Source: Vulcanimicrobiota bacterium
Lineage (GTDB): Bacteria > Vulcanimicrobiota > Vulcanimicrobiia > Vulcanimicrobiales > Vulcanimicrobiaceae
DNA length: 64,000 nt
Assembly: GCA_963795855.1 (NCBI GenBank)
Contig: CAWCIZ010000001.1
Span: 608,001 to 672,000 of the forward strand
Reading direction: 5' to 3'
Made by a program: the position numbers and the translations under genes
In this document: positions 1 through 64,000 of the stretch, piece after piece
How positions within the stretch are numbered: the stretch's first letter is position 1
How the letters are laid out: the number at the start of each line of letters is the position of its first letter
Notes under the pieces: generated by a model
What the model saw: only the letters and a program-made list of their open reading frames with translations
Databases searched by the model: none
What the model was told of the DNA's origin: nothing

Positions 1-761
1 AAATGCGGAGTTCGACCTGCTGTACCAGCCGATCGTTCGAACCGACGATGCGGAACTCGTGGGGTGCGAGGCGCTGCTGCGCTGGAAACATCCGCTGGAA
101 GGCGTGATGCTTCCGAGCAGTTTCATGCCGCTCGCCGAGCAGACCGGTTTGGCAACGCCGATCGGACGATTCGTTCTGCGAACCGCGTGCCGCCAAATCG
201 TTCGCTGGAGGGAAACCACCGGTAAGGCGCCTTTCCCGATTAACGTGAACGTGTCGGCGTCGGAACTGCTGGATGCAGATTTCGAGAGCGTCGTCGTCGG
301 AGCGACACGCGAGTTCGGCGTCGATCCGGGCAACCTCGTGCTCGAAATCACCGAAAGCGTCGTACTCGACCCGGGTACGCGTCCGAACGCGCTGGTCGAA
401 CGCCTTCGCGCGCACGGTTTTGGTATTTGCATCGACGATTTCGGCACCGGCTATTCGTCGTTGCGCTATCTGCAGCAATTCAAAGTCGACTCCATCAAGA
501 TCGACCGATCGTTCGTTTCCGGTCACGACGGCGAGGTCGCGAGCGAGCCTATCGTGCGTACGCTCATGACGCTCGCCGAAGCCTTCGACGTGCGCGTGGT
601 CGCGGAAGGCATCGAAACGCAGCGTCAGCGCGACGTGCTGCGCAATGCGGGTTGCCGTTTCGGTCAAGGTTTCTACTATGCGCGGGCACTCAGCGCAGAA
701 GAGGCTCGCCGTTATGTATCCCGCGGCCTTCGGCGCCGCCGCAAAGCACGCGTCCGCATGA
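1..761 (+). CDS. EAL-domain c-di-GMP phosphodiesterase, C-terminal part (5' truncated by window edge)
   Basis: YQPIV, EALLRW, LEITES, DDFGTGYSSL, KIDRSF and VAEGIET motifs. Removing one base near 703 gives ...EELAVMYPAAFGAAAKHASA* with TGA at 759-761 overlapping the next ATG (ATGA). Confidence 0.85.
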
Positions 762-3215
762 CGGACGGCGTTGAGACGCTGCGCGTCGCCGTGATTGGAT
801 CCGGCGCTACGCGTGCTCGAGACGTGCTCGCCGTGCTTGCGGCAGCCGGCTATTACGGTCGCGGATTCGTTCGCGCGGAGCGCGCCTCCGAAAATGGCGC
901 GCCGTGGAACGCCGCAATCTTTCTGGATTCCGGCGTTGCCGGCGAGGTCGATGCGGCCGCCCTGCGCGGCATCTCGGCAAAACTGCCGCTGATCATTGCG
1001 ACGGCTCGCATCGACATGCAGGTCGTTCGTCACGCCGCTGCGCTTGGTGCGCACGACGTCGTTCTGCGTGGCGACGGACCGCGCTTGATCGAGTCGCTGC
1101 GGCGCGCGATTACCGAACGCCCGAGTGTCGTGCTCGACCGCTTGACCGAAAGCACGCGCGAAGAGCTGATGCGCAAGCTCTTCGATCTGACGCCGACCTA
1201 CGTGAGCATTCGCGACCGCGAAGGCTGCTACGTGATGGTGAGCCAAGCGTTCGCCGATCTGTACGGCACGACGATCGAAGACATGACCGGTAAGGCGATT
1301 ACGGCGTTCACGCGTTGCAAGGCCGACGGTGAACTCGATCTTGCGGAAGACCGCGACGTCTTGCAGAGCCGCCGTTCCCGCTGGGTGCTGCGCGAGCTGC
1401 TCGACAGCTCCGGAACCAAGCGCGCATTGCAGATCGTGAAGCGCCCAATCGCGCTCGAAGACGGCCGCGTTTTCGTGATGTGCGTCGCGGTCGACGTAAC
1501 AAAGAGCGAGCGGGCCGAGTCCACGCTCGCGAAGACAAACGAGTTTCTGAAAAACATTCTCGAGACCATTTCGGATGCCGTGTTCGCGTTGGATACCGGA
1601 GGCCGCTTCACGCTCGCGAATAAGCGCCTTTCGCTGCTGACCGGATACCGGCACCACGAGCTCATCGGGATGCCGTTCACGCGGATCTTTCCCGTCGACA
1701 CCGCCGTCGAAGTGCAGCGCGCAATAACCTCGCTCAGCGCCGAAAACGCGAAAGAGAAGCGCTTTGAAGCCCACGTCGCGCATGCCGACGGTCATCCGCG
1801 GATCGTCACATGCAGCCTGATGCCGCTCAAAGAAGGCGACCGCGTTATCGGCATCGCGGGCACGGCAGTCGACGTCACGGAGCGCAAAGCCGCCGAGCAG
1901 CGCATCGAACACCTCGCCTATCACGATCCGCTTACGAATCTGCCGAACCGCAGACTCTTGAACGACCGGCTGACCATGGCGATGTCGCAAGCGGAGCGCG
2001 ACGGCCGAACCGTGGCCGTGCTATTCGTCGATTTGGATCGCTTCAAGAGCATAAACGATTCGCTCGGGCACCGCACCGGCGACGTCGTGCTGCAGGAGCT
2101 GGGCACGCGTTTGCGCGCCGCCGTCCGAGCCGCCGACACCGTCGCGCGCATGGGCGGTGACGAGTTCGTGTTCTTGCTGCCCGGTTTAGACGGCGCCGAC
2201 GAAGCGCTGCACGTGGCTCGCAAAATCCTCGACGCGGTCCGCAAACCGTTCAACGTCGATGGCCGCCAGTTCGTAGTTACGGCGAGCATCGGCGTGAGTC
2301 TATTCCCGAATCATTCCGCCGATGCCGAAACGCTGATCAAACAGGCCGATATTGCGTTGTTCGAAAGCAAACGCCGCGGCAGCGATTCGTTCGAAGTGTT
2401 CGACGAATCGATGAGCGCGCGTTCGCTGGAATACTTCGTGCTGGAAAACGATCTGCGCCGCGCGATCGTGCAAAACGAACTCGTGCTCGTGTACCAGCCG
2501 ATCGTCGAAATGCGCACCGAGCGCATCATTTCACTCGAAGCGCTGCTGCGCTGGCAGCATCCCGACAAAGGGCTGCTGATGCCGGACCAATTCATTCGCC
2601 TTGCGGAAGAGACGGGCCTCATCGTTCCGATTGGAAACTGGGTGCTGCACGAGGCCTGCCGGCAGAACCGCGAATGGCAGCGGCGCGGGCTTTTTTCGGT
2701 TCCGGTCGCGGTGAACGTTTCCGCTCGGCAACTCGACAGCGATTTAGTGGCCGCGGTTACCGAGGCGCTCGATGCGTCGGCGCTGCCGCCGCGCTATCTC
2801 GACTTGGAACTCACCGAAACGATTTTGATGGAAAGCGCTGCGTCTTCATCGATGGCGGTGGATGCGCTCAAAGAAATGGGCGCGCGCATTTCGATCGACG
2901 ACTTCGGAACCGGTTACTCTTCCTTGAGTTATCTCGAGCGCTTGCCGATCGATTGCCTGAAGATCGACAAGTCGTTCATGCCGCGCGATCCGCAAACATC
3001 CGGAGCGGGAATCATCGCGAGCACGATCATCTCTATGGCGCAGGCGCTCGGGCCTCGACGTCGTTGCCGAAGGTGTGGAAACGCGGGAACAACGCGATTT
3101 TCTGCTGGCACGCGGATGCAGCCGCGCGCAAGGTCATTTTTACTGGGCCGCAATGCAAGCCGGCCCGCTCGAAGCGTTAATTGGCGGCGATGCGCGCGAT
3201 AGCGTCTTCGCGTAG
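758..3215 (+). CDS. Degenerate receiver-PAS-PAS-GGDEF-EAL diguanylate cyclase/phosphodiesterase
   Basis: ATG at 758. Two PAS/PAC blocks (DVTKSE, DVTERK), YHDPLTNLPNR, RAAD I-site, GGDEF, EALLRW, DDFGTGYSS. One extra base near 3052; the corrected frame reads LDVVAEGVETREQRDFL...QGHFY and stops at 3213-3215. Confidence 0.9.
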
Positions 3216-4715
3216 CAGGCCGCGAAGCACCTTACCGCTTTCAGTGCGCGGCAACTCCGAGACGCGCACGACCGTGTCCGGCACTTTATAGTCCGCCAAC
3301 CGCTGCGAGACGGCATCCCGCGCCGCCGAAAGCAGATCGTCCGGCGCATGCGAATCATCGCGTACGACGATGCACGCGCACGTTCGTTCACCTAGCACCG
3401 CGTCCGGAATGCCGACCACCGAAACGCCCGCAACCCACGGCAGCGCGGAGACGACGTGTTCCACCTCTTCCGGATATACGTGCAAGCCGCCGCGGATGAT
3501 GATTTCCTTGCTGCGGCCTTTCACGTGCAAAAAGCCGTCATCATCGGTGAAGCCCAAATCGCCCGTGCGCAGCCAGCCGTCGACCGTGAACGTTTCGCGC
3601 GTCAACTCGTCATCGCCGTAATATCCGCGGAAGACCCCGGGGCCGCGTACTTGTATTTCGCCAAACTCAGTGCCCTGCGAATCCGTGCGCACTTCCGCAC
3701 CGGGAATCGGACGCCCGACGGAGGAGCGCCGCGCGGCAGGCGGGTCGTCGAAGCGTGTCATCGTGACGGCTGGTGCGGTCTCGGTCAAGCCCCACGCAAT
3801 CTGCACGTTGCAACCTAGTTCGCTGCGTATCCGATCCGCGAGCTCGGGTGAAACGGGCGCGGCGGCGACGATGCCGGTGCGCAGTTTGCTCAGATCCCTC
3901 GGAGCGCGCTTTTGCGCCGCCAGTTCGAGAACGAACATCGTCGGCGAGCCGTGCAGGACGGTTACGCCTTCCGATTCGCAGAGATCCAATGCGCCGGCGG
4001 CTGCAAACGTTTTCAAGACGACGAGCTTCGCACCACATGCTGCAGCGGCGAGAACCGTCGCGGAAAGCCCGAAGATGTGGGTTATCGGCACGGTAAGAAG
4101 AAACGTGTCTTGCGCCGCGCACTCGAGCAGCGCGCCGACCGTCGCGGCATTCCACACGAGGTTTGCGTGCGTCAGCACCGCGCCTTTCGGCCGTCCCGTC
4201 GTTCCGGACGTGTAACAGATCGCAAAAACGTCCTCGCGCCGGATCGCCGGAAGTTTGAGCGGCGAGCGCAGCGGCCGCGACGAAAGGGTGATGGGGTCGC
4301 CGGCTTCGATGTTGAGAACCTCACGAACTTCCGGCAGCGGCATCGCGCGAATGCGCGCCGCGAGGGCGTTGTCCGAAACGCACGCCAGCCGCGCGCCGCT
4401 ATGGCGCAGGACGTTTTCGAGATCGTCGTGCCCGAGGCGAGGACTCGCTCCGACGAACATCGCACCGGTCAGCGCGCACGCCCAATACAGTACGACCGCT
4501 TCGATTTGATTCGGCAGAACGACGGCGATGCGATCGTTCGCGCGCACGCCGAGCGCGGCGAAATGCGCGCAGGAGGAAACCGCTGCATCGTGCAGTTGCT
4601 GCCACGTCAGCCGGCGCGTCCCGTCGGTAACGGCCTCGGCGCTAGGGCGGACGTAGACATTTTCGCGTAATACGTCGGCGATCGTCGCGCTTTGCCGCAG
4701 GTCGTCGAGCGTCAT
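3177..4715 (-). CDS. Class I adenylate-forming enzyme (long-chain fatty acid-CoA ligase-like)
   Basis: YTSGTTGRPKG, WGLTET, RTGDLG, GRSKEIIIRGG and LPRTESGKV motifs. Confidence 0.92.
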   Translation of the reverse strand: MTLDDLRQSATIADVLRENVYVRPSAEAVTDGTRRLTWQQLHDAAVSSCAHFAALGVRANDRIAVVLPNQIEAVVLYWACALTGAMFVGASPRLGHDDLENVLRHSGARLACVSDNALAARIRAMPLPEVREVLNIEAGDPITLSSRPLRSPLKLPAIRREDVFAICYTSGTTGRPKGAVLTHANLVWNAATVGALLECAAQDTFLLTVPITHIFGLSATVLAAAACGAKLVVLKTFAAAGALDLCESEGVTVLHGSPTMFVLELAAQKRAPRDLSKLRTGIVAAAPVSPELADRIRSELGCNVQIAWGLTETAPAVTMTRFDDPPAARRSSVGRPIPGAEVRTDSQGTEFGEIQVRGPGVFRGYYGDDELTRETFTVDGWLRTGDLGFTDDDGFLHVKGRSKEIIIRGGLHVYPEEVEHVVSALPWVAGVSVVGIPDAVLGERTCACIVVRDDSHAPDDLLSAARDAVSQRLADYKVPDTVVRVSELPRTESGKVLRGLLREDAIARIAAN

Positions 4716-4805
4716 AAGTGCAACGCGCTAGTTAGTCGCACCGCAGTAAGCCACCTATTGGCAGGACGCGCATATGCGGAATCGTATAGACATGCGGGAC
4801 GCGTC

Positions 4806-4834
4806 TTGTCAAACTGGGTAATCCCGGCTAAACT
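4806..4834 (+). promoter_or_regulatory. Sigma70-type promoter of the tRNA-Lys pair
   Basis: TTGTCA (4806-4811), 17-nt spacer, TAAACT (4829-4834), then a GC-rich discriminator just before the tRNA. Confidence 0.7.
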
Positions 4835-4845
4835 GAGGCGGTTGC

Positions 4846-4919
4846 GCGCCTCTAGGCTCAGTCGGTAGAGCAGCGGACTTTTAATCCGTTGGTCCCGGGT
4901 TCGAGTCCCGGGGGGCGCA
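4846..4919 (+). tRNA. tRNA-Lys (TTT)
   Basis: Acceptor stem GCGCCTC/GGGGCGC, anticodon arm GCGGA-CTTTTAA-TCCGT, T-loop GGTTCGAGTCC. One apparently extra G (TAGGCTCAG); CCA not encoded. Confidence 0.9.
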
Positions 4920-4924
4920 CGCCG

Positions 4925-4999
<75 letters not shown>

Positions 5000-5005
5000 A
5001 ATTCC

Positions 5006-5043
5006 AAAAGAGGCGGTTCGAGCGAGCCGCCTCTTTCGTTTTA
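5006..5043. terminator. Bidirectional intrinsic terminator
   Basis: AAAGAGGCGG...CCGCCTCTTT hairpin with A and T tails, between the tRNAs and a convergent gene. Confidence 0.8.
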
Positions 5044-5053
5044 CTTGCGGCGG

Positions 5054-5983
5054 TCAGGGATGGCCGAGCATAAACAGCCAATCGGCGCTGTAAGCCGGCG
5101 TTCCATCGCTATTGAGCGGTGTCGTGTAGTCTCCAACGACGCTGGTATGGTATACCATGCGTCCCAGGCGCGCGACGTTTGCGTTTGGCTGTGGTTCCAG
5201 CGAAAGCACGCGTACGTTGGCAGATGGTATCCCGAGCGCCAAATATGCGCGTGCAATGAAGCGTGCCATGGGCTCTTTGGTGTGGTAAGCCGCGAACCAG
5301 CGGTCGGGCGGAGTCGCGGATGGTTCGCGCAGCCATGGAGAAAGGGCGCCTCCGCGTTGAAAATCCCACGGGCTGGAGAACAGAATGACGCGCGCGACGG
5401 CGTGTTCTTTCGCGATGAACGCGGCCATGCCGGCGCCTTGCGAATGCCCCGACACGGCAATGCGAGACCAATTAGGCTGTGCTCCGGCAAGATATGCTTT
5501 CCAACCCTCCGCAGGACGTTGCGCGTCCAAATACTGCAGCAGCTTGACAAGTCTGTTCACGATCGACTCTTGCGGCTGGTCATCGATGAGCTTCGTATCG
5601 TTCACGCCGTAAATGCGTTTGCGCCGAACCAGAGCGGTGCATGATGGATCGGGATTTTGAGGGCAGATGACGTTGACGGCGTCAGCGTCGTCGTACATCA
5701 GGCCGATCGCGCGGTAACCATCCAATGCCGCGGCCGCCAGAAACCGCTTCACATTTTGCGGAACGCCATGGGTGCCGGGAAGGAAAACCAACAGCGGCGC
5801 GTCCGCACGAACTGTCCGTTTCGAAAGAACGACGTCGTCGTCAACGAAACGCGTGATGGCCGGATCGGCATCGCGGGGTGAAACGGAAAAAATCACCGCA
5901 TCGCTTTGCTGAGCCGAGGCACCGTACGGTGCGAGCGCCCACGCACAGAAGACCGCGATGCTAAAAAACACCCTGAGATTCAT
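5054..5983 (-). CDS. Secreted alpha/beta hydrolase (BPSS1187-like)
   Basis: Signal peptide MNLRVFFSIAVFCAWALAPYGASA, FLPGT, GHSQG nucleophile elbow. Start moved to ATG 5983 from the ORF-track start. Confidence 0.75.
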   Translation of the reverse strand: MNLRVFFSIAVFCAWALAPYGASAQQSDAVIFSVSPRDADPAITRFVDDDVVLSKRTVRADAPLLVFLPGTHGVPQNVKRFLAAAALDGYRAIGLMYDDADAVNVICPQNPDPSCTALVRRKRIYGVNDTKLIDDQPQESIVNRLVKLLQYLDAQRPAEGWKAYLAGAQPNWSRIAVSGHSQGAGMAAFIAKEHAVARVILFSSPWDFQRGGALSPWLREPSATPPDRWFAAYHTKEPMARFIARAYLALGIPSANVRVLSLEPQPNANVARLGRMVYHTSVVGDYTTPLNSDGTPAYSADWLFMLGHP

Positions 5984-6115
5984 GTGTTTGCTGCTTTCTG
6001 GCCGTGAACTCAAGGGCCCCGCATCTGGATGCGGTAGTCCGTCCGGAAAGCGCACATTCGGTAAAGGCGGCCGGGAGCGCGAGGCACCGGCTGCTCCCTT
6101 GCGAAGTATAAGCGG

Positions 6116-9100
6116 GTGAAGAACGCGATTGGGCACGCCGCCCGCTCGCGCGCCGACCGGGACCGGGAAGTCGTGCAGCGGACCGCGGAGCTGCTCACGA
6201 GCAGCCTGTCGCTGGAAGAACTTTTCCATGCGATTTGTTCGCTATTGGCCCGCTTCGTCGAAGCGCCCGTCGTCTTCATCGCCCTGAACGACGCTGAAGG
6301 CGGCCGAATCGTTTTTCTGCTGGAGAACGACGTATCGGGCCGGCTCGACAACCGTCGCGTGCGCCCCGGCTCGGCAACCTCCCAGGTGCTCTGCGGCGGT
6401 CATTCGCTCCTCAAGCGCTGCATGGGCGACTGGACCGAAGGCCGTACGCCGCTCAACCTTCCGGGACAACCTCAGAACGACGAACGCGTTTCGGCGATCT
6501 TCGTTCCGTTGAAGTTCGGTACCGAGATCATCGGCGTGCTTTCGGTGCAAAGCGAACGCGAGAACGCGTACGACGAAGCAGATGTCGAGCTCTTGCAAAC
6601 GTGCGCATTGTATTTGAGCGTCCGCATTCATCAGGCGCATATCGAAACGCAGAGCGCGCGTCTGGAAAACATCGCGTCGACGGACAGTCTGACGGGCGTC
6701 GGAAACAGGCGCTGGCTCAACGAACGTTTGTCGGCGGAATGGCGGCGCGCTATTCGGCGCGCGACCGGCATTAGCGCGATACTCATCGACATCGATTTCT
6801 TTAAATCGTTCAACGACACGTACGGCCACGTCGCGGGGGATGCAGCGCTGCAGCAAGTTGCCACCGCGCTCGCGTCGTGTCTTGGACGCGCGGAAGACGC
6901 GTTCGCGCGATACGGCGGCGAGGAATTCATCGCGATTCTGCCCGATACGGATCTGGAGGGTGCGCTGACGATCGCGGAAAGGATGCGTTCCGCAGTTTAC
7001 GATCTCGGGATCGCGCACAGCGGTTCCATGCTCGGGCGCCTGAGCATGAGCGCCGGCGTCGCATATCAGATTCCGGCGCGCGGCAGTTCCGCCGAAGCCG
7101 TGGTCGAGTCCGCAGACGCAGCGCTTTACGATGCGAAGCGCGGTGGACGCAATCGCGTTGCCGCAGAAAATTACCGCTCCGACACCGCGCCCGCGTTTCC
7201 CGCCAAGGCGTATCGGCACAACTTGCCGCCGCTGCGCGGCCGAACCTTCGGAAGAACGGAAGAAGTGCAGCGCATTCGCGCGCTGCTGCGCGTCAGCCGG
7301 CTGTTGACGGTCGCGGGCGCGGCGGGCTCCGGCAAATCGCGTCACCTTGCCGAAGCGGCGCTGCGGGATGTTGCGCGCTATCCCGACGGCGTGTTTTACG
7401 TCGATTGCTCCGTCATAACCGACGGGAGGTACTTGAGTTCGAAAATTGCGTCGGTCGTCGGCGTGCGTGAAACGCCGCTGCAATCCTCGGAGAGCGTTGT
7501 TGCCGACTTTCTGAAGTCCAAGCGCACGCTGCTGATTCTCGACAACTGCGACGTCGTGACGGCGTCGTGCAGTCAGTACGTTCGGAACCTTTTGGCCGAA
7601 GCTCGCGAGGCGCGCGTCGCCGTCACGTGCCGCGAACCGCTGCTGCTCTCGGGCGAAGTTGCGTTCGTGCTTCCGCCGCTGGACATGCAGTCCGCGATCA
7701 CGCTGTTCGTCGAACGCGCCAAAGCGCTGGGAATGCCGGGCATCGACGCCGGCGACGCCGCCGCGATCGAACGCATCTGCGCGAAGCTGGCCAGATTGCC
7801 GCGCGCGATAGAACTCGCCGCCGCGCAGTTGCGGCGCTACTCTCTGGAAGAATTGCAGGCGCGCCTGCCCGGCGAGGCTTCCATGGACCGGCAAACCGCG
7901 CACGGTTTCGTCGAGTGGACGTATACGGTGCTTTCATCGGAAGAACAGCGCCTGCTGCGTGGATTGAGCGTGTTCGCCGGCGGCGCGACGCCGGGCTCGA
8001 TACAACAGGTGTGCGGCGCCGACGGCTTCGCCGGATTGCTCGAGAACGGCCTGGTTACCGTTGAATCGCGAGAAGAGGGGGATCGGTACGTAATTCCGGC
8101 GTCGATCCGCGCGTACGCCCGCGAGCGCGCGCTCGAGTTGGGCGAACTCGACCAGTACCGCGACGTTCACGCGCGGCACTTCCTCGAGCGTGCGAAAGCG
8201 CTGCGTGAAAGTTATCCGACGCGCAACTGGCAGCGGCATCTGCGCGAGATGCTGCCGGAAATCGACAATCTGCGCGCCGCGCTGCTGTTTACGGTGACCG
8301 AAGGCCGCGACGTGCAACTCGGCGCGGAACTGAGCGCGTGCCTCATCCAATATTGGCTTCAGCTCGGACGCGCCGCCGCGGGGCGCGAATGGATTGAAGA
8401 GCTCCTGACGCGCGGCGTGGAGTTTCCGCCTAACGTGCGCGCGGAACTCGTGTACGGACTGGCCCGCCTGGACAACGCCCACTCGCAACGCGCGTTGGAA
8501 GTCTGCGGTCGCCGCCGTAGAAGAATACCGCGGGCTGAACGACCGCACGGGCCTTGCGTCGGCATTGTTTGAAGTCGCCGCGTGCTACTCGGGCATTGGG
8601 CAATTCGAAGCCGGCGATCCGTATTTGCAGGAAGCGCGCGAGATCTGTTCTGAGCTCGGAGACGTCAGGCGCATGGGCGACGTGCTCAACGGTTTGGCGC
8701 TCGCGGAAGGGTGGCGCGGCAACACGCTGCGCGCACGCGAATTACTCGAACAAAGTTTGGAATTCTTCCGGCGTCTCGAAGACGATCGCGGCGTCGCGTC
8801 GCTGCTCGGAAACTTGGGCGATCTCGCTGCAGTCGTGGGCGATTACGAACGCGCGATTAGTTTGAGCCGGCAAAGTTTAGCGATTCTCGAACGCCTGCAC
8901 GATCCGCAGTCGACCGCCTGGCAATTGACGAACATCGGATCGTTCGAGATCAAACGCGGCAATCTCGAGGCTGCAAGGCCTGCGCTGCGACGCGCGCTGG
9001 AGTTGCTGCACGAACATCAGGACGACTGGCTAAGCGCGAATTGCGCCGATTCGCTCTCGCGCTTCGCTCTCGCGCAGCAGGACTGGGCCGCCGCGTATCG

Positions 9101-9290
9101 CCTGGCACTCTTTGCAGACGGCATCTTCGCGGCGATCGGCGTACCGCGTCAACCGCCGGATGAGATCGATCGCGAGCGCGTCGTGCGCGATTCCGGCGCG
9201 CACTTGACTGACGGCGCGCAGGACATTCAGCGCGAACGCGCGCTTCATATGACCTGGAGCGACGTATTGGAAGAAGCGGCGCAGTTGTAA
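6116..9290 (+). CDS. GAF-GGDEF diguanylate cyclase fused to STAND-type ATPase and TPR repeats (frameshift ~8510)
   Basis: GAF (VPLKFGTEIIGVLSVQS), DSLTG, RAED I-site, GGEEF, HNLP, Walker A GAAGSGKS, Walker B LLILDNCD, LPRAIELAAA. TPR-like repeats continue in ORF 8565..9290. Confidence 0.85.
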
Positions 9291-9309
9291 CGCCGCAGCC
9301 GTAAATGAA

Positions 9310-9343
9310 GAAAGGCTCGCCGTAACCGGCGAGCCTTTCTTTT
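9310..9343. terminator. Bidirectional intrinsic terminator
   Basis: GAAAGGCTCGCC-GTAACC-GGCGAGCCTTTC followed by TTTT, between convergent genes. Confidence 0.8.
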
Positions 9344-9358
9344 GGCGCAATCTGCAGA

Positions 9359-10858
9359 TTAGTGCAGTGTCAGCGCCGTGTCGTCGATGAAGAAAGAGGT
9401 CGCGAGGCTGTAGTCTTCTCGACCGGTCCACTTGATGGTGACCGTCTGCCCAGCGTACGCCGATAGGTCGAGCGTGCGCTGCGCATAAGCGCCGTGGTTG
9501 ACGTTCGAGAACGTCTGTTTGGTCGCGCCGTTGATTGCGAGCGTGAGTTTGTCGTAGGCGACGGTTCCGCTCTCTTGCGTGTCGATGCGCAGCCAATAGG
9601 TCAGCGTTGCTTTGCAGCCCGCTTTGATTGAGACCGTTTGACTGAGCGTGTCGGTATGCGTCGTGCCGTAGCCGTCGAGCCACGCGTAGCCGGCGCCGGA
9701 ATGCGCGTACGCGCCGTCCGTGTTGATGACGCCCGAGGTGGTGCTCCAATTCGCCCCGCCGCTCTCGAAGCCCGGATTCAGCAGCAGCTGGCCGGAGCAT
9801 CCGCCCGGTGCGGGAGAGCCGGTCGGAACCGGAGTCGGAGTCGAAACCGGCGTCGACGAAGGAGCCGGTGTCGGCGAGGGCGGCGTGCCATAGCTGTGCA
9901 CGCAGCTCGCGGTCGCGTTGCTCCATTCCGGCTGGTTCGGGAAGCTCGCTCCGCCGTACATCACGTCGTCCTGAAGATTCGTCCAGGCGCACTTGTCGCC
10001 GATCTCCTCGCCGCTCGAGTCGATCCAGCCGTTCCCGGCGCCGGGATCCGTGATCGTTTCCTGCATTTCGTGACCGCCGACGATGCTGGCGCCGTCGTTC
10101 GTGCCCGGGGAATTGACCGAGCCCTGTCCGCAACTGCTGCCGACGTCGGGAAGGTACGGGAAGTCGGTGTACGCGATCGGGCCGCTTCCGCCGCTCATCG
10201 CGTTATGGAACGCGCACCACTGCGTGCCGAAGCCGCTCGTGGTGTAGTTGTGCGGCGTCACGATGAAGTAGTTCGCGTCCGCGCTATAGCCGAAGTGCGA
10301 AACTGCTTTGTTCGCTTCGGTTTGAATGTTGGATTCGGTGTAGTTCGACGGCGGCAGCGAGCTGCTGTCGTACCACGTCCCGGCGAGTTGGCCCGTCGGA
10401 TTGGTGATGTTTCCTTGGCTCGTCGAATAATATTGCGTCGCGACGTTCGCGAGGTTGCTGCCGCCGAGCGCAGTGACGTAGTTCACGAGGTACTGCGCCA
10501 TGCCGCTCGGGTCGTGCGTCGTGTCTCCGGCCCCGCTCCAGCCCCAGAACACGAGATAGATTTTGGGCGACTTCTGAATCGGCCCGCCGTTGTAGTTCAG
10601 ATTGTTCGGAGAGGAGATCATCGCGTGAAGAGCGCGTGTGTGCGGCCCAATGGGCGCGAGTTCGGGATGCTGTTTCAAATAAGTGCGGCTGTAGAATAGA
10701 ATGCGATGGCCCACGGTCGCGGGCTTCGTTCCGCTGCCGTTTCCGTTGTTCGCGTTCGGAACCACCGCGGAATTTTGTCCGCCGCCGCAGCCGGCAATGA
10801 GTGCAGCGCACGCCGCCAAGGCGACGAGCAACTGCGGCTTCTTCAAGAGTCTTTTCAA
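9359..10858 (-). CDS. Secreted lipoprotein with Phi-1/EXORDIUM-like domain, PT linker and C-terminal beta-sandwich
   Basis: TTG start after GGAGG, lipobox LIAGC, YNGGP..IYLVFWG, WCAFH, HEMQETITDP...EIGDKC, PTPAP linker, QLLLNPGFESG...FFIDD domain. Confidence 0.7.
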   Translation of the reverse strand: MKRLLKKPQLLVALAACAALIAGCGGGQNSAVVPNANNGNGSGTKPATVGHRILFYSRTYLKQHPELAPIGPHTRALHAMISSPNNLNYNGGPIQKSPKIYLVFWGWSGAGDTTHDPSGMAQYLVNYVTALGGSNLANVATQYYSTSQGNITNPTGQLAGTWYDSSSLPPSNYTESNIQTEANKAVSHFGYSADANYFIVTPHNYTTSGFGTQWCAFHNAMSGGSGPIAYTDFPYLPDVGSSCGQGSVNSPGTNDGASIVGGHEMQETITDPGAGNGWIDSSGEEIGDKCAWTNLQDDVMYGGASFPNQPEWSNATASCVHSYGTPPSPTPAPSSTPVSTPTPVPTGSPAPGGCSGQLLLNPGFESGGANWSTTSGVINTDGAYAHSGAGYAWLDGYGTTHTDTLSQTVSIKAGCKATLTYWLRIDTQESGTVAYDKLTLAINGATKQTFSNVNHGAYAQRTLDLSAYAGQTVTIKWTGREDYSLATSFFIDDTALTLH

Positions 10859-11032
10859 ATACGTTACCCTCCGGAAGTGCAACAAGAGCGTTCCGCCGCA
10901 ACGCGAAACGCCGATTCGATTGTCTCTGAAAAGCCCCGGCGAGACTAGCTGCGAAATGCACTCATCCATCGGATGTGTGCGGAAGGGATTCCAGGCGGCA
11001 CGTTATATTTATCCGGGTCGCCGCCGGCACAG

Positions 11033-11114
11033 GGGCAAGTGGCGGAACTGGCAGACGCGCTGGATTTAGGTTCCAGTGGGGTAACCCATCAGAGTTCGAG
11101 TCTCTGCTTGCCCA
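11033..11114 (+). tRNA. tRNA-Leu (TAG)
   Basis: GGGCAAG/CTTGCCC acceptor, anticodon arm CTGGA-TTTAGGT-TCCAG, long variable arm, GTTCGAGTC. Confidence 0.93.
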
Positions 11115-11197
11115 GACTAACGCTCTGCTACGTCCGGTCAAGCAGAGTGGTTTAAAAGGCGCTCCGCCATCCGTGGCTGCGCGCCCCCGCACGCAAC

Positions 11198-11272
11198 GCG
11201 GAAGTAGCTCAGTGGTAGAGCATCGCCTTGCCAAGGCGAGGGTCGCGAGTTCGAATCTCGTCTTCCGCTCCA
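11198..11272 (+). tRNA. tRNA-Gly (GCC)
   Basis: GCGGAAG/CTTCCGC acceptor, anticodon loop TTGCCAA, GTTCGAATC, ends TCCA. Confidence 0.96.
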
Positions 11273-11277
11273 TTTCA

Positions 11278-11311
11278 AAGGCCCCCGGCCTGCCGGTTGG
11301 GGGTTTTGATT
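11278..11311 (+). terminator. Intrinsic terminator after tRNA-Gly
   Basis: GGCCCCCGGCC...GGTTGGGGGTT hairpin (with G-U pairs) followed by T-rich tract. Confidence 0.6.
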
Positions 11312-11358
11312 TTATGGGGCGAATAAACCACGTCCCACTACTTACTAGGAGAGCCACC

Positions 11359-12666
11359 CTGTCTACGTCCACGCTCACCAAACTCGCGCCGACGCAGGTC
11401 GAACTCGTCATCCCGATCTCCGCCGACGAGATGCGCGAGGCGGAGGACCGCGCGTTCCGCCGCCTGGTCAAAAAGGCGAAGCTCCCGGGGTTCCGCCCCG
11501 GTAAAGTGCCGCGCAAAGTCTTCGAGCAGGCATACGGCGCGCAAACCATCACGAACGAAGCGATGGAAGACGTCGTTCCGACAGTGTACGCGAAAGCGGT
11601 CCGCGAGCACGAATTGGAGCCGGTGGACCGTCCGAAGATGGAGCTGCTTCCGGAAAACGACAGCGAACCGCGCCGCGTGAAAGCCGTCGTCGACGTGCGG
11701 CCCGCCATTACGCTGAACGACTACAAGGGCCTGACCATCGAGGCCGGCCCGGTCACCGTCAGCGACGAGGACGTCGAGCGCGCCCTCAAGTCCCTGGCCC
11801 GCGACCGCGCGACGCTCGTTCCGGCCGACCGCGAGGCCCGCTTGGGCGATGTCGTGACCATCGATTATGAAGGAAAGGTCGACGGCGTGGCGTTCGAGGG
11901 CGGCACCGCGCAGGGCCAGCAGACCGAGCTGAGCGAGGATCGGTTCATTCCGGGCTTTGCCAGGGGCATCGCGGGCATGAAGGGCGGCGAAACGAAAGAC
12001 GTCGAGGCGACCTTCCCGCAGGACTACCAGCAGACGGACTTAGCGGGCAAGACCGCCGCGTTCACGATTACGCTGCACGAAGTCAAGGAACTCGAACTTC
12101 CTCCGATCGACGACGAACTTGCAAAAGCGGTCTCGCAGCACCAGACCCTGGACGAACTCACGGCGGATGTGCGGGCGCGCCTGCAGACGGCAGCGGAAGC
12201 GCGCGTCAAGCGGGAGACGGGAAACGCCCTGGTCGAACGGCTCGTCGCCTCGCACGATTTTCCGCTTCCCGAGGTCCTGATCGAGCGCGAAATCGACGGC
12301 ATGGTGAACGACGGGGCCGGAATGGCCGCGCGCATGGGGATGTCGTACGAAGACTACCTCAAGGCCGTCGGCAAGACCGAGGACGACTTGCGCAAGGAGT
12401 ATCGTCCCGACGCCGAGCGCCGCGTGAAAGGTACGCTAATCCTCGAGGCGATCGCCAAGGCGGAAAACATTACGGCCACACCGGCCGATATTCAAGATGA
12501 GCTGCAAACGCTTGCACGGCAGTACGGCCAGCCGGTCGACCGTATCCGCCAGGCGCTCGGAAACAACGTCCTCTCACTGATGGACGGAATCGTCCGAAAT
12601 AAAACCGTGGAGTTTCTGGTCGAACACGCGAAGGCCGAAGCGGCAACCCCCGCAGCAGAATCGTAG
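11359..12666 (+). CDS. tig: Trigger factor
   Basis: PGFRPGKVP ribosome-binding motif, FKBP domain (IDYEGKVDGVAFEGG, FIPGF), upstream of clpP-clpX. Probable CTG start behind an AGGAG Shine-Dalgarno. Confidence 0.95.
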   Translation: MSTSTLTKLAPTQVELVIPISADEMREAEDRAFRRLVKKAKLPGFRPGKVPRKVFEQAYGAQTITNEAMEDVVPTVYAKAVREHELEPVDRPKMELLPENDSEPRRVKAVVDVRPAITLNDYKGLTIEAGPVTVSDEDVERALKSLARDRATLVPADREARLGDVVTIDYEGKVDGVAFEGGTAQGQQTELSEDRFIPGFARGIAGMKGGETKDVEATFPQDYQQTDLAGKTAAFTITLHEVKELELPPIDDELAKAVSQHQTLDELTADVRARLQTAAEARVKRETGNALVERLVASHDFPLPEVLIEREIDGMVNDGAGMAARMGMSYEDYLKAVGKTEDDLRKEYRPDAERRVKGTLILEAIAKAENITATPADIQDELQTLARQYGQPVDRIRQALGNNVLSLMDGIVRNKTVEFLVEHAKAEAATPAAES

Positions 12667-12693
12667 TCTTTGATCCTGCCGTGAAAAGGAAGA

Positions 12694-13312
12694 ATGGATA
12701 AGATGGGTCACCTGGTCCCCATGGTCGTCGAACAGAGCGCGCGCGGAGAGCGTGCCTTCGACATCTACTCGCGCTTGCTCAAGGATCGCATCGTCTTCGT
12801 CGGCGGTGCCATCGACGATCATCTGGCGAATCTCGTGATCGCGCAGCTGCTTGTTCCTCGAAAAGGAAGATCCGGACAAAGACATCGACATGTACATCAA
12901 CAGTCCCGGCGGGAGCGTTACCGCGGGCTTGGCGATTTACGACACGATACGCTTCATCAAGCCCGACGTGGCCACCATCTGCGCCGGCATGGCCGCGTCC
13001 ATGGGGTCGATCCTCTTGACGGGCGGCGCGCAAGGCAAACGTATGGCCCTTCCGCATTCGAAGATTCTCATCCATCAGCCGTGGGTGCAGCAGGTCGGCG
13101 GTCAGGCGACGGATATCGAAATCCACGCTCGCGACCTCATCGCCACGCGGCGTATGCTGGCCGGCATCTACGAAGAGACGACCAAGAAGCCCATCGAGCA
13201 GATTCTTAAGGATATCGAGCGGGATTTCTACATGACCGCGCAGGAAGCCAAGGAGTACGGTATCATAGACACGATCATCGAAAACCGGTCGTCGCTGGCG
13301 ACCCCGGCATAG
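12694..13312 (+). CDS. clpP: ATP-dependent Clp protease proteolytic subunit (frameshift ~12855)
   Basis: [26 protein letters not shown], then [18 protein letters not shown] and DIERD in the second frame. Confidence 0.95.
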
Positions 13313-13342
13313 GCACGAGCGAAAGGGTTAACGCGTAGGCGC

Positions 13343-14601
13343 ATGTTTCGATTCGGAGACGAGAAGGGCCAGCTCAAGTGCAGTTTCTGCGGCAAATCGC
13401 AGGAACAGGTTCGCAAGCTGATCGCGGGGCCGGGCGTCTACATTTGCGACGAGTGCATCGAGCTCTGCAACGAGATCATCGAGGAAGAGCTCTACAAGAA
13501 CGTCGATGAAAATCTGCGTCTTCGCAACATCCCGAAGCCCAAAGAGATCAATCACATCCTCAACCAGTACGTCATCGGTCAGGAGCGCGCGAAGAAGTCG
13601 CTCGCAGTAGCGGTGTACAACCACTACAAGCGCGTGAACATGGGCGCGAGCGCGGACGACGTCGAGCTGCAGAAGTCGAACATTCTGCTCGTCGGTCCCA
13701 CGGGATCCGGCAAGACGTACCTGGCGCAGACGCTTGCGAAAATTCTCGACGTGCCGCTCGCGATGGCGGACGCGACCTCGCTCACGGAAGCCGGCTACGT
13801 CGGTGAAGACGTCGAGAACATTCTGCTCAAACTGATTCAAGCGGCCGATTACGACGTCAAGCGCGCCGAAAAAGGCATCGTCTACATCGACGAAATCGAC
13901 AAAATCGCGCGCAAGAGCGAGAATCCGTCGATAACGCGCGACGTTTCCGGCGAAGGCGTTCAGCAGGCGCTGCTCAAGATTCTCGAAGGAACGACTGCGA
14001 ACGTTCCCCCGCAAGGCGGCCGCAAGCATCCGCACCAGGAATTCATTCAGATCGACACGACCAACGTGTTGTTCATCTGCGGCGGAGCGTTCGACGGTTT
14101 GGAACGCATCATCGAATCGCGCGTCGCGAGCAACAACATGGGGTTCCGCGCGCAGCCGGAAGGCAAGAAAGAGCGCGCGTCGGCAAGTTGCTGCAGCAGC
14201 TGATGCCGGAAGATCTCCTGAAATTCGGCTTGATTCCGGAGTTCATCGGGCGCTTGCCGATCGTCGTGACGCTCGACGCCCTCGACGAACTCGCGCTGCG
14301 CCGGATTCTCGTCGAGCCGCGCAACGCGCTCGTGCGGCAGTTCCAGAAGATCATGGGCATGGACGGCGTCGAACTGACGTTCACGAAAGAAGCGCTCATC
14401 GCGATCGCTTCACGCGCGCAAGGCCGCAAGACCGGTGCGCGCGGCCTGCGTTCGATTCTCGAAGAGACGATGCTGGACGTCATGTACGATCTGCCGTCGC
14501 TCAGCGGCGTGAAGAAGTGCGTCGTGAACAAGGAAGTCATCGAGAAAAAAGAGCCGCCGACGCTCATCTACAACGAGCGCCAGAAAGACATGCCCGCCTA
14601 G
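13343..14601 (+). CDS. clpX: ATP-dependent Clp protease ATP-binding subunit (frameshift ~14175)
   Basis: CSFCGK..CDEC zinc finger, [51 protein letters not shown]. Confidence 0.97.
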
Positions 14602-14614
14602 CAGAGGCAGCGAG

Positions 14615-14644
14615 CGGCGTCCAATCCGGACGCCGTTTTTCTTT
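14615..14644 (+). terminator. Intrinsic terminator after clpX
   Basis: CGGCGTCC-AATCC-GGACGCCG followed by TTTTTCTTT. Confidence 0.8.
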
Positions 14645-14772
14645 AGTGCGGTAGGCCCAAGGGTGTACGGCCTTGTGCCCACGTCTTTGTGCGTGGTGGT
14701 TCTCGAAACGCAGACCCGCGGCCGGGTACGGTTAACGCTAGTTACCGCTGCCCGGAAAAGGATCACTTCTAC

Positions 14773-15736
14773 ATGCACCGACATCGCATACTCGCCGCGC
14801 TTGCCGCGTGCGGCGCTTTAGCCGCTCTTTCCGCCTGCGGTGGCGGCGGCGGTGGAACGACGCCCCCCACGGGAAGCGGCGGGCCGCCTCCGGTCACGTC
14901 GACGCCGACGCCGACGTCGAGTCCGTCGACGACGCCGACGCCAATCGTCACGGCGACGCCCTCACCCACGCCGACGGGACTGACGGCCGACAGTCGTTAT
15001 ACGCTTTCCGCCCAGTCCGGGCCCCAGGTCAACGGTAAACAAAATTGGTACACCGCCGGCGTAACGGTTGCGTGGACGCCGAATCCCGGCAGCCCCGGAA
15101 TGAACGGCGACACGTCGGCCGGCGCGAACGCTTCGACCGGTTTTGCAGCGGTGGACGGTATGTCGTGCGCGTCGACGCAAGAACCGGCCGCCTCGACCAA
15201 GACGTATTCAACGCACGCGTTCGTCGGGATTTACTATAACGGCGTCGAGTACGCGCTGCCGCAAGCCATCGGCATGGAGGCGCCCACGGAGCCGACCGTG
15301 TCAGGCCATCCGAACGACAATTGGGAAGTCGAAACGCAGCAATGCGAATACAACGTGCATACGCACGACTACGCGGGACTCGTGCATATCGAAGATCCGA
15401 ACTTTCCGCAAAACACCTCGACCATTTCGACGCTTCCGTACAGCCCGACGCTGCAAACGCTGCTCGACCTTTGGGGCGTGCAGCTCGTCGTCCTCCGGCT
15501 TGACCGTTCCGGGACAAGCCGCGCTTTCGGGAACGACGTCGATCTACTACGGAAGCCCCGGTTCGCAGGTCGGACCGCATGGAGCGCCGGTCACTAGTTC
15601 GTACACGCTCGCCGCGTCGCCGTCGAGTGTTTCGCTGGGCTTTCACCAGACCGTTTGGATCGTCATCGGACAGTTGCCGGTGCTGCCGGACGGCGTAACG
15701 GGACTGCCCCAAGTCGAGTGGCGCATCGAGTATTAA
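14773..15736 (+). CDS. Uncharacterised His-motif lipoprotein, paralogue 1 (frameshift ~15485)
   Basis: Lipobox ALSAC+GGGGGG, TP-rich tether, THAFVGIYYNG...YNVHTHDYAGLVHIED...TLQTLLDLWG; ends LPQVEWRIEY in the second frame. Confidence 0.75.
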
Positions 15737-15879
15737 GTTGCTTAGTACGCCCGACCTAACCGCACGCGTGCCTTCTTCCCAGCGCCCTGCCCGGAGCGCT
15801 TCACGCGAAGTGCCACGCTTGACCGCTACGATTTATACGGACTTACTTGCCCGCATCTCGCGCTAAAGGATTTAGGATA

Positions 15880-16800
15880 ATGAAAGCATTGCGAATCTCG
15901 GGATCTGTGCTGAGCATCGGTGTCCTGGCGTTTCTCGCCGCTTGCGGCGGCGGCGGGGGCGGCAACCCGACCCCACCCACGCCGAATCCCGGAGGCTCTA
16001 CCCATCCCACGGCCACGCCGACGGCAACGCCGACCGTTGCTCCCACCACTACACCAACCACCTCCCCGACGCAGACTCCCAGCGGCAGCGTCGCGGTGAG
16101 CGCCACCGATTACGACGCGTACGACGGTCCGATCTGGGGAACCGACAACTGGCAGACGAACGGCGTGACCGATTCGTCGAGCACCGGCGACGGCGACGTC
16201 GTGAACGACGTCGGCATGAACAATGCCGGCTCGCCGAATATGACCGACAGCTTGAGCGCCTGTGCGTTGAGCAGCGAATCGTCGATGACGTCCGCTAACT
16301 ACCACGTCCACGCATTCGTCGGGATCTACGTCAACGGCACCGCGTTCGCGATTCCGGACGCGATCGGCATGGCGAACCCGACTACCGACGAGCCGGTCAC
16401 AGGCTTCACCTGCGCCTACAGCATTCACACGCACGGCGCGTCCGGCATCATCCACGTTGAAGATCCGTCAATCGTCGGGACTTGGAAAAATACCGCGCCG
16501 CCCGCGCAGTACAATCTACAGACGCTCTTCGACATCTGGGGACAGAATCTGAGCACCGTCGCGGGAGCGACCGGAATGCCGGCCATCTACGTCGGCACGG
16601 TGAGCGGCAAAGACGGAGCCGGACGCGATCTGGTCAACTCGTATACGCTATACACCGGCACGCCGACGGCGCTGCTGCTCAGCCACCACGTCGCGATCTT
16701 CCTCGTCTACGGAGCGCTTCCGACCTCTACCAACGGACAAGCATGTCCGGCTGGCTCAGCCGGATGCCTGCCGCAAGTCTCCTTCGGTATCTCCAACTAA
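15880..16800 (+). CDS. Uncharacterised His-motif lipoprotein, paralogue 2
   Basis: AGGA RBS, lipobox FLAAC+GGGGGG, TP tether, HVHAFVGIYVNG...YSIHTHGASGIIHVED...NLQTLFDIWG...LPQVSF. Confidence 0.8.
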   Translation: MKALRISGSVLSIGVLAFLAACGGGGGGNPTPPTPNPGGSTHPTATPTATPTVAPTTTPTTSPTQTPSGSVAVSATDYDAYDGPIWGTDNWQTNGVTDSSSTGDGDVVNDVGMNNAGSPNMTDSLSACALSSESSMTSANYHVHAFVGIYVNGTAFAIPDAIGMANPTTDEPVTGFTCAYSIHTHGASGIIHVEDPSIVGTWKNTAPPAQYNLQTLFDIWGQNLSTVAGATGMPAIYVGTVSGKDGAGRDLVNSYTLYTGTPTALLLSHHVAIFLVYGALPTSTNGQACPAGSAGCLPQVSFGISN

Positions 16801-16820
16801 TCTGAGCACACCCGAAGCGC

Positions 16821-16852
16821 AAAAAGAGAGACCGGCTTGCCGGTCTCTCTTG
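16821..16852. terminator. Bidirectional intrinsic terminator
   Basis: AAGAGAGACCGG-CTTG-CCGGTCTCTCTT perfect hairpin between convergent genes. Confidence 0.8.
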
Positions 16853-16866
16853 CGGTGTTTGTTGGG

Positions 16867-17444
16867 TCAGACCGATTCGACGGATTCGGCGGTGCTGCGT
16901 ATCACCTTCGCCGGAACGCCGCCGACGAGCGCGTACGGCGGCACGTCCGCGGTTACGACTGCACCTGCCGCGATTGCCGCGTGATGACCGATGGTTATGC
17001 CCGGAACGATCACGGCGTGCGAATAGATCAGCACGTGATCGCCGATCACGACGGGTGAGCGAATGATTTCGAGCGGCGTAAACGGATCGACCGTGTCGGC
17101 AGAAATCTGCTCGCCTTCCATCGACGTGATGTGCACGTGCGTTCCGATGTGGACGTTGTTGCCGATCGTTATTCCGCCGCCGCCCCAAAGTATGCTGTAC
17201 GGACCGATCTCCACGTTGTCGCCCAGGGTGATGAATCCAGCCTCGGTGTTGCAATTCAAGTACGAGCGGTGATCGAAGAAGACGCGCCGTCCCGCGGTGA
17301 TGCGCTCGGAGCCGCGTACGATTACGCCGGACGCCATGTGCACGTGCCGGCAAACGGCGCCGGTGAAATTCGTTCAGCGTCTGTTCGCTGATACGCGCGC
17401 CACAGGTAGCCCGGCAGCGACGCGGCGCGATCGAAAGCATTCAT
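16867..17444 (-). CDS. Hexapeptide-repeat (LbH) sugar O-acyltransferase (N-terminal frameshift)
   Basis: ITLGDNVEIG, ITIGNNVHIG, VVIGDHVLI, AAGAVVTADVPPYALVGGVPAKVIR. Probable ATG at 17444. Confidence 0.8.
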
Positions 17445-17639
17445 ACGGGACCACATCCTCCAACGTAGCAAAAGCGCTCGACCGAGCGGCCGTTATCTCG
17501 TACCCGCATCGGGCGTTTATTCTCATCCCCCGCGCCCACTAGGCCTTTCGGTAGCACGGTACGGTTCGATTCGCCTGGAAGTGCGGTACGTCGGCAATCT
17601 GCCCCCGGCGAGCGTTGGGCGGTACAATGCCGCTGAGCG

Positions 17640-19602
17640 ATGAGACTAGCCACTTCTGCCGATCTCCGCATTCGCGGAATGCGCCCTGAACTACGCTTCG
17701 GCCTGATGACAGCCGATTTTGCGGTGCTCATCATTGCGGTGTACGTAGCAACGGGCGTGGGATACATTCACTCCGCCGGCGCGGGCCAACTGCTGCTGCT
17801 GGCGGCACTGCTTTTCGTCACGGGAGCCTACGTGCAGTGGCGCTACGAGAGCGCCCGCACGTTCGACTTTCACGACGTCCTTCGGTTGCTTTACGGCGCT
17901 GCAGGCGGAACGGTGCTCGCATTGGCGTGCGTTTGGCTGCTGCCCGGTCCGCTCGAGCACATGTCGGGCCGGCTCGTCGTCATCGCCGCGATGCTCGGCT
18001 TCATCCTGCGTATGTTCCTGCGCATTGCAATGGTGCTTCTGCGCACGTTCCTCTACACGCAGCGGCCGAACGCACAGAAGGTCCTCGTGGTCGGCGTGGG
18101 CATGCCGGCCGTGAACCTGATCCGCGCGATTCAAGAAGACCGCACGCTGCCGATGCGCGTCATCGGCTGCGTTGACGACGGCGTCGCGATAAAGCGCGTC
18201 GACGGCGTGCGCATCCTCGGCGGCATCGAGGATCTGCCGTCGATCCTCGTTCGTCATCCGGTCGATTCGGTTATCGTGGCCATTCCCGCCGCGCCGCTGC
18301 CGATCATCAATAGGATCAAAGATTTTTGCAGCCGCGCCGCCGCCGCTCCGATGGTCAAAGTGCTCCCCGACGCGATCGAGATTTTGAACGACAAGGTGAC
18401 GATCTCGCGCATTCGCGACATCCGCTTGGAAGACGTCCTGGCGCGGGAGCCGGTGGTCGTCGACACCGCGGCGCTGCGGCCGCATCTGGAAGATCAAGTC
18501 GTGCTCGTTACCGGTGCGGGCGGATCGATCGGCAGCGAACTCTGCCGGCAAATCGCGACGTTCGAACCCAAGCTTCTGCTGCTGCTCGGGCACGGCGAGA
18601 ACAGCTTGTTCGCCATCGAGCAGGAACTGCGCACGAAGTACAAGTTCACGCGTACGAAAATGCTGCTGGCGGACGTCGCCGATGCCGCCGGCGATTCGCA
18701 ACGTCTTCTCGACGTATCGTCCGCGCATCGTCTTCCACGCCGCCGCGCACAAGCACGTCCCGATCGTCGAAGACAACATCTGCGAGGCGATGCGCAACAA
18801 CGTGTTCGGCACGCGCACCGTCGCGCTCGCCGCTGCCGCGTCGGGCACCGCGAAGATTCGTGCTGCTCTCGACCGACAAGGCAGTGAATCCCACGAGCGT
18901 CATGGGGCTCACCAAACGGATGGCCGAGCTCATTTGTCAGTCGTTCGCCGGCAGCAGCAGTACGGAGTTCGTGGTCGTGCGGTTCGGCAACGTTCTGGGG
19001 AGCCGCGGCAGCGTCGTTCCGGTCTTCAAACAGCAAGTCGCCAGCGGCGGCCCCGTGACGATCACGCATCGCGACATGCAGCGCTATTTCATGACGATTC
19101 CGGAAGCGGTCTCGCTCGTGCTGCAGGCCATGTCGATGGGCAACGACGGTGAGGTGTTCGTCCTCGACATGGGCGACCCGATCAAGATTCTTGCATCTTG
19201 CCGAGCAAGTGATCCGGCTTTCCGGGTTTCGAGCCGTATCGCGACATCGACATCGTCGAAACGTCGATTCGACCGGGAGAAAAACTCTTCGAGGAGATCC
19301 TTACGAACGGGGAAGGGATCTCCAGTACGAGCCATCACCGGCTCTTCATCGCCAAGCAAGACCGCATCGACTACTCGCGCATCGGCATCGCAATGGAACG
19401 CGTGCATCGCGCGATTCGGATGGCGGACTGGCGCGTCGCCCTCGACGTCCTGCGCGAGTTCGTTCCGGAATACACGCCGGGAGCGCACTTGCTCCCTGCC
19501 GTTCAAATTCGCGTAGAGCGCAACGAGATCGATGCAACCTCCGCCGCGCATACGACGGAAATCGTGACCCGCACCACCATCGCACCTGCACCCGCTCAAT
19601 AG
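17640..19602 (+). CDS. Membrane-bound UDP-GlcNAc 4,6-dehydratase, CapD/PglF/WbpM family (several frameshifts)
   Basis: Four N-terminal TM segments, [70 protein letters not shown] across frames. Confidence 0.9.
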
Positions 19603-19609
19603 GAACGAC

Positions 19610-20944
19610 ATGGAACTGCTTGAAGCCCCGGGGAGTTTACGCGAACAACTCAAGAAGAAGTTCGTGGACCGGACGGCGTTGATCGGCGTCGCCGGTATCG
19701 GCTACGTCGGCCTGCCGCTCGCGGTCGAGAAAGCGAAAGTCGGATTCGAAGTCATCGGATACGACCGCAACAGCGTTCGCGTCGACCAAGTGAATCAGGG
19801 ACTGAACTACATCCGCGACGTCGAACGACACGGAAATGGCCCAGCTGGTGGAGACCGGCAAACTGCGCGCCAGTACGGATTTCAGTTCGCTGAGCCGCTG
19901 CGACGCGATCGTGATTTGCGTTCCGACGCCGCTCACGCCGAATCTGGATCCCGACATCTCGTACATCAAAGCCGTAGGCGAACAGATCGGCGCGCAGCTG
20001 CGGCCGGGACAACTCGTGTGCTTGGAGAGCACCACGTATCCGGGCACGACGGAAGAAGTGCTGCTGCCGCTGCTCGCGCAATCCGGCCTAAAAGTCGGAG
20101 AAGATTTCTTTCTGTGCTTCTCGCCCGAGCGCGTCGACCCAGGCAACGCGCGCTACACGACCAAAAACACGAACAAGGTCGTCGGCGGCGTGACGCCGGC
20201 GTGCGTCGACGTCGGCAGGCTGCTTCTATCAGCAGACGATCCTCGACGTTCTTACGGTGAGTTCGCCGAAGGTCGCCGAGATGTGCAAGGTGTTCGAAAA
20301 CACGTTCCGTTCGGTGAACATCGCGCTCGTCAACGAGATGGCGCTGCTGTGCGATCGGCTGGGAATCAACATTTGGGAAGTGCTCGACGCCGCCGCAACC
20401 AAACCGTTCGGCATCATGCGGTTCGATCCGGGGCCGGGCGTCGGCGGTCATTGCATTCCGCTCGACCCGTTTTACCTTGCATGGAAGGCGCGCGAATACG
20501 ATTTCCACACGCGCTTCATCGAACTCGCCGGCGAAATCAATCACGGCATGCCGTATTTCGTGCGCGAAAAAGTGATGCGCGCGCTCAACGGCGTCGGCCA
20601 GTCGCTCAAGGGCGCCGACATTCTGGTCCTCGGCGTGGCGTACAAGAAAGACATCGAAGACTGGCGCGAATCGCCCGCGATCAAAGTCATGGAACTGCTG
20701 CTGCAGCGACGGCGCCAAGATCGATTACCACGATCCGTTCGTCGCCAAGTTCGTAGAACACGGCATGCAATGGCACTCGATACCCCTTTCGAAGGAGCGC
20801 CTCGAGCGGGCCGACTGCGTGCTCATCCTGACCGACCACACCGACGTCGACTACGAGCGCATCTGCTCGAACGCAAAACTGGTCGTCGACACCCGGAACG
20901 CGACGAAAAACGTAAAATGCCGCGATAAAGTGGTCCTGCTCTAG
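19610..20944 (+). CDS. UDP-N-acetylglucosamine 6-dehydrogenase, WbpA-like (frameshifts)
   Basis: [75 protein letters not shown]. Confidence 0.9.
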
Positions 20945-20946
20945 TG

Positions 20947-21950
20947 ATGCGGAGAATGCCGCGGGTCGGCGTCATAGGCGCGGGGTACTGGGGCGCGAAA
21001 TTGGTCCGCAACTGCCATCAACTCGGCGTGCTCGCGGCGGTATGCGATACCGAACTGCGAGCGCTGAACGAAGTGCGCACGAAATATCCCGGCACGGCGC
21101 TGTTCTGCGAACCGCAGGCAATGCTGGAGCACGCGAAACTCGATGCGGTGGTGATTGCGGCGCCGGCTCCGGCTCACGCAACGCTTGCGCTCTGGGCGAT
21201 AGCGGCCGGGAAGCACGTGTTCGTCGAGAAGCCGCTCGCGCTTAGCGTCGAGGAAGCGCAGGAAGTCGTCGAAGCCGCCGAGCGCGCCGGCGTTACGCTC
21301 TTCGTCGGCCACGTGCTGCTCTATCATCCGGCCGTGAGCGCGCTGCTCGCGTGCGTGAATCAGGGCCGCGTGGGACGCGTACGTCACCTGCGTTCGCGCC
21401 GGCTGAGTTGGGGGCGCCTTCGCGCACACGAGAACGTCTGGTGGAGCTTCGCGCCGCACGACTGCGCGCTGATGATCGAAATCATGAAGGACGCGCCGGT
21501 GAACGCCACCGGCTGGGTGAGCGCATACGTTCGCCCGGGTCTGGGCGATTTCGCGTACGCCGACTTCGCATTCGCGGACGGACGCAGCGCGCATATCGAA
21601 GTCAGTTGGCTCGATCCCGACAAGAGTTCGCGCATCGACGTCTTCGGCTCCGAAGGCACGCTGACGTTCGTCGATTCGCGGTGGATGGTCCGACGCTCAG
21701 CCTCACGCCCTGCGGCGACCGGTTGAATACGCGCGGCGAACCGGAACTCTGGCGCGGTGAAACAGTCGCCATAGAGTTAGCGGGCGGAGAGCCGTTGCGT
21801 TTGGAGCTCGAGGCCTTTTGCCGCGCCATACGCGGCGCGCACGAACACATTCCGACCGATGGGCGCGAAGGCTTGGAGGTCGTGCGGGCGCTGGCGATGG
21901 TTGACTCGCGCGCAACGGTACACTCATTTCCGTTGGAGGCACCGGTGTGA
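20947..21950 (+). CDS. Gfo/Idh/MocA oxidoreductase, WbpB/WlbA-like (frameshift ~21680)
   Basis: GVIGAGYWG, GKHVFVEKP, FAPHD. C-terminus EPLRLELEAF...DGREGLEVV in the second frame. Confidence 0.85.
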
Positions 21951-22546
21951 CGGTCGTAGACCAGACCAAAAACTATTTCGTTCACGAGTCGTCGTACGTC
22001 GACGAACCGGCCGCCATCGGAAACGGTACGAAGATCTGGCATTTTTCGCACGTTCTGCCGGACTGCGAAATCGGCGAGAACTGCAATATCGGACAGAACG
22101 TGGTCATCGGGCCGCGCGTGCGCATCGGCAATCGCGTGAAGATTCAGAACAACGTCTCGGTGTACGAGGGCGTCGACCTGGAAGACGAGGTCTTTTGCGG
22201 CCCCAGCATGGTCTTCACCAACGTTTTCACGCCGCGCAGCGGAACGCCGCGCAACTCGTCTGCGGATTATCTGCGCACGCTCGTGAAGCGCGGTGCCTCC
22301 ATCGGCGCCAATGCGACCATCGTGTGCGGAAACACGATTGGGGAATTCGCCTTCATCGGCGCCGGTTCGGTCGTCACCAAAGACGTCCCGGCCTATGCAG
22401 TCGTCTACGGAAATCCGGCCCGCATCCATGGATATGCGTGCGAGTGCGGAGTCAAACTTTCATTTCGCGGTGACCGTGCGTCGTGTGCCGAGTGCGGCCG
22501 CGCGTACGCGCGCGTCAACGACGCCGTTCAAAGGGTTGGACAGTGA
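21947..22546 (+). CDS. Sugar N-acetyltransferase, WbpD/WlbB-like
   Basis: HESSYVD, IGNGTKIWHFSH, KIQNNVSVYEGV, FCGPSMVFTNV.PRS, C-terminal CECG..CAECG zinc knuckle. Confidence 0.92.
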   Translation: MTVVDQTKNYFVHESSYVDEPAAIGNGTKIWHFSHVLPDCEIGENCNIGQNVVIGPRVRIGNRVKIQNNVSVYEGVDLEDEVFCGPSMVFTNVFTPRSGTPRNSSADYLRTLVKRGASIGANATIVCGNTIGEFAFIGAGSVVTKDVPAYAVVYGNPARIHGYACECGVKLSFRGDRASCAECGRAYARVNDAVQRVGQ

Positions 22547-23654
22547 TACCGATTTGCGATCTCAAGGAGCAGTACCGTACGCTTCGCGAGCAGATGCTGC
22601 GCGCCGTGGACGACGTTTTCTCCAGCGGCCACTTCATCAACGGGCCGAACGTCAAGGCGCTCGAAGCGGAGGTCGCGCAATACGTCGGCGCGGCGCACGG
22701 CGTCGCGTTGAACTCCGGAACGGACGCGCTCCACTTGGCGCTGCGCGCGCTCGACATCGGAGCGGGCGACGAAGTCATTACGAGCCCCTTTACGTTCGTG
22801 GCGACCACAGAAGCCATCGGCATTGTCGGTGCAACGCCGGTTTTCGTCGATATCGATCCGCGCACGTATAACCTCGATACGCGGCAGATCGAGGCCGCCA
22901 TCACGCCACGGACTCGCGCGATCCTTCCTGTGCATCTGTACGGGTGCCCCGCACCGATGGACGAGATCGTGGCCATCGCCGAGCGCCACAACCTGGCCAT
23001 CGTGGAAGATTGCGCGCAATCGATCGGCGCGACGATCGGTGACAAATTCACCGGCACCTTCGGAAAATTCGGCTGCTACAGTTTCTTCCCATCGAAGAAT
23101 CTCGGCGCGTACGGCGACGGCGGCATGCTCGTGACCGACGATCAGGCGCTGGCGGACCGGGCGCGGAGCCTGCGCGGTCACGGCGGCCGCGTGAAGTATC
23201 ACCATGAGGAACTCGGCGTCAACAGCCGGCTGGACGAGGTGCAGGCGGCGATTCTGCGCGTGAAGCTGCCGTATCTGGAAGCGTGGATTGAAAAGCGCCG
23301 CGCGGCAGCGGGGCGCTACACTGCGGCCTTCGCGGGCTCCGATTTACAGGTGCCGGTCGAGCCGGCGGACGCGCGTCACGTCTATCACCAGTACACGCTG
23401 CGCGTTCCGGATCGCGATCGAGTGCAGCAAGATCTCAAGGCTGCGGGCGTCGAGAGCATGATTTACTATCCGGTGCCGCTGCATCTGCAGAAAGTGCACG
23501 CAACGCTAGGGCTGCGCGAAGGCGCGTTTCCGCAATCGGAACTTGCGGCGCGCGAGGTTCTGTCGATCCCCATGTTCCCGAACTTCGCCCCGAGACGCAG
23601 CAGCAAGTTGTCGATGCGGTGTTCGCGGCGTGCCGCCGCGAGGCCGTTGCCTAA
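22543..23654 (+). CDS. DegT/DnrJ aminotransferase, WbpE/WlbC-like (frameshift near C-terminus)
   Basis: NSGTDAL, FTFVAT, VHLYG, EDCAQ, SFFPSKNLGAYGDGG, NSRLDEVQAA, YYPVPLH. Confidence 0.92.
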
Positions 23655-24728
23655 ATGCGCGTCCTGAGCGTCGTCGGCGCCCGGCCGCAATTCGTGAAAG
23701 CGGCGCTGCTCAGTGCGGAGCTCGCGCGGCGCGGCATGGACGAAGTCGTCGTGCATACGGGGCAGCACTACGATCGCGAAATGTCGGCCGTGTTTTTCGA
23801 AGAGTTGCGCTTGCCGGAGCCCGCGCATAACCTAGGCGTTGGCGGAGGCGGCCACGGCGAACAGACCGGTGAAATGCTCAAGCGTTTGGAGCCGGTGATG
23901 CAGCAGGAACGCGCCGACTGGGTGCTCGTGTACGGCGATACGAACAGCACGCTCGCGGGAGCGCTCGCCGCCGCGAAGCTGCACATTCCAATTGCGCACG
24001 TCGAGGCCGGCTTGCGTTCGTTCAACCGTACGATGCCCGAAGAGATCAACCGCATCGTGGCCGATCACATCGCGGATTTATTGTTGGTGCCGACGTCCCA
24101 CGCGGCAAAACAGCTGGCGCAGGAGGGCATCACGCAAGGTGTGCGCGTCGTCGGCGATCTGATGGTCGATCTGGCGCTCCAAGCCGCCGCCGGCGTGCCC
24201 GCGCGGCCGCCGATCCTCGACCGGTTCCAACTGCAGGCCTCCGCGTACGCCATTGCCACGATACACCGCGCTTCGAACACGGACGATCCGCAGACGTTTC
24301 GACGCATCCTGCAAGGGCTGCGCGCCGTCGATTGGCCGGTCGTATTCCCCGTTCATCCGCGTACGCGTGAGGTGGCGCGTCTCGCGGGCGCCGGAGACGG
24401 CGACAATCTGATTCTGTGCGAGCCGCTGCCGTATGCCCAGATGCTTGCGCTGGTTGCGCGTTCCGCGGCGGTCTTTACGGATTCGGGCGGATTGCAGAAA
24501 GAAGCGTTCGTGCTTAAGGTCCCCTGCGTCACATTGCGCGAGGAGACGGAGTGGCTCGACACGCTGGAAGACGGCTGGAACGTTTTGGCCGGCAGCGACC
24601 CCTCCAAAATCGCGGCCGCCGCAAAACGCCCTGTGCCGATGCGTCAAGCGACGCCTTACGGCGACGGACACGCGGCGCGCAACATCGTGGACGCCCTGCA
24701 GGAACGGGCGGCATCCTATGCAGCCTGA
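23655..24728 (+). CDS. Non-hydrolysing UDP-N-acetylhexosamine 2-epimerase (WecB/WbpI/WlbD-like)
   Basis: VGARPQFVK, HTGQHYD, GDTNSTLA, HVEAGLRS, PEEINR, TDSGGLQKEA, YGDGHAA. Confidence 0.93.
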   Translation: MRVLSVVGARPQFVKAALLSAELARRGMDEVVVHTGQHYDREMSAVFFEELRLPEPAHNLGVGGGGHGEQTGEMLKRLEPVMQQERADWVLVYGDTNSTLAGALAAAKLHIPIAHVEAGLRSFNRTMPEEINRIVADHIADLLLVPTSHAAKQLAQEGITQGVRVVGDLMVDLALQAAAGVPARPPILDRFQLQASAYAIATIHRASNTDDPQTFRRILQGLRAVDWPVVFPVHPRTREVARLAGAGDGDNLILCEPLPYAQMLALVARSAAVFTDSGGLQKEAFVLKVPCVTLREETEWLDTLEDGWNVLAGSDPSKIAAAAKRPVPMRQATPYGDGHAARNIVDALQERAASYAA

Positions 24729-25734
24729 GGCCATCGTTCCGGCTGACCGCGTCGCAATCACGGCGGCGGTTGCGGTTTACAACGAAGAAGCGCATATCGC
24801 GCGCTGCCTGGAAGGTCTGCTCTCGCAGCGTTGCGACCAGCCGATCGAGATACTTATCATCGACGGCATGAGCACCGATCGCACGGTCGAGATCGCGCAC
24901 AGTTTCGCACGCTGGGATCCGCGTATCAAAATTCTGCGCAACCCGCACCGTCTGCAAGTCTATGCGTGGAATATCGCGTTGCGCGAAGGGCGCGGCGAGT
25001 ATTTCGCAATGATTCTCGGACACGCGCAGTATGCGGAAGACTATTTCTCCTCGTGTCTGGAAACGCTCGAGCGAACGGGTGCGGTGGCGGTCGGCGGCGT
25101 CCAGCGACCGTGCGCGAGCAGTTTCGTCGGCAAGGCGATAGCCTGGTGCATGTCCAGCCCGCTTGCGATGGGCAATACGCGCTTCCGCTATACGAACGAA
25201 GAAGAAGAGACGGACTCCGTGTTCTCGATTTTCACGCGCATGGAAACGCTTCGCGCGGCCGGCGGCTACGACGAACGGCTGCCGTTTGACGAAGATTCGG
25301 ACCTGAATTATCGGCTGCGAAGCAAGGGCGGCAAACTGATCGTCTCGCCGTCGATTCACGTGCAGTATCACGTCCGCCGCAGCCTGCGAGCGCTTTGGAA
25401 ACAGATGTTCTGCTACGGCTACTGGCGCCGCTGCTGCCAGATGAAGAACGCCGACGCCGTGCCGGTTCGCGTCTTCGCGCCGGCGCTGCTCGTTGCGTGT
25501 CTTGCGCTTTCGGCAGTGACGGCGTTTACGCCGCTGCGCGCGGCTGCCGCGGTGGTTCCGGGGTTGTATGCGGCGTTTCTTGCTCTTACGTGCGTTGCGG
25601 CGGTTCGGCGCGCGAAGCTCGCGGCGGTCATGGTTCCCCCCGCCATCGCGACCATGCACGTCGCGTATGGCGTCGGCTGGTGGAAAGCGTTTTTGACGCG
25701 GCGCAACGGCGTACGGCTGGCGGCGGCGCCGTAA
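24718..25734 (+). CDS. Family 2 glycosyltransferase (ExoA-like)
   Basis: YNEEAHIARCL, IDGMSTDRT, GGYDE..EDSDLNYRL, C-terminal TM helices. Confidence 0.85.
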   Translation: MQPEAIVPADRVAITAAVAVYNEEAHIARCLEGLLSQRCDQPIEILIIDGMSTDRTVEIAHSFARWDPRIKILRNPHRLQVYAWNIALREGRGEYFAMILGHAQYAEDYFSSCLETLERTGAVAVGGVQRPCASSFVGKAIAWCMSSPLAMGNTRFRYTNEEEETDSVFSIFTRMETLRAAGGYDERLPFDEDSDLNYRLRSKGGKLIVSPSIHVQYHVRRSLRALWKQMFCYGYWRRCCQMKNADAVPVRVFAPALLVACLALSAVTAFTPLRAAAAVVPGLYAAFLALTCVAAVRRAKLAAVMVPPAIATMHVAYGVGWWKAFLTRRNGVRLAAAP

Positions 25735-25735
25735 C

Positions 25736-27616
25736 ATGTGCGGCATCGCCGGCATCGTCGGCAACGGCGCGTCGGCGCTCGAGCCCGACGTCCGCACGAT
25801 GCTCGAGTCGCTTTCGCGGCGCGGGCCCGACGGCAGCGGGCTGCATCGTTGGAGCAATGCGGTCCTTGGGCATCGCCGTCTGGCCATCTTCGATCTCACG
25901 GACGCCGGTAAGCAACCGATGCTCTCGCCCGATGGGCGCGTCGGCGTTACGTTCAACGGAGCGATTTACAACTTCACGCAGCTGCGCGAGGAGTTAATCG
26001 GGCGCGGCTACCGGTTTACGAGCCGAACCGATACGGAAGTGCTCGTGCATGGATACGATGCATGGGGCATCGACGCTCTGGTCGGCAAATTGCACGGCAT
26101 GTTCGCGTTCGCGTTGTGGGACGACGCGCGGCACACCCTCTATCTCGTTCGCGATCGTCTGGGCGTCAAGCCGATGTTCTTCGCCGAGCGTGGCGGACGA
26201 GTCGCGTTCGCTTCAACCGCGCGTGCGTTGGACGATGCCGGTTATGCGGGTAGCGTCGATCCGCATGCGGTTGCCGAATTTCTCCAATTCGGTTTCGTCA
26301 CGGACGAGCGATCGATCTACGAAGGCGTTCGTAAACTTGCGGCCGGCCATCTTGCCCGCTGGACGGCCGGCGGTTTGACCGTTACGCCGTACTGGAACAC
26401 CGGCACGCCCTCCAACGATCGGATTGGTTTTGAGGAAGCGGTAGCGGAAACGGAGCGCCTATTTCTGCGTGCCGTCGAAATGCGTCTTCAGGCGGACGTG
26501 CCGGTCGGCGCGTTGCTCAGCGGCGGCGTAGACTCAAGTTTGGTCTGTTGGGGCATTCGTGAACTCGGCGGCGACGTCACTGCGTACACGATTGCGACGC
26601 CCGGCGACGCATCGGACGAAAGCGCCGATGCAACCCAAACCGCGAGAGATCTCGGCATTCGTCACCGCGTCCTCGCGTTGGATCCCAATAATACGCCGGC
26701 GGTGGAGGATCTGACGGCCGCGTACGGAGAGCCGTTCGCATGCGCGTCGGCGCTCGGCATGCTCGCGATTTCCAGCGTTGTTCGGGAACACGCAAAGGTG
26801 TTGCTCACCGGCGACGGCGGCGACGACGTGTTCTTGGGCTACCCGAAAGATTTGTATTATTTTTCGGCACAACGTTTGGCGCGCGCGCTGCCGCCGGGCA
26901 CTCGAGCGCTCTGGAACGCGGCGCGCCCCATGGTTCCCGCATCAGGATCGTTTCGGCGCGCGCGGCATTTCATCGACTACGCGACGGGCGGTTACCCTGC
27001 CGTTCTGGCTGTTTCCGACGCGCTGCCGTATTACCGCGATGCGGGCATGCTGGGCGACCGCCTTCGCGGCGTACGCCTTGCGCGCTGGTCCCAGCCGCCG
27101 GCACGAAACGCGGCCCGGCGCATCATGGAAGAGCACTTGCGCTTCGAACGCGAAACGTATTTCGTCGCGGAATATCTGCCGAAGGTAGACGGCGGGACGA
27201 TGTTTCACGGTCTCGAGGCTCGCGGCCCGCTGCTCGATCAGCATCTGTGGGAGTTTGCTTCCACGCTGCCGTACGGCGTCCGGTTGCACCGCATGACTCT
27301 CAAAGCGATTCTGCGCGAACTCGCCCGGCGGCGAATCGGCGAGCGCGTCGCGCGCGGCGCGAAGCGCGGCTTCGGTATTCCCGTGCAACGCTGGCTCACC
27401 GGGCGGTGGCGTACGGATTTCCTGGAATCGTTCGGCGATTCGGTACTGGCGCGCGAAGGCTGGATCGATGCGCGCGCGGTGCGTTCCGGAATGCAAAAGC
27501 TTGGCGACGGAGAGACCGCGCCGAACCAACTATGGTATCTGTACGTGCTCGAGCACTGGATGCGACGCAGAAACTCGCAAGTGCTCGATGTACGGGAGGC
27601 CGCGGCGACGGGTTAG
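25736..27616 (+). CDS. Asparagine synthase-like glutamine amidotransferase (polysaccharide amidation, WbpS/WbqG-like)
   Basis: MCGIAG N-terminal nucleophile, HRRLAIFD, QPM, TDTEV, LLSGGVDSS, LTGDGGDD, KRGFGIP. Located in a sugar operon. Confidence 0.88.
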   Translation: MCGIAGIVGNGASALEPDVRTMLESLSRRGPDGSGLHRWSNAVLGHRRLAIFDLTDAGKQPMLSPDGRVGVTFNGAIYNFTQLREELIGRGYRFTSRTDTEVLVHGYDAWGIDALVGKLHGMFAFALWDDARHTLYLVRDRLGVKPMFFAERGGRVAFASTARALDDAGYAGSVDPHAVAEFLQFGFVTDERSIYEGVRKLAAGHLARWTAGGLTVTPYWNTGTPSNDRIGFEEAVAETERLFLRAVEMRLQADVPVGALLSGGVDSSLVCWGIRELGGDVTAYTIATPGDASDESADATQTARDLGIRHRVLALDPNNTPAVEDLTAAYGEPFACASALGMLAISSVVREHAKVLLTGDGGDDVFLGYPKDLYYFSAQRLARALPPGTRALWNAARPMVPASGSFRRARHFIDYATGGYPAVLAVSDALPYYRDAGMLGDRLRGVRLARWSQPPARNAARRIMEEHLRFERETYFVAEYLPKVDGGTMFHGLEARGPLLDQHLWEFASTLPYGVRLHRMTLKAILRELARRRIGERVARGAKRGFGIPVQRWLTGRWRTDFLESFGDSVLAREGWIDARAVRSGMQKLGDGETAPNQLWYLYVLEHWMRRRNSQVLDVREAAATG

Positions 27617-28818
27617 GAACCCGGATGCGGCGCCGGCTCGACTAAACCGGTTGCGTCTTGTGAACAGACGCGATCGAGACATGCTGAGAACTTCCGGGCG
27701 AGCGCTACGGACGACGGCAGAACGGAAGGGTCGCTCGACGACTCGTACCGGCCGGCCGCATAACGCGCGTACAATTCACGCAGCGCGCCTTTTGCGCTTT
27801 CCACGTCGTTCGCGAACCATCCGAGCCCAGCATCTCGAACCGTTTCGCGCATCACGCTATCCGCCGGGCCGAATACGAGCATCGGTCGCCGCGCTCCGAC
27901 GTACTCGAGATATTTGCTGCCGCGCTCGGAGGCTGTCGCGGGATCCATGCTGAGAAAGATGAGCAAGCCGGCTGAGTCGCGCTGGCGCAACATCGCCTCC
28001 GCTCGCGGCACGACACCATGCACGCGTACTTGCTGCTCCAGGCCCAAGCGTCGAGCATCCTCGAGCACCTTATCGTTGTCGGGCCCGTAAAAATCGATGA
28101 TCGCCGCTTCCGCCGCCGGATGTCGTTCGTTGCTTAGTTCGCCGAGCGCGCGGAAGAGGATCTCAGGGTTTCGCTTGCCGCCGTACATCGTGCCGGTATA
28201 CACGAGATTGAAGCGTTCGGGTATTTTTTCCGGTACGCTCTGCCACTCGGCGGCGTCGTATCCATTTTCAATCGCCACGACGTCGCGCCCGTGCAGTCGG
28301 GAAAAATCTCCCGCCAGTTCGGGTGATACGGTCGTGATCAGCGCGGCCCGCCGCATCAGCGAGAGTTCGAGGACCTTTTGAAGCGCGCGTTTGACGGGCC
28401 CCCAGCCCATGTACGCGTTTTCGCTCCAGGGATCGCGAAAGTCGGCGATCCAGGGCTTCCCGGTAAGGAGCGAAAGACACGCGGCGACGACGTGCGACGA
28501 CATGGGCAGCGCAGTTGAAAGAATGGCGTCGCAGCCGTCGCGCCTCATCAAGTGGAGACCTCGGTAGATCGCAGGTACAATCCACGGCGCTTCGGGGTCT
28601 GGAAACACGACGATGTTCTTGATTCGCCGCAGAATCGCACGAAACGCCGCCGTTTTCGGCGTACGGGGTATGATGGGCGGCGCTATTGCCGCGGGCTGTG
28701 TCAGGACCGTCACATTCCAGCCAAAATTTGCGGCATACTGTGCGATGTAGCCAGGCCGGAGCGCACCGGGAACCGGTCGCGGTGGAAAGCAGTAGGCAAT
28801 GAGGAGAGCCCGTTTCAT
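27613..28818 (-). CDS. Family 4-like glycosyltransferase
   Basis: IAYCFPP, PWIADFRDPW, NGYD, YTGTMY, SKYLEYVGARRP. Confidence 0.85.
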   Translation of the reverse strand: MKRALLIAYCFPPRPVPGALRPGYIAQYAANFGWNVTVLTQPAAIAPPIIPRTPKTAAFRAILRRIKNIVVFPDPEAPWIVPAIYRGLHLMRRDGCDAILSTALPMSSHVVAACLSLLTGKPWIADFRDPWSENAYMGWGPVKRALQKVLELSLMRRAALITTVSPELAGDFSRLHGRDVVAIENGYDAAEWQSVPEKIPERFNLVYTGTMYGGKRNPEILFRALGELSNERHPAAEAAIIDFYGPDNDKVLEDARRLGLEQQVRVHGVVPRAEAMLRQRDSAGLLIFLSMDPATASERGSKYLEYVGARRPMLVFGPADSVMRETVRDAGLGWFANDVESAKGALRELYARYAAGRYESSSDPSVLPSSVALARKFSACLDRVCSQDATGLVEPAPHPGS

Positions 28819-28829
28819 CGTGTTGCCAC

Positions 28830-30143
28830 CTAGGGGATCAGAATCTCCGCGGTTCCCGGCGCTAAATCGTCTTGCGGCGTTCCATTGAACGAGACCGTAC
28901 CTCCATCGAGAACACCGTTTCCGCTCAATGCAATGCTGTGCCGATAACCGCCTTCGTTGGGCACCTCTGCCGTGCCGGAATTCGGATTCACGGCAACCTC
29001 ACAGCTCCCAAGCAACTTTCTGCGGTAGTAACAGTACCGGAATTGTTGAACATAGGCTCCGCCCGAGGTCCGCAACTGCTCGATATCCGTCGCGTTCGTA
29101 ACCGGCAACATCGGTACGAACTGCGTTTCCGGAAGCACCTTAAACGTCGAAGGCGGCGAGGAATAGGCCGTCTGGTAGACGGAGTACTTCGGATCGTACG
29201 TGAGCAAAAACGAGGCGTAATCGAACAAGCGCTGTGGAATGACGTTCGAAGCGGTTCCGACACCGCGCGGCCCGTTGACGTAACACCAGAAGCCCGGACC
29301 GGCAGGTTTATGCAGGCGCCGCAAAAGTTGCAGCGTGAGAATTTGTGCGACTTGCTCGGCCGTCCATTGCGTATCGGCGAAACAGCGCTCGTACTGCACG
29401 CCGACAATGTTGCGGCCCTGCAGTACTGCAACTTTTGCGGGCACCACAGATGGACGTACGGTGAGCGTGTTGACGACCATCGGAAACCGGATCTGCGAGA
29501 GCGCATTTTCAACGCCTTGCGTCCACTGCTTCTGATCGAAGTTGCAAGGCAGCGGCTGCATTCCGTAAAACTCGTTCGTGTTGTCGACGAAGAGCAAGTC
29601 AATCGGCGTTCCGGCTCCCGGATTTTGCTCATGAATATCGTCGATATAATCGTCGACCACTTCGCGAGCGAATTGGGTCGCGCCGGCTTTTCGCACGTCG
29701 AGCAGATACGAACTCCCGGAATACGCACGGACGGCATTTCCCGTGCAGTCCATCGTCTCCAGTTCCGGATGGCGCATGATCTTCGGGAACTCGACCTTTT
29801 CCATCGGCTCGGGCACGAACGGATTGACGTAGAGCACCGTTTTGATTCCCGCGCGGCGCACCTCTGCGTACTGACTGTACACCGCGTATGCCCAAGTCAA
29901 ATAAGGCGCGTAGGCGCTTTTGTCTGCGGCGCGTTCCGTTGACGACCAAAGATATTCGGCCGTCTGTACGTGCTCGGGGACGCTCGAGGGCGGGTGAAGC
30001 ATTTCGGTATGCGTGCGCGGCTGCGGGCGCGGCGCTTGCGACGCGTCGGCGGACGCACCTGCGGAATGCGTCTGACACCCCAATGCGCCCAATACGGCAA
30101 CCAGAGCAGCGGATGTGAAAAAGCGTCGGAATCGCGCGTACAT
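28830..30143 (-). CDS. Uncharacterised lipoprotein, family member A (candidate glycoside hydrolase)
   Basis: Lipobox GALGC, HVQTAEYL, YAPYLTWAY, FVDN, QYERCF, GPGFWCY, YASFLLTYDP, GNGVLDGGT. Confidence 0.7.
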   Translation of the reverse strand: MYARFRRFFTSAALVAVLGALGCQTHSAGASADASQAPRPQPRTHTEMLHPPSSVPEHVQTAEYLWSSTERAADKSAYAPYLTWAYAVYSQYAEVRRAGIKTVLYVNPFVPEPMEKVEFPKIMRHPELETMDCTGNAVRAYSGSSYLLDVRKAGATQFAREVVDDYIDDIHEQNPGAGTPIDLLFVDNTNEFYGMQPLPCNFDQKQWTQGVENALSQIRFPMVVNTLTVRPSVVPAKVAVLQGRNIVGVQYERCFADTQWTAEQVAQILTLQLLRRLHKPAGPGFWCYVNGPRGVGTASNVIPQRLFDYASFLLTYDPKYSVYQTAYSSPPSTFKVLPETQFVPMLPVTNATDIEQLRTSGGAYVQQFRYCYYRRKLLGSCEVAVNPNSGTAEVPNEGGYRHSIALSGNGVLDGGTVSFNGTPQDDLAPGTAEILIP

Positions 30144-30180
30144 TCCGTTTTCATGATAGCGGATGCCCCCGCATGCATGC

Positions 30181-30214
30181 GAAAGGCCTGCAGCACGCGC
30201 TACAGGCCCTTTCG
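30181..30214. terminator. Hairpin or terminator between family members B and A
   Basis: GAAAGGCCTG...CAGGCCCTTTC inverted repeat. Confidence 0.55.
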
Positions 30215-30230
30215 TCACACGGGTAATGCC

Positions 30231-32343
30231 CTAGGGAACCAAAATCGCCGCGGTCTTCGAGGCAAGCGAGCCAGGCGCTGCCCCCGTAAAGGTAGCCGTG
30301 CCGCCGTCGAGCACGCCGTCTCCGCTAATGACCATGCTATGCGCGAAGCCTCTTGGATTCGGAACGTTCACGCTTCCACCGGTCGGATTAACCGCAATCT
30401 CACAGGCACCCACGAGCGAGCCTCGGTAGTAGCAGGCGCCGTAGTACTGAACGTACGCGCCGGTGCTGCTCTGGAGACTCCCGATAGTGCTCGGCGCGCT
30501 TGCCGGGCTTAAGGGCACGAAGCCTGTTTCAGGGAAGACCTGGAACGTTGACGGAGCCGTCGCGTACGATTCCTGGAAGAGCGAATAGTTCGGATCGTAC
30601 GTCAAGAGGAACGACGCATATGCGTAGAGGCGCTGTGGAATGGCGCTCGCGCCGTCGACGCTCGTGTTGTCGAGATAACACCACCAGCCCGGTCCGCTTG
30701 AACGTCCTTGCGCTCTAAGCAACGCAAGAGCTTCGATTTGGGAGTTCTCTTCAGCAGACCATTGCGTGTCGTTGAAGCACCGTTCGTATTCCCCGCCAAT
30801 GATGTTTGAAGAACCGAGGTAGTTCACGTAGGTCTGTGTGGTACTCGCGGTGGTGCCGAGTGCGTTGACGACAAAGTTCTGACTCAGTGTGGAAACGACG
30901 GTGTCGAATGCTTGCCCCCACGCCGCCGAATTGTAGTTGCACGGCGTCGCGCCCGTGTTGTACAAGGGACCGCTGTTATCGATGAACATCGCATCCCAGT
31001 CTTGCACGCCCGAGTCTGTACGGAAGAAGTTGGTGGTTGACGTAATAGCTCACGACGTCCGCGTAGTACGACGACGCGGCCGGCGTGCGCGGATCTGAAA
31101 GCAAGCCCGTACCGTTGTAGACGGGCACCGCATTGCCGCTGCAATCCATCGCGCGCGCGCTCGCGTATGAGCCCTTCAGATCGCTGAGTTCGTATTCGGC
31201 GTTCTGAGGCATGACGGGGTTGATATAGAGAATCGTCTTGATGCCCGCTTCGAACGTCGAGAGCATCGTGCTGGTTTTCGTGTACGCCCAGCTGAGGTAT
31301 GGTGCGTAAACACTCGGATTGGTGGCAACTTCAGTCGAACTCCACAAGTACGTCGCCGTCTGTACGTGCTGCATGGAGATCGTCATCGGTGCAGATGGCG
31401 TCGGTACGGATGTCGGTACTGAGGTTGGCGTGGGCGTAGGTGCAGGTGAGGCTGTAGGCGCGTACGTCGGTACTGCGGTCGGAGCGGCCGTTGGCGTTGG
31501 GGCTGCACTTGCCGTCGGCGCCGTACTGGGGGAAGCAGAAGCGGCTGGAGCCGGCGTGGCGGCCGAAGCGACCGACGTTGCGAAATACGCAACGGATGCG
31601 GACCCGGTGCCCGTCACCGTTGCCTGCTGACCGATCGAAACCGTTCCGGAAATTGACGTGGCCGCCACGATCCCGATTGGGATGGGCGGTCCGGACACGG
31701 GCGCGAGCGTCATGCCGTATTGCGTGAGTTTCTGAACCGTTCCCGTTACCGAAAACGGCGTCGGCGCAGCGGTGAATGCAGCCACCAGGTATGCCGTCAC
31801 TCCAGAGCTTGCCGCGCCTGCGCCGCTGATTTCTACGTACTGCCCGACGGCAGGATGCGCGTTCGCGTAGGTCGTCGTGGAGTTCGTCGTAACCGATACG
31901 GCGCTGCCGGAATCACTCCGGATCGTAAAACCGCTCGCGGTCGAACCTGTATACGTTCCACCGATCTCCAGGGTGCCCAAAGGCGCCGTGACGGTTGAAG
32001 AAGCGGATTGTTTTACGCTCGTCGCGGCGATCGTTCCGGCTGATCCGCCGCTCGTACCGGACACGTCGACGTTCTCGCCGACATACGGCGGGGTACCCGC
32101 CACGACGGTCGATCCCGACGTGGTAACAGTAACTTGCGAACCGCCGGTCTCTTGCAACAGAAACGCCGTCGCGGACTCGAATGCGGTGATGGTGCCGGAG
32201 ACCGAAATGATTTGCTGAGTCACCGAACCGGGGACGGTCGGGACGAGCGACGCGCCGCCGCCGCCGCCTCCACCGCCGCAAGCACTAAGAAGGCTCGATA
32301 ATACAAGCGCCGTACTGGTTACTCGCACACGCGAGCGGGACAT
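30231..32343 (-). CDS. Uncharacterised lipoprotein, family member B, with three N-terminal DUF5666-like beta repeats (frameshift ~31010)
   Basis: Lipobox LLSAC+G8, repeats ending (Y)VGENVDVSG / VGQYVEISG / IGQQATVTG, TAAPT linker, HVQTATYL; then FIDN, EYERCF, GPGWWCY, YASFLLTYDP, GVLDGGT. Confidence 0.7.
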
Positions 32344-32629
32344 GATGCAGCCCTCTTTGTTAAGGAGGGAGGCTCGACACTTACACTATCGGAACTAAGT
32401 GATAATCTTTTTAGCCTACTCCCCCTACGAGGAAGCGAGCGGAGCATCGTTCGGCGCGCAGTCCGCAAGCGGACACGGTCCTGGGCTCATTGGCCCCATT
32501 TTAATGAAATGGTCCTAAAAGCGCGAGAAAGGTCCCAATGTTGGGAAAGTCGGTACGCATACGGGACCGCGATCTGCCCACGTGGACCCCGTCATAAGTG
32601 CCATTCACTGTTCAGGCGAAGGGGACACC

Positions 32630-33268
32630 GTGATAACGACCGACACCGCACGCATCTACGTGATCGAGGGGCAGGTGCTTTTTGGAAAGGCCCTGTGTCA
32701 AGTATTTTCCATGGATCCCACGCTTCAGATCGTTGGGGATTCCGATAGCGTTACACCGACCGCCCTGGTAAAGGCGAAACCGGACATCATTCTGCTGGAC
32801 GTCGACGGCGGCGCACTCGAATTGGGTGAAGCGCTAGCCGCGTGCCGCGAGGCGGCACCGCAAGCGCGCGTTTGCGTTCTGTCCATGCGCCCGCAAGCCG
32901 AGATGATGCAATGCTGCCTGGCCGCGGGCGCAGACGGCTACATCATCAAAGACGTCACGCCGGCAGAACTCATTCGCGCCGTGAAAATCGTCGCGAACGG
33001 CGAGACGTACGTCGATCCACGCGTCGCCGGCGGCCTCCTGCGCCGGCGCAGCATGAGCAACGGCCGTCCGGACATCAACGAGCTTTCCGTCCGCGAGACC
33101 GAAGTGATTCGTCTGATCGCCGAAGGTCTCTCGAACAAAGAGATTAGCGCGCGGCTCAATCTCTCCGAGAAGACGATCAAGAATCACGTCAGCCGCATTT
33201 TCTCGAAACTCAACATTTACGCGCGTACGCAGGCCGCTGTGCACGCGATCAAAATGGGTTTGGTCTAA
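32630..33268 (+). CDS. NarL/FixJ-family response regulator (REC + LuxR HTH)
   Basis: PDIILLD, GADGYIIK, LSVRETEVIRLIAEGLSNKEISARLNLSEKTIKNHVSRIFSKL. GTG start after GAAGGGG. Confidence 0.93.
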   Translation: MITTDTARIYVIEGQVLFGKALCQVFSMDPTLQIVGDSDSVTPTALVKAKPDIILLDVDGGALELGEALAACREAAPQARVCVLSMRPQAEMMQCCLAAGADGYIIKDVTPAELIRAVKIVANGETYVDPRVAGGLLRRRSMSNGRPDINELSVRETEVIRLIAEGLSNKEISARLNLSEKTIKNHVSRIFSKLNIYARTQAAVHAIKMGLV

Positions 33269-33310
33269 GAAGTATGGTAACGGGGCGCGAGCGTATCGCG
33301 TCCCGTGCCG

Positions 33311-34001
33311 TTACTTTCGAGCCACGCCGAACATGACGTAGCGCCAATCGGGCGGTGCGATTTTGTCGAACAGCATTCCGTCGATCGTGCCGAACGCGCG
33401 CGCAAGAGCAGCGGACCTTCCGAAGAGGCCCGTGAACCCCGTCGTGGCGTATTCGACCGACGAGAATGGCGAGAGATACTCGAGCATTTCCGAGATGCTT
33501 ACGTACCGCCAGATCGAATTCCACTTCACGAAGCGGCGCCGCGCGGCCTGATGCAGCGGTGAGGCGCGCAAATTTTCCGCGAACAGCAGCACGCCGCCGG
33601 GCTTTAGCGCGCGATGCATTGCGCGAACCGCTTCAGCTTGGCGCGACGCATTCCCATCCCACGCGACGCCGCCGAGCAGCGACTTGAACGCGACGGCGTC
33701 AAAGTAATCCTCGTACGGGATCGCCGTAGCGTCGATCGCTTCGTACGTTATCCGATCGGCCACGCCGTAGGCGGCGTGCATCGGCGCCGCAATGTCGCGG
33801 TTGCTCTCAAGGTCCGAACAAACGGCCCAATGGCCCTGCAATGCGAGCCACAGCGATAGGCCACCCCGCCGGGCCCCAGACTCTCAAGCAAGTAGACGAT
33901 GGGGCCAAACGAGCGTGGCTTCTCCAAAACGCTAAGGCCCGGGACCAATTTACAACGTCCCACTCGATAACGTCATTCAGCAGGGACGCGCTCTCTCGCA
34001 T
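33311..34001 (-). CDS. Class I SAM-dependent methyltransferase (frameshifts ~33840-33880)
   Basis: IEWDVVNWSRAL, G-rich motif I near 33880, CSDL, DATAIPYEDYFD, RALKPGGVLLFAEN. Confidence 0.75.
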
Positions 34002-34023
34002 TGCGCCGTTATACCCAAAAGCA

Positions 34024-34053
34024 AAGAAGCACCGCGCGAGCGCAGTGCTTCTT
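34024..34053 (-). terminator. Intrinsic terminator after family member C
   Basis: AAGAAGCAC...GTGCTTCTT stem with a T-tract on the minus strand. Confidence 0.65.
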
Positions 34054-34074
34054 GCTTGCTGCGTTTTTAGTAGT

Positions 34075-35719
34075 TTAGGGCGTCAGGATGAGACCGGATT
34101 TCGGACCCATGCGAGTCGGCACGCCGCCGCTGAACGAAGCCGTTCCGCCGTCGAGCACGCCGTTGCCGCTAAGGACCATGCTATGACGCAATCCCCATGG
34201 ATTCGGAACGCTGACCGAAGACGTCGTACTCGGATTCACGATAATTTCGCAATGTCCGAGAGAACTGCCGCGGTAGTAGCAACTGTTGTAGCGTTGCTCG
34301 TACGCACGGGTCGAGGTCAACAAACTCGCCACACTGGCCGGTATGCTTACCGGACTGAGCGGCACGAAACCGGTTTCCGGAAAGACCTTGAATGCCGAGG
34401 GCGTTGTAAACGATTCTTCGAACACCGAGTAATTCGGATCGTACGTGAGAAGGAACGATGCGTACGCGTACTGACGCATCGGAATGGAACTTGCGCCCGA
34501 TGCAGTTGTCAGATCAACGTAACACCACCAACCCGGTCCAGCTGGTTTGCGTTCCCGCTTGAACAGCGAGACGGTTTGTAGCTGCGAATCTTCCTCAGAC
34601 TGACCACAGGCTGGTTACGTAACACAGTTCGAACTGGCCACCGGAAACGTACGACGGTGCAAGCCGATTAACAAATGTAGGTACGTCACTCGGCGCAACG
34701 GAAAGCCCGTTCAGCACAAAGTGTTGCCCGCTTGCCGCCATAGCGGCATCCTCATGACTGGTCCAGGACGACAGATTGTAGTCGCAGGGCGTCCCCGAAA
34801 CGTGGTACAGCGGCCCATCATTGTCCATGAAAATATAGTTCCACGGCTGCGCATATCCAGGGTTTGCTGCTCGTGCGGTCGCAGCGTAGTGGCTTACGAC
34901 GTTTGCGAAATACGATGGAAATGCACCTTTTTCCGGATCGGTCAGCAATCCGCTCCCGCCGTAACTAACGATCGTCGAGCCGGAGCACGTTTTCGCTTCG
35001 GCGCCGGAGTAGCTCGTACGAAGCGCTCCGAGTTCGTATAGGCTGCCGTTGGGCTGGAACGCGCTCGAATAAATGACGGTCTTTATCCCCGACGCCTGCG
35101 TGACGCCCAGGCGATTCATGGACGTATAGGCGTATGTCAGATACGGCGCGTACCGGCTCGGAGAAGACGTCTCTTCCGTCGCCGTGAGCAAATATTCAGC
35201 GGTCTGCACGTGCTTCGGAACGCCGGCGCTCGGCGGCCCGGGCGGCGGCGTCGCAGCCGGCGACGACGTCGTCGACGAGGTCGGAGTCGTGGGCGGCGGC
35301 GTTGCCGCTGCCGTATAGGTTACCGTCTTCGCGGTCATCGAACCGCCGCTGCGGCACGAGCCGGTTCCGGTCGCTTCAATCGGCATCCCGACTTTCACGG
35401 GATAGCCCAGATAGGGATAAAACTTGGTCGTCGCCCGCGTGTAGTACACGTACATCGTGCCGCAGCTCGGGCTGACCGTTCTGACGACGAACTTCGATCC
35501 GTCGGCACTGATGACCGACGCTTTGAGTGTGAATGAACTGGCGGCCGTCGTCGACATGGTGCCGATGTCCGACTGCCCAGCCGAGTCCGTGACCGGACTC
35601 GATAGCGGGTCTTGCTGAACCGCCACCGGCGGCGTCGCTCCGGACTGCCCGCCGCAGCCCGCAGCCAAAAATGAAAAGCCCAGCACTCCAATGAGCGCAA
35701 AGGCGCGCATGACCTTCAT
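34075..35719 (-). CDS. Uncharacterised lipoprotein, family member C (frameshift ~34600)
   Basis: GGAGG RBS, lipobox LAAGC, HVQTAEYL, YAPYLTYAY, FMDN, QFELCY, GPGWWCY, YASFLLTYDP, GNGVLDGGT. Confidence 0.7.
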
Positions 35720-35935
35720 GAAACCTCCCCGTTTACATGGCGCGCGTCGAGGCAAGGGTACACGATGGGTACACTGGTTCATGCCAGGGGAGTGGCAGGT
35801 CGCAAATAGGGGGGCCAAGCGTGCCGTCTGTGACGCGGAGACGCCGAAAAGGCTTATTTCATCGGATAAATCGGGGCCCGACGCGGCTGTTTAACCGCCC
35901 GGATCGAACGAGTAAAGACTTTGTTAGCAAGCCCC

Positions 35936-36001
35936 ACGACCTTTTGCTCAAAGGCCCGGGACCGTCTCATCTAACGGCGGCCGCTTCCCACCCCTTACGA
36001 T
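35936..36001 (+). promoter_or_regulatory. Conserved operator plus -10 box, copy 1
   Basis: ACGACCTTTTGCTCAAAGGCCCGGGAC (35936-35962) and TACGAT at 35996; near-identical arrangement at 45265. Confidence 0.7.
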
Positions 36002-36027
36002 AAATCGGACTAGGCAACGAGGAGAAC

Positions 36028-36885
36028 ATGCTGCGCGCAGTATTCGTAGGATACGACAACAACTTGAACCGGGTGATCGAGCACTGGCTGATGCAGCACA
36101 CGGACCTCGTCGGATGCGTTTGGGTGCCTTCGCAAACGCAGTGGCTCACCAATCGCGCCGGCAAGGTGAATTTCATCAAGCGCCGGTTGCGGCTCAAGGG
36201 ACCCCTACGGGCTCTGGACGAGGCGCTGTTTTATCTGCTGTACCACGGAACGGAAGCAAAGGCGCCCAGCACGGTGGCCGCTCAAAAACTGATTCGCGAG
36301 TACTGGACCGCCGTGCCGCAGCGCACGCACGCGCGCGCCTTTCGCAGCCCGAAAATCAACGACCCGGCCGTTCATGAATTTCTCGCCGAGGTCAAGCCGG
36401 ACGTCATTTTCTCGCACTGCATCAACCAGTTTTTCGGGAAGAAACTTCGCTCGGCCGCTCCGCACGGCGTCATGCTCTGGCATGTCGGCATTACGCCGGA
36501 ATACAAGGGCGTGTATTCGCCGTTTTGGACGATGCACAACGCCGACTTCAACAATTTCGGCTACTCGCTGATCCGCATGAACGAGGAATTGGACGCGGGA
36601 GAGATTTTCGTGCAAGGGCGTCTGACCAACGTGGACATCCGCAACGACAACCACGAGCTCATCGAGCACAAGGCGATATTCGGAAGTTTTCCGGACGTCG
36701 CGCGATTCATCACGCAACTCGAAGCGGGAACGGCGAAACCGATCGAGCGGCCGGACGCAAAGGCCGGGTACTACTCGTATCCCGGCATCTCCGACTACAT
36801 TCGACAGCGGCTGCGCGTGCATCGCGCACTGCGCAACGGCACCGCGCCCATTCAAAGTGCCGCGCGCGCAACTGAAACTTCTTAA
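36028..36885 (+). CDS. Formyltransferase-family protein (sugar N-acyltransferase candidate)
   Basis: PDVIF, WHVGITPEYKG..SPFW, GYSLIRMNEELDAGEI: formyl_trans_N fold motifs. Confidence 0.75.
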   Translation: MLRAVFVGYDNNLNRVIEHWLMQHTDLVGCVWVPSQTQWLTNRAGKVNFIKRRLRLKGPLRALDEALFYLLYHGTEAKAPSTVAAQKLIREYWTAVPQRTHARAFRSPKINDPAVHEFLAEVKPDVIFSHCINQFFGKKLRSAAPHGVMLWHVGITPEYKGVYSPFWTMHNADFNNFGYSLIRMNEELDAGEIFVQGRLTNVDIRNDNHELIEHKAIFGSFPDVARFITQLEAGTAKPIERPDAKAGYYSYPGISDYIRQRLRVHRALRNGTAPIQSAARATETS

Positions 36886-38051
36886 GAGGCTTGCATCATC
36901 GCTGCGCCGGCGCCGGCTGCGTCGCGCACGGCCGCGATGACGTCGTCCGCGTCCGCGTCGGTCATCGTCGGATAGAGCGGCAACGATACGATTTCCGTGG
37001 CAAGGCGCTCCGTGCCCGGCAGCGCTGCAGAGTACGTCCGGTAGGCTTCGAAGTGGTGCGTGGGGATGTAATGCACCGACGTACCGACGTTCCGGTCTTT
37101 GAGCGCTTCGATGAAAGCGTCGCGCGAAATGCCGGCGTCGCGCTCGCTCACGCGGATGACGAACATACACCAACTGTGCCGGTCGCCGTCGTTTGAAGGC
37201 GATGCTTGGCACGTGATGCCCGGCACGTCGGCCAGCCCGCGCAAATAGCGTTCAGCGATGACGTCGCGCCGGTCTTGCATGGCTTGCAGGCGTTCCAACT
37301 GAACCAAACCCATGGCAGCGGCGATGTCGGGCATGTTGTATTTGAATCCCGGCTCGCGCACTTCATAGCGCCACGAGCCGCGCTGCGTATACCGCTTCCA
37401 TGCATCCTTGTCCATGCCGTGCAGGGAAAGCACGCGCACGCGCTCCATGATGCGGTCGTCGTTCGTCACCAGCATGCCGCCTTCGGCGGTCGTGAGATTC
37501 TTCGTCGCATAGAAACTGTACGCCGCGAGATCCGAATGCGTTCCGGCCCACCTGCCGCGATCGAGCATACCGGCTGCGTGCGCCGCGTCCTCGATGAAAA
37601 CGATCTGCCGCTCCTTACAGAATGCGGCGAGCGCGGCGCTATCCATAGGCCGGCCGGCATAGGGCATGGCGATAATAGCGCGGGTCGCGGGCGTGAGCGC
37701 CGCGGCAAACTGTTCGACGCCGGCGGTCATCGTGCCGGGATCCACGTCGCAGAAGACGGGGCGCGCCCCGACTTCGAGCGTGCACTGCGCGCCGGCAACG
37801 AATGTGAGCGACGGCATGACGACGTCGTCACCCGGCTTCACGCCGGCCGCAAGAAGTCCGACGTGCAATGCGGCGGTGCAACTGTTGACGGCGATGGCAT
37901 GACGAACACCCGCGGCCCTCGCGAACGCTTGCTCCAATTCGCGAACTTTCGGTCCGGTTGTCAGCCAGCCGTTACGAATACATTCTTCGACGGCGGCCGC
38001 CTCCGCGTTGCCGGTGTCCGGCCGGCAATACGGCAAAAACGAATCACGCAT
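36882..38051 (-). CDS. DegT/DnrJ/EryC1/StrS sugar aminotransferase (SpsC/WlbF-like)
   Basis: GWLTTGPKV, NSCTAALH, EDAAHA, SFYATKNLTTAEGG, LHGMDKDAWKRY, GFKYNMPD, SVHYIP. Confidence 0.92.
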   Translation of the reverse strand: MRDSFLPYCRPDTGNAEAAAVEECIRNGWLTTGPKVRELEQAFARAAGVRHAIAVNSCTAALHVGLLAAGVKPGDDVVMPSLTFVAGAQCTLEVGARPVFCDVDPGTMTAGVEQFAAALTPATRAIIAMPYAGRPMDSAALAAFCKERQIVFIEDAAHAAGMLDRGRWAGTHSDLAAYSFYATKNLTTAEGGMLVTNDDRIMERVRVLSLHGMDKDAWKRYTQRGSWRYEVREPGFKYNMPDIAAAMGLVQLERLQAMQDRRDVIAERYLRGLADVPGITCQASPSNDGDRHSWCMFVIRVSERDAGISRDAFIEALKDRNVGTSVHYIPTHHFEAYRTYSAALPGTERLATEIVSLPLYPTMTDADADDVIAAVRDAAGAGAAMMQAS

Positions 38052-39447
38052 GGACGGTTACTCCTTGAACGACGGCGCTTCTCTCCGCAGCGGGCGCCGG
38101 TTCCGGTGCCGCATTTCTCGTGAGCGAAACGAGCATGAAGGCGAGCCAAACGCATTTCTGCAGCATCATGTCCGCGAAAAGACCGGAAATAAAAAGTCCG
38201 ATGATGGAGGCTTCGAGCACCAAGCGCAGACGATACCGCGGATCGGAGATCGGAATACCGCGCAACGCGCGGAACTGCCAAAACCATCCCATCAGCAGTA
38301 GGGCCAACCCAATGACGCCGAGTTCGACCGCATGCCCGACGATGATGTTGTGCGAGACGTGTCCCCAGCCGATGTACTGCGGCTGAAAGACCTGGATCCA
38401 CGCGCGGTCGTAGGCAAGCGGAAAATTGTTGTAACCGACGCCGAAAAGCCAGTTTTGCTTGAACGCGACGAAGCCGACGTGCCAAATGTCCGTGCGTCCC
38501 GCACCGCCGGTAGACAGGGCGTTTGCCCACCGCTGTCCGAGCGTCGGAGCCGCGTACGCTAGCCCCAATGCCGCGACGATGCCGACAGGCCATGCCAAAC
38601 GTGCGCGGTTCGGTTCGCGAACCAGCAGGTAGACGATCATCACGATCAAGCCAAGCTCCGGACCGCGTGCCCCCGTCAGCACGAATACCGGCAAGATGAT
38701 GCCGCCGCAAATGAAGGCCAGCACTCGGGTTCCCAACGTTTTTCCGAACACGATGCTCATCAATGCGATGGCTGCCGGCAGCAGCATGGTGCCGGCGAGA
38801 TAGTCGGGATTCCAGTTCACGTTGCCCGTCGCCAGCCACATACGGTTTTCTTTGATTGCAACGCCGCTGTGGTAGAGGTACAAGACGTAAGCCGCGGCGG
38901 CCGCTCCGCCGACCATCGTAAGTTGTACGACGGTGGTGAGCGTGCGCATGTCGGTGCGAATCAGCGAAATGACTGCATAGAGCCCGAAGAGCAAAAGTAC
39001 CGTGGGGATGACGTCGAGGCTCTGCTTGGGATCGATCGCCCAGAACGCGCTCGCCGTGATCCAAAGGGCGTACACGAACCACATCGCGACGCTGCGATCG
39101 GGATCCGAGTACCGTTTGCTGCGCAGGATGTAGAAGAGCAGCGCAGCGGCGCTGGCCGCACCGAACAGCTTCGTAACGGTGGCGGCCGCGCCGACCTTCA
39201 GCACCGCGTCGAAGGGCGTCAGAAACGCGTAGGCGCCGAACGGGAACAGCAGCGGGGCGAAAAGTGAAAGCCCGAAAAGAATCGGCAGCGTTACGGCGCC
39301 GATCGCGCCAACCGCGCCCGTCTTCGTGCCCGAAAGCGCAACGCCGATGAACGCCGCAAAGGCGCCTAAAAGCGCAACGATGACACCCCCGGCGGTGCTG
39401 GCCGTGCGCCGCCCGGCGAGACGAATGTTTCCTACCATTGAAGCCAT
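38044..39447 (-). CDS. Wzy polymerase / O-antigen ligase family membrane protein
   Basis: About 12 TM segments, NPDYLA, TGARG, GRTDIW, FGVGYNNF, SHNIIVGHAVELGVIG. Confidence 0.85.
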   Translation of the reverse strand: MASMVGNIRLAGRRTASTAGGVIVALLGAFAAFIGVALSGTKTGAVGAIGAVTLPILFGLSLFAPLLFPFGAYAFLTPFDAVLKVGAAATVTKLFGAASAAALLFYILRSKRYSDPDRSVAMWFVYALWITASAFWAIDPKQSLDVIPTVLLLFGLYAVISLIRTDMRTLTTVVQLTMVGGAAAAAYVLYLYHSGVAIKENRMWLATGNVNWNPDYLAGTMLLPAAIALMSIVFGKTLGTRVLAFICGGIILPVFVLTGARGPELGLIVMIVYLLVREPNRARLAWPVGIVAALGLAYAAPTLGQRWANALSTGGAGRTDIWHVGFVAFKQNWLFGVGYNNFPLAYDRAWIQVFQPQYIGWGHVSHNIIVGHAVELGVIGLALLLMGWFWQFRALRGIPISDPRYRLRLVLEASIIGLFISGLFADMMLQKCVWLAFMLVSLTRNAAPEPAPAAERSAVVQGVTVHA

Positions 39448-39510
39448 TCTAATCGAAGCGGCCGCGCAGCCCGGAGTTGGAGACGGCCTCGGACCATGGG
39501 AAGAGCGGCC

Positions 39511-40833
39511 CTACCGCGCAGGGTGCAAGAGGCGGCGCCCGTCTCGCAGCATCCTGGCCAGGAACGCCCAGTAGACGAGCAAGTCGGCGCCCGTGGGCAC
39601 GAGCATCGAGCGCAGTCCGATCGCCGAACGCTTCCGGAAGTACCAGATGCCGACCGACTGTCCGACCAGGTAACCGGCGCTCGATCCGATCGCGGCGCCG
39701 ACCATCCCGTAGCGGTGAACGAGCGCAAACGTCGTCGCTATGCACACCAGCGCCGATAGCGAAGCCAACCGAAGCGCCACGCCCGGTATTCCGATCTTGA
39801 GCGTGAAGTAACTCGAAAGCGGGCTGCTCAGGGCGAGAACGATGACGCCGATCAGCAGAACGTCGAATGACGGAACGAGCGGAAGGAACTTCGCACCGTA
39901 CAGCAATTGAACGACCGGCGCAGCCAGGACGAACAGCGGCACGCAGATCAGCAGCGCGATGAGCAAATTATGGCGCACGCACCGCGCGGTCAGCACTGCC
40001 GCTTCGTGAACCTCCATCCCGCCGATATGGGGTGAGGTGACGAGCGCGGCAACCTGCGTCGGAACGAGCAAACTCTCCGCACCCGCGACCGCGATGCTGT
40101 ACATGCCCAGCGCCGCCGGCGGAAGAAAGAGCGCGACGATATACAGGTCGGCGCGATAGTTCAGCAGCGACACGACGTTCACAGCCGTGACCTTCATGCA
40201 AAAGGCCCAGTACTCGCGAAAGCCGATCGTGTCGGCTCCGGCAAGGTGCCGGCGCGCGTGTCGCACGATGTACGCAAGGGAAACGGCGCCTGCGAGGCTG
40301 GTGCCGGCGACCCACGCGATAATTGCAATACCGGGCGAACGCTCGACGATCACGAACGCCGCGACCGTCGCAGCGATGGTGAAGACCGTTTGCAGCGCGG
40401 CGATCGTGGTCGAAAAACGCACTTGGTGCACGCCGAGCGCGTAGCCCGATGCGAGATTCAGCAGCGCAAGCGACGGCAGCACCGCAAGCGCGGGAATGAG
40501 CGCCCCGGGCTGATGCGCGAGGTACGTCAACGGTACCAAGACCAGCGCAGCGGCCGCGGTGAGGAGAAACGTCGACAGAAGAACGGGGCGCAGAAACACG
40601 GCGCCTGGGCTGCGGTTCAGCAAGAAATACGTCGTTGCGCTCGTCAGTCCGCCGAACGCCGACGCGACGAGCGCGGCCTCGACGCCGGGCAGCGCATAAA
40701 CGCCGCGCCCGGCAGGGCCGAGCGCGCGAGCGGTAATCACGGCGAGAGCAGCGGTCAGACCGATCTTCGCGAGGCGTACGACGAACGTGTAAAGTCCGTC
40801 GTACATCACGCGATGCGCGCGTTCAGACTGCAC
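39511..40833 (-). CDS. Wzx polysaccharide flippase
   Basis: ARALGPAGRGVYAL, LLNYRADLYIV, LGMYSIAV, LLYGAKF, YGMVGAAIGSS; many TM segments. Confidence 0.88.
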   Translation of the reverse strand: MQSERAHRVMYDGLYTFVVRLAKIGLTAALAVITARALGPAGRGVYALPGVEAALVASAFGGLTSATTYFLLNRSPGAVFLRPVLLSTFLLTAAAALVLVPLTYLAHQPGALIPALAVLPSLALLNLASGYALGVHQVRFSTTIAALQTVFTIAATVAAFVIVERSPGIAIIAWVAGTSLAGAVSLAYIVRHARRHLAGADTIGFREYWAFCMKVTAVNVVSLLNYRADLYIVALFLPPAALGMYSIAVAGAESLLVPTQVAALVTSPHIGGMEVHEAAVLTARCVRHNLLIALLICVPLFVLAAPVVQLLYGAKFLPLVPSFDVLLIGVIVLALSSPLSSYFTLKIGIPGVALRLASLSALVCIATTFALVHRYGMVGAAIGSSAGYLVGQSVGIWYFRKRSAIGLRSMLVPTGADLLVYWAFLARMLRDGRRLLHPAR

Positions 40834-41878
40834 TGTGGAAGAGCACTTCCGCGATGGTTTTCAGCAGAATCGCGCCGTCCAAAACCGGCGAAGCGCGTTC
40901 GACGTAAAAGAGGTCGTAGGGAAGGATGTCCTTGACGTCGTCCGGTTCCAAATTCCGCTTGCGGTACACCTGCGCCCACCCGGTTATTCCGGGGGCGACG
41001 ATGTGGCGCTGATCGTACGCCGGCAGCTGTTGGCCGAAACGGCGCGCAAACTCGACCATTTCGGGACGCGGCCCGACGATCGACATCTCGCCTTTGAGAA
41101 CGTTGAAGAGCTGCGGCAGTTCGTCGATGCTCGTGCGGCGCAAGAATGCGCCGACGCGCGTGATGCGTGAATCACCGGGACGCGCCCATTCAGCTCCGGC
41201 GTCGCGGCGCATGGTGCGGAATTTGTACACGTCGAAGCGCGAGCCGTCGCGGCCCACGCGTTCCTGTTTGAAGAGAATCGGCTCGCCCGACTCGGCGTAT
41301 ATCGCGATCGCGGCTGCAAGCATGATCGGCGAGGAGACGACCAGCGCGACGGCCGCCACAGCGAGATCGAAGCAGCGTTTCGCCAGCAAATAGCCCGCCG
41401 ATTCACGCGCATGCCAAGCTGCCGGCGTTATCGACGCGGCACCCGCGGGCGGGGGCGGCCCGGCGCGGCGCTGCAAATGCAGTCCGGTGTGCCACGCAGA
41501 CGTTGCGAGCGCCGAAAACAGCAGCATCACGACGATCGGCACGAAACCGATTTGCCCGACGCCGCCGACGATCAGCAGAATGGGAATCGCTGCCGCCAGC
41601 ACGGCGGTGCAGGCATAATATATTTCGTCGCGCGGCAGAACCGCATACGATCGCTTATACAAACCGCAGGCCCAGAAGCCCGCGCACACCAAGGCCGTCG
41701 CGACGAGCGAGGCGGTTACGGAGTTCGACTCGCCGCCGATCACGACGAGTGCGATGAACAGCACGATTCCGCCGTCACCCAGCGCGAGCGCTGCGGTCGA
41801 ACGGATGGAGAGGTGTTCGGGTATGCGCGCTTCCCGCCGGCGCGATACCGAGAAAGAGGTTTGGAATTCCGTCAGCAT
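40823..41878 (-). CDS. Priming sugar transferase (polyprenyl glycosylphosphotransferase)
   Basis: KRCFDL, FKQERVG, YKFRTM, RITRVGAFLRRTSIDELPQL, SIVGPRPE, PGITGWAQV. Confidence 0.93.
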   Translation of the reverse strand: MLTEFQTSFSVSRRREARIPEHLSIRSTAALALGDGGIVLFIALVVIGGESNSVTASLVATALVCAGFWACGLYKRSYAVLPRDEIYYACTAVLAAAIPILLIVGGVGQIGFVPIVVMLLFSALATSAWHTGLHLQRRAGPPPPAGAASITPAAWHARESAGYLLAKRCFDLAVAAVALVVSSPIMLAAAIAIYAESGEPILFKQERVGRDGSRFDVYKFRTMRRDAGAEWARPGDSRITRVGAFLRRTSIDELPQLFNVLKGEMSIVGPRPEMVEFARRFGQQLPAYDQRHIVAPGITGWAQVYRKRNLEPDDVKDILPYDLFYVERASPVLDGAILLKTIAEVLFHSAV

Positions 41879-42843
41879 GTCGTTACCTTGTCGCGTTTGG
41901 TGAGCGCGTTGCGAACCGTCCGCGCCACGCGGACGGGCATCTGCACGAGATCGAGTTCCCGGTACGGGATATCGCGCGCTCCCAAGTCTTTTTTGAATCG
42001 CGCGACGCCCGGAAGGCCTTCGCTCGATCCGAGGTTGTACCACTTCATGTTTCGCTGCGCTGCCGCATGGAGCAGCGCAAAATTCAGGGCGTTGCTCGGT
42101 CGCAGGCGTCCGTATTCGGAGAGCATGGCAGCGCTCCAGAAAAAGAACTCTTCCGACCCGTAGAAAACGACGCCCCCCGCGATCGCGCGGCCTTCGGCGC
42201 GCGCAAACCAAATTTCGACGTCGTCACCGCCGTGACGCACTAGCGCGTCGATCAAGCGGCGCCGCTCGATCGGCTCGGGCACACCCCAGCGCTTCGCCGA
42301 CTCCCGCAGCAGATCGTAATACGTCTCGGCGGCATCGGCAGCGCGCGAGGGGGCGCACTCGACGCCGCGGCGACCGGCTTGTCCCGCCATGCGCCGGAAC
42401 GTTCCGTCGACATTGACGAGCGCAGCCTCGATGCCGGCGGAGAGATCGACCACCGCAGTAAAATGCTCGTTTCCGAGCGCCGTCGACGGTGCGGGAGCGA
42501 GCGGCCACGGCACGAGCGAGGCCGAATGCGCGAAGCGCGAAAGTTCGGCGACGGCAGCATCGACGGCAGGCGCCGGCGCGATGCTTCCATCCTCATACCG
42601 GAAGCAGGTATAACCGCCCAGCGGAAAGCCGACGAACCGCCGAAGGATCGAACCGTCGCGCTGCTCCATCATCGGGACGAACATCGGCCGGGTTTTGCGA
42701 GGGTGTACGTGCAGAAGCACGGGAGTGAGCGAGGGATACAGTTCGGCGAGCGAAAGCGCCCAAGCCGGTCGAGCGAAAAACGTCGGCGCAGGATGCATAG
42801 AGTCAAACGAGCGCCATGCTCGTACGTCCAAGCGTTCGATCAT
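41872..42843 (-). CDS. GNAT acyltransferase, FemAB/Acetyltransf_6-like
   Basis: TFFARPAW, AIAGGVVF, RPSNALNF, YNLGSSEGLPGVARFKKDLGA. Confidence 0.75.
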   Translation of the reverse strand: MIERLDVRAWRSFDSMHPAPTFFARPAWALSLAELYPSLTPVLLHVHPRKTRPMFVPMMEQRDGSILRRFVGFPLGGYTCFRYEDGSIAPAPAVDAAVAELSRFAHSASLVPWPLAPAPSTALGNEHFTAVVDLSAGIEAALVNVDGTFRRMAGQAGRRGVECAPSRAADAAETYYDLLRESAKRWGVPEPIERRRLIDALVRHGGDDVEIWFARAEGRAIAGGVVFYGSEEFFFWSAAMLSEYGRLRPSNALNFALLHAAAQRNMKWYNLGSSEGLPGVARFKKDLGARDIPYRELDLVQMPVRVARTVRNALTKRDKVTTC

Positions 42844-44684
42844 CGCGCCTGAGCCGCCAACTGGCGTCCTTCCTGCGGGTTGGCCGCATCTTCCCAGGCT
42901 TGCGCGAGCGTCTGCACGCACATTTCCGGCGAATAGTGCCGCTTCACGTCCTCGGATGCGTGTTTCTGCGGGCGAAGTTCGCCGCGTTCGTGCGCATCGA
43001 ACAACTCCCGAATCTCGCGTTCGATGTCGGCATACTCGGCGACGTGGCGCACGAACGGGAACGGCTGCGTCCAGACGACGTGCCGGCCGTACGAGAGCGC
43101 TTCCAGCACCATCAGCGATAAGCCGTCGTGCGGCGTAAAACGAACCAAAACCGTTGCCTCCTTGTACGCGTCTTTGAGATCGTCGCGCCAGCCGAGGTTG
43201 GTGACGTCGACACCCCCAGGCACCGCGATGTCGCCGCCGCCGACCACGATATACCGGATCGGTTTGTCGCGCATCCGTTCCATCAAGCGTTCGAATGCGC
43301 TGCGCCCGTAAAACTCGGAGCGCGTCTTCGGCACGTACAGCATGACGGTAAACGTGCGCGGCAACGGCAGCGCGTTCCCGTGATGATGGCGCGGCGGAAG
43401 CGGGGCGATGCGCGGCCGCAAACCGAAACGCTGCACTTCCTTCGCGGTCCACGACGCCTCAGCCAAATGCAGAATGTTGCGCGCGGCGAGCTTCTCGCGC
43501 AATTCCGGATCTTCGGCGAGCACGAGGATGTCCGAGCCAACCCAGTGCATCACGCGCGGCTTCCTGAGCAGACGCGCCGCGATCGTCAGGAAACGCTCGC
43601 CGATCGGATTGCCGATCGAATACCACACGTCGCAGTCGATCAGGGCCAGAATGGACGTCAATATCTCGAGCCGCGAACTGGTGCGGAGCAGCCGCACTTC
43701 CCAATTCGGCGCCATCGTGCGCGCGTAGGTTGCGATGTCCGCGCAGAAAATGCGCAAGCCGGAAATCGCGACGCGCTGTTTTGCCTTGCCGAGCGAAGCA
43801 TCGGTTCGGGGCATCAAGCCGTTCAAGCGCGTTTCCAAGCGCGCAGCGGTTTCCTTGCGTCCGAAAGAGCTCAGGACGTAGGTTCTTCCGGCAGTGTTGA
43901 GCGCAAGCGATCCCGCCTCGTGCAAACGGCGCAGATTCTCGAGCTGCTCCTGTGCTTGCTTGGCCGTGCGCGCCGTCCTCACGTGCGGAAATTCATCGTT
44001 CCAAACCACATGGCGCGCGCGCGCGAGCGCTTCGAACACCAGCATCTCCTTGCCGTCGTGTTCAGGTAACCGTAAGACGACGGTCGAGTCGTCTATGACG
44101 TCTTCCATGTTGTCGACGTAGCCGATAAACTCGACGTTCGCCGGGGTTATGCGGCTCGGATCTCCAGGTCCCACGACGGTAAACCGAACGTGCGGCATGC
44201 GGCGCGCGATCTCGTACACGAGCGATGCGCCGTGCGTGAGCACGCGAAATTCACTTGGGAGCGCCTTTACCGGTCCGCCCGGACGGACTGCGGTAAGCGG
44301 TTCGTATTCCGCGTAGAGGCCCAGCAGGGCGAGTTCGCCGACGAGCCACTCCCCATCCGAAATGTGATGGAAGTGTTCGTGTTTGACGATCTGCAGTTCG
44401 TGGGGATCGGCTTGCGCGCGAATCACGTCCGTTCCCGACCACACGACCACGACGGGAACGTTGTGCTTGCGCGCTGCGGCCGCCAGACCGGCGTCCGGAC
44501 CGGGGCCGCCGAAGCAGATCAGCGCATCGGCTTTGCGCATCGCGAGCAAAGCCAGAACGGTTTGCCTGCGCCGCGAGTCGTACGCGCGCATCTCCCAATG
44601 CTGCGAGTGCTCGTTCATTAGATCCGCCAAGTACTTCGCGTAGTACGGGAGGCCGGTGACCAGCGCGAGCCGCTTACGTTTCAT
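42840..44684 (-). CDS. Tandem two-module glycosyltransferase-like protein
   Basis: Duplicated motifs WSGTDV / WVGSDI and HDGKEMLVFEALARARHVVW / HDGLSLMVLEALSYGRHVVW (GT-B-like). Confidence 0.7.
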   Translation of the reverse strand: MKRKRLALVTGLPYYAKYLADLMNEHSQHWEMRAYDSRRRQTVLALLAMRKADALICFGGPGPDAGLAAAARKHNVPVVVVWSGTDVIRAQADPHELQIVKHEHFHHISDGEWLVGELALLGLYAEYEPLTAVRPGGPVKALPSEFRVLTHGASLVYEIARRMPHVRFTVVGPGDPSRITPANVEFIGYVDNMEDVIDDSTVVLRLPEHDGKEMLVFEALARARHVVWNDEFPHVRTARTAKQAQEQLENLRRLHEAGSLALNTAGRTYVLSSFGRKETAARLETRLNGLMPRTDASLGKAKQRVAISGLRIFCADIATYARTMAPNWEVRLLRTSSRLEILTSILALIDCDVWYSIGNPIGERFLTIAARLLRKPRVMHWVGSDILVLAEDPELREKLAARNILHLAEASWTAKEVQRFGLRPRIAPLPPRHHHGNALPLPRTFTVMLYVPKTRSEFYGRSAFERLMERMRDKPIRYIVVGGGDIAVPGGVDVTNLGWRDDLKDAYKEATVLVRFTPHDGLSLMVLEALSYGRHVVWTQPFPFVRHVAEYADIEREIRELFDAHERGELRPQKHASEDVKRHYSPEMCVQTLAQAWEDAANPQEGRQLAAQAR

Positions 44685-45175
44685 CGAGCAACTCTTCCAT
44701 CGAAATCGGGCCGGGATGCTCCCAGCGGATTACGCCCGTTGCGTCGACGTACAGGGTCGTCGGTATCATGCGCGCGCCGAGCACCGTGTGCGTGATTCCG
44801 CTGAGGTCGACATAGAGCGGATATGCCAAATGAAAGGCCCGCGCGAATGCCTGGACTTGCACGCCCGCTTCCTGTTGGTCGATGCCGACGACGTCGATTC
44901 CGCGGGCGCGAAGGCGCGGCGCAGACTAAAGCCAGGTCGGGCGCTTCCGCGCGGCACGGCCCGCACCAGGTGGCGAATACGTTAATGATCATCGGCTTGC
45001 CGGTGGCGCGCAGCGTGTACGCCGAGCCGTATAAGGAAGTCACGCGCAGCGGCACGAGCCGGTCGCCCGCATGCAGCATCCGGTATTGCAAGTCGTGCTC
45101 GTGGCGTGCGACGAGCAGCGCGATTGCGGCCAAGGCAAGACCGGCCAGCCATCCGTGCGCGCGGAGGATCCTCAT
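44674..45175 (-). CDS. TlpA/ResA-like membrane-anchored thioredoxin (frameshift ~44920)
   Basis: N-terminal TM, INVFATWCGPCRAE, then IPTTLYVDATGVIR...GPI in the second frame. Confidence 0.8.
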
Positions 45176-45264
45176 AGCCTTGTGATAGCAGAAGGGGGCG
45201 ATTCTGCGCAGACCCAGGCGAGCAAACGCGGTTGGGGCTGTTGCACTAACGGGCGACGACGATG

Positions 45265-45330
45265 ACGACCTTTTGCTCAACGCGCCGGGACGATACCCTC
45301 TGACCACCGGCGCCCACGCTCGCGTACGAT
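45265..45330 (+). promoter_or_regulatory. Conserved operator plus -10 box, copy 2
   Basis: ACGACCTTTTGCTCAACGCGCCGGGAC (45265-45291) and TACGAT at 45325; same 60-nt offset as copy 1. Confidence 0.7.
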
Positions 45331-45361
45331 AACGAAAACACGAATTGAAAGTGGTGGACCC

Positions 45362-46263
45362 ATGCTGCGACCTTTCCATCGATTCGCCGCGATCGTAGCG
45401 GCAGCGGCCCTGTTGTGGCCGTTCGGGTACGTCCAGGCGCTCGCCGCTTCGCCGGAAACCACGATTCATCCGGGCGATCAGCTCAGCGTCCAAGTGTACG
45501 GCGATCAGTCGCTCACACAAAACGTGACGGTACTCAACGATGGAACGATTGCCTACCCGCTGGTCGGGCAAGTGCCGGTTGCCGGCAAGACGCCCGAGCA
45601 GGCGGCCGCCATCTTACGCGAACGCCTGCTGAAATACGTGCGGCATCCCGTTATCACGATCGCGATTTCGCAGCTCGCGCAGCCGAACGTGATGGTGCTC
45701 GGCGACGTTAAAAATCCGGGCAAATACGCGCTTCCCTCCGATGCGCGTTTATCCGATGCAATTGCCGCAGCCGGTGGGCTCGGCGACATCGACGGCATGT
45801 ACCCGATGGCGCGCGTTGCGGACCGTTCCGGCCAAATCACGCAAATCAATCTACAAAAATTGCTTCGCGAAGGCGACACGCAGCTCGACACCAGGCTCGG
45901 TGAAGGGGACGTCGTGTACGTGCCCGGCCCGGTGCAGTTCTACGTCAACGTGACGGGCGCGGTCGACCATCCGGGCGCGATTCAAGTCAATCAAGGCGAC
46001 AGTCTGGCGGTTGCGATTGCCAAGGCGGGCAACAGCGCGAAGGCGCAGGCCGATTTGAATCACGTGCGCTTGATTCGCACCGCATCCGACGGTAAGCAGA
46101 CCACCGAAGACATCAATCTGTATCAGGCGCTGCAGGGCAACGACCAGTCTGCGAACGTCGCGCTCGAAAAAGGCGACACGATCTACGTGCCGCAGGCAAA
46201 ACAAAAACCGCAGAGCTCGGTTTGACCGGTCTACTGTACATTCTCTCGCGTTTCATCCCATAA
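45362..46263 (+). CDS. Polysaccharide export protein (Wza/OPX, Poly_export + SLBB)
   Basis: IHPGDQLSVQVYG, DGTIAYPLVG, VLGDVKNPG, GAVDHPG, LEKGDTIYVP. The ORF stops at 46225; a shifted frame adds GLTGLLYILSRFIP* to 46263. Confidence 0.88.
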
Positions 46264-46281
46264 CCGGAGGAAGAACAACAC

Positions 46282-48424
46282 ATGTTTTCGCTGCCAGCTG
46301 GGCAACCGATATCTGCCTCAGGGACGGAAACGACCCAGCAGTTGCACGGGATTCTCCGTACGCTGCAGCGCCGCGTCCGCCCGATGATTGCGATCTTCCT
46401 CGGGTTTATCGGTCTGGTTCTGGTTTTCTCGCTGCTGGTACCGAAGAGCTACACGACCGCAAATCAAGGTTATCGCCGGCAATTCCAGCGCCGTTCCCGG
46501 AAACGACAATACGGACAGCCAGTTGCCGGTGCTCAATGCTTTGCTCGCTGCCAGCGGCGTGCAGAGCGCCGAAACGTACGTCGAACTGTTCCAGGAAACA
46601 CCGGTCGCATCGCAAGTCATCCAAAATCTCGACCTGAGAATGTCGACGGCGTCGCTGCTCAAGCACGTCGACGTGAAACCAATTACGAACACCTCGATCA
46701 TCGACTTGTCGGTCACGTGGTCCAACCCGCGCACGTCGGCGCTGGTCGCCAACGAGTTCGGCAAAGTCGTGGTGGAACGTCAGCGGGACCTGGTTTCTTC
46801 CCAGGCGCAGCAAGCCATCGACTTCCTCAAAGTGCAGATGCCGGCGGCCGACAAGACGATGCACGACGCGCAAATGCGTCTCGCGAATTTCGAAGCGAGC
46901 CACCACATCGCCGACATCAACGCGCAGACGCAGTCGTACATCAACACGCTCGGCAACCTCGACGGAAAGATCGGTCAGACGCAGGCGGACATGCAGCAAG
47001 CCCGCGCGCAGCTCGCGAGCGTGAACGGTCAGCTCGGTCACACGCCCGCGACCATCACGGGCGGCACGACGGTCGCGGAGAACCCGGTGCTGCAGCAACT
47101 GCAGACGCAACTCTCGCAAGTCGACGTGCAACTGCAGACGGCACGCCAGCAGTATACGGATCAGCATCCGCCGGTGATCGCGCTCAAGCAGCAAGAGTCG
47201 CAGCTGCGTTCGGAGATCGCGCACCAGCAATCGACCGTCGTCGCGAACACCAACACCGTGCCCAACCCGTTGTATCAGCAACTCCAGCAGCAGCAGGCGC
47301 AGTATCAGGCACAAGTCGCGGCCGATCAGGCGCAGGTCGTCGAATTGCAGCGTCAGCGCACCTCGCTGAATCCGACGCTGGCGAAACTGCCGGCGCAGGC
47401 TGCGGCGTTGGCGGACTTGCAGCGCGCCGCGCAGAGCGCGCAAGACGTGTTTAGCGCGCTCCAGCAGAAGTACAACAATGCGAACATCGCACGCGACACC
47501 GCGCTGAGCGACGTCACCGTCACGCAGCCGGCGACGCCCGGCTCGGCGAAAGTCTCGCCGAACCTGCTGCTCAACATGCTGCTCGGCATTCTGCTTGGGC
47601 TCATTCTCGCCATCGTCGGCGCCTTCGTCATCGATTACCTCGACGGCAGCATCAAAGACGAGCGCGAAGTGGAAGAGGAACTTGCGCTTCCGCAACTCTC
47701 GCAGATTCCGCTGGTGCGGATGCGCAACGGCGTAGCGGCGCTGCCGTGGGTGCGCACCCTGACGGTGGAATCGTTCCTGCAACTCGTCACGTCGATCAAA
47801 TACGCGAGCGACTCGAAACTCGAGACGCTGGTCATCACGAGCCCCTCGCAAGGCGACGGCAAGTCGACGATATCGGTCAACGTCGCGCTCGCAATGGCGG
47901 AACTGGAACCGCGCGTGCTGTTGGTCGACGCCGACTTGCGCCGTGCCTCGATTCACACCAAACTGCGCATGAAGAACGAACGCGGGCTTTCCGACTTGCT
48001 CGTCGGCCGCGCGAAACTCGACGACGTCGTGCAGAAAACCAAATATCCGGGGCTGGACATTCTCACCAGCGGAACGCCGACGCCGAATCCCATCAAACTG
48101 CTCGAATCGCAGCGCATGGACGACATGCTTCGCGAGGCGAGCGAGCACTATCGCTGCGTCATCGTCGATACGGCGGCGCTCAGCGTCAATCTCGACGCGG
48201 CCGTGGTGTCGCGCAAAGTAGACGGCACGGTGGTCGTGCTTTCCGCCGGAACCACCGATCTGCGCGAAGCGAAGAACGCGCTGCGGCGGCTCAAGCAAGT
48301 GGGTGTGAAGAACATCCTCGGCTTCGTCCTCAATCGCGTCGTACCGCGCCGTTCCGATTACGGCGCCTACGAACTCGGACCTGGTGATGCAGCGGCTGAA
48401 GAAGAGCCGATGATCACCGCCTAA
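46282..48424 (+). CDS. Wzc/GumC polysaccharide co-polymerase with tyrosine kinase domain (frameshift ~46460)
   Basis: N-terminal TM + PKSY, Q-rich coiled coil, second TM, ITSPSQGDGKST, VDADLRR, IVDT. Confidence 0.9.
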
Positions 48425-48470
48425 AGGATCGCCCGACACACATCACTGCACGCCCACGAGACGAGAACGC

Positions 48471-48863
48471 GTGAAAGTACACGTCATTGAGCCGCAGGAG
48501 CTCTTCGTGTCCAGCCTGACCGAGGTCTTCAGCGACCTCGGTCTGCAGGTTGATGCGTTCTATGGTGAGACGAACTTCCGGCGACTGATAGAAGAGCCGC
48601 CGGAGCTGATCTTCATCGACATCGATTTTTCCGCGCAGGAACCGCTCAAGTTCATCACGCTGCTGCGCACGCTGCTGCCGAAGGCGCTCATCGCCGTTTA
48701 TACGAGCATGCGAAGCGCCGAATGGGCCAAAGCCTGCCATTTTTCGGGCGCGAATGCGGTGCTCACCAAAGCGGCCGACCGAGACGAGATCGTGCGCGGT
48801 CTGCGGCAAATGATCGACACGGGCGAGTTTACGGACGTGCGCCTTCGCACGAACACCGGCTAA
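48471..48863 (+). CDS. Stand-alone receiver-domain protein
   Basis: VHVIEPQELF, PELIFIDID, VYTS, GANAVLTK; 130 aa with no output domain. Confidence 0.8.
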   Translation: MKVHVIEPQELFVSSLTEVFSDLGLQVDAFYGETNFRRLIEEPPELIFIDIDFSAQEPLKFITLLRTLLPKALIAVYTSMRSAEWAKACHFSGANAVLTKAADRDEIVRGLRQMIDTGEFTDVRLRTNTG

Positions 48864-48913
48864 GCGCCGCGGCGCTAGGGCGCGCCGGAACGTGGGGCGA
48901 ACGGAAGGCGACC

Positions 48914-51549
48914 GTGACCGTCTCCGAGCTGCCCAAACAGTACGACCCCAAGAGCGTCGAGCCTCGCCTGTACAAGCGCTGGGAAAGCGCGGGCTACTTC
49001 CACGAGGAGCCGGACCGCGCGTCCGCCGTTCATTATATGCATGCCGCCGCCCAACGTGACCGCGCGCGCGCATCTTGGCCACGGCTCAACGTACACGCCG
49101 ATGGATATCCTCACCCGCTATCACCGAATGCTTGGCGACAATGCGGATTGGCTGCCGGGCACGGATCATGCCGCGATAGCAACGGAAACGGTTTTCGTGC
49201 GCCAGCTTGCCGCGGAAGGCAAGACGCGCGAATCGCTCGGGCGCGAGGCCTACATGAAACTCGCATGGGAGTGGGCGAGCCAGACGGGCGGCACGATCTT
49301 CGAGCAGTTTCGCGCGGTCGGCTTCGGCCCGGACTGGCAGCGCAGACCGTTTCACGATGGACGAGGGCCTCTCGGACGCGGTTCGCAAGGTGTTCGTCGA
49401 TTTGTACCGCGAGGGTTTGATCTATCGCGGCAAGCGCCTCATCAATTGGGATCCGAAAGCGAAAACGACGATTTCGGATGCGGAGGTCGAGCACGTGGAA
49501 CGCGACGCGATTTTTGTGGCGCATCCGCTATCCGTTCGCGGCCGGATCGCCGGACGAAGGCATCGAAGTCGCAACGACGCGTCCGGAAACGATGCTGGGC
49601 GACGTCGCGATCGCGGTGCATCCGCAGGACGAACGATATCAAATCGCTGATCGGCAAAACCGTTCTCTTCCGCCGCTGCTCGAACGTGCGATTCCGATTC
49701 ATCGCCGACGAGTCGGTCGAATCCGCAGTTCGGAACGGGCGCGGTGAAAGTCACGCCGGCGCACGATCCGACCGACTACGAGATCGGCCTTGCGCCACAA
49801 TCTCGACATGCCTTCCGTACTGGATCTCGATGCGCGCGTCACCGGCGCCGAAGTCGCCGTCGGCAAGTACGCCGGGATGGACCGGTATGACGCCCGCAAG
49901 GCGCTGCATCGGCGAGACTTACGCGAACTCGGCCTGCTTATCGAGGAGAAACCGTACCGGCACGCGGTCGCGGTGAGCCATCGCACGGACGAAACGATCG
50001 AGCCGCTGCTTTCGCTGCAATGGTTCGTGAAGATGCAACCGCTCGCGCAGCCCGCGCTGCAAGCGTATCGCGAGGGCCGCGTGCGATTCGTTCCCGAGCG
50101 CTACGGCCGCACGTACGAACAATGGCTCGAGAACATCCGCGACTGGAATATCTCGCGGCAAGTGTGGTGGGGACATCAACTGCCGGTCTGGTATACGCCG
50201 GCCGGCGACGTCATCGTTGCCGAAACGACGAAGAAGAAGCGCTGCGCATTGCCGCGGAGCGCGTTACGGGACGCATGGAACTGACGCGCGATCCGGACAC
50301 GCTCGACACGTGGTTCTCCAGCGCGCTGTGGCCGTTTTCGATTCTCGGCTGGCCCGAAGCGCACGCCCGAACTCGAGCATTGGTATCCCTCGCAGGTGCT
50401 CATCACCGGCGGAGACATCATCTTTTTGTGGGTCGCGCGCATGGTGATGCTCGGGCTTCAAGTTCATGGACGCGGTTCCGTTTCACGACGTGTGCGTCAC
50501 GCCGACGGTGTACGACGCCCAAGGGCGGAAAATGAGCAAGTCGCTCGGCAATGCGATCGACCCGATGGATCTGGTCGAGCGGTACGGCGCCGACGCATTT
50601 CGCATGGGGATGATGCGTCAAATCCGTTTGGAAAGCGCAAGAAGTGCGCTTTCAGGAATCGCGCTGCGAAGAAGCCCGCAACTTCAACAACAAAATCTGG
50701 AATGCCGCGCGCTACGCGCTCGCGCTGCCGGAAGGCTTGCCCGCGGCGATGACGCTGCCGCCGCACGATCGCCTTACGCTCGCGGATAAGTGGATTCTCA
50801 CGCGGCTGTACGACGCAACGCAAACGGTGAGCGGCGCGTTCGACGCGTACGATTTCGGTCTTGCCGCGGAAACGCTCTGGCGATTCGTGTGGTACGAAAT
50901 TTGCGACTGGTACGTCGAGGCGACGAAGGATGAGTATTCGCGCGACACGCGCGCAGCGGTGCTTTCCTTCGTCCTCAACGCCGCCATGCGGCTGCTGCAT
51001 CCGATCGAGCCGTTCATCACCGAAGAAGTCTGGCTGACGCTGCCGCACGACGGGCAGACGATCGTGACGGCGGCCTGGCCGGATCTCGCGGAGATCCCGA
51101 TCGATCGAGCGGCATCCGCCGCGTTCGAAACGCTGCAGCGCACGGTCGAGCGCCTGCGTAACCTGCGCGCGGAAATGGGGCTGCAGCGACGCGACACGCT
51201 CACGCTGCAGGTGCCGGCCGGCGTTCCGGACGATGCGGCATCGCTGCTTGCAACTTATCGCGGGCGGAGACAATGCGGCAGATCGGAAGCTGCCGCGGCT
51301 ACGCTGGAAGAGTCGCTGGCAGCCGTAACCGGGCTCGCGCCGAAAGGCGTTTTGTCCGAGCGATACAAGAAGGAAGCGGTGCGTCTGCGCGCCGAGGTGG
51401 AGCGCGGCGACGCGAAGCTCGCCAACGAACGATTCGTCGCGAATGCGAAGCCCGGCGTGGTGGCGAAGGAGCGGGAGAAACTCGAAGGGTATCGCGCGGA
51501 ACTGGCGCGCGTCGAAGCGCGCTCGAGGAAATGGGGCGTACGAGAATGA
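48914..51549 (+). CDS. valS: Valine--tRNA ligase (many frameshifts)
   Basis: [85 protein letters not shown]. Confidence 0.95.
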
Positions 51550-52097
51550 CCGCATCGACCGCGAAGCGGCGCGTTCTGGTCGGCGCGGCGGAGATCGATC
51601 GCATCGTCGCGCGACTCGCGCACCAAATTCTCGAGCCGCGAAGACGCGCAGGACGGCCTGTATCTCATCGGCATCCGCCGCGGCGGTGAAGCGCTCGCGC
51701 AGCGCTTCGCGGCGCAAGTCGAGCGCATCAGCGGGCGCAGGCCGCCGCTGGGTTTTCTCAACATCAATCTCTATCGCGACGACGAGGTGTCGCACGACTT
51801 GCCGGAATCGCAGATTCCCGGCGAGCGTCACCGGACAAGATGGTCGTCATCGTCGACGACGTACTCTTACACGGGCCGCACGGTGCGCTCCGCGCTCGAT
51901 GCGGTCACGGACTTGGGCCGCCCCGCTGCGGTCCGGCTGTGCGTGCTGGTCGACCGCGGGCTGCGCGAGCTGCCCGTGCAGGCGGATTACGTGGGCCGCT
52001 TCATTCCGACGAGCCGGCGCGAACGCGTCGCCGTCAGCGTTGATGGCCGCATCCGTCGGAACACGACGAGGTCGCTATCGTTGCGGACGAGACGTAG
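51546..52097 (+). CDS. pyrR: Pyrimidine regulatory protein / uracil phosphoribosyltransferase (frameshifts)
   Basis: RIVARLAHQILE, IGIRRGG, INLYRDD, VVIVDDV, YTGRTVRSALDA, LVDRGLRELPVQADYVG. Confidence 0.9.
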
Positions 52098-53002
52098 CCT
52101 CATCGATCTCGACGATCTCAACGCAGACGAGATCGAATACATCTTCGCAGCGCACCGCCGATTTCGAACGCGAGCGGCCGCCGCAGGCTCCTCGACGGCG
52201 TCGCGTGCGTCAACATGTTCTTCGAGCAAAGCACGCGCACGATGACCTCGTTCACGCTCGCGCAGAAACGCCTGGGCGCCGACGTCATCACGATTTGGCC
52301 GCGCGAGTCGAGTTTGAGCAAAGGCGAGACGATCGAGGACACGGCAATCACGCTCGCCGCGATGGGCGTGAACGTGATCGTCGTGCGGCATCCGGAGCCC
52401 GGATTTCCGCGCCGCGTCGCGCTGGTTTTCGACGGGCACGTCGTCAACGCCGGCGACGGCGGTCACGCGCATCCGACGCAGGCGCTGCTCGATTTCTACA
52501 CGATGCGCGAAGAGTTCGGCGACGTTCGCGGCCGCCAAATCGCGATTCGTCGGCGACATCGTGCACAGCCGCGTCGCGCATTCGAGCATTGCAGGGCTGC
52601 GCAGCCTCGGCGCGGACGTCATGCTCGTCGGTCCGGAAGCGTTTCTGCCGAACGACTTCATGCAGCCGCACGTGCGCGTCGAACGCGATTTCGACGCCGT
52701 GCTCGCCGAGCGTGGATGCGGTCGTTCTGCTGCGCATTCAGCGCGAGCGGTTCGACAGCATGCCGCTCTCCGACGAGGAGTACATCGCGCAGTATCGTTT
52801 GGACGCTAAACGGCTGGGGCGATTGCGTGAAGAAACGATCGTCATGCATCCGGGCCCGTACAACCGCGGCGTCGAACTGGACGATTCCGTACTCGAATTC
52901 GCGGGCTGGCGCTACGCGCGCCAGGTCATGCACGGCGTGAGCGTGCGCATGGCGGTGCTGGATTTTTTGGTCAACGGCGCGCGTTCGCTCGTGACTTCTT
53001 AA
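52081..53002 (+). CDS. pyrB: Aspartate carbamoyltransferase catalytic subunit (frameshifts)
   Basis: FFEQSTRT, SSLSKGETIEDT, NAGDGGHAHPTQALLD, HSRVAHS, LRIQRER, MHPGPYNRGVE, GVSVRMAVL. Confidence 0.93.
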
Positions 53003-53007
53003 AGGCG

Positions 53008-54269
53008 ATGCTGATTCGCGGCGGCCGTGTGGTCGATCCGGCGCAGCGGCTGGACGCGCGAATGGACGTGCGCGTTCGCGGCGGCGCGATCGCCGAACTG
53101 GGCGAACACCTGGAGCCGCAACGCGAGGAGGACGTGTTCGATGCGAGCGGTGCGTACGTCGCGCCGGGGTTCATCGACATGCACGTGCATCTGCGCGAAC
53201 CCGGCAATCCGGAAAAGGAAACGCTGAGCACCGGGCTGGCCGCGGCGGTCGCCGGCGGCTTTACCGCCGTCGCCGCGATGCCGAACACGAATCCCGCCAT
53301 CGACGCGCCGGAATCCGTAACGTGGCTGCTCGAATCGGCGGAGCGTATCGGCCTTGCCGCGTGTATCCGATTGCGGCGATCACGAAAGCGCGCAAAGGGC
53401 GAGAAGTGGTCGACTTCGACGCGCTGGCGCACAGCGGCGCGGTCGCGTTCAGCGACGACGGCAACACGATTGTCGACGGCGCGGTGATGCTGCGCGCCGC
53501 CGAACACCGGCGCCTGCTCATCGTGCACTGCGAAGACGAGCACCTCAAAGCGGGAACGGTGATGACGCTGGGTCCGACGTCGCGTAAATTCGGGGTCGCC
53601 GGCGTCCCGTCATCCTCCGAAGACGTCATCGTCGCGCGCGACGTGCTGATCGCCGCGCAAGCCGGCAAGCCATGGCACATCGCGCACCTTTCAACGCGGG
53701 CGGCCGTCGAGATCGTGCGCTGGGCGAAAGCGGCGCCGGTAAACGAAACAACGTTTGCACTGACGTGCGAGGCAACGCCGCATCATCTGGTGTTCACCGA
53801 AGCCCACGTAGCGGAGTTCGGAGCGCGAGCCAAAGTCAATCCGCCGCTGCGGTTCGAAGAAGACGTCAGCGCGCTGCGGCAAGGGGTTCGGGATGGAACG
53901 ATCGACGCCTTCGCTACCGATCACGCGCCGCATACGGAAGCGGAGAAATCCGCGGACCTGCGCGACGCATGCGTCGGATTCAGCGGCTTGGAGATCGCAA
54001 TCGGTGCATACGCGTATGCACTGCCCGATCTGCCGGTCACACGCTTCGTCGAACTGCTCTCCGCGAATCCGGCCGCGAATTTTCGGCGTCTCCGGCGGGA
54101 CGCTCGCGCCCGGCTCGCCGGCGGACGTGACGATATTCGCGGACCGGCCGTGGCGCGTCGACCCGAAACCTTTCGATCCAAAGGCAAATCGACGCCGTTT
54201 GCCGGAATGACGCTTCCGCGGCGCGCCGTCGCAACGATAGTGAAAGGCAGAGTCGTGTACAGTGAATAA
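53008..54269 (+). CDS. pyrC: Dihydroorotase (frameshifts)
   Basis: PGFIDMHVHLREPG, AMPNT, VHCED, HIAHLS, CEATPHHL, KVNPPLR, ATDHAPH. Confidence 0.93.
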
Positions 54270-55336
54270 GGCCGCGCTTTTTCTCGCGGACGGGACCCGC
54301 TTCGAGGGCAACGGTCTAGACTACGAGGGTCTGGCGCTGGGCGAAGCGGTGTTCTACACCGGAATGACGGGCTACGAAGAAGCGCTGACCGATCCGTCCT
54401 ATGCCGGGCAAATTTTGACGTTCACGTATCCGATGATCGGCAACTACGGAATCTCCGGCGAGGTCGCGCAATATCCGCGCGCATGCGTCGCAGGCGCAGT
54501 CATGAAGCGGATCGCGCATCATCCGTCGCATCATGCATCGCGCGTCGATCTGCCGTCGTGGCTGGACGAGCAGCACGTCCCGACGTTGATCGAGGCCGAC
54601 ACGCGCTCGATTACAATCACGCTGCGCGAACACGGTACGATTTGGGCCGCGCTCGCGGTCGGCGACGATGCGCTGGCGCGCGCCGAAGCCGCGCTCACCG
54701 AATTCGTGCGCACCGCGACGACGAAAGATCTGGTGGCCGAGCGTTGCCGCCACGTCCGAACACGTCGCGGGGGATGCGCGCGGCCCGCGCGTCGTGCTGC
54801 TGGACTGCGGCGTGAAGAAAGCGATCATTCGCGAGTTGACGGCGCTCGGCGTCAACGTCACCGTGCTCCCGTTCAATGCGAGCGACGAAGAGATTCTGCG
54901 CTTGGAGCCGCAGGCGGTCTTCATCTCGCCCGGCCCAGGCGATCCCACCGATCTGCCCCAAACGATCGATACGCTGCGATCGATGCTGGGCAAGCGGCCG
55001 ATGTACGGCGTGTGCCTCGGCCACCAACTGCTTGCACTCGCGTGCGGCGCGCAGACGTTCAAATTGCCCTACGGCCATCGCGGCGGCAATCAGCCGGTCA
55101 AAGATCTGCAACACGGCGAGGTCATCGTCACGGCGCATAATCACGGCTATGCCGTCGATGCGAAATCGCTTCCCGACGCGCTGGAGCAGACGATGATCAA
55201 TCTGAACGACGGCACGAACGAAGGCTTCCGTCATCGCGACCTGCCGATCGCGGCGGTGCAGTTTCATCCCGAGGCTTCGCCGGGGCCGTTCGATGCGCGG
55301 CGCCTTTTCGCGCAGTGGCTTCACGATTTGGTCTAG
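54262..55336 (+). CDS. carA: Carbamoyl-phosphate synthase small subunit (frameshift ~54740)
   Basis: FYTGMTGYEEALTDPSYAGQ, SPGPGDP, GVCLGHQL, GHRGGNQPV, QFHPEASPGP. Confidence 0.95.
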
Positions 55337-56127
55337 CGGCCGGCGCAATTTGCGTGCTGCTCGCAGCGCCGGTGCAAGCGCAAGAGTACCAGCGCTTGCA
55401 CGTGCGCAGCTTTACGCTGACTTCCGACAACGCGCGGCCGCAGCTCGAGCAGCCATTCCACGTTACGCTCACCATTCGCCTCGCTGAAAACGCCGCCGAG
55501 GTGCGCAACGTGTTTCTTCCCACGTTTTTCGGCGCGGAAGAACTGGGAGACGTGCAGCAGATCGCGCACAGCCGAGGCGGTACGACGTACCGCGAAACGC
55601 TGACGTTGGTAGCGCACGCGCGCGGTACGCTTGCGATCGGTTCGGGCTATCTGGATGCGGTTGACGCGCGCGACGGAAAATTGAAGCGCTTCATCTCGAA
55701 TTCTTTGCAGATTCCCGTCGGCGGCGGGCCGGTGTCCCAAACGTGGAGCGCGTTGCGTACGGCGGCGCTCGTCGTGATTGCCTGCGCGCTCGCCGGTCCC
55801 GCACTGCTGCTCATCGGGCGCCGGCGAGCCACGCGATCGGCTTTTGCGCCGGTTGTTTCGGTCGCCGCCCCCAAGGACGGCACGAGCGAAGCGTTCGATG
55901 CGCTTCGCAGGCAGCGCGACCGGAGCGCAGTGCTGCGCGTGCGCGCATCTCTGTGGGCGACGGCCGGCGCTCGCGCGGGTGAAACGCTCGGCGACGTCCT
56001 TCGCCGGCCCGCGGCGGGCGACGCTTCGATGCGCCGTTTGCTGCTGACCGTGGAACGCGCGGCGTTCATCGAAGACGCGCGGTTGAACGAAGCGATCGAG
56101 GAGGTGCTGTGCAGCCCGCGGCCGTGA
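55315..56127 (+). CDS. Exported membrane-anchored hypothetical protein (BatD-like partner of the MoxR cluster)
   Basis: Signal peptide ending VQA, beta-rich domain, one TM, helical C-terminus; overlaps moxR. Confidence 0.6.
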   Translation: MASRFGLAAGAICVLLAAPVQAQEYQRLHVRSFTLTSDNARPQLEQPFHVTLTIRLAENAAEVRNVFLPTFFGAEELGDVQQIAHSRGGTTYRETLTLVAHARGTLAIGSGYLDAVDARDGKLKRFISNSLQIPVGGGPVSQTWSALRTAALVVIACALAGPALLLIGRRRATRSAFAPVVSVAAPKDGTSEAFDALRRQRDRSAVLRVRASLWATAGARAGETLGDVLRRPAAGDASMRRLLLTVERAAFIEDARLNEAIEEVLCSPRP

Positions 56128-57026
56128 TTGAGGCGCTGACGCAAACGATCGTCGGCCAAAGTGAAGTCGTCGAGTCGCTCGTGCTTGCGCTGATTGCCGA
56201 CGGGCACGTGCTGCTCGAAGGGCCGCCCGGCCTTGCGAAGACGCTCGCGTGCCGCGCGCTGGCGGCGGCGCTCGAGGGCGACTTCAAACGCGTGCAGTTC
56301 ACGCCCGATCTGCTGCCCTCGGACATCGTCGGCACGCGCATCTTCAATCAGCGAGAAACGGCGTTCACGACCGTGCTCGGTCCGATATTTGCGAACGTCG
56401 TTCTCGCGGACGAAATCAATCGCGCGCCGGCAAAAGTGCAGTCCGCGCTGCTGGAGGCAATGCAGGAGCGTCAGGTGACGATCGGGCCCGGCACTCATGC
56501 TCTGCCCGATCCGTTTATCGTTCTTGCCACGATGAATCCGCTCGACGCGGACGGCACGTACGCGCTCCCCTATGCGCAGCTCGATCGCTTTCTGTTGAAG
56601 GTGCGCGTCGATCTGCCTTCGCGCGAAGAGGAGCGCGCGATTCTCGATCGTTTCGCGATCGCGGGCGCGCAGCCGGTTCGGGGCGTTGCAACGCTGCAGG
56701 ACGTGCTAGCGTGGCGCCGCAGCGCGATTGCGGTGCACTTGGAAGAGCGCGTGAAACAGTACATCGTCGATTTGGTGCTCGAAACGCGCAAACCCATGCA
56801 GTACCTCGAGCACGGCGCAAGCCCGCGCGCGACGCTGGCGCTGGCGTACGTATCAAGAGCGAAGGCGCTGCTCGCGGGCCGTGACTACGTGCTTCCCGAC
56901 GACGTTCGTTTGATTGCGCCGTTCGTGCTGCGCCACCGCATCGGCTACACGCACCGCGTTGCGATCGAACGCATCGACCCGGAAGACGTTCTGCTCTCGC
57001 TGATCGGCGCGGTTCGCGCGCCGTGA
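56109..57026 (+). CDS. moxR: MoxR-family AAA+ ATPase
   Basis: HVLLEGPPGLAKT, RVQFTPDLLPSD, LADEINRAPAKVQSALLEAMQE, QLDRF, GASPRA. Confidence 0.93.
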   Translation: MQPAAVIEALTQTIVGQSEVVESLVLALIADGHVLLEGPPGLAKTLACRALAAALEGDFKRVQFTPDLLPSDIVGTRIFNQRETAFTTVLGPIFANVVLADEINRAPAKVQSALLEAMQERQVTIGPGTHALPDPFIVLATMNPLDADGTYALPYAQLDRFLLKVRVDLPSREEERAILDRFAIAGAQPVRGVATLQDVLAWRRSAIAVHLEERVKQYIVDLVLETRKPMQYLEHGASPRATLALAYVSRAKALLAGRDYVLPDDVRLIAPFVLRHRIGYTHRVAIERIDPEDVLLSLIGAVRAP

Positions 57027-57766
57027 ACGCCGTCCGTGAAGCGCTGCTGCGAGGCAAGCGGCGCCCGCGCCGCAGCGGCGCCGGTTCGCCGACGCTCTTT
57101 CGCGCGGACGGATACGAATTCGTGGAATTGCGCGAGTATATCCCGGGGGACGACATTCGGCGTATCGATTGGGCGGCCACCGCCCGTACCGCGCAATTGC
57201 AAACGCGCGTGGTGCTGGAAGACGTCGCCTTGACGCTCGCAGCGATCGTCGACGACTCGCCGTCGATGCAGGTCGGAAGAATGCGCCCGCTCGCGCAGAG
57301 CGCGAAGGAGGCGGTCGACGCGTGGTACGCAGCCGCGCAGTCCGGCGACCGCGTGATGCACGTCGAAATCGACGTGCCCTTCGAGTTGACCAAGGCGCTC
57401 GATGCCGCCGGCGCCGCGCTCCCGCGCGGCTGTGCGCTGCTGGTCGCCAGCGACTTTTGGGATCTGCCCGATGACGACGACGTGCTCGGCTTTCTGGGCT
57501 CGCGCTTCGATTGCACGGCGTTGCTTGCACGCGATCCGTGGCATGACGGGCTGCCGCTGAGCGGTCTGCTTCGGATGCGCGATGCCGAGACCGGCTCCGC
57601 CGCGCGGGTGTATTTCGGCAAACGGGAACGTGCCGGCTATTTTCGTGCCGTGCGCGAGCGCGAGCAGCATCTGCTCGAACGCTTCGCACGGACGAATTGG
57701 CGCGCGGACGTGCTGGACGAATCCGATGGAGCTGCGTCGTTGCTGCGCGCTTTCGGCGCGGCATGA
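57023..57766 (+). CDS. DUF58 domain protein
   Basis: EFVELREYIPGDDIRRIDWAATAR, DDSPSM, ASDF; follows moxR. Confidence 0.88.
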   Translation: MNAVREALLRGKRRPRRSGAGSPTLFRADGYEFVELREYIPGDDIRRIDWAATARTAQLQTRVVLEDVALTLAAIVDDSPSMQVGRMRPLAQSAKEAVDAWYAAAQSGDRVMHVEIDVPFELTKALDAAGAALPRGCALLVASDFWDLPDDDDVLGFLGSRFDCTALLARDPWHDGLPLSGLLRMRDAETGSAARVYFGKRERAGYFRAVREREQHLLERFARTNWRADVLDESDGAASLLRAFGAA

Positions 57767-58680
57767 GTTTCGCGCATCCGGCCTACCTCGGCATCGCGCT
57801 GGCCGCCGCAGCGCTGTTTGCGCTGTTGTATCGGCTCGCGGCGCGCCGCAGAACGCAGCAGGCTATCGCGTACTCGAATCTGCCGTTTTTGTTATCGGCG
57901 GCCGCGCCGCGCAAGTGGCCCGAGCGTGCCCTGATCGCAGCGTGGGTTGCGGGCGTGGCGCTGATCGTGCTCGCGGTATGCGGGCCCCGCGTGCGCGCGA
58001 TGGTTCCGTCGTTGGGCGGGCGAGTCGTTCTTTGCGTCGACACGTCGGGATCGATGAACGCAACGGACGTGAATCCGACGCGGGCGCAAGCGGCGCTCGC
58101 AGCGATGCGCGCGTTTATCGCTCGCGCTCCCGCGCAAACGGCTATCGGCGTCATTTCGTTCGCTTCGGACGCGCAAGTCCTGACGCAGCCGACGCGCGAC
58201 CGCGACCGGATTGATGCTGCGCTCGAAGACGTTCCCTCGCCGAACGGAGCGACCGCAATCGGCGACGCACTCGACCTCGCGCGCCGTATCTTGCCGGCGA
58301 CCGGGGCACGCGCCGTCGTGCTGATAACGGATGGCGAAAACAACGTGGGTTCGGACCCGATGGAAGCGGCGCGCGCGCTCGGGACCGCACGCATACCGCT
58401 GTTCACGATCGGCATCGGCACGAACTCCGGCGCGCTCATCCCAGGCACGCTGCAGACGGCCGGGATCGATGAAGATGCGCTGCGCGCGTACGCAGCAGCC
58501 GCGGGAGGCGCGTACAGCCGCGCAGACGACGCCGTGCAACTGCGCGAGGCGCTCGCGCGTTTGGGAAGAAGCACGTCACTGACGCGTGAAACCGTCGACG
58601 TGTCGCTCCCCGCAGCGGTCGCGGGCGGCGCTCTGATGGCGCTCACGTTTCTGGCAGGCTTGGCGATTGGGCGGTGGTGA
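57763..58680 (+). CDS. VWA domain membrane protein (BatA-like)
   Basis: MSFAHP + TM, MIDAS DTSGSM, TAIGDAL, LITDGENN, C-terminal TM. Confidence 0.88.
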   Translation: MSFAHPAYLGIALAAAALFALLYRLAARRRTQQAIAYSNLPFLLSAAAPRKWPERALIAAWVAGVALIVLAVCGPRVRAMVPSLGGRVVLCVDTSGSMNATDVNPTRAQAALAAMRAFIARAPAQTAIGVISFASDAQVLTQPTRDRDRIDAALEDVPSPNGATAIGDALDLARRILPATGARAVVLITDGENNVGSDPMEAARALGTARIPLFTIGIGTNSGALIPGTLQTAGIDEDALRAYAAAAGGAYSRADDAVQLREALARLGRSTSLTRETVDVSLPAAVAGGALMALTFLAGLAIGRW

Positions 58681-59322
58681 GTGGACGAGATCGATTTGAC
58701 GCACATGCGCACGGCATATCAGCGAACCGAACTGCGCGAGAACGCGGTCTCCACCGATCCGCTCGATCAGCTGCGCCGGTGGATCGACGAGGCGATCCGA
58801 GCGGACGTTCCGGAACCGAACGCAATGTGCGTGAGTACGTGTCTGAGCGGTCAGCCGTCTTCGCGTATGGTGCTGTTGCGCCGTCTGGATTCCGGCGGCT
58901 TGGTGTTTTACACCAGTTACTTCAGCCGGAAAGGTCGAGAGCTGCAAGAAAACCCGCGCGCAGCCGCATTGTTTTACTGGCCGCAGCTGGAGCGGCAAGT
59001 CCGCGTCGAGGGCATGGTCGATCAAATCCCGGAGGACGATTCCGACGCCTATTTCGCCAGCCGTCCGCGCGGCCATCAACTCGGCGCCTGGGCGTCGGAG
59101 CAAAGCGAGCCCGTTGAGAACCGCGACTTGCTCGATCAGCGCATGCGCGACTACGAAGAACGGTTCGGCGGCGAGGACGTTCCGCGTCCGCATTCGTGGG
59201 GCGGCTACGCCATAGTGCCGCAGCGCGTGGAATTTTGGCAGGGACGCCCCAATCGGATGCACGACCGGCTCGAATTCCTGCGCCGCCACGGGATGTGGTC
59301 GATGCGCCGCCTGCAGCCTTGA
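58681..59322 (+). CDS. pdxH: Pyridoxamine 5'-phosphate oxidase
   Basis: EPNAM, PSSRMVLL, SRKG, RQVRVEG, YFASRP, GAWASEQS, EFWQGRPNRMHDR, RLQP. Confidence 0.96.
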   Translation: MDEIDLTHMRTAYQRTELRENAVSTDPLDQLRRWIDEAIRADVPEPNAMCVSTCLSGQPSSRMVLLRRLDSGGLVFYTSYFSRKGRELQENPRAAALFYWPQLERQVRVEGMVDQIPEDDSDAYFASRPRGHQLGAWASEQSEPVENRDLLDQRMRDYEERFGGEDVPRPHSWGGYAIVPQRVEFWQGRPNRMHDRLEFLRRHGMWSMRRLQP

Positions 59323-59329
59323 GGACGTG

Positions 59330-59356
59330 TGTCGGTTTCGGGCGCCCTCAAACGTT
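59330..59356 (+). promoter_or_regulatory. Putative ECF42-type promoter
   Basis: TGTCGG (59330-59335), 17 nt, CGTT; resembles the TGTCGA/CG(A/T)C promoter associated with ECF42, upstream of the YciI gene. Confidence 0.5.
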
Positions 59357-59379
59357 TGAATGCAGAAGGAGAACACGAC

Positions 59380-59712
59380 ATGAGTGAATTCGTTTTTCTG
59401 TATCGCGGCGGCCGGCGCGGTGAATCTCCGGCCGAAGGCGAGCAAATTATGCAAAAATGGGTTGCTTGGATGCAAGATCTGGCGACCAAAGGACACATGA
59501 AGGACCGTGGTCAGCCGCTCGAGCCCGAAGGCAAAGTCGTGCGCAACGGCAGCGCCGTTACCGACGGTCCGTACCCGGAGTCGAAAGATCTCGTCGGCGG
59601 CTACACACTGATCGAAGCCCGTGATTTGGCGCAGGCTGCGGACCTTGCGCGGGGCTGTCCGATCTTGGAACGGGACGGATTCGTGGAAGTGCGCCCCGTC
59701 ATGCAGATGTAG
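59380..59712 (+). CDS. YciI/DGPF-family protein
   Basis: AAGGAG RBS, TDGPYPESKDLVGGY, A..CP, VEVRP. Confidence 0.88.
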   Translation: MSEFVFLYRGGRRGESPAEGEQIMQKWVAWMQDLATKGHMKDRGQPLEPEGKVVRNGSAVTDGPYPESKDLVGGYTLIEARDLAQAADLARGCPILERDGFVEVRPVMQM

Positions 59713-60956
59713 TGGACGCACCGGAACGGCTTTTCCGTCACGAGTCCGGACGCATACTCGCCGTTCTCACCCGCATCTTTGGGCTCAATCAGCTCGCGCT
59801 GGCAGAAGACGTCCTCCAAGACACCTTCTGCCGCGCGCTGGAAGTCTGGAAACTTCGCGGCGTCCCGGACAACGCGAGCGCATGGCTCGTAAAGACGGCA
59901 AAGAATCGGGCGATCGACGTTCTTCGACGGGAACGCACGGCGCGCAAATTCGCTCCCGAACTGCAGCGCCTGTTCGATAGCGAATGGACGATGGTTCCCA
60001 CGGTCGCCGAATTCTTCAACGCGGAGACGATCGAGGACGATCGACTGCGCATGATGTTTACGTGCTGCGATTCGCGCATACCCGAGGAAGGCCAAGTCGC
60101 CTTGATGCTCAATCTGCTTGCCGGATTTTCGGCAAGCGAGATCGCGGCTACTTTCTTGACGAAACCGGCGACCGTGGAAAAGCGAATCGAGCGCGCCAAA
60201 CACGTCTTGTCTACGAATCAAGATTTGTTCGAATTCAGCGACGCCGATTTGCCGCCTCGCTTGTCGGCCGTGCACCGAACCTTATATCTGCTGTTCAACG
60301 AGGGATACCACGGCGCGTCAAAGCGGACGCCGGTGCGAGTCGAGTTGTGCCGCGAGGCGATGCGGCTGGCATCCTTATTGCTGGACGAGCCGCTGGTATC
60401 CACGCCGCAAACGTATGCTTTGTGCGCGCTCATGTGGCTGCACGCAGGACGGTTGCCCGCGCGCGTGAACGGCGAAGGCGACTTGATCGCGTTGACGGAG
60501 CAAGACCGCTCGCTTTGGGACGCGGCGCTGATCAAAAAAGGAAACGCGTTTCTGGAAGCTTCGGCGACCGGTCCCGAAGTGAGCGAGTATCACGTGGAGG
60601 CCGCGATCGCTTCGATACACGCAAATGCGACAAGCACGCAAGACACCGAGTGGGCCAAAATCGTCTGGCTGTACGACACGCTCATGGCCATTCGGCCATC
60701 GCCAATCGTCGCGTTGAATCGCGCCATCGCGATCGGCAATCAGTTTGGTCCGGTTCGCGGCATCGAAGCGATATTGGCGATAGAGCAGCGCGAAAGACTC
60801 GCATCGTATCCGTTTCTCCCGGCCGCGCTCGGCGAGCTGGAACTGCGCAGCGGGCGAATGAGCGAAGCGCGAGGCCATTTCGAGCGCGCCGCCGCGCTCG
60901 CGCGCAGCCCGATGGAGCGGCGGTTTCTGACCTCGCGCGTCGAGTCGCTTACCTGA
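59712..60956 (+). CDS. ECF sigma factor with C-terminal DUF6596/TPR extension (ECF42-like)
   Basis: AEDVLQD, WLVKTAKNRAID, DDRLRMMFTCC, YLLFNEGY, QDRSLWD, PSPIVALNRAIA; follows YciI. Confidence 0.9.
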   Translation: MDAPERLFRHESGRILAVLTRIFGLNQLALAEDVLQDTFCRALEVWKLRGVPDNASAWLVKTAKNRAIDVLRRERTARKFAPELQRLFDSEWTMVPTVAEFFNAETIEDDRLRMMFTCCDSRIPEEGQVALMLNLLAGFSASEIAATFLTKPATVEKRIERAKHVLSTNQDLFEFSDADLPPRLSAVHRTLYLLFNEGYHGASKRTPVRVELCREAMRLASLLLDEPLVSTPQTYALCALMWLHAGRLPARVNGEGDLIALTEQDRSLWDAALIKKGNAFLEASATGPEVSEYHVEAAIASIHANATSTQDTEWAKIVWLYDTLMAIRPSPIVALNRAIAIGNQFGPVRGIEAILAIEQRERLASYPFLPAALGELELRSGRMSEARGHFERAAALARSPMERRFLTSRVESLT

Positions 60957-61065
60957 ACTGCAGGCCGGGCGGTCTGGGCGGGTCCTAAAGGACCACCGGG
61001 CCAGCATCCCTGCCTTTTCGGCACTGTGCCCGGCCGCAGCACGCCCGGTACGATTGCCTTCAGAA

Positions 61066-62067
61066 ATGACCACGTACCTCGTCACCGGCGCGGCCGGTTT
61101 TATCGGCTCGGCTCTCGTGCGCGCTCTGCTGGAGCGCGGCGAGCGGGTGCGCGCGCTCGACAACTTCAAAACCGGCAAGCGCGAAAACCTCGAGGAAACG
61201 TATCGTGAAATCGAGTTTTTCGAAGTCGATCTGAACGACACGCAGCCGCTTGCCGAGATCTGCCGCGGCGTCGACTGCATCTTTCACGAAGTCTGCGATT
61301 CCGTCGGTTCCCAAATCGGTAGCCGATCCGCTCTCAGTCACCTTGCCAACGTCGACGGAACGCTGAGTTTGCTGCTTGCCGCGCGCGAAACGCGCGTCGG
61401 CCGCGTCGTGTATGCCGCATCCTCGTCGGCATACGGCGATACGCCGTCGCTGCCCAAGCGCGAGGACATGAAGCCGAATCCGATCTCGCCGTACGCCGTG
61501 CAAAAACTTTGCGGCGAGTTGTATACGAGCGCGTTTCACCGCGTGTACGGCATGGAAACCGTGGCGCTGCGGTACTTCAACGTTTTCGGCCCGCGCCAAG
61601 ACGCGACGAGTCAGTATTCCGGCGTGCTCTCGAAGTTCATCACGTGCATGCTCGAGGGCCGTGCGCCCACGATCTTCGGAGATGGAACGCAGAGCCGCGA
61701 CTTCACCTACGTCGAGAACGTCGTCCAGGCGAATCTGCTGGCTTCGTCCGCGGATGCGAGCGCGATTGCGGGGCGCACGTTCAACGTTGCGACCGGCGTG
61801 CGCTTCTCGCTGATGCAAGTCTTCGAAACGCTCAAAACGATTACCGGATTCGCCGGGGAACCGCTGTTCGACGCCGCGCGTGTCGGCGACGTCAAGCATT
61901 CCCTGGCCGATATAAGCGCGGCGCGCGATGCTTTCGGCTACCAGCCGGTCGTCGGCTTCGAAGACGGCTTGCGGCGAACCGTCGAGTGGTACCGCGAGCA
62001 GGCTGAAAATACCGCAGGAAACTCCTGCAGTAACTGCCCCGTAAGGCGGCTAACCTCGGGCATCTAG
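61066..62067 (+). CDS. NAD-dependent UDP-GlcNAc/Glc 4-epimerase (WbpP-like SDR)
   Basis: [50 protein letters not shown]. Compensating frameshifts near 61290-61335; the true stop may be TAA 62031-62033. Confidence 0.9.
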
Positions 62068-62068
62068 C

Positions 62069-64000
62069 ATGCCCCCCCAAAAGAGCGTCCTCGTTATCGG
62101 CTCAGGCCCCATCGTGATCGGCCAAGCCGCCGAATTCGACTACGCCGGCGTTCAGGCGTGCCGCGCGCTTCGCGAAGAAGGCCACCGCGTCGTCCTCGTC
62201 AACTCGAACCCCGCCACCATCATGACCGACCCGGAAGTTGCGGACGCGGTGTACCTGGAGCCGCTGACCGTCGCTTCAGTCGAAGGCATCATCGAACGCG
62301 AGCGGCCGAACGCGCTGCTGCCCACGCTCGGCGGCCAAACCGGGCTGAATCTTGCGGTCGAATTGCACGAAGCGGGCGTTCTCGAGCGGTACGGCGTCGA
62401 GCTGCTGGAACGCCGGTCGAAACGATCAAACTCGCCGAAGATCGGGAGCGCTTCAAGGCCAAGATGATCGAAATCGGCGAGCCGGTTCCGACAAGCGCCG
62501 TCGTCACGCAAATCGACCAAGGTCTCGCGTTCGCGCAGCAGTACGGTTATCCGCTGGTGGTGCGGCCCGCATACACGCTCGGCGGCACCGGCGGCGGCAT
62601 CGTCTACAACGAGAACGATCTGCTTGAAACGCTCGAGAGCGGCCTCTCCGCGTCGCTCATCCACCAAGTGCTGCTCGAAACCTCGCTTCTGGGATGGAAA
62701 GAAGTCGAGTACGAAGTGCTGCGCGACGGTGCGAACAACGTGCATCATCGTTTGCAACATGGAAAACATCGATCCCGTCGGCGTGCATACCGGGGACTCG
62801 ATCGTCGTCGCCCCCTCGCAGACGCTCTCGGATCTCGAATATCAAATGCTGCGCACCGCGAGCCTCAACGTCATTCGCGCGCTGAACGTGCAAGGCGGCT
62901 GCAACATTCAATTCGCGCTGCATCCCGAGCGCAGCGAATACGCCATCATCGAAGTCAATCCGCGCGTCTCGCGCAGTTCGGCGCTTGCGAGCAAAGCGAC
63001 GGGCTATCCGATCGCCAAAATCAGCACGCGGATCGCGCTTGGTCAAACGCTCGACGAGATCCCGAATCCGGTGACCGGCGTTACGAAAGCGGCGTACGAA
63101 CCGACGCTGGATTACGTCGTCGTGAAAATTCCGCGCTGGCCGTTCGACAAATTTCCGCTTGCCGACACGTCGCTCGGCACGCAGATGAAATCAACCGGCG
63201 AAGCCATGGGAATCGGCCGCACGTTTCAAGACGCGCTCATGAAGGCGGTTCGCGGGCTCGATCTCAAGCGCAGCGCGCTCACGGGCAACGCGCTGACCGA
63301 GTGGAGCGACGCCGAACTCGAAAACGTGGTCGCGCATCCGAACCACGAGCGCTTGTTCGCGGCGGCCGAAATGATTCGCCGAGCGCTTGAAACCGAACGG
63401 GTCGACGCGGCGATAGAGCGCATCGTCGAACTTTCCGCGATCGATCGGTTCTGGCTCTACGAGATCGTGGAGATCGTCCGTGACGAATCGGCCTCGCATG
63501 CGCGCGACGGGACCATCGTGTTTCGGATGGTGGACACGGCCGCGGCCGAGTTTCCCGCGAAATCGCCTTACTATTACATCTCGCGAAACGAGCGCGACGA
63601 GATGCGCAAGCCGCCGCATGAAGCGGTCGTCGTGGTGGGCAGCGGACCGATTCGCATCGGCCAGGGCATCGAGTTCGACTATTCGTGCGTGCATGCGGCG
63701 TGGGCGCTGCGCGAGGCCGGCTGCTCGCCGGTCGTCATCAACAATAATCCCGAAACCGTTTCGACCGACTTCGATATATCCGACGTGCTGATCTTCGAAC
63801 CGCCCGGTGCGGATGAAGTGGAAGCGGCGTACCGATCGACGAGCGCGCGCGGCGTCATGCTGGCTTTCGGCGGACAAACCGCGATCAATCTTGCCGACGA
63901 ACTCGCGCGCCGCGGCGTGCCCATCATCGGTAGCGATCGCCGCAGCCTCGATATGGCGGAGGATCGCGAGAAATTCGACGCCGCGCTTCGCCGCCTGGGC
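62069..64000 (+). CDS. carB: Carbamoyl-phosphate synthase large subunit (frameshifts, 3' truncated by window edge)
   Basis: [85 protein letters not shown]. Confidence 0.96.

Follow-up and report, generated by a model that had tools for sequence, protein, structure and literature searches.

That a glycosidase can be encoded inside a polysaccharide operon is, as a general idea, already well known, and the hydrolases of exopolysaccharide operons are usually single-copy. Biosynthetic exopolysaccharide operons have been described in which an exported glycosidase stands among the polymer-making genes (10.1101/032714). PslG (GH39), PelA, PgaB, BcsZ and PssZ belong to other glycoside hydrolase (GH) families than the proteins considered here, whose loci carry between one and four paralogues on modular tethers.

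The closest solved relatives are the GH168 endo-fucanases (CAZy), with structures of Fun168A (8YA6/8YA7), Fun168D (9JOC/9JOF), PbFucA (8RG3), 9F9V and 9NHF. These enzymes come from fucan-degrading marine bacteria, whereas the present family occurs in biosynthetic loci of Vulcanimicrobiota, in lipoprotein or secreted forms. A second group for comparison is formed by the endo-galactosaminidases of GH114 (Ega3), GH166 (PelA), GH191 and GH135. A third is given by GHL1–15, groups defined in 2011 (PMC5765458). Our literature search found the role of the family in Wzy-type loci of Vulcanimicrobiota to be apparently undescribed.

The locus and its three paralogues

We analysed a 64,000-nt stretch of a Vulcanimicrobiota genome (the window; source genome G000; L, G and C numbers are our handles for loci, genomes and contigs). 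Its nucleotide-sugar arm (17640–27616, plus strand) contains three broken genes (4,6-dehydratase, 6-dehydrogenase and Gfo/Idh/MocA dehydrogenase) together with a hexapeptide acetyltransferase, a DegT aminotransferase, a non-hydrolysing 2-epimerase, a GT2 and an AsnB-like amidotransferase. The 6-dehydrogenase, Gfo dehydrogenase, acetyltransferase, aminotransferase and 2-epimerase form an adjacent run, which agrees by enzyme type, not by orthology, with the five enzyme types (WbpA/B/D/E/I) described for the UDP-ManNAc3NAcA route (PMC10622841). The assembly arm (36882–45082, minus strand) holds the second DegT aminotransferase of the locus, a Wzy_C membrane protein, a Wzx flippase, a priming phosphoglycosyltransferase (PGT), a GNAT gene, a double GT4 and a broken TlpA-like thioredoxin gene; it is followed by genes for a Wza-type export protein (Poly_export plus two SLBB domains) and a Wzc tyrosine autokinase with one frameshift near its start (45362–48424, plus). 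The Wzy_C match fits a polymerase, a ligase or an O-oligosaccharyltransferase alike, and the source genome has four such genes. Wza and Wzc point to a capsule or exopolysaccharide; a cultured member of the phylum is described as having a Gram-negative envelope (PMC9758169).

Between the arms, a GT4 glycosyltransferase gene (27613–28818, minus) lies directly downstream of paralogue A, and a LuxR/NarL-type response regulator gene (32582–33268, plus) diverges from paralogue B in a position conserved in many loci; in several loci this regulator is 91–100% identical while its neighbours are 30–60% identical. A SAM methyltransferase gene (33311–33841, minus) separates paralogue C from the regulator and recurs in L001, L004 and L005, and a formyltransferase-family gene (36028–36885, plus) recurs in L001 and L004. 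Just 3′ of C lies a terminator-like hairpin of 13 pairs with a T tail (34024–34053, minus); such hairpins are overall no commoner than in shuffled sequences.

The sequence-only reading had described a common domain in three minus-strand genes within 28830–35719, and this was borne out: the domain spans about 384 residues, is shared at tblastn E values of 8e-93 and 3e-74, and is 45% (A–B), 41% (A–C) and 50% (B–C) identical when B and C are read through with X at the break. A, B and C each show all eleven proposed motifs in the stated order, ten by pattern and CYYR..CExxVNP from the alignment. A (28830–30143, minus) is an intact ORF of 437 aa comprising a lipoprotein-type signal, a short linker and the GH168-like domain, with predicted catalytic residues Asp187 (codon 29583–29585) and Glu252 (29388–29390). 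B (30231–32343, minus; about 703 aa read through) begins in a 5′ frame (30976–32343) with the lipobox LSAC, three DUF5666-like β repeats, a P/T/S/A linker and the first third of the domain; its 3′ frame past a +1 frameshift (30231–31049) carries the FIDN Asp, the YERC Glu and the remaining domain. C (34075–35719, minus; about 547 aa read through) has in its 5′ frame (34595–35719) a lipoprotein-type signal, one DUF5666-like repeat, a P/T/S linker and the domain through the FMDN Asp and FELC Glu, and the remainder past a +1 frameshift in its 3′ frame (34075–34614).

Each signal, judged by eye and pattern, has basic and hydrophobic segments followed by a lipobox-type Cys (ALGC in A, Cys23; LSAC in B, Cys22; AAGC in C, Cys22), which is retained in close orthologues. 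The claim of a lipobox in each gene stands as regards the Cys; the box is fully canonical in B alone. The proteins could face the periplasm as readily as the outer cell surface. The tether differences also stand, with no repeat in A, three in B (residues 50–110, 129–187 and 201–258) and one in C, as counted with a repeat profile that was seeded from DUF5666 matches and trained on homologues only; a single B repeat matches DUF5666 weakly (E = 7e-5, under the cut-off). The linker of B has 64 residues, 91% of them P/T/S/A. What is conserved is not a gradation of distances from the membrane: the number of repeats varies from 0 to 5 across the family, and the A-position gene encodes a signal-peptide protein without lipobox in 13 of the 17 other loci scored (12 by pattern and a thirteenth whose pattern match was judged by eye to be false). 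Among the four with a lipobox, one is actually B-type.

The domain had also been called rich in Cys and aromatic residues. The former is overstated (6 of 384 residues, 1.6%, against 1.2% in the proteins of the window), and aromatics are modestly enriched (11–12.5% against 7.5%). The six Cys, which set the domain apart from GH168, are each kept in 89–104 of 104 family sequences, five being nearly invariant, and this pattern suggests three disulfides. The TlpA/redoxin-like thioredoxin gene (44677–45082, minus), which stands back to back with wza, is conserved in the locus and occurs also in L003, L021, L022, L035, L036, L040, L042 and L045; as a speculation, its product might serve the disulfides of A/B/C-type proteins.

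That B and C are not single ORFs here was absent from the sequence-only reading. One extra base shifts the frame of B near 31010–31050 and another that of C near 34600, and both spans (2113 and 1645 bp) equal 3n+1. We regard these frameshifts as very probably assembly errors. The reading that they are genuine, with B, C and much of the locus decaying in the source strain and A alone intact, concerns that strain only, is compatible with any functional reading, and appears unlikely. It draws on the uneven spread of frame changes, which affect 10 of 51 genes of the assembly, namely 6 of the 20 compared in the window but 4 of the 31 outside it (counted by a rough script with intact homologues from related loci as queries, so that one or two may be off-frame matches), five of the six in the window belonging to the polysaccharide locus. 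Against it, the only valS found (48914–51543), an essential gene, carries four or five such changes; the changes are mostly gains of one base; B and C have no in-frame stops or truncations; and their counterparts are single ORFs in L001, L002, L004 and the same-genus genome G254. Further changes fall at 17715–21941 (nucleotide-sugar genes), 46282–46523 (wzc) and 44677–45082 (TlpA-like gene), and the stretch with these genes and valS looks error-prone in the assembly. A GHL15-type gene on contig C3 is likewise split by a frameshift.

Fold, catalytic pair and named families

A (β/α)8 barrel bearing the FxDN Asp and the ExC Glu had been anticipated, and structure modelling with a fold search predicts such a barrel with a C-terminal β subdomain, the fold described for GH168 (PMC12534559). 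In the predicted structure D136 comes after strand 4 (132–135) and E201 ends strand 6 (195–201), matching the GH168 arrangement of an Asp nucleophile on strand 4 and a Glu acid/base on strand 6. The Asp aligned to D172 of 9joc; the Glu was assigned from its position on the strand and from an alignment with a GHL15 protein rather than by superposition. Both residues are present in 103 of 104 family sequences at about 30% overall identity. The sole member lacking the Glu (L011:7694–9808, plus), perhaps through a local frameshift error, lies in a locus with two other copies.

GH114 and GH166 had been named as models, and it is GH168 that proved the nearest solved family. GH114, GH166 and GH191 share with the family a barrel, an Asp/Glu pair and an insertion that follows strand 3, and the Asp–Glu spacing of 65 lies within the 58–69 residues given for nucleophile and acid/base in those three families (PMC12054363). 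The 20 Pfam families to which 103 members matched did not include a GH114 model, and PDB sequence searches with the family profiles returned no Ega3, PelA or GH191 chain.

The sequence link to GH168 is distant: the best E value in PDB searches was 0.13 with one profile, two further family profiles gave no GH168 match, and identity in structural alignments is 10–15%. Compared with the −1 subsite residues Tyr99, Asn101 and Asn218 of GH168, the Tyr is kept in 103 of 104 sequences, the Asn101 position holds N, D or S, and an Asn on strand 5, matched by strand only, is present in 99 of 104. In GH168 the 'polar knuckle' Lys66 and Glu65 are strictly conserved, whereas no conserved Lys follows strand 2 in the family, positions 35–37 being Y/E/Q, T/P/V and mixed (matched by strand order, not superposition). 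The proteins look like distant cousins of the marine fucan-cutting enzymes and, apparently, working glycosidases.

The sequence-only reading did not recognise the family, yet it falls inside a Pfam group that already has a name, the hypothetical glycoside hydrolases GHL15 (PF14885). The feature given in the GHL15 definition, a predicted TIM barrel glycoside hydrolase (PMC5765458), is seen in the family model. GHL15 was matched by 24 of 103 members at E ≤ 0.1 (best 9.7e-9); five exceeded the cut-off of 27 bits and made up half of the ten over-cut-off matches in 151 genomes, and the L048 member scored 30.5 bits. The nearest ESM Atlas clusters to A and to a homologue were GHL15, at 0.95, and some members carry the NCBI name 'putative glycoside hydrolase'. 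A had no Pfam or NCBIfam domain match; none of A, B and C matched GHL15 at E ≤ 0.01 (A not even at E ≤ 0.1; B and C scanned as separate pieces), and a search of the source genome at the 27-bit cut-off found another gene only. A series of weak links points the same way: in profile comparisons the family aligned, with its Asp and Glu in register, to the strong GHL15 protein L063 (hhalign E = 1e-4 and 7e-5), and L063 itself matches the GH168 enzyme Fun168A at E = 3e-7. Profile comparisons with GHL15 proteins outside the family were weak (hhalign E = 7e-5 to 3e-3) and A, B and C had no GHL15 match; the family is therefore placed as a separate branch. PDB 9NHF is a named GHL15 protein titled as a family 168 hydrolase, so GH168 overlaps GHL15. 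We regard the family as a GHL15 branch of its own that stands like a sister to GH168.

A second GHL15 branch in the source genome (L061, L072–L075) comprises four genes (C2:241902–243311, C1:122200–124023, C1:287452–288972 and C3:935644–937387), three with lipoprotein starts and all outside polysaccharide loci, as judged from the translations of their neighbours. The C3 gene is split by a frameshift, has a tether 44% identical to that of C, and its profile reaches GH168 structures.

Distribution and co-variation with the locus

With A as query we recovered 117 proteins among 8000 scored candidates and 351 representatives at 50% clustering, and a profile search gave 322 proteins. In the phylum of the window the family was present in 92 of 301 genomes, falling in two taxonomic families (80/206 and 11/22) plus the source genome, and absent from the remaining 72. 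The 40 loci from named genomes bear Vulcanimicrobiota/Eremiobacterota titles except for five 'uncultured' or 'unidentified' and two Acidiferrales/Acidoferrum.

The proposed tie of homologues to polysaccharide loci held in a neighbourhood survey. Among the 40 loci (34 genomes by title; gene calls and labels our own), 29 had at least two polysaccharide genes, four on short contigs had one and seven had none; of 20 further stretches, hand-picked from 19 genomes without the double GT4 of the locus, 16 were polysaccharide loci of other layouts and four were not. In a hand comparison of genomes that are kin and not independent, the family was present in 39 of 40 genomes with the double GT4 against 53 of 261 without. 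Stand-alone copies (L043, L046, L048, L054, L055, L057, L059, L090, L092, L094 and L095) often occur in genomes that also hold a locus copy (G254, G079, G103, G166, G232 and G121). An intact member on a 92.6-kb IMG/VR viral contig (L062:4716–6101, plus) keeps Asp and Glu, is 37% identical to A, and has a signal and an S/T/P linker; its neighbours are genes for an SPFH protein and for an RNase H-like exonuclease. It may represent a phage-borne enzyme for cutting capsules, or else a host gene if the contig was mis-called as viral.

Co-variation with the locus is partial. In the same-genus genomes G254 and G160, Wzc is 85–86% and Wza 79–81% identical to those of the window, whereas identity falls to 31–34% for the family members (against A, B and C) and to 44–49% for Wzy. 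In L001 the family members reach 55–64%, with Wzy at 65%, GT2 at 72%, AsnB at 68% and the formyl- and methyltransferase at 73%. Among these related genomes, family identity correlates with that of Wzy (rho 0.50, n = 29) and GT2 (rho 0.71, n = 16); it shows no correlation with Wzc (rho −0.26, n = 6), PGT (−0.20, n = 20) or the double GT4 (0.04, n = 13), the values for PGT, double GT4 and GNAT ranging from −0.2 to 0.09. The family therefore behaves as the variable, polymer-specific genes of the locus do.

A single 18-row clade gathers A, B and C together with genes of L001–L006; its support is 97 in a quick tree of 104 domains (omitting 7 duplicates and fragments under 300 aa) and 100 in a 36-row tree. 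Strand-end residues of this clade that differ elsewhere are Tyr35 (18/18), Asn137 (17/18) and Gln273 (15/18), and Trp235 is present in 18/18 against 20/86 in the other sequences. The A-position genes of most other loci form their own 14-row clade; a single clade of all A-position genes was rejected (p-AU 1e-11). L002 is an exception, its C-position gene falling in a different clade from its A and B.

Candidate function and rival readings

In the reading that we favour, with moderate confidence, A, B and C are retaining endo-alpha-glycanases, exported and lipid-anchored, and they cleave the Wzy-made capsule or exopolysaccharide of their own host, as Ega3 and PelA act on theirs. The computed basis is the GH168-like fold, the positions and near-invariance of the Asp/Glu pair, the lipoprotein signals, and location in and co-variation with a Wzx/Wzy/Wza/Wzc locus; from these we infer catalysis, alpha linkage, substrate and role. 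The Asp would serve as nucleophile and the Glu as acid/base through a covalent glycosyl-enzyme intermediate, as in GH168. The cleaved bond would be alpha-linked, because relatives with Asp on β4 and Glu on β6 cleave alpha bonds and GT4 enzymes are encoded in the locus, and the polymer may be rich in acylated amino sugars and uronic acids, because the five adjacent genes match the WbpA/B/D/E/I enzyme types (ManNAc3NAcA). The enzymes would trim, release or clear the polymer during export or remodelling, a task of the kind proposed for the hydrolases that other biosynthetic operons encode (10.1101/032714). Since the copies share the substrate signature and differ in tether, they probably act on one polymer from different positions, and enzymes of this type probably change whenever the coat type changes. 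Against this reading stand the 7 of 40 and 4 of 20 loci without a polysaccharide neighbour and the viral contig with an intact member.

A modest chance is left for transglycosylation, in which the enzyme, by the same retaining chemistry, would hand the severed chain on to a second chain or to a surface acceptor, cross-linking the capsule or fastening it to the cell. The solved relatives are hydrolases and no acceptor-binding domain is conserved, although the GH168 founder FunA is described as transglycosylating (PMC7401878). Two to four anchored, long-tethered copies per locus exceed the need of a clean-up hydrolase, and most loci combine anchored copies with one unanchored; sequence and fold search do not separate transfer from hydrolysis. 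To a fuller version of this idea we give a slightly smaller chance: a capsule-assembling system whose anchored copies cut and rejoin Wzy chains to each other or to a surface acceptor, while the unanchored one releases or remodels polymer and the set is swapped with polymer type. If true, such enzymes would be a way to attach and cross-link a Wzy-type capsule, for which fungal wall transglycosylases offer a comparison, and would form a new GH family, sister to GH168, for di-N-acylated uronic acid polymers.

Degradation of foreign polysaccharides (competitors' capsules or soil glycans), with placement in the locus by co-regulation or hitch-hiking, is improbable. In its favour, the GH168 enzymes characterised so far are catabolic, some copies stand alone, LamG domains occur in certain members, and four more GHL15-type genes of the source genome lie outside such loci; yet the family stays in biosynthetic loci of several layouts, turns over with the polymer-specific genes, and has no sugar transporter or exo-glycosidase as a recurring neighbour in its loci. 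The lectin alternative of the sequence-only reading, polymer-binding anchors holding the capsule at the surface with little or no catalysis, would suit anchored, multi-copy proteins on extended tethers and the one member of 104 without the Glu, but is unlikely because the catalytic residues, which binding-only relatives are expected to lose, are near-invariant.

Under the favoured hydrolytic reading, the family places a branch of the uncharacterised GHL15 group in a biological context, and a GH168 scaffold known from marine fucan breakdown would have been recruited to the capsule loci of a barely cultured soil phylum. The substrate is probably new, and activity on another substrate would likely found a new CAZy family. 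As sequence type tracks locus type, there are hundreds of natural variants as candidate enzymes for rare amino-uronic acid polymers, which would also test how glycanase specificity follows the polymer.

Several further genes deserve record. D-glucuronyl C5-epimerase-like genes (PF06662) occur in the sister loci L001, L002, L004, L005, L036, L089 and L091; none was found in the source genome. L087 has a heparinase II/III-like gene, and in L084–L086 and L088 a GINT1_N gene adjoins the family member. Fusions of the domain are seen at L009:1969–4467, L048:918–5585 and L088:7924–10956 and in P0174; the partners are LamG domains, in proteins of up to 1555 aa, and, for a single database protein, a Wzy_C protein. 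Two more lipoprotein-like genes (14689–15597 and 15880–16800, both plus), with a Gly run, a P/T linker and no Pfam match, lie at the margin of the locus in the window; similar genes are present in L034.
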